Of a stretch of DNA of 64,000 bases, positions 1 to 64,000 are shown piece by piece. The position numbers and the translations under genes were made by a program. The DNA is from Caecitellus pseudoparvulus. Its lineage: Eukaryota; Protista; Bigyra: Bicosoecida. Every line of letters starts with the position of its first letter. Position 1 is the stretch's first letter. The notes beneath the pieces are model-generated. The model saw nothing but the letters and a program-made list of their open reading frames with translations, had not been told where the DNA came from and searched no databases. Location: NCBI GenBank assembly GCA_965644315.1, contig CBFFRQ010000031.1, positions 792,413-856,412 on the forward strand, read 5' to 3'.

Positions 1-204
1 AGGGTTGCCCAGGGCATCCACATCAAGAGAGTTTACTTGCTTGTTGTTTACACCGTTCCCGCACTCCCCGCACTGCAGGGAAGGGGTGTCAAAGTAGGAG
101 CCAGCGGCACACGTTGCGACGCTGAAGCTGTCGGACTGCCCGGACACGTGCACAGCAGCGAACGCGACTGCGAGGGCCAGCAGCAGGCAAACTTTCAGCT
201 GCAT
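1..204 (-). CDS. TMEM67: Probable meckelin (TMEM67/MKS3), 5' end only; runs off the window
   Basis: Not in the ORF track because there is no stop in the window. ATG at 204 reads MQLKVCLLLALAVAFAAVHVSGQSDSFSVATCAAGSYFDTPSLQCGECGNGVNNKQVNSLDVDALGNP: a signal peptide, then C-x4-YFD-x3-L-x-C-x2-C...D-x2-G, matching the start of the meckelin cysteine-rich domain. Only 68 codons are visible. Confidence 0.62.
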   Translation of the reverse strand, partial: MQLKVCLLLALAVAFAAVHVSGQSDSFSVATCAAGSYFDTPSLQCGECGNGVNNKQVNSLDVDALGNP

Positions 205-468
205 TCTTGTGTAAACGGAGCGTCTCACTGTCGCGGCCAAACTGGCCTTTGTCTGCCTGCTGCAGCCGGCACGCCAGCGAGCCCGTTGGCGTTCGTAACG
301 CCTCTGAAACGTTGGGGAGACACGCAAGACAGTGTCAAGCACGAGGCAAAAATGACGCAGAGGCGTGCACTGCGAGACTGAACGGCGCATGTATTTTGTG
401 AAAGGCTGGATGAATGTAGGTATCTAGTGCTCTCCAATTATCTCCTTTCTTGCAAACCAGCACTTCCA

Positions 469-2659
469 ATGAAACTGGGCGTTGTCCTGTCAGCGCTGTG
501 CGGCGTCGCATGGCTGAACGCGGCCACATCTCAGAGCAGTGGGGTTCTCACCATTCCCAGTGACGCCGAAGTTTCAACTGGCTCACGCAGTATTCCACCA
601 AGGGGCTGTACATGCCTGGATACACGTGACAGGTTCGTGTACCAGCGTTTCGCCACCGTTACGCCCTGCACCCACGAGGCTAGTTGCGTCCTACTCGCGC
701 AGTCCATGTGTCAAGTACGAGTGCTCTTGCACATGCGACTTAACAGCGGGGCAGTGTGACACCAACTGCTGCTGTGACAGCGAGGTGAGCGTGCGCGGCA
801 GGTTGCACGGCCCGTCGCGGCGGTATACACGGTGTGCCTTCCGACCTGCGCAGTGCACTGCAGACGAGGTGTCGGCATTCCGTGCTGCAGGGCAATGCCT
901 GCCCGAAGGGCCCGCAAATGCGACCTTCTTGCAGTGTGAGGACCTGGACTCTGATGCCAGCCTGGCCCAGGTGAATCCGAAGTACCGCATGGAGCTGCAG
1001 GAGCACAGCAGCCTGGATGCAGTCATGTGTGTCGCGGTGGTGAACAACCCGGTGGTGGGAAACTTCTTCACGGACCCCGTCCCCTCGGGCGACGCTGCCC
1101 TGGACCCCAGCACCTTTGACCGCTCTGACCTGGTGCTGGCAGGAGGGGCGTCGTTCGTCCCATCGTCCAGTGTGCCCACCGCGTCCACAGCCAGTTCATA
1201 CTCCGTGGGGGCCACCCTCACAGCGGCTCTGAACTCAAGCACTGGGACGCTGTCATCATACAATGGCAATGTGTTCGCCGTGTTGGGGAGCCCCGACTCT
1301 GGCTCCGCCTGCCCGCGGTACACCCCAGTTCGCTTCCGGGAGTCACTGGCTGGGGCTGCATGGGACGCCAACTCCATTCCACCTGCTGGCGGTGCAGTGT
1401 CATTGCCCCCCTCAGAGACGGTGCGCTGCACCTCCACAGGACCAGTGTCTTCCTCGCTGTGCTCTGCGCTGTCCCCGGCCTTGCTCGGTGACCGCCTGGT
1501 CATTGGGAGGGCGCCCAACGCAGTCCCCAGCGGTGGAGCTGCCGGCTACGTGTCCCCAGTCGTGACGAGAGTCTCCGTTCTAGATGCTTCCACGGGCACT
1601 GTTTCCGCTGGCACTGTAGGCCAAGCAGCTGTTGGGAGCAGTTTCAATGCCACCACTGGCGCTTGCACCAATGCGGCCGTGCAGGCCGCTCTTGAAGTCC
1701 AGTACTCCTCTGCAGGGCAGGTCACTGGAGCCACAGTGGAGTTGGTGCTGGCTGACCTGGTTCCCGCGTCAGCTTCAGCAGACTTTCCCTTCCAGGTGGC
1801 CAGGAGCGTGTCGTTCGCGGCGGACGCGGGAACGGCTGGCCAAGTGCAGCTCAGTGCCGGCGCTGGAAACTTGGTCTCTCGAAGACAAAGTGGGTCGCCT
1901 GGGTATGCACCCGGCGCCAACCTAATTGCAGGTGTCCAGTTGCAAGCAGGGGGTGCCATTCACGCAGACCAGACGGGACTGCTGCTGTACGCCGCTGGAG
2001 CTGGAGGCACTTGCGTCACGGACGCCACACTGTCGTCTGCAGCCCTGGCTGTCGTGCGGGTCAACGAGGATATGGCTCTCTCATGCGGCTTGGCTTTGGA
2101 CGCTGCCGGGCTGGCGGCGGCGTGCTCAGCGACTGAGCCCCCGGCAGCCGTGACTATGAACGCGACCCACGTGGGGGCACTGGGCAACGCCGACCCCCTC
2201 GTGCCTGCCGAGTGGGTGCCGCTATCACGCACGCCGACCTCGCAAGCAACCACTTTTGATGCTGACTCCCAGACTTGCCAGAACGTGGTGACAGGTCTGC
2301 ACCTGCAGTTCATGACTGCCTTCGTTGGCAAAGAGGGCAACGGCCAGCTGAAGGTGATCGCTGCCAGGGCATCCAACATCTTGGGAAGCTGGCAGTACTC
2401 CCGCACTGACGGGGGGAACCAGACATTCTCCGTCCAGAACGTTGTCAGCTGGGTGCACTTGCCCGACCAAGGGTTGCAAGAGTTGCTGCCGCCACCCCCC
2501 ACCATCATTCCCTCCCTGCCCTCCGATTTCTTCTACCCGTTCAAGATTCCCCGCACAAACGACCTTGTGATTTCAGCAGCAGAGGGGTCTGCTGTGCACT
2601 TGGGTGTTCTAGTGCCAGTGTGTTTGGCTGTGTTGGGTGTCCGCCTGTTTGCGCTGTGA
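469..2659 (+). CDS. TCTN1: Tectonic-family ciliary transition-zone protein (3 exons)
   Basis: ATG 469 with signal peptide MKLGVVLSALCGVAWLNAA. Introns 633-702 (GTTCGT..GCAG) and 785-853 (GTGAGC..GCAG) restore the tectonic motif CTCDLTAGQCDTNCCCDSE|C. Also has SGSPGY and the C-terminal LPSDFFYPF followed by a hydrophobic GPI/TM-like tail. Confidence 0.9.
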
Positions 2660-3029
2660 GAGAGGGCGGCATGGCCGGAGGACGACAATCAGCTACGCCC
2701 AGCAAAACAGAGCATTCACAGTGCTGACGCATGCAACACACCGCTACACATGCTTAGCGGGAGCGACGCCCTTGCTCGACGGTGGCTGTGGCCGTTCGGC
2801 GCCAGAATTCATTGGGGCAAGCAGCGGCGGCAAGGAAAGGGCCACCATTGCGTGTGCTCCACGCCGGGCAGGGAGATCTGCTCCAAGCAAGCTCCACAAC
2901 CACACCCGCTGAAAAACATCACGGATCACCCCCTTTCCACCCCTTTGCTATTTCACCACGTGCGGGTGGTCTACTGACCTCGTTTCCTCTGAGCAGCGTT
3001 GTGCGGAACTTGACCACGCCAAACCAGAC

Positions 3030-5558
3030 ATGGCTCGCGGACTGGGCACGTGGAGCACTCCCCTGGCATTCTCCTTGGCAGTCGCCATCACATCCTTGCT
3101 CTGGATGAATCGCTTTGCAGCTTTTGCATGGGTTTACCGGCAGGTTCAGTGGCCTGTTGCGTCTTTCATCTTCGTTGCCCCGCTGTCTGGAGCTGCTCTG
3201 GAGGATGTGAATGTCTTGAGTGGCGTCATCCTGTCGGTGTTGATTTCCACGACGATGATTTGGCTTGCAGTCAGGCGAGAAGAACTCTGGCAGGCGTTGG
3301 AGCACTTCTTGTACTATAAGTGGCAGCGCCTGGTCTTTCGCCACCTTGCCCTGTCCATGCTGCAGTCGCACGTCATGGTTCTCTTCGCCAAGACTGGCAC
3401 GATGCTGTGTGCGAGCGCATTCATCCCACCAGATCCTCACAGTGGCAGCCAAGAAGCAGTCGAAGCACAGGGTCTTCTTGATGCCCTCTTTCCGACGCTG
3501 CTGCAAGTGACAGCCTCCATGCTGTGGGTGGCAAGCAATACCCCGCTCCTAGTTGACTCCAGGGGGCGAAGGCGAGGAACAGTGCAGGGAATCTCCCGCT
3601 TCGCCTGGTTTTTTAGCCTGGGATTCCTTCGAACTGCGCCATGGTTGCGCTTAATGTCGTCCCCTGGCCTCTTCGTACACCTGGCCACATGGTTTCCGCT
3701 GCCTGTGCTGCTGCTGGGACTGGCAGCAGCCCTTCCAAGTCTCTTCCTCGGCGCCCACCTCATGGTCAAGGACAACGCCGCCTTCTCATTCCTGTCCCTT
3801 CTGGCACTGAATTGTGGCAATGTCCTCGCCACTCTGTGGGCGGCACGGGCAGGCCGCCAGCTCGCCGTGGCGGTGGAAGGGCAAGCTCGCCTCCCAACCT
3901 GGGAAGCGCAGGATATCCCTGTGCTATCCCAAGCGTCCTTGCACCTAGCACTGATACTCGGTGCGTGTATTCTGGGGTACATCTACTTCAGTGCCTTTTA
4001 CACCATGTTCCTCATGTCTCCCTTGCTGTCATGTGAGTGGGAGGGTTTGTCCCTGCGCCAGTTGCAGGTGTTGCGCGAGCCTCAGCTTGTGACTTCCCTT
4101 CGAAACTTCTATCGGAACTTCGGGCGGAAGACGGCGGAAGCTTTAGGGATCGTTTCAGGAGGAGCAGAGGCCAGCACGACTCCTGATGCCCCGCGCTCAA
4201 GGCTGGATGCAGCACGAGATGGGAGCTTGGTGCTGCACTTGCTCGAGCTCGCGCACGGGACCCGGCAGCTGTTCAAGGCAAAGCAGCACATTTCACTGAA
4301 GGTTCACTGCGTTGGAACTGTGCAGAACTTCAGCTCACGACCAGTGCAAATTGCTGGCTTGCAGCTGCAGCTGTTCGTCCACCTGCGCAGGGCACGCCGC
4401 GGGCGAGGTGGCCACAGCACCGCCACTCGCTCCGTGGACTCTGCTTTTCAGACAGTGCCTGGATCGCCTGCAGCTGTGGGTGCGGCACCCACCCTAGCAG
4501 ATGATGTGCTCACTCTCCTGTCTCTCCCCTTTCGTGCAGTTCGAGCAGCTGGGGGAGCAGTGGCCTCTACTTGCGCAGGGCTGTTGCCGGCAGCGGCGCG
4601 GGAAGCCCTAGCAGATGCGTTTGTCTGGAACGCGGACCTCGATGAGAAGCAACTACGGCTCGCTGATGTGCGAGTTGAGCCCTTCTCCCTCCCCGCTGGA
4701 AGCCACTCAGTGCCCCTTACCCTCACCGTGTCATTCGCGGCACACAGTTTGCTGCGGCTGGTTCGGCAGGTGTCATCAGGCGGCGAGGGTGTGCATGCTG
4801 TGGAGCTGAGGATGATCCAGGCCTCCCCCATATCTGACTCATTGTCATACACGTTTCCTCTTGTCACAGTGTCGAACCGGACGGTCTGGTCGGCTGTGCA
4901 GAGTGCCGAGCGCAGCGTGGGCAACACCATGGCAGATGTGCAGCGCCTGGAGGAGATCCACACGACGCTGTGCAGGGAGGTTGGCAGGCTGCGGCAGAGT
5001 GAAGTGGACAGCGCCGCCCCCGAGGCAGCAGCCATCCTTCAGCAGCTGTCCAAGAGCATGGCAGGCGTGACTGCCAGCGCCCATCGATACCAAGCCGAGA
5101 TGTCTGCCATTGCCCATGGGGCGTACGGCGGCGTGCCTGTTGAGGCTGAGGACGCCATGGAGTCGATGAAGGACCACTTGCTGGCGTGTGCAGTGAGTCT
5201 GGCCCAGTTGAAATTGTGCCAGGACACAGTCGACGAAGCAAGTTCTGGGACGCCGGGCGCCCGGCCGTTTCACGTTGCGTTGCTGCAGTTCGCACAGTGC
5301 TTGCTGGAGGTCTTCCCGGCTGCAGTGCTTCGAAGCTTACCTTCATCACGCTCTTCAGGCAAGCACGAGCGGGCCCTTTTCTCCCTCGGGAGCAGCATGT
5401 TGCTGGCAGTGCTGCAAGGTGTGGCCTTCCCGGAGCATGTCGCGCAGATGGTGGATCACAACTTGGCTGGCTCAGCAGATGCCACTTCATCCGCCGCCGA
5501 GGAGGCACCCACACCAGCGACGCCCATGGGTGCATCAGAGGGTAACCCTTCACAGTAA
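3030..5558 (+). CDS. Multi-pass membrane protein of unknown function, with a possible LEA_2/WHy-like beta domain
   Basis: 842-aa ORF with host-like codon use. The first ~330 aa contain several hydrophobic segments. The stretch GTVQNFSSRPVQIAGLQLQLF...VEPFSLPAGSHSVPLTLTV resembles LEA_2-type strands (weak). Confidence 0.65.
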   Translation: MARGLGTWSTPLAFSLAVAITSLLWMNRFAAFAWVYRQVQWPVASFIFVAPLSGAALEDVNVLSGVILSVLISTTMIWLAVRREELWQALEHFLYYKWQRLVFRHLALSMLQSHVMVLFAKTGTMLCASAFIPPDPHSGSQEAVEAQGLLDALFPTLLQVTASMLWVASNTPLLVDSRGRRRGTVQGISRFAWFFSLGFLRTAPWLRLMSSPGLFVHLATWFPLPVLLLGLAAALPSLFLGAHLMVKDNAAFSFLSLLALNCGNVLATLWAARAGRQLAVAVEGQARLPTWEAQDIPVLSQASLHLALILGACILGYIYFSAFYTMFLMSPLLSCEWEGLSLRQLQVLREPQLVTSLRNFYRNFGRKTAEALGIVSGGAEASTTPDAPRSRLDAARDGSLVLHLLELAHGTRQLFKAKQHISLKVHCVGTVQNFSSRPVQIAGLQLQLFVHLRRARRGRGGHSTATRSVDSAFQTVPGSPAAVGAAPTLADDVLTLLSLPFRAVRAAGGAVASTCAGLLPAAAREALADAFVWNADLDEKQLRLADVRVEPFSLPAGSHSVPLTLTVSFAAHSLLRLVRQVSSGGEGVHAVELRMIQASPISDSLSYTFPLVTVSNRTVWSAVQSAERSVGNTMADVQRLEEIHTTLCREVGRLRQSEVDSAAPEAAAILQQLSKSMAGVTASAHRYQAEMSAIAHGAYGGVPVEAEDAMESMKDHLLACAVSLAQLKLCQDTVDEASSGTPGARPFHVALLQFAQCLLEVFPAAVLRSLPSSRSSGKHERALFSLGSSMLLAVLQGVAFPEHVAQMVDHNLAGSADATSSAAEEAPTPATPMGASEGNPSQ

Positions 5559-5782
5559 GCTCAAGCGATGGGCGAAGGCACCTTGCGGCCCGCTACCCTT
5601 GCTCGAGGCAAGCTGGTCCACTGCGGGTGAACTGCCCACCACATCTGCGCAAAATCCAGACATCCACGCAATGCATACGGTGCCCCACCACAGCCGCAGG
5701 TTTGGCTGGGCCTTTCGAAACCATTTCGCAGGCAAGTTCGCCACCCCCTCCCAAGCCCTGCACCTGCGCCCCCAGGCGGGCC

Positions 5783-7950
5783 ATGGCGTCTGCCGCGGCC
5801 GGGCCGTCTGCGCCAGCTGATCTCAGGCAGCTTCCGCGTGGCCTGGCCCGCAAGCTGCGCCGTAACCCGCACATTGGCGCAGTTCTCCACGCCCCATCAT
5901 CACCCAGCACACTCCAGAGTGTGGAGGATGATGTGGATGGGCCTGATCAACGCTACGCAGCAACGATTGGGGCAGTTGATCAGCGGACTATCACGTGGGT
6001 GGAGCATGGCAGCGTTTCGCCGCACCCCGCCTACCTCACCCTGGCTCTTGCCTGTGCAGCGGGAACCCCTTCATAGGATCAGTGGCCCATGCTCACTCCA
6101 GCCAGTCAGAGAAAAGTGCACTGAGGTTCCTGCGCTTCGACGGCTCTTCACTGCAGAGCACCCCGACGCCCATGCTGGTGGCTCTGTCACCCGTGCTAGA
6201 AGGTGGCCCATCCCCCCCAGCCCCAGTGCCAGCAATTGTGGTGAACATGCTGGCACCCGCGCCAGATGCCACAGTTGATAGTGAAATGGGCTCAGTTTCA
6301 TGTGCTGAGGGGCTTGCCACCCCCAGGAAGGCTGGCGGACTGCCAGTGCGCTTGAGCGTGCTGGAGGCCGGCAACAGCCCCGCCTGCACTCAACTGTTGC
6401 AGGGACAGGGCTACAATACCTTGCCCAGCAGGACCAGGTCTGCCTCTAGTTCCACATGCGCCAGCGTGTTGTCGGCGGACTCTGCCCCAGCAGCCCGGCT
6501 GGCCCACTCACCCTCGACGTCGGCCAGCTCCGAAGCAGTGTTGGAGCTGCAGGCCAGGTGGCGGAGGTTGGATGCAATGGGGCAAGGGGCACGCCCATTC
6601 TTGCTGAGCATGGTGGAATCCTCCCCGACGCCCCGCACGGAGGGCGGACACGGACCCCAGCTCCCTGGGCCAGTCGCCTCGCCGGTTGTGGGCGAGACGG
6701 CCGCAACGTCTCCACGAGCAGCGGCAGGGCCGAGTACAGCGCCAGCATCCGCAGAAGGCGGCGCTTCGTCCGAGGAGCTGTCCATTTTACCACCAGACTC
6801 TATTCAGCTCACTTCTCTGGTGCCTGTGACCCCGTGGGCGGGCTTGCCTCCAGAAGGTCGAGCTCGCGCAGGCACAGACGACAGCGACCTGTTGCAAGTG
6901 TCCACTCCAGAGGTGGGAGCAGATAGCACTCGCTCTGTGGTCACCATGCCCCGTACTGGGTGTGTGAAAGTGGACGTCACAGCTCCAGTGCTGGACACTG
7001 GCGTGCTCTGTTTCTGCACAGGGCAGCTTGAAGCCAAGTACAGCGTTGGGAAAGGCGTCGGCGATGGTGGCTATGCCGTGGTGAAGATGGCCATCCACCG
7101 AGAGCTTGGGACGCAGCATGCAGTGAAGTTTATCAGGAAGCGTCTCCTCTTCACAGAGGAGGAGCGCGCCAGCGTGAAGCGAGAGGTGGACATTCACGTC
7201 GGCCTGCGCCACGAGAATGTCGTCCGACTGTCCGAAGCATACGAAGACGAGAAGCATGCTATGCTTGTGATGGAGTGGGTGCCAGGGGGGTCTTTGCAAT
7301 CCTTGTTAAAGCGACGTGCCCGTAAGGTGGTGCCCGTGGACCAAGTGCGGGTTGTTGTGAAGCAAGTTGTGGCAGCCTTGAAGTACCTGCATTCCAAGCA
7401 AATCGTGCACGGAGACTTGAAGCCTGAGAACATCCTCATCGGTGTGCAGGAGTTTGCAGCACACACATCCATGGGGCAGTCCCGCGGTGCAGCTGCCTCC
7501 ACGGGTGCAGGGGCAAAGTGGGCGTCGCTGGGGCCCATGACCAAGGTGAAGCTGTGCGACTTTGGGAACGCCCGCCGTAGCCGAGATGCGAGGTACTTCA
7601 AAACGACGGGAAGTGTGGGACTCGTGCCCTTCTCGGAAGTGCACGGTACCATGGGCTACATTGCCCCCGAGGTGCTCGGGCAGCAGCACTACTCCCACCC
7701 TGTTGACATGTGGGCGCTGGGAGTGTTGACGTTCACCTTGCTGTCAGGGCAGCCCCCCTTCCGCCCGTACCACAACTGCCAAGTGAAGAATGCCGCCTTC
7801 GATGCAGCCGCTTGGCAAAGCATCCCTTCCTCCGCAGTGGACTTCTGTGCGCACTGTCTGCGTCGCCAGCCGAACAAGCGGCTGACAGCCAAGGCCGCGC
7901 TGCAACACCCGTGGATCGCCGGCGACCGAAAAGGAGCTGCACTGATTTGA
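5783..7950 (+). CDS. CAMK-group Ser/Thr protein kinase with a long low-complexity N-terminus (2 exons)
   Basis: ATG 5783; intron 5995-6059 (GTGGGT..TGCAG) joins the 5627 and 5995 frames. Motifs: GDGGYAVV, AVKFI, HENVVRL, HGDLKPENIL, DFG, GTMGYIAPE, DMWALG, RLTAKAALQHPW. Confidence 0.9.
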
Positions 7951-7986
7951 CCAATGCATTCGTCTGCCATGTGGGTGGCGCCTGCG

Positions 7987-10767
7987 TCAATATTCACCCG
8001 ATGGCGCGCCGACCTCTGCGAGGAGCCGCGACACCCCTCCTTGCAACTGTGGGAATGCTTGGGAAAGCTTCTCGAGGGTATACAGGACGTTCTCCGTGGC
8101 CTCAGATGTGCACGCCGCTTCGACAATGGCCTCCATGCCCTCACCTCCTGGAGTGTCTGCCACTTCAGCTGCCAGGGATGCGGCTTGCCGAACTGCAATG
8201 GCTTCGGAGGCTTGCGCAGCCTTGACTTCCTCCTGCACTGCCGATTGCGTTGCCATGAGGTGCTTGCACTGCCCCTCAAGTGTGGTCGCTTGCTCCTGAA
8301 GGTCTGCTGACTTGCCCTGGTGCTCTGTCAGCAGTGCAGCAACCCGTTGCAGCTCCCGTTTCGAGGCAAAAACTGCGTCGGTGATGTCCCTGTTCTGCCT
8401 CTCCAGGGGCTTGAGTTGTTGGCCTGCGGGGGTCTTCTCGTCAGCTTTGTGGAACGATGACCGAAACTCGGTGTTTCGGACAGTCAGCTGCTTTAAAGTG
8501 TTCACGAGTGCCTTGATCTCTTTCTCTGTGCGCCGCACGGCGGCGTCCAGCTCGTCACCCTGGCGCTGCAGCTCCTCCCGCTTCTTCGCGTTCTGAATGA
8601 CAAAGTATGCCTGTGACTTGGGGGCTCCATCCTCATCGGAGCCGCGAAAGCGAGAGCACACCGTCTCGTACTTGGCCTTCAGTTTGTCCACACGCATGCG
8701 CCTCGCATTCACATCAGCGGCCAGGCGGCGGCGCTCCTCCTCCGCGAGGCGCACGTTGGCACGCTGCACTTCTTGGTGGGCTGCAATCTCACGCATGCGC
8801 TCTTCACGCGACATCTCCAGCTGCGCCTTGCGGTTTTCAAGCGAGAACAAGTCGTCGCTGGTGCGTGAGAGCGCATCCCGAAGCTTGCGCACTTCCAGCT
8901 TCAGCACGTCGTGCTCCACCATGGCCTCCTCCTTGGCCTTGACGTGCCCTTTAAAGGCCGTGCCGGCAATGCGGTTCTTCAGCATGAGCTCATCACTTTT
9001 GCTCTGCATGTCTGCAAGGGCTTGCGTAAGCTCCTTCTCGGAGCGCGCCGTGGCCTTCACCTCCTCCTGCAGCGACTTGCACTGCTCCTTCAACTTCTTG
9101 TCCTCTGCAGCCACTTCTGCAAGTTCCTCGTTCAACTCGTCGATGCGGCCCTGCAGCAGGCGCTTCTCTTCGTCAGACCGCTCGCCCTTGGCTCGGGCCA
9201 CCTTGCGCTCCATCTGCTGAATCTGAAACTCTGCAGAGTACACGAGCTCCTGCTGCCACAGGGCCTGCTGGTCCAGCTGGTGGATCTTGTGGGACAGGTT
9301 CTTGGAGCTCGCCTGCGCGCCCGAGATTTCCGCAATGTAGTTGCTCTCAGCCTGGCGCAGCTTGAACAGGGACTGGCTCTGCTTGAAGGTGGACTCCTTC
9401 AGCGCCTCCAACGCCTTCATCACCCCCTCCAGCGCCTCCTCCTGGGCCTTGAGATCGCCCTCCCGGTGCACAGCCACCGCTTCCACTTTCCCAGTGTGCT
9501 CGCTGGCTGCATCCAAGCGCCCCTGCGTGGCAGTGAGGCGTGCTTTGCTGCGCTCCAGGGCCGCCTTGCTCTCCTCCACTGCCGCGGTGGCATTCTCAGC
9601 CTCCACCTTCACCTGCGCAAGCTCAGAGGCAGCCTTGCTGAGCTCGCTCTTCAACAAGTCCACTTCATCCTGGAAAGCCTCCAGCTTCTTCTGGGCAGCA
9701 AGGTACACTTCCCGTTGGGCAGCCTGGGAGCGGTTCCGGGCCTCGATGGCCACCTCGAACTCCTTGTTCTCCGCAACTTGTCGCTGGTGCCGCCGCTCCA
9801 GGTCCTTGATGGCAGCCCGCCGCTCAAGCAAGCGCCCTTTGGCATCAGCGAAGCCCTCGCTCGCAGAGATCACATCCTGGTCTCGCTTGCGGATGGCATC
9901 GATGCTGGCTTGCCACTTGCCGACCAGTTCCTGCCGCTCAGCATGCAGCAAGCGGAAGTCCTCTGCAGTCTTGTCCACTTCAATTTGCCTGGCCTGGGTC
10001 TCCGTGATCTCCTTCTCCAGCTCTCGCCGCCGATCTGCAACGCCCTGCTCCAGGCGCTCCAGCTCCAGCGTCAGCTCCTTCACCTTGGCAGAGTCGGCCT
10101 TCGTGTACTTGTCCAACGCAGCGTTGTCTTCCTCCTTCTGCTTCGCAGCCACCGCCCACTGCTCGAGTTGCTCCTGGTTGAAACTCATCTTCTCCTTGAA
10201 GGCCTCCAGCCGCTCTTGTCCGCGGTGCAAATCACTTTGGGCGGATGACAAACGATCTTGAATCGTTGTGGCTTCCTCGTCCAATTTCCGCAGATCTCGT
10301 CGAACCCGACCGATCTCCCGCTCAGACAGCTGCTTCAGGTGGTCCTCCGTCTCCAGCTCCCGAGTTTTAGTCGTCAGGAGAGCCTGTGTGTGCTGCAGCT
10401 CCTGCCGCACCTGCTTCACGTGAGCAGCCATCACTGTAATTCTCTCCTTGTGCTCACTGGCGTTTCGCTCCGCACGCGCCAGCTCCCGCTCCTTCAGCAA
10501 GATGTCCTCATGCAGCTGGCGGTTGGCAGCGCTCGCGAACTCAGGCAAGTCGTCATCCCCACCATCATCTGACTCATCTCCATCTCCAAGGGGCATCGTG
10601 GCCAGCAGCGCGCTGACATCCACGTCTCCATCTTCCCCAACTTCACCGCCTCCTTCGGCTGCACTGGCCCAGCGCGGCGCTCCGCCTTGGGCTGCCAGGC
10701 CACCTTCGCCCCCCTCGCCGCTGGCAGCAGCACCAGCGGCGGGAGACCCGTGGTCTGAATCATCCAT
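7987..10767 (-). CDS. CCDC39: Coiled-coil domain-containing protein 39 (axonemal 96-nm ruler, FAP59)
   Basis: Likely ATG at 10767 (MDDSDHG). All coiled-coil, with family-typical segments ETEDHLKQL, QEQLEQWA..KEEDN..L.KY, QQELVYSAEFQIQQMERKVARAKGERS and SQAYFVIQNAKKREELQRQGDELDA. Confidence 0.9.
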   Translation of the reverse strand: MDDSDHGSPAAGAAASGEGGEGGLAAQGGAPRWASAAEGGGEVGEDGDVDVSALLATMPLGDGDESDDGGDDDLPEFASAANRQLHEDILLKERELARAERNASEHKERITVMAAHVKQVRQELQHTQALLTTKTRELETEDHLKQLSEREIGRVRRDLRKLDEEATTIQDRLSSAQSDLHRGQERLEAFKEKMSFNQEQLEQWAVAAKQKEEDNAALDKYTKADSAKVKELTLELERLEQGVADRRRELEKEITETQARQIEVDKTAEDFRLLHAERQELVGKWQASIDAIRKRDQDVISASEGFADAKGRLLERRAAIKDLERRHQRQVAENKEFEVAIEARNRSQAAQREVYLAAQKKLEAFQDEVDLLKSELSKAASELAQVKVEAENATAAVEESKAALERSKARLTATQGRLDAASEHTGKVEAVAVHREGDLKAQEEALEGVMKALEALKESTFKQSQSLFKLRQAESNYIAEISGAQASSKNLSHKIHQLDQQALWQQELVYSAEFQIQQMERKVARAKGERSDEEKRLLQGRIDELNEELAEVAAEDKKLKEQCKSLQEEVKATARSEKELTQALADMQSKSDELMLKNRIAGTAFKGHVKAKEEAMVEHDVLKLEVRKLRDALSRTSDDLFSLENRKAQLEMSREERMREIAAHQEVQRANVRLAEEERRRLAADVNARRMRVDKLKAKYETVCSRFRGSDEDGAPKSQAYFVIQNAKKREELQRQGDELDAAVRRTEKEIKALVNTLKQLTVRNTEFRSSFHKADEKTPAGQQLKPLERQNRDITDAVFASKRELQRVAALLTEHQGKSADLQEQATTLEGQCKHLMATQSAVQEEVKAAQASEAIAVRQAASLAAEVADTPGGEGMEAIVEAACTSEATENVLYTLEKLSQAFPQLQGGVSRLLAEVGAPSGEY

Positions 10768-10969
10768 GGCGCTGCTCCCTGAAGGCCAGATGTGTGTGCA
10801 TGCTCCGGATTGTTGAATGTGGCGGGACTCGATACCTGTGCTCCCCCATCTGTCGCTGCCGGCAGAAGTGTGGACCTGGTAAAAAGGCAACGCCACTTAG
10901 CTCGCTGCTGTCGAAGTACTGCTTGTCGTTGCGAAGCCTTCATCTTCTTGGTTCCGCACAGCACCAAAG

Positions 10970-12676
10970 ATGCTGGGTAGCCAGGCAACGAGGCGAGCGA
11001 TCGCTCGCGCCCTCCCTCGTGCTGGACAGCTGCCCATGAGCGCAGTCTGTGCGCTGGCAACACTACCATCTGCACAAAAGACACCCACAGCCGATGCGGG
11101 GGCAGGCCATGGCCTCTTCGCCCTTGTTGCAGCTGCGGCCGGACTCGGGATGAGCGGAATTTGCTGTGCAGACACCGCAGCTGACGAAGCCACACCTCCA
11201 GCCGCTGCAGGGAGCAGGATTGAAGGCCTGCCACTTTACTCTGAAGAAGATGTTTCCAAGCATTCCTCTCCCGATGCTGGGATCTGGGTCTCATACAAGG
11301 AGGGCGTGTACGACGTGACAGACTTTGTTGCCCAGCACCCTGGTGGCGCTGAGAAGCTCATGATGGCAGCTGGAGGGAGCATTGAGCCCTTCTGGGCATT
11401 GTACGCCCAACACAAGGCCGGCAACGTCCAAGAACTCCTGGAGAAACACCGCATCGGCAACTTTGACAAGTCCTCCGTCAAACCCAAGCAGGCAGTAGCC
11501 GAACGCGCTGCTGATGACCCATATGCAAATGAGCCAACCAGGCACCCGGCCCTCGTCGTGGGGACACAGACCCCCTTCAATGCCGAGACACCGCCCTCCA
11601 TGCTGGTAGACTCCTTCATTACCCCCACAGAAATCTTCTACGTCAGGCATCACCTACCAGTGCCCGACTTGGACCCTGACACCTACCGATTGCAAGTCGA
11701 AGTGCCAACCAAGCGAGGCGTCAAGTCGCTGTCCCTTTCCCTGAAAGACCTCGCCGCCTTTCCCCAGCACACCGTCACAGCCACACTTCAGTGCGCCGGT
11801 AACCGCCGGAAGGACATTCATGACGTCAAGCCCGTTCGAGGTCTCAGCTGGCAACTCGGTGCAATCGGCAACGCGACCTGGTCAGGCCCGCGCCTGGTGG
11901 ACGTCTTGCACGCGGCAGGCCTGGAAGATGCCTGCCCCGACCTAGCTCACGTCCACTTCGAAGGACTGGACAGTGACCCTACTGGCACCAGCTACGGGGC
12001 AAGCATCCCCCGGGAGGATGCGGTGGCCAAACACCGCGAAGTCATCCTAGCCACGCACATGAACGGGGAGCCCTTGCCCCGGGACCATGGGGCCCCCGTT
12101 CGAGCCTTGGTCCCTGGCGTCGTCGCAGCGCGCTCAGTCAAGTGGCTGGGCAAAGTGAAGCTCTCAAAGGAGGAGTCCCTCTCGCACTGGCAGCGGAAAG
12201 ACTACAAGGGCTTCTCTCCCAACGTGGACTGGGACACCGTGGACTTCTCCACAGCCCCCTCCATCCAGGACCTGCCAGTCACCTCCGCCATCACCTCCCC
12301 GCCTCCTGGTGCGACTGTCTCTGCTGCAGACGGCTGCGTGACCCTGAAGGGCTATGCCTGGTCGGGCGGCGGCCGCAACATCGTCCGTGTTGACGTGTCC
12401 GTGGACGGAGGCAAGACATGGCACACTGCCGACCTTGACCCTGACGCAACTGCATGTGCTGCTGCCGCGCCACACAACCAAGCTTGGGCGTGGGCCCCCT
12501 GGGAGATCGAGATTGACCTGCCTCCCTCCGTCAAACCAGGCGACACCCTCACCCTCGTGTGCAAAGCCGTGGACCGCAGCTACAACTCCCAGCCGCAAGA
12601 ACCCGCCTCCATCTGGAACCTTCGAGGTGTCCTCAGTAATGCCTGGCACCGTGTTCCCTTGACTGTCTCAGAGTAG
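10970..12676 (+). CDS. SUOX: Sulfite oxidase (animal-type: presequence + cytochrome b5 + Moco + dimerisation domains)
   Basis: Arg/Ala-rich presequence. Cytochrome b5 motif GVYDVTDFVAQHPGG; PFNAETP; FYVRHH; Mo-ligand LQCAGNRR; DHGAPVR; RSVKWL; GYAWSGGGR; WNLRGVLSNAWHRV. Confidence 0.95.
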   Translation: MLGSQATRRAIARALPRAGQLPMSAVCALATLPSAQKTPTADAGAGHGLFALVAAAAGLGMSGICCADTAADEATPPAAAGSRIEGLPLYSEEDVSKHSSPDAGIWVSYKEGVYDVTDFVAQHPGGAEKLMMAAGGSIEPFWALYAQHKAGNVQELLEKHRIGNFDKSSVKPKQAVAERAADDPYANEPTRHPALVVGTQTPFNAETPPSMLVDSFITPTEIFYVRHHLPVPDLDPDTYRLQVEVPTKRGVKSLSLSLKDLAAFPQHTVTATLQCAGNRRKDIHDVKPVRGLSWQLGAIGNATWSGPRLVDVLHAAGLEDACPDLAHVHFEGLDSDPTGTSYGASIPREDAVAKHREVILATHMNGEPLPRDHGAPVRALVPGVVAARSVKWLGKVKLSKEESLSHWQRKDYKGFSPNVDWDTVDFSTAPSIQDLPVTSAITSPPPGATVSAADGCVTLKGYAWSGGGRNIVRVDVSVDGGKTWHTADLDPDATACAAAAPHNQAWAWAPWEIEIDLPPSVKPGDTLTLVCKAVDRSYNSQPQEPASIWNLRGVLSNAWHRVPLTVSE

Positions 12677-12704
12677 TTGCTGCTCTTGTGCTTGATTGGA
12701 GAGG

Positions 12705-12713
12705 AAAAAAAAA
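12705..12713 (-). terminator. Pol III terminator (T9) of tRNA-His
   Basis: A run of 9 A on + (T9 on -) begins 7 nt after the tRNA discriminator base. Confidence 0.8.
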
Positions 12714-12719
12714 GGAGAA

Positions 12720-12790
12720 TGCACACACCGAGAATCGAACTCGGGACGAGACGGCCACAACGTCTCGTGATACCACTTCACCATGTATGC
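12720..12790 (-). tRNA. trnH-GUG: tRNA-His (anticodon GUG)
   Basis: Minus strand GCATACA TG GTGA AGTGGTA TCAC G AGACG TTGTGGC CGTCT CGTC CCGAG TTCGATT CTCGG TGTGTGC A. Complete cloverleaf, GTG anticodon, A discriminator, no encoded CCA. Confidence 0.95.
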
Positions 12791-12799
12791 CGAAGATTA

Positions 12800-15700
12800 A
12801 TAGAAATTTTGTGTATATATTCATTACCTTTATCTAAGCTCTTCCACTGCGAACGCTTTCATGGCGCACACAGACATCTGACTCATCACAGCAACAAGAG
12901 TTGACGATGACGTGACCCAAAGCTGCGTTGAACGGGTACGAAAATCCATCAGTTCGTCACACCAACACGAAGATACCGGATCGAGAATGAAATAACCTAG
13001 TTCACAATGTACACGGGGATTCACGTCAATTGTTGGAGCAATGGTGAACACAACCTCCCAGGCAAGCTACGGAAAGGAATCACTACACAAAGAAAAGCTG
13101 AGGACTCTGCGTCCAACATTTGTCCACGTTCATGTGGATAGCATGCCAACTGCCTTGACCAGCTGGTGGCCTGCTGAGAAATGAAAATGCATGGTGGACA
13201 ACCGAGCAAACACTTCGGGAGAGAGTCAAGCATACCTCTTGCCCAGTATTCTCCTGTTTCCGATACAGCCCGAACACCTAGATGCGGCTGGCCTTCATCC
13301 CAGCCCGGAACACAAGCCCCCTCCAAAGTGCAGAAAACAGCACCAGAAAGACGCCTATGGTGGATGCCCAACACACAACTCACCAGTGGCGGAGGCAGCA
13401 ATGGAAGCCTTACCAAAGCATGCAGTTGGCGCGAGATAGTATTGGGTGCAGGTGGTGCGAAATATCGTCTCGTTCCAGGGTTTTACGAAACCGTCCGACA
13501 CCAAGAGCAGCATCCGAATGGCTGCATCGAACAGCCAGTTGGACCCTGAACAAAAGCAAGAAGCGCTTGCAGGAGCTTACCGGCTCATGAAAACAGCAAA
13601 GATACGACGGGCGAATCCGCAAAAGGCAAAGTTTTTCGTGTAGGTGTCACAGCGACTGCATTTGAGGAAGTCGGAGCAGCAGCTGTGGGTTTGGCACTCT
13701 CATTCCAAGCAAGGAATGCGTGTGGCATGTCGTGTATGGATACTGTCATAAATCTTGACATGATGCGCCAAGCAGCATGTCAGAGCTTGTCAGCGGTACA
13801 TTGCAGCCTGGTGGGCGCTCAAACGTGGAGCACGCTGCTTGCTTTGCGCAATCAATTGTCTGGAGTGGCGAGGATATTTCTTGACAAACTTTGAGGTACA
13901 TCGGAAACGAGAGTCAAGCAGTGTTTGGATCGAAAGGCATCCTCCTCACGAATATGTCACCCGTTCGCGCATGTTTCTTGTGTCTTTACATAGGTAGGCG
14001 TTAGATTTCGTGCTTTCCATGATCTAAAGGCCCAATTGTATTGACATAGGAACAAGGCATTTATGCAAGCAGCAAGCGACTTAACTTGTGTGCTTCTTAC
14101 CTTTTTCTTCCGTTGAAGTAGTTGACTATGGTGAGCAAAGGGTGCCTCCCATACGGCAAGCGTCAAGTCTCACAATGCAAATTTCTCTTGTTTCTGCGAG
14201 GGTCTTCTTCGGAACGTCAAAGTACAATGTCAAACAATACAAGGAACAGCTACCTGTCTTAAGACCATGAAGAATACAATGTATGATAGGTTTTTGCAGT
14301 CACAGGTTTCAAGAGTTTTGAGCTTGGCAGACTTCCCACTCTGAATGAAATGCAGCACTACTTTTTAAGAGTCCCTTGGTCACAGCATAGCTCAGCGCAC
14401 TACTTCCGCTCCTAAGCTCAAACTTGTGGTGGAGGATTCACGATAGAGGCTTCGATTCTTACTCTTGAACATGTGGAGAAAGCGTCAGAGAACCTTTAAC
14501 ATCGTTTGTCAATTCGTTGGATAAAGCTGTGACACACGAAGTAGGACACACTAAGTATTCCCCGATACACCAGTGCACACCTATCAAGCATATGCTCTTC
14601 AAAGAGTTAGTTCATTCTTGAGCCAGTGTGGTGCGCATTGAAGTACTTTGAGCATGAAGTGCTCGCGTTTCCAGAGAAGACTTCAAACAAGAACACCTGT
14701 GATGACAAACTTCACCATAGGACGTTCTTCGCTCTGGTGTGCTGGAGTTCTGTCACTATTTGATCAGATTTCGTGAGTTGTGAAGCATTCTCTTCTTGCC
14801 TCGTGTGTCCTCTCCTGTAGGCTTGTCAATATTTCCAGATAATGCAAGGCACGTGGTCGAGATGAGCCCTGACTGTGTAGGCAAAGCTGATTCTTTTGGG
14901 TTGCATTCAATTGCGAGAAGGATTGATGCTTGATGCTGAACATTGACAAAGAGTCAAGTCTGGCGTTTATTACTGTCTGCTGCGCTGGTTCGGGTAGTTT
15001 TGGCAACGCACAGGCTGGTGTGGGTCCTCAATGATTGAAACCTCGACAGGACTGTGGCAGTGCGACTTTCAATCTATGTGTTGGTTTGCGAAGACGGATG
15101 CTTGAATTGTCTGGTCAGTGATGAAGTGGACTTCCATTTTTGGCCAGCTGGCCGGTTTCAGTTGAGCGGCACGTGGTCTCTACTTGAATGTAGCAAGGGC
15201 ATAAACTTCAATTCTGCATCCTTTCAATGCGTTACGCACTCTTTATCTTCTAGTTGCTGGATGAGTTGGGTTATTCTTCTTCTCTGTACGGTTTTGGTCT
15301 TAGATGCTTCTTGGGACTTATGCAATGTTTTCTTTGAAGCTGATCTGGCCAGGGCTGTCAGATCAGCCTGGGCGATTCTTGGAGCTGCTTTGCATGTGGT
15401 GAGCCATTGTTTTTCGTGTCGTGGACTTCAAGTTTGTGACCAGTGTTTTATTTCATTGGGTTCTGTCGACGCTCGCAGCAGTAGAAGGGAGGAGCAAGCC
15501 TGTGTGCCAAGCTCGCTCAGGGCTATGTGTTCGCGTTTTTGTGATGACCGCTGGTGCGTTCAGAGCACCCTGGGATTTGTCAGACCTAAGGCTGCCTTTG
15601 TGGAATGCTTGATTTAGAAGCTGGCATGCTGGAGTTTTTGTTGGGTGTTTTGTCGCCCCTGCTCAGTCTGTCGCTGGTTTGGATCGGTTCTTTGACAAAG

Positions 15701-16050
15701 GGGCGTCATCCAATCTACCAAGATGGGAGCTGGGTTGTGAGGGAGGCAAGAAATGGCGAAGGTCAGCATGCTTTCGGCGAATATGTGATAGTTGAGCACT
15801 GCTGCCTTCGGCTCTGATAAATCTGCTCGGGCCGAGGGCGGGTTCGCGCATGCAAGGCGGCATGAAGAAGCAGCCAGTCCAATCAAACAATCAAACCTTT
15901 CACACGTTGTCACGCACTGCAGAAAGTAAGCAATTCTCCCCCCTCGTTGCTGTGCGGCTTCAGCTTTGCTGTGTGCTCGTGGCGTTTCACTGAGCTGACG
16001 CGGACACCACGCCAGCAGTTTCCTCTGCCTCGCTGCTCTTGCAAGAGCGG
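12800..16050. other. Gene-free low-GC tract with strand-skew reversal
   Basis: Hand counts of 60-nt lines give 26/60, 25/60 and 24/60 GC (lines 14281, 14461, 15241) versus roughly 60-70% in genes. Only short unrecognisable ORFs. Left part is A/C-rich and right part T/G-rich on +. Confidence 0.75.
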
Positions 16051-16090
16051 CCATTGAACGGAGTGCCAGGACACGTTCCATATTTTCATC

Positions 16091-16688
16091 ATGGCATCTG
16101 GGTTTGTGAGTATTTTTGCGGAAAGGGTCCTAGTTGCTTGGTTGTGGGAGTCGTGTCCTGCGCTGGCGTTTCACAGGGAAAGAGCATGCCGCTTGTGACG
16201 GCTCCCGCCAACACCCTGCGAGAGGGCCACAGCAGCTTCCAGCACTCGACCGAGGATATTCACCCAGTTGACGCCATGCAGCAGCAGGTGAGTGCAGCCA
16301 CGTGGTCCTCTCTCGCGCGCCGTGCAGGCATGCCGCTGGATGGTGGTGTGGTGCACAGGAGTTTGCCGGCGCATGGAGCAACAAGGTGTCCACAGCAGCA
16401 AGGATTTACGGATCCCATGCGGCCTTGCGCTTGAAAATGGACCGATCAATCTTGGCCCAGTATCAGAGGCTGCCAGGCATGCCCTCCAGCTTCGCCGGTT
16501 TGGACTGTGTGCTGCAGCGCGATACGAAGATTGACTTCTCTGATGTGCTGGCTCGTAAGTGTCACTTTGCGCACCCCGCTAGAGGTGCTTGTGGATCTCA
16601 CGAAAGCCACCCCCTGTTCACAGCTCCTGACCTGAGCCCTGACATGCCCAAGGGCGTTCATGAAGTCATGGCAGCAAAGCTGGGCTGA
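16091..16688 (+). CDS. UMP1: Proteasome maturation factor UMP1/POMP (4 exons)
   Basis: Introns 16106-16176, 16288-16358 and 16555-16623 give MASGF|GKSMPLVTAPANTLREGH..HPVDAMQQQ|EF..IYGSHAALRLKMDRSILAQYQRLPGMPSSFAGLDCVLQRDTKIDFSDVLA|PPDLS..HEVMAAKLG, the UMP1 pattern. Confidence 0.88.
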
Positions 16689-16713
16689 CTCCACAATGCA
16701 CCGGCGTTTGCAT

Positions 16714-19577
16714 TCATTTTGGCTGCTCGAGGGCGGCTGCCACCTGCTCCAGCACGTCTTGCAGTGGCTTGCCGTGGTTGCTGGGGCTCTTGGCCACGGC
16801 GGCGAACAAGCTGCCGTGCGTGGGAGCCGCCGCCTCCGCCGCGCGCACAACGTCGGAGGGTGACTCGCCTCCCTGCCACCCCTTGGCCAAGAGCAGGCGC
16901 CAGGCCCAAGCATCCCCGAGGAGAGGCTGCAAGGAAGTGGCCCTTGCCAGCCATTTCTGGGCCTTGTCTGGCTTGCCTGTCGCCCACAAGAACCGCGCCC
17001 CTTGCACCAGCACGAGTGGGTCTTTGCTCTGTGTTGCTGCCATGGCATCCTTGAGCAGGCGCTGCTTCAAGTGTTTTGGCCCTGCCCGTTCGATAGAGAG
17101 TGCCCACAGGCGCCCTGACTTGGGGCAGGCTTGGTGGCCTTTGGCCAGCAGTGACTCAGCCAGCTCTGCACTGCCGCTGGCATCTTCCAGCCGCACACTC
17201 GCTTCCCACACGCTGTCGCTGTCAGGCAGCGCAGACCTCGCTGCATCCAGAATGCTGCGCGCCTTGGGGACGGAGCCGTGTTTGGCCTCCATGGCTGCGG
17301 CAGCTTGCCACAGCTGGGGACTGGTTGTGCAGGACTTGGTGGCGGCAGCCAGCGCAGCTCTCGCCTTGTCCAGCTGGCCTTGCCTCTCGTACGCTTGGCT
17401 GAGCATGAGCCAGCACTTGAATGCGTCCGGGAAGGCTTTCACGGCCTGGCGGAGCAAGGAGATTTCTTCCTCCCCGTCGCCGCTGTCCCGGGCCAGCAGG
17501 GCAGACTTCATCCACACGCGGGCAGTGTGGCAGTTGGCACGGGCGCGGACGAGGAGCTGCTTGGCCAAGGCCAGACTGCCGCTGTCCTGCTCAAGTTTGA
17601 CGGCTGCAAGCCAAATGGCCTCGGAGTTCGGGTTGGCGTCAAAGGCAGCCTTAAGCACTGCCCGTGCGCCAGGGGCGTCGCCGCTGCGCCACTTCTGCTT
17701 CGCAGCAATGAGCCACAGCACCTCCTCCGCTGGGCAAGCCTTGACTGCCTGTTCCAGGAGAGCCGACAGGCGGACTTGGTTGTCCTCGTTCCGCTCCAGT
17801 TCGGTCGCTGCCAGCCACACAGCGGGCGCAGAGGGGTGGTTCCGCACCAGCATGTCATAGGCGGCCCTGGCACACGCAACGTGGCCTCGTTTGGCGAACT
17901 CGGCGGCATCCTGCAACCAGGTGCGCTTCTGGTCCAGGGCTTCGACACCCATGGCCAGTGTGGCCTGGATGAGGGATGCAGCCACAAGCGGCGAGCCGTC
18001 TTGCTCGGCCTGTGTCGCGTGGGCGATCCACGTTGCCCTGTCCACGATGACACCTTTCGAGGCAAGGCGTGCCACAGACTTGCCGATGATGCGCGAGACA
18101 TTCTGAGTGTTCCCAGCTGCCTCCTCCAGTTTCGCAGCGGCGATGCGAATGAGGGGCTCTGTGGGCAGGGCTTTGCTGGCTTTGTTCAGGACGCCCCGTG
18201 CGCGTTCGTGGGTTTCCAGGCGGGCCAGGCTGATCCACAGCTCAGCGGAGCCCGGCACCTCCCCGACAGCCTGCTGCAGCATGATCTTGGCGTCCTCCGG
18301 CTCCTCCAACTCCACAGCCGCCTTCCACAGCTTCACTGACGAGGGGATGAACTCCAGGCCCTGCCGGAGGACGGCCCGTTTGCGAGGCAGCTCCCGCTCC
18401 AGGCTGGCTGCTTTGAGCCACACCTTGACGCTGCGAGGTATGTGGCGCACAGCGTTGGCCAGCACCATGGGGGCCTCTGAAGCCTGTGCCAGGCGGGCAG
18501 CTTCCAGCCACACGTCTTCAGACTTCGGACAGGCCTCGGTGGCCTTGTTGATGATGTGGCGGGCTGCGCCCAGCTTGCGGCAGTGCTCCTCGAAGCGGGC
18601 CGCAGACACCCATGCCAGGGGGTTGCCGGGGTTGCTGGCGATCATGCTCTTCATGAGAGCGCGGCCTTTCTTGACGTCCCCCACCTCCGCCTCGCTCATG
18701 CCCTCGACTGTGTCCAGGCCAGTCAGGTACCCTGCCGGGTCCACGACTGTCTGGCCGTCCACGGAGTCGCTCTTGCGGTCAAGCTGCAGGGCCATGACTT
18801 GGCCTCGTGCCTGTGAAAGCCCTGTGACTGCAGAGGTGGCACCTGCACCTTGGTCTTGAGTGGCGTACTGCCCACTGGCCAAGCCGGCTGCCGACTGGAT
18901 GAGGGTGTCTGGCACGGGCATGAACTGGTCCTGCCGCCTGGCTTGCATGCGCAGGGCGCCGTCACTGGACTCGGGAATGGCATCCCACTCGCTTTCAGAC
19001 ATGCTGGCTAGCCCGCTCTTCAAATCCGCGAACTGCTCAGTGATGCGGGGCCGCACTGCCCTGGCCGCGTCAGCCTCAGCTCGGCGAGCCGCTTCCCGTG
19101 TTCGCTTGCGCCGCCCAGACATGAACGCGTCCACACGCTCGTACTCGGCATCTGCCGCCTCGTCATCCAAGTCATAAGGTCCATCGCCGAACAGGCCCTT
19201 GCTGCCGTCCAACTCGCCCCCCGCAGCCCCCGGAGTCACGCCCGAACCACTTGCCGCTCCTCGTCCACGACCCGGCACATACCCAGAAGGTGCCGCACTG
19301 CGATGTGAGGGGGCAGTGCAGACACGTGTGGGGGCGGACTGAACTCACACCCACGCCATGACTCACTCTCGCCCAGGCGCTGCCTTGGCTGGTCCGATGT
19401 CAGAGCGGGTTGTGAAGCCGACTGCTCCACGACCAAGACCGGGTACATAGTTCGCCTGTGCAGCGGTGCAAATGTGAGGGTGAGGGGCAAGCGGGCTGGG
19501 CCCCCTCCACAGCAACTACGCACGGGTGCAGCCTGGTCCGCATAGGTCTTGGGGATGGAGACATTCACGCCAAGCAT
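16714..19577 (-). CDS. PRPF6: Pre-mRNA splicing factor PRP6 (U5 102 kDa, HAT/TPR repeats), 3 exons
   Basis: ATG 19577. Two short introns restore [22 protein letters not shown]. Also [50 protein letters not shown] and HAT repeats to the C-terminus. Confidence 0.95.
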
Positions 19578-19933
19578 GGTGTGCAGGCCAACGAGGAGCG
19601 GAGGCAAGGGCCTCGTAACGCCGACGAAACGCCAGGAAGCAAGCTGCCAGCATGCACAGCAGTCCAGTTTCAAGGCCACTGGCGCTGCGGAGAGAGGACA
19701 AGCAGCCACTGAGAACTGTGTGACTTGGGCAAGTCATTTTGACCCCTTTGCCAGCAGGCATGCGCAGGAGCGGGGTGTGCTTGGTGTCAGTGGGGGGGCC
19801 TCGGCATGCACGGTGTTGCAGTCACTGGTGCCCAGTTCGAAATAAAAACCACACTCCACTGTTCACTGCAGTCAGACATGATTCGTCTTTCTCAGCCCTT
19901 GTGCCGCTGCTCTGTTCAGAACGTGCTTGAGGC

Positions 19934-21110
19934 ATGAGCTGGTGGGGCGGCAGCTCCGATGCCGGAGCGAAGGAGCCAGCCAAGGAGGAAGTGTGGGACC
20001 TGACGAGCCATGATGGCATTGATGAGGACCAGTATGCGCTGGACTCTGCCAGCAGCAGTGTGAACCACGACCCTTTTGCGGACGAGCTGTCTGGCGAAGA
20101 CACCAGCTCCATGGACTTCACGCACTCAGTCGGCAACCGAGTCTCGGATGTCTATGAAGGCCTCCACTCCATGCCAGCTGCACCCATGCCCACAGAAGGG
20201 CGGGTGGCAGAGTCTGCGGGTGCTGGTCGTGGTGGTGGCGCTGCAGGCCTGCTGGGTGGCTTGAACCCAGCCGCGCTGCAGGCCATGGCTGCACAGCAGC
20301 AGCAACAGCAGCAGGGCGGCCAGGACCGGTTCCTGCAGCAGTCCCGGAAAGGCCTGTGGGAGGTCACCATGCACAACGTAGGCGTGACGTATCTATCAGG
20401 TGTGTGCCTGCCTTGCGTGCCTCCGCTGCGTGGCCGGCCTGTCCGTGATACGACGGCGTGCGGAAGTTGGAGCTTGCCGCCGGGTGCGGAACACTTGCGC
20501 TTGCTGCAGGCACGCAAGCGCCCCCCGCCCAATCACAGGCGTTGCAATGGGAAGTTTCTATGGCATTTTCGAGGGTGCAGCCAAAGCTCCCAAGCGTCGA
20601 GCAAGGTGTGTGCTGTTGCCTTGTGTCGGTGCTGGCGTATGTGCGTGTGATGCTGCGCTGCGTGCCTGATTGCAGGATCGTCTTGAACTCTGTGCTCAAC
20701 GCCGTCGGCAAGCGAGGCAGTGGCTTGGGGAACGCCATTGGTACTCTGGGTAGGTCTTGCGCGCCCTGTATGGCGTCCCACTCTCCCTGCCCACGCACCC
20801 GCCTGCCTTGCTGACCCGCGCAGCCTTGCTGTACTCGGCCACGGAGTGGGGGTTGGACTACATCGACTTCGACATGGCTCCTGATGCCTTTGACATGCGC
20901 CGCCGAGAGATCTACACACAGATGGCGGCGGCTGCCATCACCGCGGGCACGTTCCGCCTTCCCCAGCTGGTGGCGCGGCGCAACTTGACCGGCGTGGCCA
21001 TCGTGGGGGTGAGCGCACTGATGGGCGCAGGCCTTGTTGCAGGGCTGGGTGCCGTGGGCTCTGCAGTGGACAAGAAGAAAACATTCATTCCGGTGAACTG
21101 GGAGGCGTGA
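19934..21110 (+). CDS. TIM23: Mitochondrial import translocase Tim17/22/23-family protein, TIM23-like (4 exons)
   Basis: Acidic N-terminus, then spliced HNVGVTYLSG|VAMGSFYGIFEG..RRAR|IVLNSVLNAVGKRGSGLGNAIGTL|ALLYS (first intron 20400-20538). The LNxVLNxxxKRGxxxGN.G motif is typical of Tim23. Confidence 0.8.
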
Positions 21111-21121
21111 GCACCCCTCCC

Positions 21122-22822
21122 CTACTCGCTGTCGCTGGAGTCCAGCAGCCCCCCGCCATCCCCAGCCTCCGCCACCCCAACCCCCACGGCGCCCTTGGCT
21201 GTGTCACCCCCCAGGACAGTGGCAAAGTGCAGCACAATACTGCCGTCGGCACCCCCTGTGAACACTTCGCTCGTGGCCTGCCGCACAGCCACCCGCTGCA
21301 CCCTGCCGACGTGGCCGGCCCAGTCACTCAGCAGCCGTCCACTGCCCAGTCCCACCACCGACACGCCTTGCGTCGCAGCGCCAGTGCCTGCGCCGCCTTG
21401 CAAGTCAACATCAGCTGCGTTTGGGTGAATCAATGCAACACCTCGCACTGCAGCTGCGATGCGCCGGTGGCCAGCATCGAGTTGGGGGCTGACAGGCATG
21501 GGCAGCTTGCCGAAGGTCAAGATGCCCGGCGTGAAGGCGCTGCGGTGGCGGGCTGGCAGACCAGAGCAATGCAGGGGGTAGCGGCTGATGTGCGGCAGGG
21601 CCACTGCGGCGGCGGGGGATCTGCTCGTGGAGACTGGCCACGCCCAGCCCCACAGCCGCACAGCTCCATCACGCCCACACGTGGCGAGCACCTCTTGCCC
21701 CGGCTGCTTCTCACAAGGCACAAAGGCCATGCCCGTCACGCCATTGGTGTGGGCGGTGGCGCGGTCTCGCTCGCGCCGGGTGGACATGCCGGCGGAGGCG
21801 CCCGCCGCCCGCCGCCCAGCAGCCAACGATGCAGCCAGCACCTCAGCGCGCTTGCTGGAGCTGAGCCTGCGACCAGGCTTAGAAACGGGGATGGTCTCTG
21901 CTGGCCTGGCATCCAGTGTCCCCACCATGGCATCTTGCTCCCCCCTGCGCACGTCCCACAGCACAGCAGCGCCCCCGGCGTCCCCACTGGCCAGCAACCA
22001 CGGAGTCGCACAGCTCCAGGTGAGGCAGGTGGCAGAGAGGGTATGCCCCGCCAATATACCCGTAGATGCACCAATGCGCAGGTCCATCAGCTCAATGCGG
22101 TGGTCAGAGGAAGCCACCGCGAGGCAGGTGTGCAGGGGGCTGCCCTGGCATGCTGCAGCACTGGACATGCCAATCGCTGCGACAGCCCCCAGCGCCTGGA
22201 GGCGCGCCGCCTCCTGCTGAGCGTTTGCGTCCCACACCCTCACAATTGCATCTTGACTGCCCGTGATGAACATGCCTGTGTCCACCGGGTACCAGCAGGC
22301 GCAGGTGATGCTGCTTGGCGTTGTGGGGGGCTGCAGATGGAGGCAGGGCTGCCACGCCGCCTCCTCAGCCCCTGGCCGTTCACCGGCACAGTCAAAGACA
22401 ACCACGTGCCCTTCAGATGTCCCACACAGCAGCCTGTGCAGAAGGCAGCGTTGAAAGAGCTGGGTGGGAGTGCCAGGCGCTGGTGTCGCCCTGCGGCGCT
22501 CACATGCGGTCTTCCACTGGGTCGACCACTAGGGTGGAGACCGTCCCCGACACGGACGCCACGAGCTGCGGACGGGGAAGGGTGGACATTTGCCCCATCT
22601 GCAGCGCACGGGGGCAGGGCTAGCACCTCACCCGATGCCTGGCGACAGCATTGGTGGCCACCGCATACGCTTGAGCACTTGCCACAGCCTCCTCTATCCT
22701 GCAGCGGGGCTCCTGACGTGCACACGTAAAAGCAGGAAGAGCTTTAAGTGCTGGCCATTTACATACACTTCAGGCTTTCGCTGACCGCTGCGCCTGGCTT
22801 GGATGGCGCGCAAGAGAGCCAT
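21122..22822 (-). CDS. ERCC8: DNA excision repair WD40 protein ERCC8/CSA (4 exons)
   Basis: ATG 22822. Spliced MALLRAIQARRSGQRKPEV|..|..STLVVDPVEDRM|LLCGTSEGHVVVFD, then WYPVDTGMFITGSQD, DLRIGASTGILAGH, LWDVRR and ATAHTNGVTG, matching CSA-specific WD40 segments. Confidence 0.85.
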
Positions 22823-23008
22823 GCCATGGGCCCGGACAAGCAGTCGTGTTTGCACAGGTCAATTTCCGCTTGAAGGCAAGTTTGCATAGGGCTGCACACA
22901 CTGAATCCCGGCCAGCGGGAGTGCGGAAGCACCTGTCCACTCGCTTGGATGAGCAGAGCGGTGGAAGGTATGTGCAGTTTCGGGTGGAAGTCGGTTTTGG
23001 GCCCTGCC

Positions 23009-25047
23009 TCAAGCAGCCTCCACGTCTGCGCCCGCTTCCTGGGTGCCGGGCATGAGCTGCCTGGCAACCAGGTTTGCGTACAGCTCATTGGAGGCTAGCA
23101 GCTCGTCGTGCGTGCCTTGTCCCACTACACGCCCCCCATCCACCACAACCACACGATCGGCGTCGCGCACAGTGCTCAGGCGATGCGCGATGACAAGCAC
23201 CGTGCGCCCGCGCATGAGGCGGTCCAGCGCCCCTTGCACCACTGCCTCTGACTCGGCATCCAGGGCGCTGCTGGCTTCGTCAAACACGCACAGCAAGGGG
23301 TCCTTGATCACTGCACGAGCAATGGCCACTCGCTGCTTCTGGCCCCCACTTAGGCGAACCCCACGCTCTCCCGTGCTGGTCCGGTAGCCGTCCGGGAAGC
23401 GCGAGATGAACTGGTGGGCGTTGGCAACGTCAGCAGCAGCTTGCACTGCCGCCTCTGAAGCGTCGGGGACGGCATAGGCAATGTTTTCGGCGATGCTGGA
23501 GGAGAACAAGACGGGCTCTTGGCGCACCAAGCCCACCTGATCCCGCCACCAACTACCGTCCAAGTCCCTCATGTCCACACCATCCACCAGCACCACGCCC
23601 GAGGAGGGGTGGTAGAACCCCTCCACGAGATTCACTACTGTGGACTTGCCGCCACCCGAAGGCCCCACGAGGGCCGTCACCGTCCCGGGCGACAGCGTCA
23701 AGTTGAAGTCCTGCAGCACAGGCACGTCTGGGCGGCTAGGGTACGCGAAGTTGACACGTGACAGCTGCACTTCCCCCCGCATGAGCTGGCGGTCCAGCTT
23801 GCGCCCCCCATTGAGAGAGATGCTTGGTTCACGGTCCAGGATCTGGAAGACCCGGTCGTTGGCCCCCACCGCTTGCATGAGGTTGCCAAAGAGCCCGCTC
23901 AGCATGGCCAGCGACGCGCCAATCTGCACCGCGTACAGCAGGAATGCGGTGAGGGTGCCCACGCTCAGAGACCCCTGCAGCACGAGTGTGCCACCATACC
24001 AGACGATGCCTGTGAAGGCCAGCGTCGTGACACCCTGCATGCCTCCGGAAAAGACACCGTACGCGAGGGCCGTCTTGATGCCCAAGGCCAGCGTCTCGGC
24101 GATGCGCTCGCCGTAAGCCGCCTCCTGCCTGCCTTCCCCAGCAAACGACCGGACCGTTCTAATCGCACCCAAGGACTCCTCAGCCACTTCTGTGGCTTGT
24201 GCAAGGGCCTTGCGAGTGGACTTGGACAGGTTGCGGACGTACCGGCCATACACCGCGGCGGTGATGGCTGTGAGGGGCACGATGCCCATGAGCACCAGGG
24301 CAAGGCGCCAATTGAGCACAAACAGGTATGCGATGCCTCCAAGTACAGTCGCAGAAGAGCGCAGGAACATGCTGATGTTCGTCGTGACGGCGTCTTTGAG
24401 GATGGTGACATCAGAGCCGAGACGGGACACCAACTCCCCCGTGCGGTTGGAATCGAAGAAGGCCACCTCTTGCTGCATGATGGCGTGGAAGAGCTTGTTG
24501 CGGAGGCGGGCCACGACCCGTTGGCCTGTGCAGCTGGGGCGATGCGTGCGCGGTGGCAGTGGGGCTCACACCTCACAGCGACGGGCGGGTCTCACTTGAA
24601 AAGGAATCCACGCAGGAAAGCGAAGACAGCCGACGCCACGGTGACGATGACGAGAACAATGGCGTTGTCCCTCAGTTTATCCTGCTCTTTGTTCGCAATT
24701 GCGTTGACGACGTTCCCAAAAATTGCCCTGCAGTCGGCGAAGGAGGGAGGGTGCCGGCGCCCCGCTGATGGAAGCAATTTACCGCACGTTACCCACGGAA
24801 TGAGCAGCTGCGTCCCGGCAGTGATGAAGAGGGCAATGGTGGCGACGACGAGGATGCATGCCTCAGGCTTTGCTTCTGCCAGCAGCCTACATATGTCCAG
24901 CTCGATTTGCTCCCGCTCCAGCCCTGAATCGCCGACGGAAGGCGACCCATCCCCCCCGGCACTTCGCGAAGCCGCTTTCGAAGGGGATAGCAGGGGCTGT
25001 TCCACGTCCCGCCCGGGGCGCTCCGGAATGCTCGCTGCAGTCGCCAT
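23009..25047 (-). CDS. ABCB-family half-transporter (ABCB10/TAP-like; TMD + NBD), 3 exons
   Basis: ATG 25047. TMD has QEVAFFDSNRTGELVSRL and AEESLGAIRTVRSF. NBD has Walker A GPSGGGKST, Q-loop VRQEP, signature LSGGQKQR, DEASSALD and IAHRLST. Confidence 0.93.
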
Positions 25048-25178
25048 GGTGCAGCCACTGGCGCCCTGCCTCGCGCGTCCGCACAGGATGAGGGCCTGCT
25101 CTCGGCCCAGTCGCCAAGCGCGCAAGGCGAGGCACACAGGCAAAGCAGATAGCTGACTATTCTAGCAAAGCAAGAGCT

Positions 25179-28100
25179 TTGCCATCTTGGTACACGGCTG
25201 CATTGTACGAAGCAAGGGAACTGGAAAGTGAGCATTGGGCCGAAGAGGAGCGTCTGCCACGACGTTGTCCCAGCTGTCTTCATCTGCCACGCCAAATCCC
25301 ACGTCACAACCGACAACACACCGAGCTCTTGGACAGTTCCAAATACCCCCAACTTCAAAGGTTCATACACACCCTGTCCAAACAAGCTCTTCACTGCAGC
25401 TCGTCGCTGTGGAGTGGCACTGCAGCAAAGCCGGAGCAGGCCCAGCTGGAATCAAGCCCAGCACCTTGGCAGCTCCGCAAGCCGAAACATGCTGGGCAGG
25501 CAGGGCGCCAGGTGGTGGCAGCTCTTCTGGACACTGTTCTTGTGCGCATGGCAGGTAGCATGCCCCCTGCCAGCTCAACGCTTGACGGGGCAGCTGTTTG
25601 GGGTTGGCTGGGTACTGGCCCTGCCGCCACGAGATCCCTCAGCAGTGGTGCGGGAGGCTGCCCAAGAAGGTACGTGCCTCGTGACATGCAGCGAAGCCGC
25701 TTCAAATCAAGCACTGTGCGAGCGCCCCTTGCAGCTTGCTTTGCGGCTGGCTTGGGGCCGCCGTTGGCGCAGCATTCCCTGCCAGTCCCATGGACTTCTG
25801 AAGCCGCAGCGACAATCCTGGGGGAAGTGCTCGGGCCACGTGCCGCCGTGAGCGTGGGCGGATGCTGTGCCAATGCCGTCTGGTGTGAATTAGATGCCCA
25901 ACAGTATGATGAGCTCGTGGATGGCGCCCCAGGCCGGCCTGTGCCTTGCTTCACGCACAACTCTCAACTATCGCCGAAGCCGGCTTCATATCGTAACGTT
26001 GGCTGGCTGGCTCAGAGCCTGACCGCCAATGCCAGCGCCCCCATGCCGCTGCCCCTCTACGCATGCACTTTGCAGCAGGAGGAGGAGCTGACACGCCGGT
26101 CCCTGCAAGGGCCTGCCCGCGGGCGTTCCTTGCAGCTGCATGCAGCTGACCAGGCCCAAGCGTCTTGGCTGGGCGTGAGGCCGCCCAAGGCTGCACCGCC
26201 CCAGCTGCGGGCAGCGCGGCAGGCACAGCTACAAGCGGCAGCCCCCCTGCAGGCAACTGCCGTGTACCCTTCCTCCGTTGCCCCATCACAACGCATGTCT
26301 GTCTGGGGCGTCTCCCTCACGGCGCCTCGAGCTGGGCCAGCCGGCCTCGACATCCAGGTCGGCGGCGCCACTTGTGCAGGAATCATTGATGTGTGCTCGG
26401 AAGGGTGTGCTCCCTGTTCGGGCAGCAACCCTTGTGCCCCGGGTTTCGTCTGTGTCACGTTTTCTGGCTCCACGTCGACGCGGGCAGCCTGTGTCGCGGA
26501 GTGCCGATCAGCACCCCAGCTGCTCCCCGGCCTGCCCACGCCCCCCTCCAGTCCCTTTGCACTGTTCCCGGCGCAGCAGTACTGCGCTTGTGGCGGACTG
26601 TGTGTTACGTACTGCCTTAGCGCGTGTTCGGCCGGCAACTACATCAGCCTCTGCTTGCCTCCCGGCACTCCCAACCCTAATGACTTTGACGCACTGTGCA
26701 GTGGCGGACCGGAGGATTTCCTGCGCCCACCACCAGCTGCATTTCCCGATCTGCCACCTGGTGCTGCTTCTGCCACTCAACGCTTGGAGTGCTCTGTGAC
26801 GGGCCAAGCATTCGGCTTGGCAGACACTGCAACAGCGTCGACGCGGCAGCTCGGCGCTGCCGGCGCCCAGTTCGCCGCTCAGCCGGGCAAGACGCCGTTC
26901 AGCGTGGATGCCACAGGCGCGCTCCTGCCGAATACTCTGCTTGCACCACCCAGCATCGTCCAGGTCAGCAGGTGGGAGCCTGGGGATGACTTGCCAGCCT
27001 ACCACGGCGCACTGGCTGCAGGCGGCCCGAATGCCAGTGTGGCAGCCGTTCTGCCCGGCACGGGAATGTGCGATGGGGGTGGTGGTAGCGCTGTTATTGT
27101 GCGCAACAGCGTGACAGGGGGCAACAGTGTGGGCAAGAGCGCGGCCACGCCCACCCCGTCCGCAACGCCCACCGGGTCGCCCTCAGCCTCTCCGTCTGCC
27201 TCCGTCAGTGCATCAGGCACGGTTTCGCCCTCCGGGTCGCCCTCAGCCTCCCCGTCTGCCTCCGTCAGTGCATCAGGCACGGTTTCGCCCTCCGCATCGC
27301 CTACAGTGTCCAATGGCACCGCAGCCCCACCCACATCAAGCCCTTCCATGACTGCAACACCAAGTTCGACACCCACCAGCACTGGGACTGCAAGCGCGTT
27401 TGTGAGCCCGTCTGGGACAGGTTCGTCATCGCCAACGCCGTCGGGCACCACAACTGCGAGCGGGACAGCCAGCCCCTCTCCATCCATCGTTTCTCCCACT
27501 CCCACCCCGTCTCCATCGCCCTCTTGCACGGCCACCCCCTCGGTCTCATCATCTGTCTCCCCACACACGTCGCCGTCAAGCTCCGCAGCCAGGACGCCCA
27601 GCAGCTCCCCATCACCTTCAGTCACCCCCTCCCTTTCAGTCAGCCCAAGTTCCTCAGCAATGGGAACTCCCACTCCCAGCAGCAGTCCGGGTCCACCCGC
27701 ACTGTCAGGAGCGGCGTACCGGTTCCCGGTACCGTTGGTGTACTGGCGCAGTCTCCAGTGCACAACGTCGGACCACTGCGCCACAGCGGATGTCTGCACT
27801 TCGCCGGTTTGTGTCAGTGGGTGCTGTGTGTACGTGCCAACAGGGCATTGCAGCACCGACACGGTGGAGGCTGAAGCCCGTGCCCCACGCCTGCTGCCAC
27901 AGGGGAGGCGGTCGCTGCCTCTGCCCCCGCCAGTTGCTGCTGCGGCGCTGCCGGTGGCACCACCCCTGCCGATCTCCAGTTGCAACGTCGATACGTCAGC
28001 TCAGCTTGGAGACATTGACGACGCACCGCTCTCCCCTGCCCCACTTCGAGGCAAGCTCACAGCGGACACTGCAGGCGCCTTGGCCGCTGATGTGGCGGCC

Positions 28101-31052
28101 AATGCCACGGACTCCCACTGGGCCTTCCCACTGTATCGCCACCGCTTCACGTCACTGCACATGGGATCGAACGGCATCCTGCAAGCCGCTGCGGAGGCCC
28201 CCTGTGGAGCTGTGTGGGCCAACCCGACCGCTCGCCCGAGCTTTCCGCTGTGCTTCTACACCAATGCTTACTTCGGACTCGTTGCGCCGCTGTCGACGGA
28301 TTGGAACCCCGCGCAAAGCGAGAACTCCAGCTTGTCCCTGAGGGTGCTTGGAACCAGCATGTGTGCCTCGTGGTACAATGTCCCCCTTTTTACCGGCGTG
28401 GCAGTGCCAGGGGAGCCGGCAGGCAGCTTCGAAGCGTGTCTCGCTGCCGACGGCGGGGTGCACTTCTGGCTGCGGCCGCAGGCCCAAAGCCTGGTTGCCC
28501 CAGCCAGCATCGCGGCAGGAGCGCCCCCTACCTCCACGCTGACCTTGCCGGCCACACAAGCTGACCCTCAAGCGCAGCAGTGGATTTCCGGCGTGCGGTC
28601 TCCCGATACCGTGCCATTCATGCCGTCTGCAGTGGATGCGGACTCAGCACAGGGTGCCTTGACAGATCTCATTGACGCCAACTTCAACGTGACGGACCCC
28701 TTGCCGTGGGAGGGCATGGCGCTGCCGGGGTCCCAGGCCTCGGCTGCTTCGGTGGTGACGCAAGACCAAGTTCTGTTCCGTGGCCCTGCCTTGCGGGCTG
28801 CCCAGCAGCAGGGCCACGCCCTCGCCACCTGCTCCGTCGGCAGCGCAGCATGCATGACGCCCAGATGTGGCACAGCAGCGGGAGGGACACGTGTCATCGT
28901 GCACTGGTCTGGGGCGGGGTGTGGGCTTCGTCCCCGCCTGCGCACAGTGGAGGGCCTTTCCAACAGGGCCATTTCAGAGGCGGAATTGGCTAACCTGACG
29001 TCATACAAGGAGCCCAATGCGAAAGTGGGGAGTGGATTAGCCGAAGCTCAGCCGTTTAGTTGGGCGCCGTGGGTGGATGCCGGCACTGCCACCTTCTGCG
29101 CATTTGGCGGCGTGCCGCACAACGCATCAGCTGCGCAGGTGCTTGCTGCGCCCAACATCGTGCCAGCCCAGCCCCAGGTTGCGGGCGTGGTGGGCTTGGC
29201 AGGGCAAGATGTCGGGGCTACCTCCTTCACGTGCGACACGCCCCCCCTCGCGGCAGTCTTGGGCGCCACAGGGGCCGAGGCGGTCAGCGCTGCTGCCAAT
29301 CGCAGCGCGGCGGCTGGGGCAGGTGCCAGGCGCGACCTGCACACAGCCGCCGCGCAGGCGCTGTGGGGCAGGAACGCCACTGGCCTCACCAACTCCACCG
29401 GCCCGCTGCTTGTGCCGGTGCCTGTGACACTCCTGGCCGTCTTGCCTGGTCCGGGGGGGGTGCTGGCAGCAGGCCGCGTGCTGGTGCTGCCAGTGGTGAG
29501 CATGCAGCTGCCCAGCAATGGCAGCAGGCTGGCAGAGTCCAGGCTGTCCGTTGAGCCACTGCTTCGGGATTCTGCAACACCCATTCGCCGAGCGTTCGCA
29601 GCAGCAGGCGGCCGGGTGATGCCTCTGTCCTTCACGTACCAGGCCCTGCGCCCAGGGGATGCCAACGTGTCCTGTGATTGTGTTGGGCGGCAGCCGCCAT
29701 CTGCTGACACATCAATCGTGGGTGTTTGCAACACCGTGGGCATGTGTGTGACCCACGTGGAGCCCCAGCCAGCCGGAAACACCACCGTGAACACCAGCAC
29801 CCCCATCCAGCCCCTCCCCTCCAGCAGGAGGGTGTCAGATCTGGTGAGTGCCCTCCCCCCTCCCCCTGGAGGGCTGCTCCACCCTGCAGATGGCCAGGTG
29901 TTGGACTGTGCTGGCGTGCCGTTCGGGGAGGCAGGGCCCAGCGCCTGTGGCAGCTGCACTGGCGGCACCACCGGCCTCCCCTCCGAGCCCGACTGTGCGG
30001 GTGTGTGCGGTGGCAGCGCGACGCTGGACTGTGCAGGCGTGTGCAATGGCCAGTCTGCGCCGGGGACGGACGGTGGCTGCTGTTTGCCCGCTGCAAAAGA
30101 CTGCATGGGTGTGTGTGGGGGCAGCGCCATTCGGGATTGTACTGGCGTGTGCGGGGGCAGCGCTGTGCGGGATTGCGGGGGCACCTGTCGCGGGCGCAAG
30201 GTGGTGGACTGCAGTGGGGTGTGTGGCGGGTCGGCGTTTATTGACACCTGCGGCAGGTGCGCTGGGGGAAGCACTGGTCTGCTCCCCTGTGCCTCCCCGA
30301 CGCCGTCCCCCTCCACTGGCGCCCAGTCAGGTGGTGACGATGACTCACCTGGCACGTCCCCAACATCCCCCCAGCAGCGCGGCGAGGACGTGGACTCCCA
30401 GGTCACGCGGGCTATTCTCATTGCCGGCGTGGCCGCGTTCGGTGGGTCGTTCTGCTTCCTGGGGCTCTGCTACGCTCGCATGCGGTGGCGCGACCAGCCA
30501 GTGGAGTTCGCGGTGGAGGATGTGGAGGACTTCGAACAGCGAACTGGCACGCACGGCTTGCCTGCCGTCGCCATCGCCGGCATTCCCAAGCAGCCCTTCA
30601 CTGCCGCCATGGCGCAGGGGCCCTCAGGGGACATGTGCATCGTGTGCCAGGACACCTTCAAGGAGGGCGAACCCGTGGCGGCCCTGGTGTGCAAGCACAT
30701 CTTCCATCCAGCCTGTGTCGAGGGCTGGTTGAGGAGCCACACGACGTGCCCGACGTGCAGGTACGAGCTGGAGGGGTGGGTGATTGAGTCGGGGCTGGCG
30801 GTGCAGCCTCCACGGGTGCGCAGTGGCCGACGGCGCATGCAGCCGGCAGAGGCGCAAGTGCACCCCGCGCCAGTGGATGCGGTGTCCCCACTTCGAGCTG
30901 CGTGGCCTCATGAACCATCTGATGCTGGAGAGGCGGCGGCACCGGAGCGCCCTGCGCCGGCACTCATGGAGATGGTGGTGCGGCACCCGGCACCTACAGC
31001 GCCGCCTTCACCCCCTCGCACAAGCCGGGCACGCACGTCCAGCAGTGCATGA
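25179..31052 (+). CDS. Large type-I membrane protein with a cytoplasmic RING-H2 finger (receptor-like E3 ligase); true start uncertain
   Basis: 1957-codon ORF. Cys-rich segments, S/T/P stalk, NIDO/plexin-like beta domain ([26 protein letters not shown]), IPT-like segment and DCxGVCGG repeats, followed by [24 protein letters not shown] and RING-H2 [24 protein letters not shown]. Confidence 0.85.
27172..27302 (+). repeat. 60-bp coding tandem duplication ([20 protein letters not shown] x2) in a mucin-like stalk
   Basis: Lines 27181 and 27241 differ at only 3 of 60 positions. Confidence 0.9.
29903..30270 (+). repeat. Coding D-C-x-G-x-C-G-G repeats (~13-aa period)
   Basis: [65 protein letters not shown]. 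Confidence 0.85.
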
Positions 31053-31217
31053 CTGGTCACAACAACCAAATTCATTCTTTATGTTGTGGTCTCGTGACTG
31101 TGCTGCTGCTTGCTGAAGCGCAGTGTTTGCCGATCCTGCACTTGCCCAGCTGCGCCCCTCTCACAGAACGCCAGCCATTCTGACCCGGCACGCCTGGAAG
31201 GCGCGTCTCGTGCGGCA

Positions 31218-31896
31218 ATGGAGAGAATTTCCATTGCATCTCCATATGTTCCCTCTGGACTTCCAACACGCCCGTCAAACGCTTTCGTGAGAAAGGTGGG
31301 GTGCCGTTGGTGTCACCGCGCGGTGGGGCGAAACGTATGCGAAACGCTTGAGCCTCCCTGTCCCACAGCACGTTCAAAGCATGCGGGGAGAATCCATGGC
31401 ACTGCTCGGCTACATGGGAGGATCAGAACACGGTTTCGGCGGACAGTCAGGGCATGTTATCCGCAGGAAGACTGCCCCCACCAGCACAAAGCAGCGGCAG
31501 GCAGCAGCGCCTTCGTGCCGGGCAGAGCAGCTTCCGTGCCTTGACAGCATGGCGCTGCAGGACAACCTGAGCACGCCATCCCAAGCAGACCACTTTGCCT
31601 ACAAATCCCTGCACGTACCATTTGAGCCCCTCCCAGTCCCGGCACAGCAGCTGGCAGGCGCTGCCCGGGCGCACTACGCAGTCCCTCCACTGTACACACG
31701 CCGGCCGGGGCCAGGCAGGGGGACCAGGCAAGGCGACCTGCACCCCCAGCACTTCTCTGGACATCCTCAGCATTTCAGCCATCGTTCAAAGCAGCTGCTG
31801 GCGCAGACCGCTGCCTTGCGAGCGGGAGCGTTGGGTCTGCAGCAGCGGCGAGCACGCCTGGGCGCGTTCAAGGCGCAAGTGTGCGGGGCGCGGTGA
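31218..31896 (+). CDS. Hypothetical protein (~200 aa, 2 exons)
   Basis: ATG 31218; intron 31287-31368 (GTGAGA..CACAG) joins the 31348 frame in phase. The stop is followed directly by AATGCATT. No recognisable domain. Confidence 0.5.
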
Positions 31897-31965
31897 AATG
31901 CATTGCAACAACAAGACCAGGCGGCAGCACTCGAGGAGGAGGGCGCGGCGACGCCCGGCAGCAGT

Positions 31966-34900
31966 CTACTCATCGCTGTCTTCCATTCGCCGCGTGCGCT
32001 GGAACTCAGCCTTGGCCCGGGCGAGGCGTTCCCGCAGTGTGGCTGTGACTGACTTGGCTGGGGCGGGGGCAGACTCGGGCATGCCGCTGTCACTGCTGGA
32101 GGACGAGTTCAGCCCTCGCGCAGGCCCCGCCAGGTGTCGGTGGGGAAAGGCACTGCGCTCGACAACCTGGGGCGCGGGCGGGGCGGACCTCCCCTCCACG
32201 CGGTGCACGGAGGGGGGTTCCGGAATGGACGTGATGCTGGGCGGACCTGAGGGTGCCCCGCCACCCTCCTCCACTGCCGGTGTCACGTCGATGCGCACGC
32301 TGCCGTGGCGACTGATGCTGATGATGGAGCCGCCTGGAGACTTGACCAGGTGGCTGCGGCTGGCACTGGTGGAGCGGGGCGGCGTCACCGCCCGCAGAGC
32401 AGTGCTGCTCGCCACAGACGACTCGGCTGTTGCCCGCTGTGGAGCCGCTTCACTCCTCCCGGCGCCCCACCCTGCCTGGCCCTGGTGGGCTTGCGCCACT
32501 GGGTGCAAGTAGTCAGCGGCGCGCGCCGATGCGACGGCGTCAGCTGACCGGGACAGGGCTGTCACGGACGCCTGCAGCTGGATGATGGTGCTCTGCGCAG
32601 CCTTCAGCTCCGCCTTGGCACTCTCTGCCTCCCGGACGGCGGCATCCACCCGAGCGCGCTCCTGGCGCCCCTCCTCCTCAGTGCCAGCCACGCTGGCCGA
32701 CACCGCCTCGCACTTGGCCTCTGCCGCTGACAGGCGCACCTCCAGCGCCTGTTTCTGCTGGTGCGCCTCAGCTGCGGCAGCCTTGGCCACAGCAGCAGCC
32801 TCCTGGGCTGCAGACACCTGGGCCAGGGCACCCTCGTGAGCCCGGCGGGCAGCCTTGAGTTCGTCCTGCGCGCTGGCCAGCTGCTGCCGCAGCTCATCGC
32901 GTTCCTGCGCTGCCGCTTGCCCTTGGCTGGACAGCGCGTTCAAGTCCGCCGCCACAGCAGACTCCATCTCGCTGCGCTCTTGCTGTGCCGCCGCAGCCGC
33001 CTGCCGCAGCTCCTGCACCACCTCCTGCAGCTGCACGGCGTGGTCCTGGGCCGCCTCCACCTCCTGCTTCGCAGCACGTGCGCGATCGTCAGCTGCCTGC
33101 GCCTCCTGCCTGGCCGCCTCCAGCGCCTGCCGTGTGCGGGCCACCTCCGACTCCAGCCGGCCGCGCGCCGTCTTCAGACGGGCCACATCCTCTTGTAGCG
33201 CTGCGATGGTGCCAGCGTCGCGCCCCCCAGCGGCCTCGGCACGTGCTACAGCAGCAGCCTGTGCGGCACTGGCAGCCCTGGCATCTGCCAGCGCCTCCTC
33301 CAGCGCAGCGATGCGATCCCCCCGCCGCGCCAGCTCAGCCTGGCTTTGGCGCGCTGCAGCAGCGCTGGCGTCCGCTTCCCCTGCCAGAGCAGCCAGCCTG
33401 GCAGTGGTGCCCTCCAGCTGCTGCTGCATGCCCCCTGCCTGCCCCCGCACAGCCGTGATCTCCTCCTGCGCCACTTCGTACTGGGACTTGAGTGCCGCGA
33501 GCTGGGAGCGCAGTTCGCCGATGCGGGCCTGTGCCGCCACCAAGGCCGCCGCCCGCTCTCGCGCGCCTTCCGTCGCCTCTGTCAGCGCATGCAGGCGGGG
33601 GCGCGTGGCGTGCACCTCTGACTCCAGCGCCTGGCACTGCGCCTGGGACGCGGTGAGCGCGCGCTGCAGGTCCTTGGCGTGTGCCGCCACGGCACGCCCT
33701 CGAGCCGCGACGGCTGTGATGAGGGCAGCCAGGCCACCCCCGCTGCCGCTGCTGCTGTCTGGCACGGCGAGGGAAGGCTGGGCATCCCCCGCACCTGGCG
33801 CCTGCGCCGCATCCAAGAAGCGAGCCAGCTCAGCCGACACCAGCTCCAGGACTTCCCTGGCTGAGTCCAACTCGCTGGACAGCCGTGCCACACTGCGCTG
33901 CAGGCCCCGGCGCTCCGCCTCGCCGGCCTCCGCCTCCTTGCGCAGCTCCTGCAGCTGGGCGTTTTGCTCCTCCAGCACAGACACCGCATCTGCACACTGC
34001 GCCTCAAGGGAGGCTGCCCGCTCCTGCCCCGCTGCCTGCTGTGCTGCCGCCTGGCTGGCTGAGGACTTGGCTGCCGACCGCGCCGCTGACAGCTGCTCTG
34101 ACAGCCGGTCTGTCGCGTCCTGCAGCTCGCCCACTTTGGCGGTGAGGGCGCGCACTTGCTCCTCGCCAGCGGCGCGTGCCTCCTTGACTTCCTCCAGCCG
34201 CCGCTCCAACTGCATGTTCTGCTGCACCAGGATGCTGCGCTCGGCGCTGGCTGCTGCCTCAGAGGAGGCGGCAGCCTCCTCTGCCTCCTGTCGAGCACGG
34301 TCAGCCACCCGGCCCCGGCCCTGTGCCACCTTGAGCTCGTCGCGCACCTGTGCCAGCTGCTGCTGGCACTGCGTGAGTTCGCTGGCGGTGTCAGCCAGCT
34401 GAGTGGCCACTGCTGCGCTGCTGCCTTGCACTGAGCCCAGCTCACGCCGCAAGTCCTCGACTTCTCGCTCAGCGACCTCTGCCCTCTGGCGCAGCTCCCG
34501 GGCAGCGTCACGGGCCGCCTCTGCGTCAGCCTCTGCCCTTTGTGCACTGGCCTCAGCTTCATCCAAGCGCCCCCGCAGGTTGCCTACCTCCGAGGCAGAC
34601 GCTGCCGAGGCGGAGGCCAGCTGCGTCGCAGAGCTCTCGGCTTGCTGCTGCGCGGCCGCCTCGCGGTCCTTCGCCTCTGCCAAGCGCGTGCGCAACGTGT
34701 GGATCTCGTCGTGCAGCACGCGCCGCGCGGTGCGCTTGTCCTTGTCAGTGGACGCCACGACACTGGCGGCAGCCTTCAGTGACGCGCCGGCGCCCCGCAG
34801 CCACCGCGCCATGATGGACACTGTGCCAGCGACATGTGGCAGCGCAGTGGCCAGGCCTTCGCTGGCACCCCACGCTGCAGCCTTCTCGGCGCGGGCCAGA

Positions 34901-37299
34901 GCGAGGGCTGCCGCCTCTCGAGCTGCAGCAACGGCTGCACCCTCCGCATCTGCGCGGGCACGGCGAGCGCGGCCTGCCTGCCGCAGCACTGCCCCAGGCA
35001 CGCCCTCATCCCCTGATGACCAGCTATCGTCTTGCCCACCGGCATCAAGCACCGCCTGCCGGTCGTCTGCTGCGCCGCCTTGAGTCAGGGTGGCTGCCGC
35101 CATGGCCTGCAGCTCGCCTGCCGTGCTTTCCACCGCCTGCACAGCAGACTTGACGTGCCGCAGGGACGCGATCTCCGCCGTCAGGGCAGACACACGAGCT
35201 TCCAGGGACACCAGGGAGGCTGCTTGTCCAGCCTCCACCTCCCGCAGCCGCTCCACCGTCTCCTGTGCCTCCTCTGCCGCGCACTTGGCCTCCTGCAGCT
35301 GCTCGCGCAGATCAGCACCTGACGCGTCGGCAGCCGAGACACTCGCCTCCGCCTTGCGACGACCCGCCTCTGCTGCCTGCAACTGCTCCGTCAGGACAGC
35401 CACCTCCCGCTCAGCAGACTCCTGTGCCGCTTCAGCGCGGTCCAGGGCGCGCTCTGCAGCCTGCAGCTTCTCGTCGGCGATGGAGGCGTCCTGCTGCGCG
35501 CGGTCACGGTCGGCCTCTGCCGCTGCCGCTGATCGCTTCAAGCCCTGAATCGTGGACAGCAACTCCCCCTGAATGCCCGCCGCCTCCTCCAGCTCCAGGG
35601 CCTTGCTCGCCAGCGCTGCCGCCGCATCTTCCCCTGAGCCCTGCGTCTCCCGGAGGGCACGCTCGGCGTGGTTCGCGCGGGCCTCGGCCGCCCCGAGCGC
35701 TTCCCCAGTGGAACGCGCCTGGCTCTCCGCGGCGGCAGCCTTGTCCTCGGCCGCCTTCTGGGCAGCCTGTGCAGCTTCTGCGGCAGCGGAGGCATCCCTA
35801 GCCTGCTGCTGTGCCTCGTCCAGCTGCGTCTGCAGGGCAGACTCCTTCTCCTGATGCTCCCGGATGTAGTCCAACAGAGCCGCACGCTCCGCCGGCCACG
35901 CACCAGCCTCGCCGGCGTCTTCGTCGGGGCTGGCAGCACCCGCGCCACCCTGCCCTGCCAGCCTGGCGCGTAGCTGGGCGATGGTGCCCTGTGCCTCCCG
36001 CAGCTGTGTCTCCAGGGACTCCACAGCCACGCGGTGGGCGTTGGACACCGCCGTGCCGCCTGCCTGTGCCTCGGCCTGCGCCACAGGCACAGGCAGGCGC
36101 GAGCGCGAGGACCCCGCGCCAGCCATGGCAGCAGGCCGCTTGGCGTGTGCCGGCATGCCCGTCCCCGTGCGCAGCGCGTGCTCCAGCACGGCGATGTACG
36201 TGCGCGCCTCCTCTGCAGCCTGCGCCTCCCGTGCAAGGTCGCTGGCTGCCCGTGCGTGGGCTGCCTGGGCAGCCGCCACCTCAGCTTGCAGCGAGGCGAC
36301 CTGGGACGCGCTGGGGCGAGCCGTGCCCGCCCGCGCAGGGGGAGAGTACCGGCCCAGCTTGGCCGTCAACGCGGCGTTCTTCTCCGCCAGCGTGTCCGCC
36401 CGGCGGGTGGCGGCGCTCGCCTTCTTCTCCGCCCTGGCAGCCCGGGTGCGGGCGGCGCGGAGCTGGGAGCTCAGTTCGCTCACCTTTGCCTGCGCGGCCG
36501 CCAGGGACGAAGAAGGGGCCACGCCTGCCCGGGAGTTGGACGGACTGCGGAAGGGCTCTGCTGGCTTGCCCAGCATGTGCGGCTGCACAGGGAGCGGGTG
36601 CTTGGGCAATACGTCGGTGAGGCGTTGTTCCACGAGCTCGGCGTAGGACCGGCTCTCTCGAAGCTGCGCGGCCAGCTCGGCGAGTTGCTTGGCCTGTGTG
36701 CGGACTTTGGAGGCCAACTTCTCCTCCCGATCCATGCTGCCCTGCCCTGGGCTGCTGGACGCGGGCGACGGCGCCGTCTGGGAGCCTGCCGAGCCGCCAA
36801 AAGGCGGGTTGTGTACAGTGCGTCGTGCAGTGCTCCCAGGGGGAGCGGCGAACGGCTGACTGGTGCCTGCAAACATGCGAGCGGTGCGGAGGTGCTCGAA
36901 ACGGCCGTGGCACTCCCGGCAATCCTCATGTCACCAGCGGTGAATCTCCCTGCACCATGGTGCATACAGCTGTCATCACGTGGACACAATGCACTAGTTT
37001 CATGCAAGCAACCAGTCTCAGCCGTGCGCATTCGGGAGCTCTGTCCCACCAAACATGGCACCGAACCGTAACGGCAGACTCACCTGTGCTGGCTGTCGAG
37101 GACGGCGGCGGAGAGTACAGCTGCATGTTCATGACACCAGACAGTGCACCAAGCGCGCCTGGGTGATCAGCTTCTTGATCCTCAGGGGCATACTCCATCC
37201 CTCCCGCTTGCATGTCGTCTGTGAGCAGGGCACCTCTTGGTCGGTGCGGCGTTGCGCTGGCGTTTCATTCTGCACCGCCTCACCTTCAAAAGGATCCAT
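31966..37299 (-). CDS. Very long Ala/Glu/Gln-rich coiled-coil protein (cytoskeletal or basal-body-like; family not identified), 3 exons
   Basis: ATG 37299 (MDPFE|DDMQAGG..STG|TSQP). Introns 37283-37219 and 37083-36867 are both GTGAG..CAG and in phase with the 1636-aa ORF. Heptad-rich throughout. Confidence 0.75.
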
Positions 37300-37421
37300 T
37301 TCCCCAGATCAGCATGTACAGCGGCTGGAGTAGCAAGGAGGACACCTTGTGTCTACATTCAGGCCAGGTTGGGCCTTCGGCAGCGATGTGCAGTTTGGGC
37401 AGAGCTGCAGGATGCTGAGCG

Positions 37422-38542
37422 TCAGCTCGCACTGTGCTCGCCCCCCTCCAGAGATGCCCTGGCCAGCGCCTCTGAATGCTCCAGGTAGTACACACTGGCA
37501 GACAGCAACCAGGCAGCTTGTTCTGCATCCAGAGTGCGTGGCACATCCGGCCTCACCTTGCATGCCCTGCTTGAGCGGGTGCCCCGGAAAACATGCCTCC
37601 ACACAGGCCACGGCAGCGGTGGCAAGAGGCAGTCTGGGAGGCCTGGCACGGGCGCGAGCGGGACCTGCAAGGGAAAAGGAGAACCACTCGACCCTTGGCC
37701 TGTTCCCACGCTTGCCCCTGACTTGGCCCACGCCTCTGGCTGCAGGTCCATGCCGGGAGCAGCCCCAGCCAACCACCCCCCCTGCAGACACTCCCTGTCC
37801 ACGATGTGCAGGAACAGCAGTGTTCCGTGAGGTGAGATCCGGGGTGCTACTTTCGCCATGCGCCCCGAGGCTGGCGCCCCCACAAGCTGCCGTTGCAAGC
37901 ACTCAGCCCATGTGGCAGAGGTGCAGCTAAACACCGCTGCTGGCAGGCAGCCCCCCTCCCACGCGGCAGCCACAGGACCCACACATGCGTGCCTGTACTG
38001 CACTTGGAGGGGAACAAATGCCTGTGGCGCTGGCTTCCACCCGGACAGCCGTTCTTGCACAACTGAGGGCAGGCTGCCCTGCTCCTCAGCGGCCCCTGTG
38101 GGCGCAGCACCCACACTCGCAGCGGCAGGGGGGGGCTTCGGAGGCTGCCCTGCCGTGCTTGCAGCACTTCCCTCCTGGGGCAGTGTGAGGGGCATGTGCT
38201 GTTGCGCTGGTCGGTCCTCCTGCTGGGCTGCAAGGTCCTCGCTCAACGCAGCTGCCAGGTCACGAGTCATGGTAGCTGTGATGCCAAAGCGCTCCCCCCA
38301 GCCCGCCAACTCACACATGAACCGTGCTCGAAAGTTAGCATCAACTGCACTGCGCTCGAGAGCTGCTTGGCATGTGCGCATGAAGTCCTGCGACGTGCAG
38401 GCATGGGCAAGCCAGTGACGAGAAGGGAGCACAGGCGGGCGCCAGCTCCACGGACGTATTGGGACCATTCCTCATGCCTTGCCTGGCTCGCAGCACTGTG
38501 GACAGACTCTGTTCTGTGGTCAGTTGGGTGTGAGCCTTCCAT
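37422..38542 (-). CDS. DCD (development and cell death) domain protein
   Basis: AVFSCTSATWAECLQRQLVGAP..ISPHGTLLFL..LQGGWLAGAAPGMDLQPEAW..SPFPLQV..PPLP follows the DCD pattern (IFxCxxxTxxExLxRxLFGLP..LFL..LxGxxxA..AW..FPAQV). The first exon (ATG 38542) is inferred. Confidence 0.7.
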
Positions 38543-38998
38543 GCCTTTCCGGGTCCCCCAAGCTGAACCAGGCGCAAAAAGCCAGGCCCGGGAACCAATT
38601 TCCGCTGCAGCTTCCACAGCCCACTGCGGCCGCACTGCTTCAAGGGGCCTTCCCTGCGATAGAAGAGCTCTGCATCAAACGTTGCCGCAATTTTTGGGGT
38701 GCGCGGACAGTAGGAATTGTGTTTTGTGTCTTTCCTGCGATCGGAGAGGCCCAGGCGGCACCCCCACGTCTCCCGGCACACAATCTGCCACAGGCCGGTT
38801 GCGACAAATCGCAAAACAAGTACACTTGAAGTGTATTGAGGGCTGTGTTGATTCCTTCAACGCACGCGAGACCACACCGCCTTCCCTCACAGTGCTCGGG
38901 TGCAGCGTTGGGGCGGAGTCGACTCAAGGTCGCGCGGAGCTGTCCCCCGGCCCGATCCGCTGTGCAGCCGGCGAGCGCCACCTGAGCAGGCGGGCGCC

Positions 38999-41900
38999 AT
39001 GGACATCCTCCTGCACTGGCTGCAAGATGAGGTGAAGCTGCCGGGCCCTGTGGACGATCTGGCAGAGCACTTCAGCAATGGCTACGCCTTCGCTGTGGTG
39101 CTGCACAACACCAACCAAATGACGCCAGCAGAGTTCGGCCAGTGTGTGCAGGACGAAAAGAGCGACTCCAAGATTCAGAACTACTGCCAACTCTTTCCAG
39201 TCTTCCGACGGCTGGGCATCAAGTTCGACGCTCGCGTTGCCCAGCAGCTCATGCTGCGCAAGCCTGGCATCGCCCAGCGTGTGTTGTACGAGCTGCGGAC
39301 GGTACTGGCGCCCCTGTCCCGGGTGCGGGTGGGACGTGACTCGGAGTCCAAGCAACGCTTGCTGAAGCAACGCTTGACGACCCGCAAGCCTCAGTACGAC
39401 GCGGCACAGGCTGCGATTTTTGAGCGCAACATCCGCGCCGCTGCTGAGAACCAAAACGCCGTCTTCCTCGACAAGCACATGGCCAAGTTCAAGCAGCACG
39501 TGGACGAGCTGTGGGCCAGTCGAGACGCGACACATGCTGCCCGGGTGGGGGCGCACCGCAGCGCTCTGCGCCAGCAGCGCCAGCAGCGCTTGCACGCTCT
39601 GCGCACACGGCACATGGTGGTGCATGCGCGAGAGGAGGCAGGTATCCGCGAGTGGCAGCGCAACCAGGAGATTCGCCTCGCACAAGTCCTGGCAGCGAGG
39701 GAGTTCCGGGCGACCAAGGCGGCCAAGGCACGGGCCGCTGCGAGGCGGCGAGTCGCCGACGCCCAGCGCGACACCACGTCAGACATTGCGGCGTTCGAGG
39801 CGAGGGCTGTGGCACAAGGCGTGCCGGTGGTCGGCGCTGAGCCGTTGGACGAAGCCACCTTGCGTCGCAGCGTGGCGCCGGAAGCTGGCGAGCCGAGCAC
39901 GGAAGAGGAAGCCAAGCTCGCGCAGCTGCCGGGCACCACCCTGACGTCCCAGGACACCCTGCACCTCCGCTTGACCCGCAAACTGGCCACCATCCAGGCG
40001 AGGGAGGACAGCGAGCCTTCCCCTGTCATGCAGCGCCTGCAGTCCAGGGGAGGCGGTGGCGGCGAGGCGCTGGCTGCCCGTGCCGCGCGCCGAAGCGCCT
40101 TCCTCGTCGCATCCCGTGCAAGTCGCACGCGCCTGCACGCCAGGCAACGCCACGCCCAGCTGAAGGGCCTGCTCATGCACCGGTGTGCCTCTGAGCAAGA
40201 GTTAGATGACGTGGTGCTGCGCACCCTCAAGTGTGAGCTGGTGTTCCGGCAGAACCGCGCCTGCCGCGAGGCTGCCGTGGCGGAGCAGGCCAGGCGCGAT
40301 GCCGACCTGCAGCTGGCCCGCCAGCGCGCTTCGCTGCTGCAGCAGCAGAGTGCCTTTGAGGACGATGTCACTGCCTCGGCAGACGGAATGGTGGAGGCCG
40401 CGGGGGCTCGGCGTCGAGCGCACGTGCACAGGGCGCACGCGATCGCCCTCGCCTGTGTGCAGGAGCTTGTCGAGGCTGCGCTGGGCTTGGCATGTGCGAG
40501 GGAAGCCAGTAACATGCGGCTGTTGGAGCAAAGTGCGGGCTCTGCGGCGATGCCGTCCCTGTGTGTTCCGCAGCAGGGCGAGGAAGAGGGGAAGGAAGCG
40601 GAGGGGAAGGAAGAGAGGGGTGGTGTGGCGAAGGCGGATGGGGGAGTGCTAGTGCAATGTCCTGGAGGGGTTGACCCGCTGGCTGCCATTTTCACGCGGG
40701 TTGGCTTCAGGCACGCTGCTGGCATGCACAGCCACACTCAGTGGGCTGCCTCGCAAGCACTGCCGCTTCCCGACGTGCTGGCCACCCCTGACTTCGACGA
40801 CGTCGTGTCACCCAAAGCAGGCGGGCGCAAGAGCCCCTCTGGTCGGCGCTCGCGGGCATCAGACACCGCGGATGATGCTCACACTGAAGTGCTGGCTGTT
40901 CAGCGGGCTGCTGCAGCGTCACTTGGCGGCGCTGGTGCGGCCACACTGCCCGCTGACGCGGCAGCACATGAAACCAGCCACTCGCAGCCCATGCCAGGAG
41001 TGCCCATTCCCCCTGGTGTCGTGGTGGCCATGTTGGGCGTGCAGGCTCAGCCTGCAGGCTGCAGCTCGCACGGCGAGGGCCCCAGTGCGCTGGACGAGGG
41101 CCTGCCCAAGGCAAGTGTGGAAGTCAGCGTGGGTGGCGAAGACGACGCTTCAGAAGGCGGAGACGGTGAGGAAGGCGCTGATGCCGGAGCTGTGGAGCGC
41201 ATCCAGGCGCGTTCGGGCCGCGAAGATGACGTGGAACAGCTGCGCCTGCCCTCGGGAGCTGGGGAAGGGGGGGCTGTTTCTGTCGGTGGTAGCTTGGAGC
41301 AGGCGCCAGTCCAGTCTGGGGATGGTTCTGCAGAGCTGCTTCCGCAGCAGGCGTCTTGTGGCATGGCTGACACAGAGGCGAGTCCAGTTGCCATGGAGCT
41401 GTTTCAGCACTACGTTGCCGGGCACTTTGTGTGGCCAGCCGACGCCCCCGTGCCAGATGTGTTGGGCGACGAGGAGGCGGTGGCGGCTGCTCAGGCCCCA
41501 CTGGAGGCACCCTTCCCGCCAGTGCTGGAGGCGGAGTCCAGCCTTCTGTCGCCAAAGAAGAGCCCTTCCAGCAAGAAAGGCAGGGCAGACGTTGCCGAGG
41601 TGGTCCTTCCGCATCCCGCCCCGCAGCCTGCTCTTGCCGCAGAGCCTCAGCTGCATGCTGCAAAGCACCTACTTGGCAGCGTCTTGCAAAAGCTTCGCCG
41701 GGCAACTGGCCCAGAACCAGCCCTGCCCCCAGCGTGCGATGTTCCGCAGTTTCCCCTCACCGTGGCGCTTGTGGGCCCTCCGGGCTCGGGAGTCAGCACG
41801 CAAGCTGGCTTCTTGGCCGCAGCACTGTCCTTGAAGGTGTTGCGTCCCAATGCGCTCATGTCACAGGCCCTGAGCATGGCAGATGGCAGCCTGTCCACGG

Positions 41901-44900
41901 AGCAGTGCGACCTCACTGCACCCCACGCTGAAGCCCTGAAGAAGGTCGGGCAGCACGCACGGGCGGCAATGGCAGAGGGCGCAGCTGTGCCGGAGGTGTG
42001 CATGGTTCAAGCTGTCTTGTGTGGCATTCGCGACATGGCACGCGCACCAGTGGACCCGTCCCTGGTCCCACTGCCTGCGCACGGCGAACTCCCCTCTCCC
42101 AGCGCTGATGAGGCTGACGTTGAGCAGCCTCATGACACGGTGCCCGCTGCAGCTGCCGCCCCCATGGAAGATGCCAACGAAGAAGAGCAGAAGTATGAAG
42201 AGACGGGGCCAGCGAGTGCCAAGCCTAATGCCCGAGAGCAAGCCCATCGAGGATGGATTTTGGACGGCTTCCCGCAGACTCTCACTCAGGCAGTGCTGTT
42301 AGAAGAAGCCCTGACCTGGCAAGCTCCTGATCTGGGCCCTGGGCTGCCGGAGCGAGCCCGTGTGGAGGGCCGGGGGACATGGGATGCCAGTGCTGCCCGA
42401 CAGAAGGAACCCACTCAAGAGGACGCTTGGGAAGCGGGCATGGTGCCGCCGGTGCCGCCACACCCTGTTCTTGACGCGGACGCAGATGAGGAGGACGGCC
42501 TACCCAGCCATCGAGCGCCCCAGCCTGCCTCTGCCCCAGTTCCCCTGCCCAAGCACCCCCATGGCGTTAAGCTCCTGATCCGCCTCGTGCTGCCCCCTGA
42601 ACAAGCCCTGCGCAAGGTGCTTGGCGTGCGTGTGGACCCATCCCGCTTGGTCACCTTGGAAGCTTCAGATGCCGCTGAAGCAGCTGCCGTGCCAAGGGAT
42701 GAAACAGGGTCGCTGCAAGACGTCTTGGATGGTGACGTACCGTCCGCTGGCTCTGCCGTGTTTGGCCACGAGGGCGTCGACAGCACTGTCCGAGCTGGAG
42801 CCCGAGGCTTGAACCCACCCGCAGCTCTGCAGGGAGAAGCCATGAACGTGGTCGTGGGTGCTGAGCCGCTCCAATCCGTGATAGAAGGCAAGGCTGCGCA
42901 GGAAGAAGAGGAAGAGGAGGTGCGTCCCGCCACACCTCAGCGCCGGGCCGAAGCAGGCGGCCCCTCTTCGAGCACAGCGCCGCGCCAAGGCGTGGTTGGC
43001 GCAGAACACCTCGCCGCACAGGAGCAAGCGACCGCCACATTTACCGCCGGCTTGCCTGGAGCAGTCCCAGCAGTGGATGAGGTGCGCCCAGGCGGAGGTC
43101 AGCAGGAGCCCCAAGTGCACGAAGTATCCCCGGATGCCATGTTGCCCGTGCTGCCGGGCGGCTACGTAGTGTCTGCGCGACGAGGACATGTGGCATACCA
43201 CCTGGACTTGAACCCGCCACCCCACAAGTGCCGCACGGTGGAGGGCCTTGTTCCTCCTTCAAGCATCGACGCTGGCACAGCAGCGCGGCTGCCGAGTACC
43301 CTGACAAGCAGCACACTGCGCCTGCCGCCACCAGTGCTTGCAGAGGCCATGGAACGGTACTTTAACAGTGTTGAAGGCGTGGACGAGTTCTTCTGGGCAG
43401 GCAGTCGGGGTTCAGTGCTGCGCGTCGCTGCCTGGCGCCCGCACTTTGGCACTGGGCAAGGCAGAGAGGCTGACAGCGACGGTGATCAAGACAGCGCTGA
43501 GGAAGGCAAGAGCGCCAGTGACCTGGTCGGGGTGGAGGAAGGCGCTGGTGTGGTGGCAGATGGGGACGGGCGTGTCCTGTGGGGCAGCGATGCATGGGCC
43601 GAGTACGCGCCTGTGGGCGCCTGGGCTGCCAGCGGAAAGGGGGACGTGCTGACGGAGGCAAGCCTCTTCGCAGTGCTGAGTCGTGCAGCCTCGGCTGCCG
43701 AGGAAGACATTGCCGCTCGTGAGGCAGCTCGTGAGCAGGCGTGGAAAGAAACCCTTGAGCACAGGGATGCGGCCTTGGCCGCCGATGCCACAAGCGCTGC
43801 CACGGAGCTCGCCTTCCGCCGCGGGGAAGACATGCATGTGCAAGTTGTCGATGCTTTGGAGGCTCAGCAGGCAGAAGCCGCTGCAGCGGCCGTGGCTGCA
43901 GCGGCCTCCAAGAAATCTGGCTCCAAGGGCAAGTCCGAAAGTCCAAAGGCAAGTGTGGCAGAAGGCAAGTCTGTGGATGATGATGGATCCGAGCATGACA
44001 GTGCCCAGGAGGAGGCGTTGACCGCCTCTTCCTTGGCTGCAGAGGAAGCTGAGGTGGTCGCGCCAAGTCTGCACGAACCGTATGTGATTGCCCCCGACCT
44101 TCCACCTGCTCCTTCCTTGGCCCAGGTTCCTCCAGCCTCGCCAACTTCCGAGCCTGCCGTGCATGACACAGCTGAGGACGTGTCCCCCCAGCGGGCGGAA
44201 GCACAGGCTGCAGCTCAGGCTGCCCTTGCAGCGCGAGCCGCTGCCCAAGCGCTGGTTGTCACTCCAACACGCTTCGCAGGGGCTTTGGAAGACTCTGTGC
44301 CTCGAGACAAGGCGCTGAGCCTCCTTGCGCAACTCTGGCAGCAGGCAGTGTCACACTACGGGCAAACGCTCAGCAGCAGCTTCCACGGAGCTGCCATGGA
44401 GCAAGTGGGTGTGCACGCGCGGTTGGGGGAAACGAGCCGTCTTGTGCACCGCTTCTTGCGGCGCCCCGTCCCCACCTACCAGGCTCTCATGCGCCATGCA
44501 CAAGACGCCATCAACAGCTTGTCTTGGGCTGAGCGCATGGGGCCCTCAGCGGAGGCCTGGTCTCAAGCCCCGTCTGTTGAAGAAGCAGCATTGCAGGTGT
44601 GGGTGGAGGAGGCTCTGGAAGCCTCGGGTGGCAGCAAAGCTGCCGCCTCAAAGAAGGGCAAGGGTGCCGCTACGCCCGAAGCACAGGAGCCGTCGCCTGA
44701 AGCAGAGGCTGAGAAAGCAGCCTTGCGTGCGGCTGCGACCCGAGCTCAGCTGGCGGAGACGGTGCAGGTTGCCGCCAACTGCATGTTGGCCACTGCCGAA
44801 GCCCGGCGGGAGAGCGCCTTGCACCTGCTGCACGCTAAGGGGGACGACGGGTGGGTGCAGTACGTGCAAGGGGCGCTGGCGTCCCACTTCTGCAGCGCAG

Positions 44901-47900
44901 TGCAGGCAGAGGGCGACCGCCTTGTCGCCTCTCGCCTAGTGCTGATGGGGTACATGCGGGCGGCAGATGGGGCTGATGGCTGTGGTATCCTGACCGGTCG
45001 CAATGCTGCGCACACCCAGGACCCTGAGGATGAGGACACCGCCTCCACACCTCGCAAAGGCAAAGCCACTGGTGCCAGTCCGAAGAGCGGCAGCAAGAAG
45101 TCCGCAGCATCAGAAGACATCATGCCCGATTGCACCTCGGACATCCTGCAGCTCAGGGAGCATCTCGAAGGGACAGCACTCAGCGCCGTGGGAGCAGGGG
45201 AGTTGCTCGCTGCTGGCCATGTGCCGCTGCCCTGGGAGGGTTCCACAGGCGACGACCGCACCCCCTCCACCCCTCGTAAGGGTGCAGGGGGGAAGAAGGG
45301 CGGCGCTTCCAAGGCTGGCAAGGCCGTCGAGGAAGAGTCCAGTGCAGTCTGGCCACTGGCCGGTCCATCCCCTGCCGCAGCTATTGGCCCTGTGATTGCC
45401 CCCGTCTGCGCAACCCTCCCAGTTGCCCCCCCCCGTGCGGCACAGCCGACCCTTGCATCAGTTCCGGTCGTTCCGCCTCCGGCGCCAGATGCTTGTGACG
45501 CTCTGTGGCAGGCAGTCAAGCAAGACACAGCAGCAGCCCCTGATACAGCCCGCTCTGGCAGCAGCGCGGGTAAGAAGCGCAGCCCACGCAAGGGGCCTTC
45601 TGCAGTTGACCCAGATGATGATGGACTGCAGCACTGGCCCACTGGTTGGCCTGCAGCCAGTGAGCTTCCAGGCACTCCCCCCAGCGAGTGGGAGGCTGTT
45701 GCTGAAGCGGCAGGGGAAGCGGCGTCCCGACTGCGCACGCTGATCCAGGGTGCTGCACTTGGCACCGGCGTTGGTGTGCCAGCCCATGGGGCGCAAGAAC
45801 AGGCGCTCATGGAAGTTCTGGGCGCTGCAGTCGCTTCACTTGCCCGGGCCACGGCAAGCGAGTCCCTGGCACAGCACTTTGCCGTGCAAGCTGCAGCTCG
45901 GGCAGAGGCACTGAGCGCTGCACAGGGCGGCAAGGGCAGCAAGAAGGGCGGCAGCAGCAAAGCAGGCAGCAAGAAGGACAAGCGCAAAGGAGGCAAGGAT
46001 GACCCTGCTCCCGACGAAGTCCAGCAAGCGCTGGCTTGGCGAGATGCCGCCTGTCCACCTCCAAGAGCGGACCAAGCGTTGCGACTGGCCCTGCAGGGTG
46101 CCGAGTCGCTTGCAGTCAACGTGCTGCGCCTGGTGGACGCCGAGGCGCAGACGCAAGAGCTGCAACGCCAGCGCCACGCCGCCCTTGCTGTTGCCCGCGA
46201 GCGCCAGCGGCGCCGCCTCGAGTCGGAAGCTGCTGAAGCGGAAGCAGAGGCAACAGCGGCGATGGAGGCAGCACAGCTGGCTGAGGAGGAGGCTGCCGCT
46301 GCTGCAGCCGCTGCGGCAGCGTCGCCCAAGAAGGCATCCAGCAAGAAGGACAAGGCATCCGCCGGCAAGGGGGGCGGGAAGAAAGACAAGAAGGCAGGCA
46401 AGGAGGAGGTCGTCGAAGCGTCCCACCTCCCCCTCCCTGATGCAGGGCACGCAACCGTTCCCCCTGCCACCTGGTCAGCGGTTGTCGCCCAAGTGCAAGA
46501 GTTCCGTCGCCGTGTGCGGCAGTTGTGCACGGCAGCTGGTCGAATGTGCGCAGCTGTGGAGGCTGCGGCGTCCCGAGCCATGCGCGCTGGCGAAGCACGC
46601 ATAAACTACATCATTGACCAGGAAGTCCGCGCCGTGCGTGCTTTTGAGGCCTACGCCATGCAGGCCGTGGCTTCTGGCGCTCGGCTGCCATACGAACTGC
46701 GCTTTGTGCGGCCTCACGCAGCAGCTGACCTGGACTTGCTCCTGCCTCATCATGTGCAGCAGACGCCCAGCTTGCTGCCTTACCAAGTCCCCGAAGCTGC
46801 CGCGCTGGGACGGGGAGTTCCGCACCCGTTCGCTTTGGACGCGGCCCATGGCTTGAGTGCTGAGCCAGTGCCGGAGCCTGCGGAGCACAGCGAGGGCAAG
46901 GATGCTGCTGGTGCCCCTGGGCTGCCTCTCCTCAAGGCTCCCGTGCAGCTAGTGAGCCCGACTGGAGATCCACTTGACCCCACGCCATCAAGTGATCCGC
47001 AGGAACACGCGCTCCCGTACTTTCAACTACACTTCCACGTGGACATCACCAAGCGCGTGCTGCCGCCCCCCACTGCGAACCCCAGGCCCCCGCTACTCGT
47101 CACGGACACACCGCTGCCGTTAGATGCGTCTGTGGGGCCAGCCACGCCCACCCCGCAAGCCCTGTACGCGCTCGCCATGCGGCTGCGAGGTGCGTCGCTG
47201 CGATCTGCTGTGGGCGGCGCGCTGCACGAGCGCATGTACCACGTGGACTCGGACGTGCTGTGGCCCTCACCGCCACCCATGCATGCGGAGAGCATGGAGC
47301 TGTCTGCAGGGGAAGGTGAGCAAGAGGAGGAAGAAGCGGAGGCAGAAGTGTCACGCAAGCCTTCGTCCAAGAGCGGCAAGAGCCAGAGCGCTGGAAAGGG
47401 CAAGGGCGGAAAGAAGGCTGGAACTAAGGAAGGTGACGAGGCCGAGGCGCTAGCCACTGCCCAGTCAGCCACTGCGCAGGCAGTGCTGGAGCGGGAAAGG
47501 CAGCTGCTTGGCGCCGAGCTGGCACCTGCCGGCACGTTCTTGACGCTGCGAGAGTTCCTGGACACTGTGTCGCAGGCTGTGCAAGAAGGAGAGCTACCCG
47601 AGGCATGGAAGTGGCTCCCTGAGCAAGCGCTGGCAGAGCTTGGACTCTGCTTTGCCACATCCCTGGACGACCTTGGGTCCTGGAGCGTGCACGTGGAGGT
47701 GGAGCCTGAGTCCAGCGTGCAAGCCCGCATCCAGTACGCGAAGTGGCAAGCGAAAGAAGTGGAGCGCTTGGTGAAGGAGGAGCGCGAAGCACAGGCGAAG
47801 GCCGATGCAGAGGAGGCTGAACGGCTGGGCATCACCATCGCTGAAGTGGTGGCCATGCGCAAGGCCAGCACCAGTGGGCGCCAGGCGGCAGAAGACGGGG

Positions 47901-50653
47901 AGGATGAAGACGGCCTGGGCCCCCTCCCATCAGATGCTGCCACAGACGCCGGCGAAGGGGGCGACGAGGCTTCAGGGGCCACCCCACGCTCCCTCCGCCG
48001 GATGCCCTCCGGCTCAAGCGTGTACAGTGCAGACGATGCGGGATCAGTGATGGACGCGGAGGCAAGTCACGGCCCCAGCCGCCGGTGTGTCGCTGGCTCC
48101 CCACTGGACGCGCAGCAACTGTCTGCACTTCTACCCACTCAAGGCTCTCTGCTGTCACCCCTGGCAAGCACAGTACTGGGCGCTGGGGCAGAGAGTGGCG
48201 GTCTTGCAGCAGACTCCACCGCTCAGTCCTCTTCAGTGCTCCCTGTGGAGGACGTCTCTGCCGAAGACGCTGGCATGATGCACGACACCAGCAAAACGTC
48301 CCTGGGCGCCGGTGCTAGCGAGCAAGTAGCGGATGCAGCAGGAGAAGGCAAGGCAAGCGACGAGGCCGATGCCGGGGAAAGTACTCGCCAACGCTTCTCC
48401 AGACTGTGCCCTGGCCCAGCAGACTGGCCCTGGGAGGAGCCCGCCGGCATTCGACCCAGGACCAAGGTTGTTCTGCATCACCCCCTGCTTCACAGGCAAG
48501 CGCCTCTCGCCATGGATGCCGAAGAGTGGGAGGCTCTTGTGCACACCTGGGGTGATACCAGTGTCCTGGAGCTGCCAGCCGCCTGTCCCACCACGGCACC
48601 TCGGCGAGACCTGCAACTCGCTTTACATCAAGTGCTGCAGGCTTACCTGGATGGCCCCAGTGTGGAGGGCAGCAGTGATGTCTCAGGGCATGATGACGTG
48701 CCGGAAGGCAAAGCCGGAGAGCCGCCGTCTCCGCCCGCTGAGCTGTCCACCCCTGCCAGTGTGGTGCAGGAGCAGTTTGCTCAGGGTGTGTGGCCACCCA
48801 TCGCTGGCGACGTGACAACTTCAGGCATTGTGCATGAAGTTAAGCCAGTGCCCGTTTCGGCGCCAGGAGCTGTTTGGATCGACTGGGACGTCGCCTTTGT
48901 TGAGGGCCAGAGTGCTCCTGCAGTTGAGAGCCCAGTGCCAGAGCTTGCAGCCGCTCCAGCTGCGGCTGCTGCTGCCGGGGCAAATTTCGCGTCGACGGAA
49001 ACGAGCACCTCCGCAGAAAGTCCTGCGGATGGCACTCACAACACGGGTGCAGGCTCGTCTACAAGCCTATCACCACAGCAGCGCTTGGCTTCAGCCCGCG
49101 CGAGTGCTGCTGCCGCTGCCATGGCAACCCTTCACCCTCCTGTGAACTTTTCCCGCCTTGTCGACTGGCGTGCATTCATGGCGTGGATGTGCGTGACAGG
49201 CCCTTCGCCGACGTCCAAGGCTTTTGCCGACAACCCAGCAGCGCCCAGTGACATTGAAGATGTTGAAAGCCGTGATCTGTGGGCACCCGAGGTCCAGGGG
49301 GGGCGAGACTTCGCCGTTCCAGACATCAGAGCCTTCGCCACCACTGTTGGCAAGGGCTGGGGCATCGCCGCATGGCCTGACCATGATGACCTGGATGCTC
49401 TGCATTTAGCGCTGCAAGCGGCGTCAGATGCAGCAGCAGCGTCGCCTGGCACTACCTCGGCAGCATCAGAAGGAGTTGCAGCGCCCCCCAACGCTGGCGC
49501 TGGCACGGAGCTTAGCGTAGTGACGCGCGAAGATGTTCACTCCGCCCTTCCAGCAGGTGTGATCCAAGCTGTGGCTCCTGAGTTGAGTCCCGAGGCCGCA
49601 TCGCCTGAGATTCAGCCAGAGCCGGCACCGGAAGCAGGCACCCCGCGAAGCCGCAAGAAGGGCAAGGGCAAACGGGGTGGAGCGAGTGAGGAGCCCCCCC
49701 CGCCTCCCATGACTCTCACAGCGAATCGCGAGTGGCGTGATCCCCTGACTTCCGCTCAGTCGGAAACGTCGGCGCTGTTGCCCCATGTTGCGGCTGGGAG
49801 TGAAGGTGTGCGGTTGTGGTTCCAAGGCATGGGACTCCACGCGAAGCCTACGCCCGTTGCATTGGCGGATGCAGCCGCAGCGGCCGCGGCTCAAGGCGGC
49901 GATGCAGCAGGCCTGGCGAGCCGAGCAGAGGCGGAGGTTGAGCAGCACCTAGCCGCTGTTTCTGCTTCAAGAACACTTGCACGCAGTGAAACTGGGCTGC
50001 AGGTGGGCTGGCACAACGTGTCGGTACAGCACGGCTCTCAGCTTTCGCTGTACGTGTCTGACATGGCTGCCCGCGCACAGATACTTCGGGGACAGGCCGA
50101 TGAGGAGTTCGCGCTATACACCGCTCTTGCCGACAGGGATGTCGCTGCCTCAGTCAAGGACGGTGATGACATCATGCGTGGCGTGCTGTTTCAAGCCATG
50201 TCCGATGTTCGGGGACAGATCAATTCCGGCCGCCTGCTGGGCCTGTGGCGCCGCCGAGCGAACCTTCTTGACCGCTTGCCTTCCCAGCTTCCGCAGGAAG
50301 AGGGCGAAGAAGCCCCACACGGAGACTCTCCCGTGGAAGGCCTGGGGCCCCTTCCATGCGTGAGACGCACAGCTCTCATGTCTGCCGCTGAAGCCCAGGC
50401 CGTGGCGCAAGACGCCCAAGACTCCGCTGCGCTGCCTGGTCCCAGCACAGCGACCCTGCACAAAGTTTTGCTGGACTTGTATGGGTGGGTGAGCAGCACG
50501 GCTGCCCGTGCCAAGCCTGAACTCCTAGCGCTCCAGGCAGCAGCAGCGGCGGCCGCGGCTGAAAGGCTTGCCATGGCAGAAGAGGAGGCGGCCACCCGCG
50601 AAGCCGATCGGACCACCGCAGCATCATCCAGACCAAAGCGAGGCAAGAAGTAA
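38999..50653 (+). CDS. SPEF2: SPEF2/CPC1-like central-pair protein (CH domain + degenerate adenylate-kinase domain), ~3880 aa, one uninterrupted ORF
   Basis: ATG 38999. MDILLHWL..LAEHFSNGYAFAVVLH..KIQNY..L..LGIKF is a SPEF-type calponin-homology domain. ADK-like VALVGPPGSGVSTQA, GWILDGFPQTLTQAVLLEEAL and YHLDLNPPP. Lys-rich KKGG tracts. Confidence 0.8.
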   Translation: MDILLHWLQDEVKLPGPVDDLAEHFSNGYAFAVVLHNTNQMTPAEFGQCVQDEKSDSKIQNYCQLFPVFRRLGIKFDARVAQQLMLRKPGIAQRVLYELRTVLAPLSRVRVGRDSESKQRLLKQRLTTRKPQYDAAQAAIFERNIRAAAENQNAVFLDKHMAKFKQHVDELWASRDATHAARVGAHRSALRQQRQQRLHALRTRHMVVHAREEAGIREWQRNQEIRLAQVLAAREFRATKAAKARAAARRRVADAQRDTTSDIAAFEARAVAQGVPVVGAEPLDEATLRRSVAPEAGEPSTEEEAKLAQLPGTTLTSQDTLHLRLTRKLATIQAREDSEPSPVMQRLQSRGGGGGEALAARAARRSAFLVASRASRTRLHARQRHAQLKGLLMHRCASEQELDDVVLRTLKCELVFRQNRACREAAVAEQARRDADLQLARQRASLLQQQSAFEDDVTASADGMVEAAGARRRAHVHRAHAIALACVQELVEAALGLACAREASNMRLLEQSAGSAAMPSLCVPQQGEEEGKEAEGKEERGGVAKADGGVLVQCPGGVDPLAAIFTRVGFRHAAGMHSHTQWAASQALPLPDVLATPDFDDVVSPKAGGRKSPSGRRSRASDTADDAHTEVLAVQRAAAASLGGAGAATLPADAAAHETSHSQPMPGVPIPPGVVVAMLGVQAQPAGCSSHGEGPSALDEGLPKASVEVSVGGEDDASEGGDGEEGADAGAVERIQARSGREDDVEQLRLPSGAGEGGAVSVGGSLEQAPVQSGDGSAELLPQQASCGMADTEASPVAMELFQHYVAGHFVWPADAPVPDVLGDEEAVAAAQAPLEAPFPPVLEAESSLLSPKKSPSSKKGRADVAEVVLPHPAPQPALAAEPQLHAAKHLLGSVLQKLRRATGPEPALPPACDVPQFPLTVALVGPPGSGVSTQAGFLAAALSLKVLRPNALMSQALSMADGSLSTEQCDLTAPHAEALKKVGQHARAAMAEGAAVPEVCMVQAVLCGIRDMARAPVDPSLVPLPAHGELPSPSADEADVEQPHDTVPAAAAAPMEDANEEEQKYEETGPASAKPNAREQAHRGWILDGFPQTLTQAVLLEEALTWQAPDLGPGLPERARVEGRGTWDASAARQKEPTQEDAWEAGMVPPVPPHPVLDADADEEDGLPSHRAPQPASAPVPLPKHPHGVKLLIRLVLPPEQALRKVLGVRVDPSRLVTLEASDAAEAAAVPRDETGSLQDVLDGDVPSAGSAVFGHEGVDSTVRAGARGLNPPAALQGEAMNVVVGAEPLQSVIEGKAAQEEEEEEVRPATPQRRAEAGGPSSSTAPRQGVVGAEHLAAQEQATATFTAGLPGAVPAVDEVRPGGGQQEPQVHEVSPDAMLPVLPGGYVVSARRGHVAYHLDLNPPPHKCRTVEGLVPPSSIDAGTAARLPSTLTSSTLRLPPPVLAEAMERYFNSVEGVDEFFWAGSRGSVLRVAAWRPHFGTGQGREADSDGDQDSAEEGKSASDLVGVEEGAGVVADGDGRVLWGSDAWAEYAPVGAWAASGKGDVLTEASLFAVLSRAASAAEEDIAAREAAREQAWKETLEHRDAALAADATSAATELAFRRGEDMHVQVVDALEAQQAEAAAAAVAAAASKKSGSKGKSESPKASVAEGKSVDDDGSEHDSAQEEALTASSLAAEEAEVVAPSLHEPYVIAPDLPPAPSLAQVPPASPTSEPAVHDTAEDVSPQRAEAQAAAQAALAARAAAQALVVTPTRFAGALEDSVPRDKALSLLAQLWQQAVSHYGQTLSSSFHGAAMEQVGVHARLGETSRLVHRFLRRPVPTYQALMRHAQDAINSLSWAERMGPSAEAWSQAPSVEEAALQVWVEEALEASGGSKAAASKKGKGAATPEAQEPSPEAEAEKAALRAAATRAQLAETVQVAANCMLATAEARRESALHLLHAKGDDGWVQYVQGALASHFCSAVQAEGDRLVASRLVLMGYMRAADGADGCGILTGRNAAHTQDPEDEDTASTPRKGKATGASPKSGSKKSAASEDIMPDCTSDILQLREHLEGTALSAVGAGELLAAGHVPLPWEGSTGDDRTPSTPRKGAGGKKGGASKAGKAVEEESSAVWPLAGPSPAAAIGPVIAPVCATLPVAPPRAAQPTLASVPVVPPPAPDACDALWQAVKQDTAAAPDTARSGSSAGKKRSPRKGPSAVDPDDDGLQHWPTGWPAASELPGTPPSEWEAVAEAAGEAASRLRTLIQGAALGTGVGVPAHGAQEQALMEVLGAAVASLARATASESLAQHFAVQAAARAEALSAAQGGKGSKKGGSSKAGSKKDKRKGGKDDPAPDEVQQALAWRDAACPPPRADQALRLALQGAESLAVNVLRLVDAEAQTQELQRQRHAALAVARERQRRRLESEAAEAEAEATAAMEAAQLAEEEAAAAAAAAAASPKKASSKKDKASAGKGGGKKDKKAGKEEVVEASHLPLPDAGHATVPPATWSAVVAQVQEFRRRVRQLCTAAGRMCAAVEAAASRAMRAGEARINYIIDQEVRAVRAFEAYAMQAVASGARLPYELRFVRPHAAADLDLLLPHHVQQTPSLLPYQVPEAAALGRGVPHPFALDAAHGLSAEPVPEPAEHSEGKDAAGAPGLPLLKAPVQLVSPTGDPLDPTPSSDPQEHALPYFQLHFHVDITKRVLPPPTANPRPPLLVTDTPLPLDASVGPATPTPQALYALAMRLRGASLRSAVGGALHERMYHVDSDVLWPSPPPMHAESMELSAGEGEQEEEEAEAEVSRKPSSKSGKSQSAGKGKGGKKAGTKEGDEAEALATAQSATAQAVLERERQLLGAELAPAGTFLTLREFLDTVSQAVQEGELPEAWKWLPEQALAELGLCFATSLDDLGSWSVHVEVEPESSVQARIQYAKWQAKEVERLVKEEREAQAKADAEEAERLGITIAEVVAMRKASTSGRQAAEDGEDEDGLGPLPSDAATDAGEGGDEASGATPRSLRRMPSGSSVYSADDAGSVMDAEASHGPSRRCVAGSPLDAQQLSALLPTQGSLLSPLASTVLGAGAESGGLAADSTAQSSSVLPVEDVSAEDAGMMHDTSKTSLGAGASEQVADAAGEGKASDEADAGESTRQRFSRLCPGPADWPWEEPAGIRPRTKVVLHHPLLHRQAPLAMDAEEWEALVHTWGDTSVLELPAACPTTAPRRDLQLALHQVLQAYLDGPSVEGSSDVSGHDDVPEGKAGEPPSPPAELSTPASVVQEQFAQGVWPPIAGDVTTSGIVHEVKPVPVSAPGAVWIDWDVAFVEGQSAPAVESPVPELAAAPAAAAAAGANFASTETSTSAESPADGTHNTGAGSSTSLSPQQRLASARASAAAAAMATLHPPVNFSRLVDWRAFMAWMCVTGPSPTSKAFADNPAAPSDIEDVESRDLWAPEVQGGRDFAVPDIRAFATTVGKGWGIAAWPDHDDLDALHLALQAASDAAAASPGTTSAASEGVAAPPNAGAGTELSVVTREDVHSALPAGVIQAVAPELSPEAASPEIQPEPAPEAGTPRSRKKGKGKRGGASEEPPPPPMTLTANREWRDPLTSAQSETSALLPHVAAGSEGVRLWFQGMGLHAKPTPVALADAAAAAAAQGGDAAGLASRAEAEVEQHLAAVSASRTLARSETGLQVGWHNVSVQHGSQLSLYVSDMAARAQILRGQADEEFALYTALADRDVAASVKDGDDIMRGVLFQAMSDVRGQINSGRLLGLWRRRANLLDRLPSQLPQEEGEEAPHGDSPVEGLGPLPCVRRTALMSAAEAQAVAQDAQDSAALPGPSTATLHKVLLDLYGWVSSTAARAKPELLALQAAAAAAAAERLAMAEEEAATREADRTTAASSRPKRGKK

Positions 50654-50890
50654 ACCCTACCATTGAGTGGACTTGTGCCAAGCTGGGAGCGAGCCACCGT
50701 TTTAGTGTCTTGCAAGCAAAGCGTGTGAATTAGGCTCTATGTGGGGACAATGCCCCGGCAAAATGTGTGTCAGGTATACGATAAGTTTCAAGCCGGATTA
50801 GGGCCGCCTTGCGCGGGCCGGTGCTTTCAGGAGGGGGGCGGTGGCGGTGTGCTCTGATGAGGCAACAGTTGCTGATCACGCCTGACCTAA

Positions 50891-51171
50891 CCCAGCACAT
50901 TTCACTTGCCGCACACCATTTACCGACCAATTCTGTGCATTTTCCCTGTGCCAAACTACCCTTTCCCGGCCTTGCCTGCGACTGGCTAGCCCTCTTCCGG
51001 CGCACACTGCACGTTTGCGGTGTGACTTGGAGCCGGCTCAATTTCCGCAAGTCACACATTACTAGCGCCGTGCCTGGCGAATCTGTGGCCATTCCTCTTG
51101 GCTACACCGAAAAATTGGTTTTTCGACACTCAAAATTCGCAGTGAGTGCAGTTTTGTGGCATGTCGTGGCG
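50891..51171 (+). repeat. Copy A of a ~290-bp diverged direct repeat (promoter/5'UTR of the NTPase-nuclease gene)
   Basis: Colinear with 63682-63970. Shared blocks include TGCCTGCGACTGGC, GCGCACACTGCACGTTTG.GGTGTGA.TTGG, GCTCAATTTCCGCA and AGTGAGTGCAGT.T.GTGGCATG.CGTGGCG. Confidence 0.9.
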
Positions 51172-51219
51172 TGGCTCATAAATCCTCATGCGTGGTACTA
51201 TGACCTTGCGTTGTCACAG
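51142..51219 (+). other. Probable 5'UTR intron
   Basis: GTGAGT...TTGTCACAG, 78 nt, ending 3 nt before ATG 51223. The donor is conserved in copy B at 63941. Confidence 0.6.
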
Positions 51220-51222
51220 AGG

Positions 51223-53946
51223 ATGGCGGCGGCGGCTGGTGCCGGGTCAAGCGCTCCGTTCTCTTTCGAGGAACTTTGCGCTGCGGGGCTGCCCTTGCCA
51301 ACCCAAAACCGCGTACCCAAGGAAGACACTGGGTCCAAACCAAGACAGCTCTCACAAGGAATTGCCGAGCAAATGGCAGGACAAGGGTCACAGGTCGCAA
51401 TAGGCGATGTCTTCCGGAGCTACGAAGCGCTACCCGAGGAGGACAAAGCGTGGTTGGCTGATATGGCAGCCGATACCACCCACCCCTTCGTGCCCATAGA
51501 CCACCTCAGGCCGGTCCTCCAAAAACTGATGTGGATGGAGGAGGAACTGCACAGTAAGGTCACAGGGCCCCAAACCTACCTTCTGACAGGCTTCAGCGGC
51601 ACAGGGATGACCCACTTGCTGGAGGCATATGCCAGGCAGGCAGCTGTGAGGAACCCCAGAGCGGGTGGCGGGCACACCCTGTGCTGCAGCATCGACCTTG
51701 CGGTGCACAAGCCTTCTGACACAGAGAGCTTCGATGAATGGTTGCTTGGGTCGATCGCGAGCCAGCTGCCCGAGTTGAAAGAGCTAGCGCCAGCCACGAA
51801 GGTGCTGGAGCTGCTGGCCACCTCTGCGCGTGGCAACTCTCGCCAGACGGTTAATGTGCAGCATCTTCTGGCCATGGTGTCGTCAGGGGGCGGTGCCGGC
51901 AGCGCTGCCTCCGCAGAGCTGTCGCGTCGGGTGTGCGCAGCTCTGACTGGTGCTGGCACGACGGGTCACCTGGGCCTGGCGAGGGCCGTGTTGAGAGAAG
52001 CCAACATCGCCGTCATTGTGCTCATTGACGGAGCCGACTGCCTGTTTCAGGGCGATCACTTTACTCGGGAATGTGCAGACCTGTGGTGTGCTCAGCTGCG
52101 GTGGCTACTGTCCTTGAGGTACCCTGCTGTTGGCGTGGTCCTGTGCACAGCCTTTCAGCGTGCTCAGCAGCTGTTCGTTGACGACGGAGGTCCTCATGAG
52201 TTCCCGCCCCGCTTCACACATCACGAGCTGCGAAAGAACTGGGATGAGGCCTTGCTACGGTGCATTCGCGTGGGGGGGCCTGCTTGGAGCGGCACGTCCC
52301 TCATGGCCTTCCTCCTCACACACATGTGCAGGAAGGTGGACCGCTCATTCTGCCTCTTCCGGCGCCACCTTGACCAGCAGCCGTCGGAGGAGGCGCTTCG
52401 GGTAGCGAGGGGGCTTGATAAGCTGTGCCTGCAGGGCTGGAAGGGAGATGCTGGAGCAAGCCCTGAACAGAAGCTGGACGCTTTCCTGGTGCACATCATG
52501 GAGCAGTTCGGGCACACACCCAAGAACCTCGCCAACGCGGTGCGGGGGCTTCTTCACGCATGTCGGGAACCATGGACATGGCCAGTAGCCACTGAGGAAG
52601 CTGCAGTGAAACCTGTCTCGGATGAGTGTGCACCCACACTCAACCTGGCGTTGAGTGCCGTTCTGGAGATCCTGCCTGACGACAAGCAAGAACAGCTGGC
52701 TAAGGACACCCTGCTTACCTTCCACTCTGGGCGGTACACCGTGACCAGGAGGGCGTTCAAGAGATCCCTGGAAGCGTGCATTGCCCGCCAGGCTTCGCAA
52801 CAGGCTGCAGCCGCAGCAGGTGGCAGCGCAGCTCACCTGGCATCATCCCCTGCCACGCTGCAGTGCGTCGACACTGCCATGGATGCTGGATGGCTGGTGC
52901 CTCACCCCCGTGGTCTGAGCCTGGGCAGCCTGCAAGCGTACCGCAAGTACATGTGCGCAGGTGTGCACCCTGACCTTATTAGGTGGATGCGTGAAGGCGA
53001 GTTTGGCAAGCAGGCTGAGTTGCCCATTGCCCGTGCCTTGGCGAGGATGCCTAGGTTCAAGGGAGGTGTCCTTGTAAGGCTCGTTGACGGGCCAGTGCTG
53101 TGCGGCAACGATGACTTGGTTGCTGGACAGCTTGTGGAGCTGTTCATTAGGTTGCTGGAAAGGAACGTCGCTGGAGGTGGCGCAGCAGCTGAAGATGGTG
53201 ATATCTGGCTTGCCCGTGCAGAGGCTGCGTGCGAGTCGCTCAAGTTGTTTCCTAGAGAACTAAGGGGGCTCTTGACTCTCACCCAGGGTGGTGTCTGGAT
53301 GAAAGAATCGCCCGACAAGTATGGAGCCGACCTTATTGGAGTTTTTCTGAGTGGCACGGGAACAGACATGACTGTCAAGGTTGTGCGAGTTCAGGTTAAG
53401 CGAGCCACTCAGGGTACACTGAAGGACAAAAAGCAGAGCAAGAGAGCTGGTGACTGTCTGCGAGGCGCATCTGTCAAGCTCCTAGGTGTGGAGAACTTCA
53501 GAATTGGAAAAGCAGCTGATCTGGAGAACATTCACCTTCCAGTGGTCAGGGCGGTGTGGGACATTATTGCTGTCGCAATGATTGCTCACAAGGTTGGGTG
53601 GTGTTTGTTGGACGACAAGGATTTGCTAGCAGTGAAGCTCAAGGAGTTCTTTGAAAGTGAAACTGTACGCTTCGAAGATGGTGGAGCGTGCGTTGCCATG
53701 ACACACGTACCATCTCCGACAACAAAGCAAAATGCGCAAAGTAAGGGCATCCAAGTCATTGATGGTCTCGATCTGAAAGGCTATTGGGCGTGGCTGGGGG
53801 TCGTGTGTGCTGAAATGGGCATTTGGCTGTGGCCTCGTTTGGCTGCTACGAATGTCCCTGAACTACCAGGAGGACCGGTACGCAGAGTTAGAGCCCACGA
53901 TGGCCCTTATCGCCGACCCAGGGTGCACCAACAAAGCGGGCTGTAA
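51223..53946 (+). CDS. P-loop (STAND/AAA+-like) NTPase fused to a C-terminal Mrr-like PD-(D/E)xK nuclease; Crinkler/RHS-type architecture (907 aa)
   Basis: Walker A-like YLLTGFSGTGMTHLL, Walker B-like VIVLIDGAD and sensor-like VVLCT. C-terminal GKQAELPIARAL..PDKYGADLIGVF..VVRVQVKR..CVAMTH..AQSKGIQVIDGLDL matches the Mrr_cat pattern (E..D.G.D..VQxK..IxxIDG). Confidence 0.72.
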   Translation: MAAAAGAGSSAPFSFEELCAAGLPLPTQNRVPKEDTGSKPRQLSQGIAEQMAGQGSQVAIGDVFRSYEALPEEDKAWLADMAADTTHPFVPIDHLRPVLQKLMWMEEELHSKVTGPQTYLLTGFSGTGMTHLLEAYARQAAVRNPRAGGGHTLCCSIDLAVHKPSDTESFDEWLLGSIASQLPELKELAPATKVLELLATSARGNSRQTVNVQHLLAMVSSGGGAGSAASAELSRRVCAALTGAGTTGHLGLARAVLREANIAVIVLIDGADCLFQGDHFTRECADLWCAQLRWLLSLRYPAVGVVLCTAFQRAQQLFVDDGGPHEFPPRFTHHELRKNWDEALLRCIRVGGPAWSGTSLMAFLLTHMCRKVDRSFCLFRRHLDQQPSEEALRVARGLDKLCLQGWKGDAGASPEQKLDAFLVHIMEQFGHTPKNLANAVRGLLHACREPWTWPVATEEAAVKPVSDECAPTLNLALSAVLEILPDDKQEQLAKDTLLTFHSGRYTVTRRAFKRSLEACIARQASQQAAAAAGGSAAHLASSPATLQCVDTAMDAGWLVPHPRGLSLGSLQAYRKYMCAGVHPDLIRWMREGEFGKQAELPIARALARMPRFKGGVLVRLVDGPVLCGNDDLVAGQLVELFIRLLERNVAGGGAAAEDGDIWLARAEAACESLKLFPRELRGLLTLTQGGVWMKESPDKYGADLIGVFLSGTGTDMTVKVVRVQVKRATQGTLKDKKQSKRAGDCLRGASVKLLGVENFRIGKAADLENIHLPVVRAVWDIIAVAMIAHKVGWCLLDDKDLLAVKLKEFFESETVRFEDGGACVAMTHVPSPTTKQNAQSKGIQVIDGLDLKGYWAWLGVVCAEMGIWLWPRLAATNVPELPGGPVRRVRAHDGPYRRPRVHQQSGL

Positions 53947-55392
53947 CACAGTAGTTGGAATGCACAGCAGCACCGTGCGCCCAGTCTCTCACGCCTGTGT
54001 CGTGCCTGGTACGCTGCACACCTCACCCGCTGCATGCCACTCGCCCCAGATCTGTCGCGCAACACAGCTGCCGCCGAGATTGGACAGGGCTGATCACCTG
54101 CGCTGCAACTTGCAGCATGCTGGGACCCCGCCCGCCCACTGACTGCGCGACACAGACCCATGATCTGATACGCTGCAGGAAGGCTTCGCCAGTCAAGGCG
54201 ACCCAGCACGCGGTCCAGTTGCCTCATGCAGTCATGAGATCTTCTGCCTCCCCCATACACCCCCCTCCAATACCACTACGTACCCGTGTGCGGGGGGGGT
54301 GGGCACACCTTCGCCGGCGCGTCAGAAGATGGAGATATGTCATAATGACATTGTTTCGTGTGCACATTGTGTCAAACTCGTTTCGTGCTGCAGGCGCCGT
54401 GGCGGGCCGTGCAATGGGAAGAGGTGGATTGGCGTGGTGGCGCCGGAGGGCAGGGTCGGAGACCGAGCCAGGCAGACTGATCAAATTTTCTGGTCGTTCT
54501 GGTGAAAGTCACAGAGCGTACTAAGTTTGATGTTTAGATTCAGATTATTGCACCAGCGCGCGATGGGTCGCTTTGGCTGGCGCAAGAGACCGCCGCAAAG
54601 TGGGCCTTTTTGGGCCCCAAATTCCGCCAAGACAGCCGGCCCGCCAACTGCCTGCGCCAGTTCCCTTGTACCGCTGCGTACGCGCGCTTGAAGATGATTA
54701 CCTGTTCAGATGGTGCATGCTAAGCATCAAGAGCGTTTTTCTGGCCGATGCAGCGCCCCCCTTGACAGGCTGTCTTGGGCTGCCTTGCGCGGAGTGGCGG
54801 ATCCGCCTCACGCATCCTCGCTGGCGCTGCGCTGCTTGTCGACGGGGCCCTGCAGCGCCCAGTGGAAGCGGTAGGAAGCTTCCCCTGGATTGCCCTTCGC
54901 GATCCAAGGCGCTTCGTGCACGACCGCCGGGCCAGCCACCACGCCCCCGTCGCCAGCACCCCCGGCTCCGCCTTGCACTCCGGCGTGTGGTCCACCCGCC
55001 CCCACCCTTGCACCTCTGGAGCGCCCAGATTCAGGTGTCGACACAGGAGGAGGGTCTTGTCGGGCATGTAGCTGCGTGCATCGTCCCTCAGTGGCGTCAT
55101 GGCCTGCCCTCCATCTCACGCTCAGGCTCCAAGTCCGAGCTTGAGACTGCTCCGAGGTAGGCGCCCACACAGCCCTGAACACCTCCATCACAAGCCCGAG
55201 CGCGCAATGCACGCCGTGGTGGTGTGCCAGCGTTTACTTCCATGCCACACCCCCAGCTTGGCGCTGAGAGACGGCTACGCTAGGTCAGCTCACACTCTCG
55301 CGACGCAGCTGAGAACGCACCCCGCCCGGCCCGTCGTCCGCTCGGAAGCGAGGCAGCGGGCCAGCATCCGCAGACCCCCCCCTGCGCCGGCA

Positions 55393-55430
55393 ACGCTGGA
55401 ACTGCCTTTGACTGGCAAGGTGCTGTAGCA
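55393..55430 (+). repeat. Left terminal inverted repeat
   Basis: ACGCTGGAACTGCCTTTGACTGGCAAGGTGCTGTAGCA versus the reverse complement of 63595-63632, ACGCTGGAGATGAGTTTGACTGGTAGGGTGCTGAAGCA. Confidence 0.8.
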
Positions 55431-56284
55431 CAGCTCTTACAGAGGCTCTAAAGCCACCTACCTTCTCAAACTGCACTAAACTCAGACTTTTTACCGCAAA
55501 GTCTTAGCTGGATGCTGACTTGCGGGGATTGGTGTACGTACGTGTTCGTAGTGGCTCCTTGAAATGCAACGTCCCACAGGTGGATGGTGTCAGCGCAGGT
55601 GCAGTGACACAGGGCCAGCCTAGCGTGACTACACAGGCTTCCCAGAGCTTGGTTTTTGCTCTGTTACATTCGGAGTGAAAGTTTAATTTGGTTGGGTCGA
55701 TATTATGCCTGAAACCTCAACAGGGCCTGCCGGAGAGGTGCAACTCCATCTGGGCAGAGTTTCATGAAACTCCACAGAGCTTCGGGGCTCTATCTTCGGC
55801 TTCTTCAAGCAAGCACCAACAGGACATTGTGTGGGGGCTCGATCAGTATGCATGCAACACTGCCTGCGTAGTCTGCGTGGGTGAAAGGCCCTGTGCATTG
55901 CGGAATCCGTGTCGGCGACTTCTTGGTGCGGGCTGGCTTCTCCTGCCTCCCGCCGACCCGGATTGCCGCCCATCCTTGCGCAAGCCCTGGTAATTTTCAT
56001 GCTAAGGTCAAACCTGAAGACCTATTGCAGGTTTAGCATAGGCTGTAGCGTCTCCGCAGCATCTCCGCTGACCAATTTGACCTCTAGCTCCACTTGGCTT
56101 CTTGCCTTAGGTCCCATTCCGGAAGTCTTGTGCGATGCTTACTCCATTCTCCACCCAGGGGGGCTATGGCTCCTCAAAACGAAGGTCCATGCCGGAAAGA
56201 ACCACTCTGACTTGCACACCACTGCGAAGTGGGCCTGCAGTGCTCCCTGAAGCTCGCCCGCAGGGCACCCAGCTCCTTCTACTC

Positions 56285-58219
56285 TCAGGTCTTCCTGCGT
56301 TTTCCTCTGGAAATAATGCGGTACTCGCTCTTGCGGGCCAAAAAGGTTGACTTGGACATGAGCAAGTCTGCTCGGTCTTCCTCGATGTCGCCTGTCAGAT
56401 GCTGGGGACTCGCCGGTTCGCACTTCGTGACCAGCTCAAGCAGCTCGCCGCCGTCCAGCTTCATGTACTCCGCTTCAATTACCTTGGACCTTTCCTGGAG
56501 CCTCCCACATACAGTTTTCCCATCACGTGGGTCATACAAGTACGCCCGTGTGTGCGCACGGGTGTTGACCATGAGGTACCACTGCGGCTGCTCAATCAGG
56601 CTGAGCACATCCCCATCCTGCACTTCACTGCCGTCATCCTCGTCATCCTCTGCAACACAAGCTGCCCCAGACCTTGCCAGACTTGCAGCCGATCTTTCCC
56701 GCTGTCTCTTTGTCCCGCCCAGCCTTTTCTCCGACCTCTGTGGCACCTGCACAGACTTGGCAGGCACTCTGTCGTGGCTGTCGCCATCCTCAAATGTGAT
56801 GGAGTGTGTGCCGTCGGCTCGCACCTGTGACACACGCCCAGGGTACCAGCCATCGGGCCCATTCGTCCACCCCCAGTCCATGGACTCTCCGTCCTCCCCT
56901 TGGCCGGATGGGATGAATGCCCGTGCGATGACGGAGTCACCCTCTTGGAACTTGGGCTGGAACGGGACTGGTGGGTGGATAACTGACCTCTCCCTCGTTG
57001 CATGGATGTATCGCATGGCCTTGGGAATGTCTTGCAGACCCCTCTCTCTCCAAAGCCTGCCAAGGTCCCCAACCATGTGCGTCACCGCCTCAGTCCATTC
57101 GGCCTTGGGCACGTGTGCAAGTCGGCTGTGGTCCACTTGGTCTCTGACTGGTCCAAGACGGCCATCAGGGAAGCACTGAGCAAGCTGTGGCTGCGACTCA
57201 TTCCCCGGTACAACGTACACGCAGTCCCAGCCCTGCGCATCAAATGCCCGGACGATGTCTCCTCGAATGGTTGTGACGGAGGCCGCCGCTGAGGGCTGGC
57301 CGAGACCTGCAAGGACATCCGGGCGCCAAAAGGCACCTGCACGCCGCTCCGCATCCTCTGGGAAGGCGCTCCATAATACCAGGCTTATCATCTGTGCCAG
57401 ACAGTCCCCGCTCTCAGCCTCTCGCAGGCTGCGCAAGAGTGCCCAATGTTTCGTTGCCGCCTTCGCAAGGCGCTGGACTGCCAAAGGAAGGAAGTCATCC
57501 ACAAGCAGGAACACTGGCTTGGGGGGCAGTCTCACCACTCTGTCCATTATGAAGCCCTTGGAGTCTACGATGATGGTGTGTTCAGGATTGTCCCCGAGCC
57601 AAACGCGGAAGACTTGTTTCGTGGACACGGCATCCGCTCCCTCTCGAGCCACGTACAGCGTGTCCAGTCCGATCGCATCAAGACTGCCTTCAGCCGGCCT
57701 GGATGCAACTGGTGCGCGTGTTGAAAACTTCCTCACCATGTTCTTGCTTGTAACCGACGATGGTTTCGTTTGCTGCGTCCGGCGGTTTGGGTGCTTGCGG
57801 AGAGCTGGCTGTGCGCTCGAAGCGTCAGAGGGCTTCAGTCTGCGTGCGTGTGCTGGGTCCACTTGGGAACCCTTACCAGGCGAAGTTCGCAATGTCTTCT
57901 TTCGTCGAAGTTTTCTGGCCACGTGCCCTGAAAAGTTCCCAGAGTTTGCAACGTACTTCTCCCTGCTCCGTGCCCCCTTGGCGGCGGCATCCAGCACTGG
58001 AGCCCAGCAGATCTCTGGGTCACACTCCGTTGCAGCCCGCTTAACAAGCCTGACTGCTGAACTTGGAATGGCTGAACCGAGTCGTTCCATCTTCAGTGCC
58101 AGGGCTGCCAGCTCCTTTGCAATTGCCTTGGCCTCTGGTGCGCTCGCCTCATTGCGCTTGCGGCTGTTGAGGGAGACTCTGTGACTGGCGAGGCAGCACC
58201 CTCCGGATTCTGGGCGCAA
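56285..58219 (-). CDS. C-terminal part of the element protein (or a second ORF): basic linker, unknown domain and Tudor-like domain
   Basis: Overlaps the transposase ORF in the -1 frame. Tudor/Agenet-like FQEGDSVIARA..GWYPGRVSQVRADGTHSITFEDGDSHDRVPAKSV at ~56950-56745. Ends in KRRKT. Confidence 0.7.
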   Translation of the reverse strand: MRPESGGCCLASHRVSLNSRKRNEASAPEAKAIAKELAALALKMERLGSAIPSSAVRLVKRAATECDPEICWAPVLDAAAKGARSREKYVANSGNFSGHVARKLRRKKTLRTSPGKGSQVDPAHARRLKPSDASSAQPALRKHPNRRTQQTKPSSVTSKNMVRKFSTRAPVASRPAEGSLDAIGLDTLYVAREGADAVSTKQVFRVWLGDNPEHTIIVDSKGFIMDRVVRLPPKPVFLLVDDFLPLAVQRLAKAATKHWALLRSLREAESGDCLAQMISLVLWSAFPEDAERRAGAFWRPDVLAGLGQPSAAASVTTIRGDIVRAFDAQGWDCVYVVPGNESQPQLAQCFPDGRLGPVRDQVDHSRLAHVPKAEWTEAVTHMVGDLGRLWRERGLQDIPKAMRYIHATRERSVIHPPVPFQPKFQEGDSVIARAFIPSGQGEDGESMDWGWTNGPDGWYPGRVSQVRADGTHSITFEDGDSHDRVPAKSVQVPQRSEKRLGGTKRQRERSAASLARSGAACVAEDDEDDGSEVQDGDVLSLIEQPQWYLMVNTRAHTRAYLYDPRDGKTVCGRLQERSKVIEAEYMKLDGGELLELVTKCEPASPQHLTGDIEEDRADLLMSKSTFLARKSEYRIISRGKRRKT

Positions 58220-61200
58220 CCAGGGCTCATCTGAGACCCATCAACTGGATTCGAGTCCGTCTCAGTGACGCTCAGCTCTTTCCCTCCAAATGTTTCCGAT
58301 ATCTTGCTTGCGACATCACAGCGCAGGATCTCCTGAGCGTAGTGGCGTGCTGCCCAGCCGTGCTTGCACGAAGCTGTGGATCCGTGGGCAGAGCAGTCGC
58401 AGATTGGGCCACATGTTCGGGGGTTAGCCAACGAGACGAGGTAGATGTTATTGGTCTGTGACTCGCTGTGGATCTCGAAGGTCAGCGTCTTGCAGTCTTG
58501 CAGGTTGATACGTTCCTCCAAGACACCCTCCTTCTTCCACCGTAGGAACATCTCGAGCCCTTTCTTTTTTGACTCTCTCGCCATTCGTTGTACGGAACTC
58601 CGGGCACCTGTCCTGTACGTCCGGGCCACTTCACGACACTGGATGTACGACACTAAACAGCCTCCCTTGTCTGGCTCTGGCCCTCCTACAAGCGCAACGA
58701 GCATCTCATAGGTTGAATGGTTGTAGCGCCGCTTCAAGACCCGGTACTTGAGCATGTTCCACATTGACTCAACATAGTTTGTTGTGTTGTCCATGGAGCG
58801 GTCATTGCGAAACCAAAGTGCCCATGTTGGCAGCCACGCGTCACACAGCCAGTTCGCCTCCAAGTACTCCAGCGCTTTGCGGTACTTAGGATCAGCGCAC
58901 ACGTCTTGCCTCATGACTTGCCAGTGGCGGTGGAGCTCTTGAGGCGACGTTGCCGTGAACAGAGTGCGGGCTGCATCCGTGAAGGTGGTTTTGCTCTCTT
59001 GGTCTGGAAGGGTCATGGTGACGCTCTCGTTCACAGCCTTCAGAGCGTGGAAGTGACAGAGGAACAGCTTGCTATGCAGCATGCGTTCCAGCATCCGCAC
59101 TTCTGGAATGTGTCTGAAGGCGCTGAGTTCATGGGTATGCTCGCGAAGCGTCTGGATGGTTTCGTGCACAGGCAGCCACTTCGCCTTGCTGGCATCCTCC
59201 ACCGCGCCGATGTCGCCCAGCTGCCGCTGGGCCGCCTGGGCAGAGACCTGCAGCGAGCGGGGCACGTTGGGATCCTTCCCCACTTTATCCAGCAGCCTCT
59301 TCATCTTGGTCCCCACGTGCCATGCGAAGGCGGAGTGGCCATGTGGGCACTTGTCCATCATCTTGGCGGTGAGGTGAAACGCACCACCCAGCTCGGCCTC
59401 CATCTTCTGGTACGACCACACGAGAGCTTGGGCTAGGGCCCCAGGCACTGGGTTTTTCCCTGCATGGAAGTACATGAACGCAACTGGGATGCCATGTGAG
59501 GTGTGGGGTGACCTGTACAGCCACGTGAAGAGCTTTGACTTGAACTTGTCGGTGCCTCCCGTGTCATCCTCGTACACCAGGGAGTTCATGGACTCCTTGT
59601 ACTCGCTTGTAGCTGCATACTTCCTCATTTGCGGTGTGATTATGAGCAAGACACTGAAGTCCTCCGCTTGGTTGAGCTTGTTGAGGTGGACGTAGGTGTT
59701 GGTCGTGTCTGCCGCCGCCATGTCCACACACGCCTGAAAGACGGACATCCCCCCGCGCTGCTCTCGCTTCATTTTGTCCAAATATCCCTGGATTGCGGCA
59801 GGGGAGGGGTGAATGTTGAACAGTCCATGCTTGCGTCTGAGACCAGCGTCCTGCATGAGCTGGGACGTGGCTGTGTGCTTGTCTTTGAGCATCTGGTCGT
59901 GCTTTATGTATACCTCAGGGGTTGAGCACTGTGTCTTGGCTAGGAGATAGGTAAGGATGTCAAGCATGGATGCGCCAGGGGTGCTTGCTGCCCTTTTCTT
60001 TATGATTTCCGTCACCACGGGGCTGAGGGGCAGAGACATGTACTCCGCACGACCGACCTGCTTGGTCGGGTCAACGGGTTCATCGATTGCGAAGTACTTT
60101 GCAGGGGTGTGGTTGTGGTGCATGCAAACCTCCAGAGTGTATCCCTTCTGACTTAGGGTCACCCGTATCCTGAAGGGGCACTGCTGGCAAAGTCTTTGTG
60201 GTGAAGCCAGAGCAGCGTCACGCTGTTGCGGATCGTGAACAGGGCTGCTTGGTTCTGGACTGCAATCCGAACCTGCAGAGTCAGGGCTTGTGTGTGTGCA
60301 TGCAAATGTCAAAATGACTTGCCCCTGCTTCCCGCGCCACGGCTTGTTCTCCAGCTTGATGAGGCATCCAAACTCCCTCGCCGCTTGTGAGAGCGCTGGG
60401 CCACATTCTTCGAGCGGGCCAAATCGAATGCGCTGCCCGAGTGACCGTCGATGGACAAGCAAGGCATGCAGAGGACTGCTTGCCCCCTTTGGCGTTGGCA
60501 GGATGCTGGAGACTATGGTGTCTGTCCTGGGAGTCTTGTCCACACGGGATAGTCGGACCTGGATGATGGTGGCCTGAGCAGTCGCATGCGCTAGAGTTAC
60601 TTGGCTATGATGCCGGTGCTCCTTCAAGATGAGCGCCCCTTGATGAGACGCAGCCCGCACGGCGCGCACGACATCCACCGGCGCCACCCCAGCATGTCTG
60701 GTTGCTGCCAGCACATCTCGCAAGCGGGTCAAGGCTTCCCTGTTCTCCAAACCGCAGTGCTTATCTACTTCGTTGGGGAGCTTGCCGATGCTCGCCATGC
60801 TAATCACATTGGCAAGAGTCAGCTCAAGGACTGGGTTGAGCTGCAGGCACGTGCGGATGGCTTCAATCACGCGTGCAAAGTCCAGCAGCACAGGCGCGGG
60901 AGTCTCGATATGGGAGCAAGAGCTACCGGTCATGCCGCCCATTGAGCTGGTGCTCGTGATGTCGCTGTCAAAGAGAGCAATCGGACTCAGGCCGAAGTCT
61001 AGATAAGCAGCCAGCCCAGCCCACGCATCCCTGTCTGGCCTTCCCTTGTGAAGCTCCGCCCAGCTTTTGGCCAAGCTGAAGGCAAGGAGGTCACTTGCTT
61101 GTGCACCATCTTCCTCCATGCCAGCTCTGACTCTTGAAGCTTCGGACTTGTTGAAAAAGACGTACATGTGCCCAGGTACGTCCACTGCACACTTGCCTGC

Positions 61201-63412
61201 AAGCTCGGCAAGGCTTTCCAGGTCTCCTGGGAAGTCATGGACAATGACGCGATCGTATGCGTACTGCGGCATGTCCAACGCCACTGGCAGCAGGATCACG
61301 TCCACGCAGAGGCCTTGTTGTGTTTGGGGCCACCCACCAGAGCTTTGGGGTTCAAGAGCTTCCGTGTCACTTCGAGCCAGAGCTTTGCGGACACGCCTGT
61401 CCAGGGCGTTTGTCGTGGCTTCGTCCTGGCACACAACAAGCACCCTTTCGAAGCTCTGGAACTGAGCTAACAACTCAAGAACTTCATCAAAAGATTGGTG
61501 CTTCGTTGCTGCTGCAGCAGACCTTGGGCGAGCTCCGCTGCTGCCACAGGCAAGTGGCTTGTGTGTCACATGCAGCTGCACTGCAGTCCGGACACTGCGC
61601 CTGGCAATGGTAGTGTGCTCTGGAGCAAGGTGCAGGTACGAAAGGATGCGAGGCACGGTGCCTGGCGCAGCTACAGTGCTCGTGGCGAGAACAGGGATGC
61701 TTGCTGCTTGGGCAGCCTGGCTCAACTGCCTCAGGGGATCACTGTCGACTTGCATGAGTGGCAAAGGACCCGCAGGCAGGTTCATGACGAGTGCCACAAG
61801 CATTCTATGTTCACGAGTCGACGAAGTTGTCGACAAGAACTGCATCGCCTGTGGGATGGACGCAACGATCACGGCCCCTTGCGTCAAGCTTGGATGGAGA
61901 GCGGCATCGCTGGGAACCATGTCACCAGCCGACGCACAGGTGGCGACGCAGTCCCCGAACGAGGGCACTTGTCCAACTGCAAGCTTGTGCGCCACCTCAC
62001 AGTCGCAATCAACTTCATCGGAGGGCAAGATACACGCTGCTAGTCCACTTTGTAGCAGGCGCGACACCTTTGCCCAATGCCGGGATGGACAAGGGCTCGC
62101 CAGGAGGACAACCCCCTGCAAAGTGCCAGCCAGCAAGCCGAGAAGATCCGCTTGATCGTTATCCAGGGGCGAAATAACAAGCGAGTGCTTCCCTGCACGG
62201 GTGCTTTGAAGTACTTGGGCGTGGTGAGGCTGTGGACTTGCTTGAACCCCCAGCACCGCCTCGATCGCTGCCGGTTGCCCTCCACCAGCGCCTCCGAGTG
62301 CAGCCACAGAGCTTGAATCAGAAAGGCAGAGCTTCTGGAAGTCTAGAGCCTTGACGAGCACCGCTGTGTGTGCTCCGGTCGCGGGCTCCACCACTAGTTG
62401 GGGAGTGGCCTCTGCCTCTGTGCCTCCGCCTGCCCCCGAGGCTGGACTGGGCGCTGCAGAGCTCCCAAACCGCCTTGTCTCGATTATAATTTCCTCTCTA
62501 GCCCCTGGAAGTTCAATATCCGCGTCGTCTGAATCCTCAGCTTTGGCTGCCTGCAGCCTGGACGACTTGCGAGAAGCACGTGCTTGGCCCGCTGCTCCTC
62601 CGGCCAAGGATGCACAGTGTCTCGGCTCCACAGCCCCGAGGCCGCAGTGGTCCTCGCTCAAGAGTGTAAGCACTTCGACTCCAAGGAGTTTGACAACTTC
62701 CTGTGCGACTTGAGCCTGTTTCCAACCAATGGGACGACGTGAGGACTCCTGTGCTCTGCGATGGACTGCGCTTGCGCCTGCAGCGACGAAGCTCTGGATA
62801 TCCCCCGCTTTGATTGCCCATGGGTACTTTCCTGTCAGATTAAGCTTCTTTGCCTGCAAGCAGAGCAAGCTAGGTGCGGAACTGAGCGCTTAGGAGCCGC
62901 AAATGGCGACTTACTTCGTCGAAGAGGAAGCCCGCACTACGCTTTCCCTTGTAGAAGCCGCCATCCTGTGCCAAGGCGAAGATTATCGAGTCCCAGGTAT
63001 CTAAAGGAAGTAGGTATGTTCCCCCGTTTGACATGAGGTGCACTGTGTCGTAGCTTGCGTCCTCAGGAGGGTCATCTGTGACCTGCAGCGCATCCTCTCC
63101 TGCCAGTGACAGGATGGACGACGCCAGAGCAGCAATCCGGGCCTTTGAGACACCCCCACCGAGCGTGTGAGAGTTCCATTGAACTTTGCAGCCCCTGATC
63201 ACGCTCGAGACTTGTGTCAAGTCGACTGTGGCAGGCAAACTGCCTCTGGATGAGAATCTCTGCGATTTCAAACCAGGCCTCTTCATGGAATTGAGCATGA
63301 TCTGGGCGAGGCGACGGGAAGCCAGAGCGCCAAAGGGTACTGAACATGATTTTATGCCTGCAGCATGCTTCACGTATTTGTGGGTGATGCCTTTCTGGCC
63401 AGCGGAAGCCAT
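58093..63412 (-). CDS. MULE transposase fused to an inactive RecQ-like helicase core (2 exons)
   Basis: ATG 63412; a 61-nt intron 62914-62854 (GTAAGT..TTGCAG) joins the 220-aa and 1591-aa ORFs (FLFDE|AKKLN). RecQ-like region ~62270-60620; WRKY/GCM1-type Zn region FACTH..CPFRIRV..HNH ~60300-60108; D (YEDDTGG ~59567), D (KMMDKC ~59354), CHFH (~59050), E (TTNYVES ~58769); SWIM CDC-x8-CKH ~58400-58358. Confidence 0.85.
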
Positions 63413-63594
63413 TTTAGGTGGAGGGTACCCGAAACGCCTGTGTAACGCCAGGGGGGAAATGCACCCGAGCCCGTATCTCACGATGCCTGCGAACCTCACG
63501 AACAGAATCATGTAGAGATAGAAGCTGCACACACAAGAAACACGCTGCGGTGCAATGAGGGTGTTAATTTTGCACGACCTTGGTGAAAATGCCC

Positions 63595-63632
63595 TGCTTC
63601 AGCACCCTACCAGTCAAACTCATCTCCAGCGT
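63595..63632 (-). repeat. Right terminal inverted repeat
   Basis: Inverted partner of 55393-55430; lies ~180 bp upstream of the transposase ATG. Confidence 0.8.
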
Positions 63633-63681
63633 CATACCCCCCCTCCAGCTTCAGTCAACCCCCCAAGAGAAACACACAGCA

Positions 63682-63970
63682 CCCAGCCACATTCCACATG
63701 GCGCAAACCCACCCAAGGACAGTCCTGTGCACTCTGCCTATAACAATATACACTCTACCACCTCTGCCTGCGACTGGCCTGCCCTCTCGCTGCGCACACT
63801 GCACGTTTGGGGTGTGAGTTGGCAGCAGCAGCAGCTGCTCAATTTCCGCAGGTCCTGCAACCAGCGAAGTCGTCGATGATCCTGCCGCCATTCGTCCTGC
63901 AGAAACCCTAATATTGGCTCTTCAACATTCGGAAACACTAGTGAGTGCAGTCTCGTGGCATGGCGTGGCG
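63682..63970 (+). repeat. Copy B of the ~290-bp direct repeat (predicted promoter/5'UTR of a paralog starting just beyond the window)
   Basis: Colinear with 50891-51171, including the GTGAGT donor at 63941. The window ends in CTGCGTTGCC, matching CTTGCGTTGTC just before the acceptor in copy A. Confidence 0.88.
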
Positions 63971-64000
63971 CTGATCGCAGGCACTCATGCCTGCGTTGCC

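Follow-up and report, generated by a model that had tools for sequence, protein, structure and literature searches.

The 64,000-nt window analysed here (the whole stretch of Caecitellus pseudoparvulus DNA at positions 792,413–856,412 of the forward strand of contig CBFFRQ010000031.1, assembly GCA_965644315.1) contains what is probably—we would put it at about three chances in four—an autonomous DNA transposon of the cut-and-paste type, present as a copy with slight damage and belonging to a divergent Mutator (MuDR/MULE) lineage, with a dead RecQ module fused to its transposase. The whole element occupies 55389..63638 (8250 bp, running from GG to CC) and its gene lies on the minus strand. As predicted, the encoded protein would begin with an N-terminal region and continue through the dead RecQ module, a C..C..HxH zinc finger, a DDE core with its CxxH motif, a SWIM finger and a long linker to a Tudor/Agenet-like module.

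The first-pass annotation had described an 8.2-kb mobile unit bounded by terminal inverted repeats (TIRs), and a genome-wide search for other copies bore this out. Seven full-length copies, in addition to fragments, were found on six contigs, at 93–95% identity and thus with a divergence of 5–7%. The six copies that we measured extend over 8249–8250 bp between common, inverted terminal motifs (GG[AC]AAC[AG]CTGG and ..G[TG]C[AG]T[AC]C), the flanking sequences on either side are unrelated for at least four copies, and the near-identity of three left ends of type A begins at 55387. The longest inverted repeat in the region pairs a left arm on the 3′ side of the gene (55393..55441) with a right arm on its 5′ side (63584..63632), the latter representing a terminal type unique to the window copy. 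These TIRs are imperfect (49 nt, 76% complementary); nevertheless, the first 60 nt of the element ends aligned with a score of 18, as compared with −8.9 ± 3.5 for shuffled sequences. Neither non-autonomous derivatives nor solo ends of the element were found in the genome.

Could the copies instead belong to a family of host genes, or reflect segmental duplication? Their low number (seven) would fit this view, as would the common sequence that L003, L004, and L005 share beyond one end, the mosaic ends of the copies, which indicate recombination between them, and the fact that neither a clean target duplication nor an empty site was found. However, six copies with the same limits and inverted terminal motifs, the unrelated surroundings of at least four, the full DDE transposase layout of the protein, and disabling mutations in most copies—typical of transposons—all argue for a mobile element, and we regard the host-gene or duplication scenario as highly improbable.

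C-runs adjoin both ends of the element in direct orientation and, these being homopolymers, the target-site duplication (TSD) cannot be fixed to the base. The best candidates are 9–10 bp long, with limits blurred by the homopolymers: TCCCCCCCC in L005 (9/9), CCCCCCC(C)AC in L006, and CCCCCCCT in the window copy (8). TSDs of the Mutator superfamily measure ~8–11 bp. Kolobok elements, to which we return below, target TTAA, and the C-run flanks seen here therefore speak against an assignment to that group. A search for the empty target site, including one via the repeat adjoining L003, L004, and L005, found none; the other copies of that repeat miss the site. The C-runs adjoining the copy ends constitute the sole lead to target choice and to the conjectural functions put forward at first pass, in which the dead RecQ would bind G4 or forked DNA or act as a decoy for host RecQ, with targeting guided by chromatin.

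In line with the single spliced gene proposed at the outset, the element carries one minus-strand gene of two exons, predicted to encode ~2350 aa. Exon 1 (62915..63412, minus strand) comprises 166 codons, with its ATG at 63412–63410 in a context (AAAATGGC/AAAATGTC) conserved in all copies; it is open in five of the seven, has a pN/pS of 0.65, and matches no family, Pfam included. Removal of a 61-nt GT..AG intron (62854..62914, minus strand) joins this exon in frame to the long ORF. The intron measures 61 nt in all seven copies and has GT..AG ends in six, and contigs of runs X18 and X20—presumed, as a guess, to be RNA—are exactly 61 nt shorter across 62838–62948. Exon 1 and exon 2 were searched separately.

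The window itself presents the long frame as two ORFs, one of 1591 aa (58093–62868, minus strand) and one of 644 aa in a different frame (56285–58219, minus strand). The “−1 frame break” between them is not part of the architecture: one nucleotide has been lost in the window copy alone (58154..58155, minus strand), the sole indel (after 58155) that sets this copy apart from the intact L004. A contig of run X20 has the extra base, at 58151, and exon 2 forms one open frame of 2201 codons in both L004 and L005, the stop codon of the full-length gene lying at 56285..56287 (minus strand). Across the family, the long exon is without any indel in five of seven copies, and L002 and L007 are frameshifted within the RecQ-like part or at its edge. 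Counting the whole gene, six of the seven have a stop or frameshift; the sole copy with both exons open is L004, the left end of which is split by a nested insertion.

The transposase core appears to be Mutator-like, on signals that are individually weak yet consistent. Upstream of the DDE catalytic core (58744..59586, minus strand) lies a C..C...HxH zinc finger, putatively of the WRKY/GCM1-like type (60109..60300, minus strand), and a SWIM-type zinc finger (CxC..CxH, here CDC..CKH) is found at 58360..58401 (minus strand). The order of zinc finger, DDE, and SWIM is that of MURA and FAR1, which counts against an Academ or Kolobok affiliation, although these are set apart here by their descriptions rather than by reference sequences. 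When the window protein was aligned with its relatives (see below), the zinc-finger residues C857, C869, H918, and H920, which are correctly spaced, proved invariant, as did the catalytic D1101/D1102, D1172, C1271-x2-H1274, and E1367 (positions in the 1591-aa ORF) and the C, C, C, and H of the SWIM finger. The D/D/CxxH/E-plus-SWIM core initially read from the window is hence shared by the family; the D, D, CxxH, E motif list for Mutator was taken from PMC9587614.

Profile searches yielded weak matches. For the window ORFs and five sub-segments, no Pfam family reached its cut-off, MULE (PF10551) was never matched directly, and PF00872 did not match the window protein either, with AFT matching the zinc finger weakly (E = 0.16–0.17). 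Among the relatives, SWIM was matched weakly (E = 0.033–0.062) and PF00872 (Transposase_mut) was detected in seven of eight (E = 6.5e-5 to 0.066; at best 20.6 bits, the cut-off being 21). A profile of the core searched against the PDB had a Mutator family transposase, 6xg8, as its sole match, albeit a weak one (E = 0.079), and its protein-language features scored 0.94–0.96 to MULE+SWIM clusters. No stand-alone relatives of the core (390–1240 aa) were recovered with a profile.

The relatives in question are eight protein clusters (P0001–P0005, P0012, P0014, and P0015) from marine metagenomes and GCA_024449685.1 that combine RecQ with the same transposase. Their representatives are 1839–2117 aa long, except for P0005, a 1309-aa fragment, and carry PF00270 and PF00271 followed by the transposase; P0001 is 31% identical over 680 aa. 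They resemble the window protein in having a RecQ helicase, a conserved middle region, the zinc finger, DDE/CxxH, and SWIM, with 27–34% identity in the core as compared with 17–19% in the RecQ-like part. Unlike the window protein, however, they possess intact PTGxGKT, DEAH, SAT, and QMAGRCGR motifs, exceed the Pfam cut-offs for DEAD and Helicase_C, and match RECQL5 (2e-32), E. coli RecQ (2e-23), and BLM (2e-23). Inverted-repeat scans around the genes of two relatives (L031, L032) gave no convincing ends. One fragment of the family lies in a public MAG that is wrongly labelled cyanobacterial.

Judged by sequence comparison and a predicted fold, the front part of the window protein, with two RecA-like lobes (60958..62295, minus strand), is derived from a RecQ helicase. 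An exhaustive phmmer search with this part against 1.84 billion representatives returned just one fragment, 97% identical, and one low-complexity match, and since the single RecQ-like sequence does not detect the helicase relatives, these were reached via the transposase core. Compared with the intact relatives by hhalign, the same part aligned over 354 columns (probability 97.1%, E = 6.9e-11), and the RecQ entries 1oyw and 4tmu were its sole phmmer matches in the PDB. An AF2 model (mean pLDDT 53.7; its input alignment included the intact relatives) matched BLM (Z 24.6), WRN (24.0), RecQ (23.9), and RECQL5 (23.6) in VIA-align, with DEAD-box helicases close behind (Z 19), and the best 50 Foldseek matches all belonged to the RecQ family. 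Fold and profile alignment thus agree with the colinear resemblance over both lobes that the first-pass annotation had pointed out. The case for the RQC suggested alongside, or for a Zn scaffold, is weaker: a helical and beta-hairpin segment after the lobes (60592..60879, minus strand; model residues 477–572, pLDDT 50–77) may be a winged helix, as the model hints, but few RecQ or BLM alignments extend there, and the alignment with the relatives contains no conserved quartet of Zn-binding cysteines after motif VI.

What the RecQ-like part lacks are the ATPase motifs. On the minus strand, the position of motif I (Walker A; 62149..62169) reads PLDNDQA where the relatives have PTG[AS]GKT, that of motif II (61735..61752) reads QVDSDP, with ~11 residues deleted, in place of DEAHLNxEWSxFRPD, motif III is STV instead of SAT, and motif VI (61183..61206) is ELAGKCAV instead of QMAGRCGR. 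These substitutions, first noticed in the window, recur in each of the four copies for which this part was aligned, and PLDNDQA is identical among them except for one variable residue (N). Because the motifs are replaced in all four, we predict a RecQ-derived but non-working helicase.

Despite this loss, the RecQ-like part is kept under purifying selection. Its pN/pS is 0.42 (binomial p = 4.6e-10, three independent pairs), next to 0.42 for the DDE core and 0.38 for the linker, all being simple Nei–Gojobori counts on copies that recombine. The segment is therefore not neutral, as anticipated by the proposal of a retained pseudo-helicase. An opposing view would hold that it is a functionless, decaying relic, its frame open by chance, in a family that is dead or mobilised in trans. 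The loss of all ATPase motifs, an identity to the relatives of 17–19% beside 27–31% for the core, and the stop or frameshift in six of seven copies could be read in this way; yet constraint no weaker than that on the DDE core, a long exon free of indels in five of seven copies, and a predicted fold that remains a two-lobe helicase speak against decay, as does the finding that no relative with an intact helicase was found in the same genome to supply the function. We thus consider decay improbable and retain the pseudo-helicase reading.

A further question is whether the element belongs to the AcademH or KolobokH lineage and not to the Mutator superfamily, given that Academ and Kolobok elements have been described as encoding RecQ helicases (PMC3627910, PMC9587614). 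The target duplications of AcademH (9–10 bp; PMC10045372) match the length of our best candidates, and the window core has no Pfam MULE match. However, everything that the core matched in Pfam and the PDB is Mutator-family and its feature look-alikes are MULE+SWIM clusters; moreover, the CxxH motif argues against Academ (PMC9587614), and the KolobokH helicase lies downstream of the transposase (PMC9587614), whereas the RecQ-like part is located upstream of the DDE core here. On balance, such an origin seems improbable as well, and a divergent Mutator lineage remains our preferred assignment.

At the other end of the protein, a candidate Tudor/Agenet-like module (56714..56986, minus strand) agrees with the Tudor-like domain proposed earlier for the C-terminus, based on three weak sequence signals. 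Searched by phmmer against the PDB, the module matched the KDM4B hybrid Tudor (E = 0.0098), followed by the PHF20 Tudor and Agenet proteins (0.04–0.4); Pfam returned Tudor_3 and Tudor_5 (E = 0.013–0.014; 15.7 bits, below the cut-offs of 25.8 and 31); and the seven best feature matches were all Tudor/Agenet, with a top score of 0.86. The AF2 model of the C-terminal 302 aa was unusable (pLDDT 34) and gave the fold no support. The linker and tail had no PDB match, and an OTU-like motif, considered as a further candidate, gained no support from Pfam or the PDB. As for the relatives, their C-terminal regions showed neither a Tudor signal nor a PDB match, and hhalign found no similarity between them and the C-terminus of the window protein.

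How might such a protein work? By analogy with Muta1, the DDE core would cut and join through a flanking-DNA hairpin (PMC5499845). The ancestral fused RecQ helicase may have assisted in opening or processing DNA, either at the ends or during repair, and, in this lineage, could have turned into an ATP-independent DNA-binding or structural module on which the transposase still depends. The relatives show no Tudor-like module; it may be a later addition, serving perhaps to tether the protein to chromatin. We find it doubtful, though somewhat less so than the two readings judged improbable above, that the captured RecQ reads DNA structure or sequence independently of ATP and, jointly with the Tudor-like reader, directs the transposase, itself still mobile, to C-run/G-run DNA within particular chromatin; were this true, a pseudo-enzyme would be acting as a targeting module within a transposase.

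The family is a clear example of a mobile-element protein that has kept a pseudo-enzyme, and adds a large unannotated protein family of marine eukaryotes. Were a Mutator-type element to have captured RecQ independently, as a third case, RecQ-type unwinding would stand out as a recurrent aid to cut-and-paste transposition. The relatives with their live helicase and the present family with its dead one, kept by selection, offer a natural comparison.

A full-text literature search placed RecQ helicases in Academ and Kolobok transposons only and none in MuDR, and found no earlier description of a RecQ–MuDR fusion, in keeping with the initial impression that no MULE transposase with a fused dead RecQ plus Tudor was known. 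Compared with the RecQ helicases themselves (E. coli RecQ, BLM, WRN, and RECQL5), the front part shares the two-lobe fold, its best structural match (Z 21–25), and sequence homology via the relatives, but replacements affect the Walker A lysine, DEAH, motif III, and the arginines of motif VI, no Zn-binding cysteines are seen, and the winged helix is uncertain. With Mutator-like elements (MURA, FAR1/FHY3, and Muta1), the element has in common a putative WRKY-like zinc finger, DDE plus CxxH, SWIM, TIRs, and probably a long TSD; it differs in a core too diverged for Pfam MULE, in short (~50 nt) and imperfect TIRs, and in a protein of ~2350 aa instead of ~700–1000 aa, with a RecQ-derived front and a Tudor-like rear. 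AcademH and KolobokH are alike in being DDE transposons with an acquired SF2 helicase of the RecQ family, but their transposases probably belong to other superfamilies than the one with CxxH, zinc finger, and SWIM described here, in which the helicase is upstream, in the same frame, and dead.

Pfam returned no match anywhere in the window's protein, and a phmmer search of the PDB with residues 157–767 (numbered along the 1591-aa ORF of the window) gave only two, to the RecQ helicases of E. coli (1oyw; E = 0.072) and Cronobacter (4tmu; E = 0.26), each in two colinear stretches, one per lobe. More decisive was a route through the transposase core: with residues 1050–1520 as a query, we found metagenomic proteins of ~2000 aa (E = 1e-60 to 1e-24), and two more came from searching again with one of these relatives. 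In all eight clusters of relatives (P0001–P0005, P0012, P0014, and P0015), Pfam placed DEAD and Helicase_C above cut-off ahead of the same transposase core. The profile of this helicase matched RECQL5 (2e-32) and E. coli RecQ (2e-23), followed by BLM, RECQ1, RECQ4, and WRN, before other SF2 helicases, and hhalign aligned the front part of the window's family to it with a probability of 97.1% (E = 6.9e-11; 354 columns, both lobes). Both the PDB matches and the profile alignment bear out the RecQ resemblance that the first-pass annotation had read from the sequence.

An AF2 model of residues 188–830, built from an alignment of ten sequences that included the relatives, had a mean pLDDT of 53.7 and alternating strands and helices. 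With this model, the top 50 PDB matches in Foldseek were all RecQ-family helicases (E = 1e-13 to 1e-10), and VIA-align ranked BLM (Z 24.6; rmsd 3.5 Å over 360 residues), WRN (24.0), D. radiodurans RecQ (23.9), and RECQL5 (23.6) highest, with DEAD-box proteins at a Z of 19 or less. Taken alone, the predicted fold would be that of an SF2 helicase, best matched by RecQ; jointly with the profile evidence, it argues firmly for RecQ descent of the front part. A RecQ core followed by an RQC domain had been anticipated, and while the core stands, an RQC winged helix is only hinted at: a candidate lies at residues 477–572 in the model's own numbering, with moderate confidence and few alignments reaching there, and the four zinc-binding cysteines are not seen. 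Alignments with the relatives also confirmed the proposed substitutions in Walker A, DEAH, and motifs III and VI. The relatives' PTG[AS]GKT (motif I, Walker A) is PLDNDQA in the window, DEAHLNxEWSxFRPD (motif II) is cut down to VDSD with ~11 residues missing, SAT (motif III) has become STV, and QMAGRCGR (motif VI) reads ELAGKCAV. These residues are identical in the four copies of the element aligned over the front part, apart from one variable position each in motif I and motif VI.

The transposase core behind this module shares with the relatives an invariant zinc finger C..C...HxH (C857, C869, H918, and H920), YEDDTGG (D1101/D1102), KMMDKC (D1172), LCHFH (C1271 and H1274), TTNxVES (E1367), and a SWIM finger CDC..CKH. 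Pfam matched PF00872 (Transposase_mut) weakly in seven of the eight relatives—at best E = 6.5e-5 for the core alone, or 20.6 bits where the cut-off is 21—and SWIM, likewise weakly, in the relatives. The core profile had a single PDB match, the Mutator family transposase 6xg8 (E = 0.079), over a stretch ending at the catalytic E, and protein-language look-alikes of the core were MULE and SWIM clusters (0.94–0.96; 180–186 shared features). A profile search for stand-alone relatives of the core found nothing. In MURA and FAR1, a zinc finger is followed by the DDE domain and then by SWIM, and the element's core has the same order. Individually weak, these signals all agree and none points elsewhere, suggesting that the element probably belongs to the Mutator superfamily, as a highly divergent lineage.

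A DNA search of the genome (30.6 Mb in 215 contigs, ~60% GC, eukaryote-like) found seven full-length copies at 93–95% identity, showing the repeat unit marked in the first-pass annotation to be real. Besides the copy in the window (G000:C31:792413–856412), these are L002 (C94), L003 (C33), L004 (C38), L005 (C54), L006 (C31), and L007 (C30). The six copies measured span 8249–8250 bp between the terminal motifs GG[AC]AAC[AG]CTGG and G[TG]C[AG]T[AC]C, and these shared motifs set the limits of the window's copy at 55389–63638. The region has no longer inverted repeat than the 49-nt, 76% one noted earlier (55393–55441/63584–63632). Aligned over their terminal 60 nt, the two ends of the window's copy scored 18, compared with −8.9 ± 3.5 for shuffles, and end-to-end scores in the other copies were positive, but below that of the window. 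The same DNA search also recovered a 1.3-kb piece, together with a few fragments at 70–75% identity to parts of the element (L009–L012, at G000:C95:165668–166542, C43:235693–236332, C204:34–364, and C94:124511–124700), which may be older relics of the element family or of a sister family. Protein-level genome searches with the RecQ-like part and the transposase core returned only the seven copies and no second, more distant family. Elsewhere in the window, long open frames lie upstream of the element at 38900–50653 (plus strand, 3917 aa), 25179–31052 (plus strand, 1957 aa), and 31966–36876 (minus strand, 1636 aa), and GC content is 0.47–0.54 at 12001–16000 as compared with 0.60–0.70 in the remaining window.

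In the window, L002, L006, and L007, neither flank is related to that of another copy, and the family therefore spread by insertion into new sites, not only by block duplication. L003, L004, and L005 have unrelated right flanks and common sequence outside the left end, extending over 344 bp in L003 and, between L004 and L005, over 4.5 kb or more (93–96%) (loci L040:1–4519 at G000:C54:340870–345388, L041 at G000:C38:155140–165139, and L039 on G000:C33). This shared flank contains a 1081-aa ORF on the minus strand (L040:243–3485) with no Pfam match and has partial copies on C23 and C212. Two loci of 1852 bp, L037 (G000:C104:1–1852) and L038 (G000:C38:155140–156991), are 100% identical, and C104 is apparently a portion of C38 duplicated in the assembly. 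Between L004 and L038 (G000:C38 ~150,720–155,150), a ~4.4-kb insertion interrupts the left end of L004 22 bp from its tip; it has 16-bp inverted ends (ATAGGTCTCGTGAAAC/GTTTCACGAGACCTAT) as well as a 3-bp duplication (CTC) and is another DNA transposon, possibly CACTA/Plavaka-like.

The outer 120–200 bp of each end (window 55389–55560 and 63440–63638, and the same parts of L002–L007) fall into three sequence types. Left ends are of type A in the window, L002, and L007, B in L005 and L006, and C in L003 and L004; right ends are of type A′ in the window, B′ in L002, L005, and L006, and C′ in L003, L004, and L007. Since these types are combined differently among the copies, there has been exchange between them, by recombination or conversion. 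Nearly all copies have C-runs next to both ends, in direct orientation, which is what duplication of a C-rich target would produce. The best candidate duplications are TCCCCCCCC in L005 (9 of 9), CCCCCCC(C)AC in L006 (9–10), and CCCCCCCT in the window (8), their exact limits blurred by homopolymers; a putative target duplication of ~8–10 bp is likely. L002 and L007, the only copies with mismatched end types, are also the only two without a flanking repeat, which fits recombination between copies.

The gene lies on the minus strand, where the window's copy has two ORFs in different frames, of 1591 aa (58093–62868) and 644 aa (56285–58219). In L004 and L005, both are merged in a single unbroken frame of 2201 codons. 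Compared with L004, the window's copy differs by a single indel across this entire long exon, the loss of 1 nt at codon 1579, following window position 58155, and the missing base is present, at 58151, in a contig assembled from run X20; the "−1 frame break" that the first-pass annotation took for a feature of the element is therefore a private mutation of the window's copy, and its structural interpretation is otherwise supported. The first 315 codons of the long frame have no ATG, yet this stretch aligns with the N-termini of the relatives. Upstream, an ORF in a different frame is separated from the long exon by a 61-nt intron (62914..62854) that starts with GTAAGT or GTAGGT and ends with TGCAG; all seven copies agree on its length, and six retain the GT..AG ends. 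Intron removal brings a 166-codon exon 1 in frame with the long exon, beginning at an ATG (63412) that every copy keeps in the context AAAATGGC or AAAATGTC. Across 62838–62948, contigs of runs X18 and X20 lack 109 nt and carry 48 other letters instead, making them exactly 61 nt shorter; this is consistent with, though no proof of, splicing of a message transcribed from a copy that has the other local sequence variant, the RNA nature of the runs being our guess. Exon 1 is open in five of the seven copies, with a stop in L005 and L007, and the long exon has stops or frameshifts in L002, L003, L006, and L007. Both exons are open only in L004, whose left end is split by the nested insertion. Searches used exon 1 and the long exon as separate queries.

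By simple Nei–Gojobori counts on three independent pairs of copies, which themselves recombine, pN/pS in the RecQ-like part (long-exon codons 196–650) was 0.42, the non-synonymous share being 0.56 as compared with 0.75 expected if neutral (binomial p = 4.6e-10). The same pairs gave 0.42 for the DDE core and 0.38 for the linker, and, averaged over all pairs, the ratio was 0.43 in the RecQ-like part and 0.28 in the DDE core, with 0.38 overall. Neutral evolution, named in the first-pass annotation as speaking against a retained RecQ-like segment, was thus not found. Because copies differ in part through neutral decay since they inserted, the active lineage was under stronger constraint than these ratios show.

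Towards the C-terminus, a module at 56714–56986 (..GDSVIARAF..WGWTNGPDGWYPGRVSQVRADGTHSITFEDGD...) had the KDM4B hybrid Tudor domain as its top PDB phmmer match (E = 0.0098), followed by the Tudor domains of PHF20 and PHF20L1 and plant Agenet proteins. Pfam gave Tudor_3 and Tudor_5 at E = 0.013–0.014, under cut-off, and the best seven matches of a feature search were all Tudor/Agenet clusters (top score 0.86). The AF2 model of the module, with a pLDDT of 34, had no usable fold. From the weak sequence and feature signals, we consider the Tudor-like domain proposed earlier to be probable, as a Tudor/Agenet-like module. The relatives' C-terminal regions did not resemble it (hhalign probability 0.1%) and gave no Tudor signal; from these comparisons, the module appears specific to the element family. 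Searches with the 420-aa linker and the C-terminal tail gave no match.

Taken together, the protein has a complete DDE/CxxH core, the element has inverted ends and occupies several insertion sites, and the front module derives from RecQ, lacks the ATPase motifs, and is retained by selection. The transposon Muta1 is excised via double-strand breaks with a hairpin on the flank, and its freed 3′ ends are joined to a staggered target (PMC5499845). By analogy, the core would excise the element by double-strand breaks, leaving a hairpin on the flanking DNA, and would then join the freed 3′ element ends to a staggered target. RecQ helicases were acquired independently by Academ and Kolobok elements (PMC3627910, PMC10045372, PMC9587614), which, together with a live RecQ at the same position in the relatives, argues that unwinding aids such transposition, perhaps in end opening, hairpin handling, or gap repair. 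In the element family, the RecQ-like module would no longer use ATP and still be needed. The most likely role, to which we assign a probability of about 0.5, is that of a transpososome module for DNA binding or assembly. With low probability, it may instead help to choose C-run targets or, with the Tudor-like module, take part in chromatin tethering.

The stretch or parts of it were found in marine/seawater metagenomes and cultures from at least 11 studies. NCBI MED5165410.1 (P0006), a 241-aa fragment listed as hypothetical under a Cyanobacteriota MAG, shares 97% identity with the RecQ-like part in the window; its source is probably a mis-binned eukaryotic contig. In the full-text literature—an incomplete check that does not include Repbase—we found no description of a RecQ fused with a Mutator-like, MuDR, or MULE transposase. 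The closest named kind to the element's core are the MULEs, and the closest to the idea of a helicase-bearing DDE transposon are AcademH and KolobokH.
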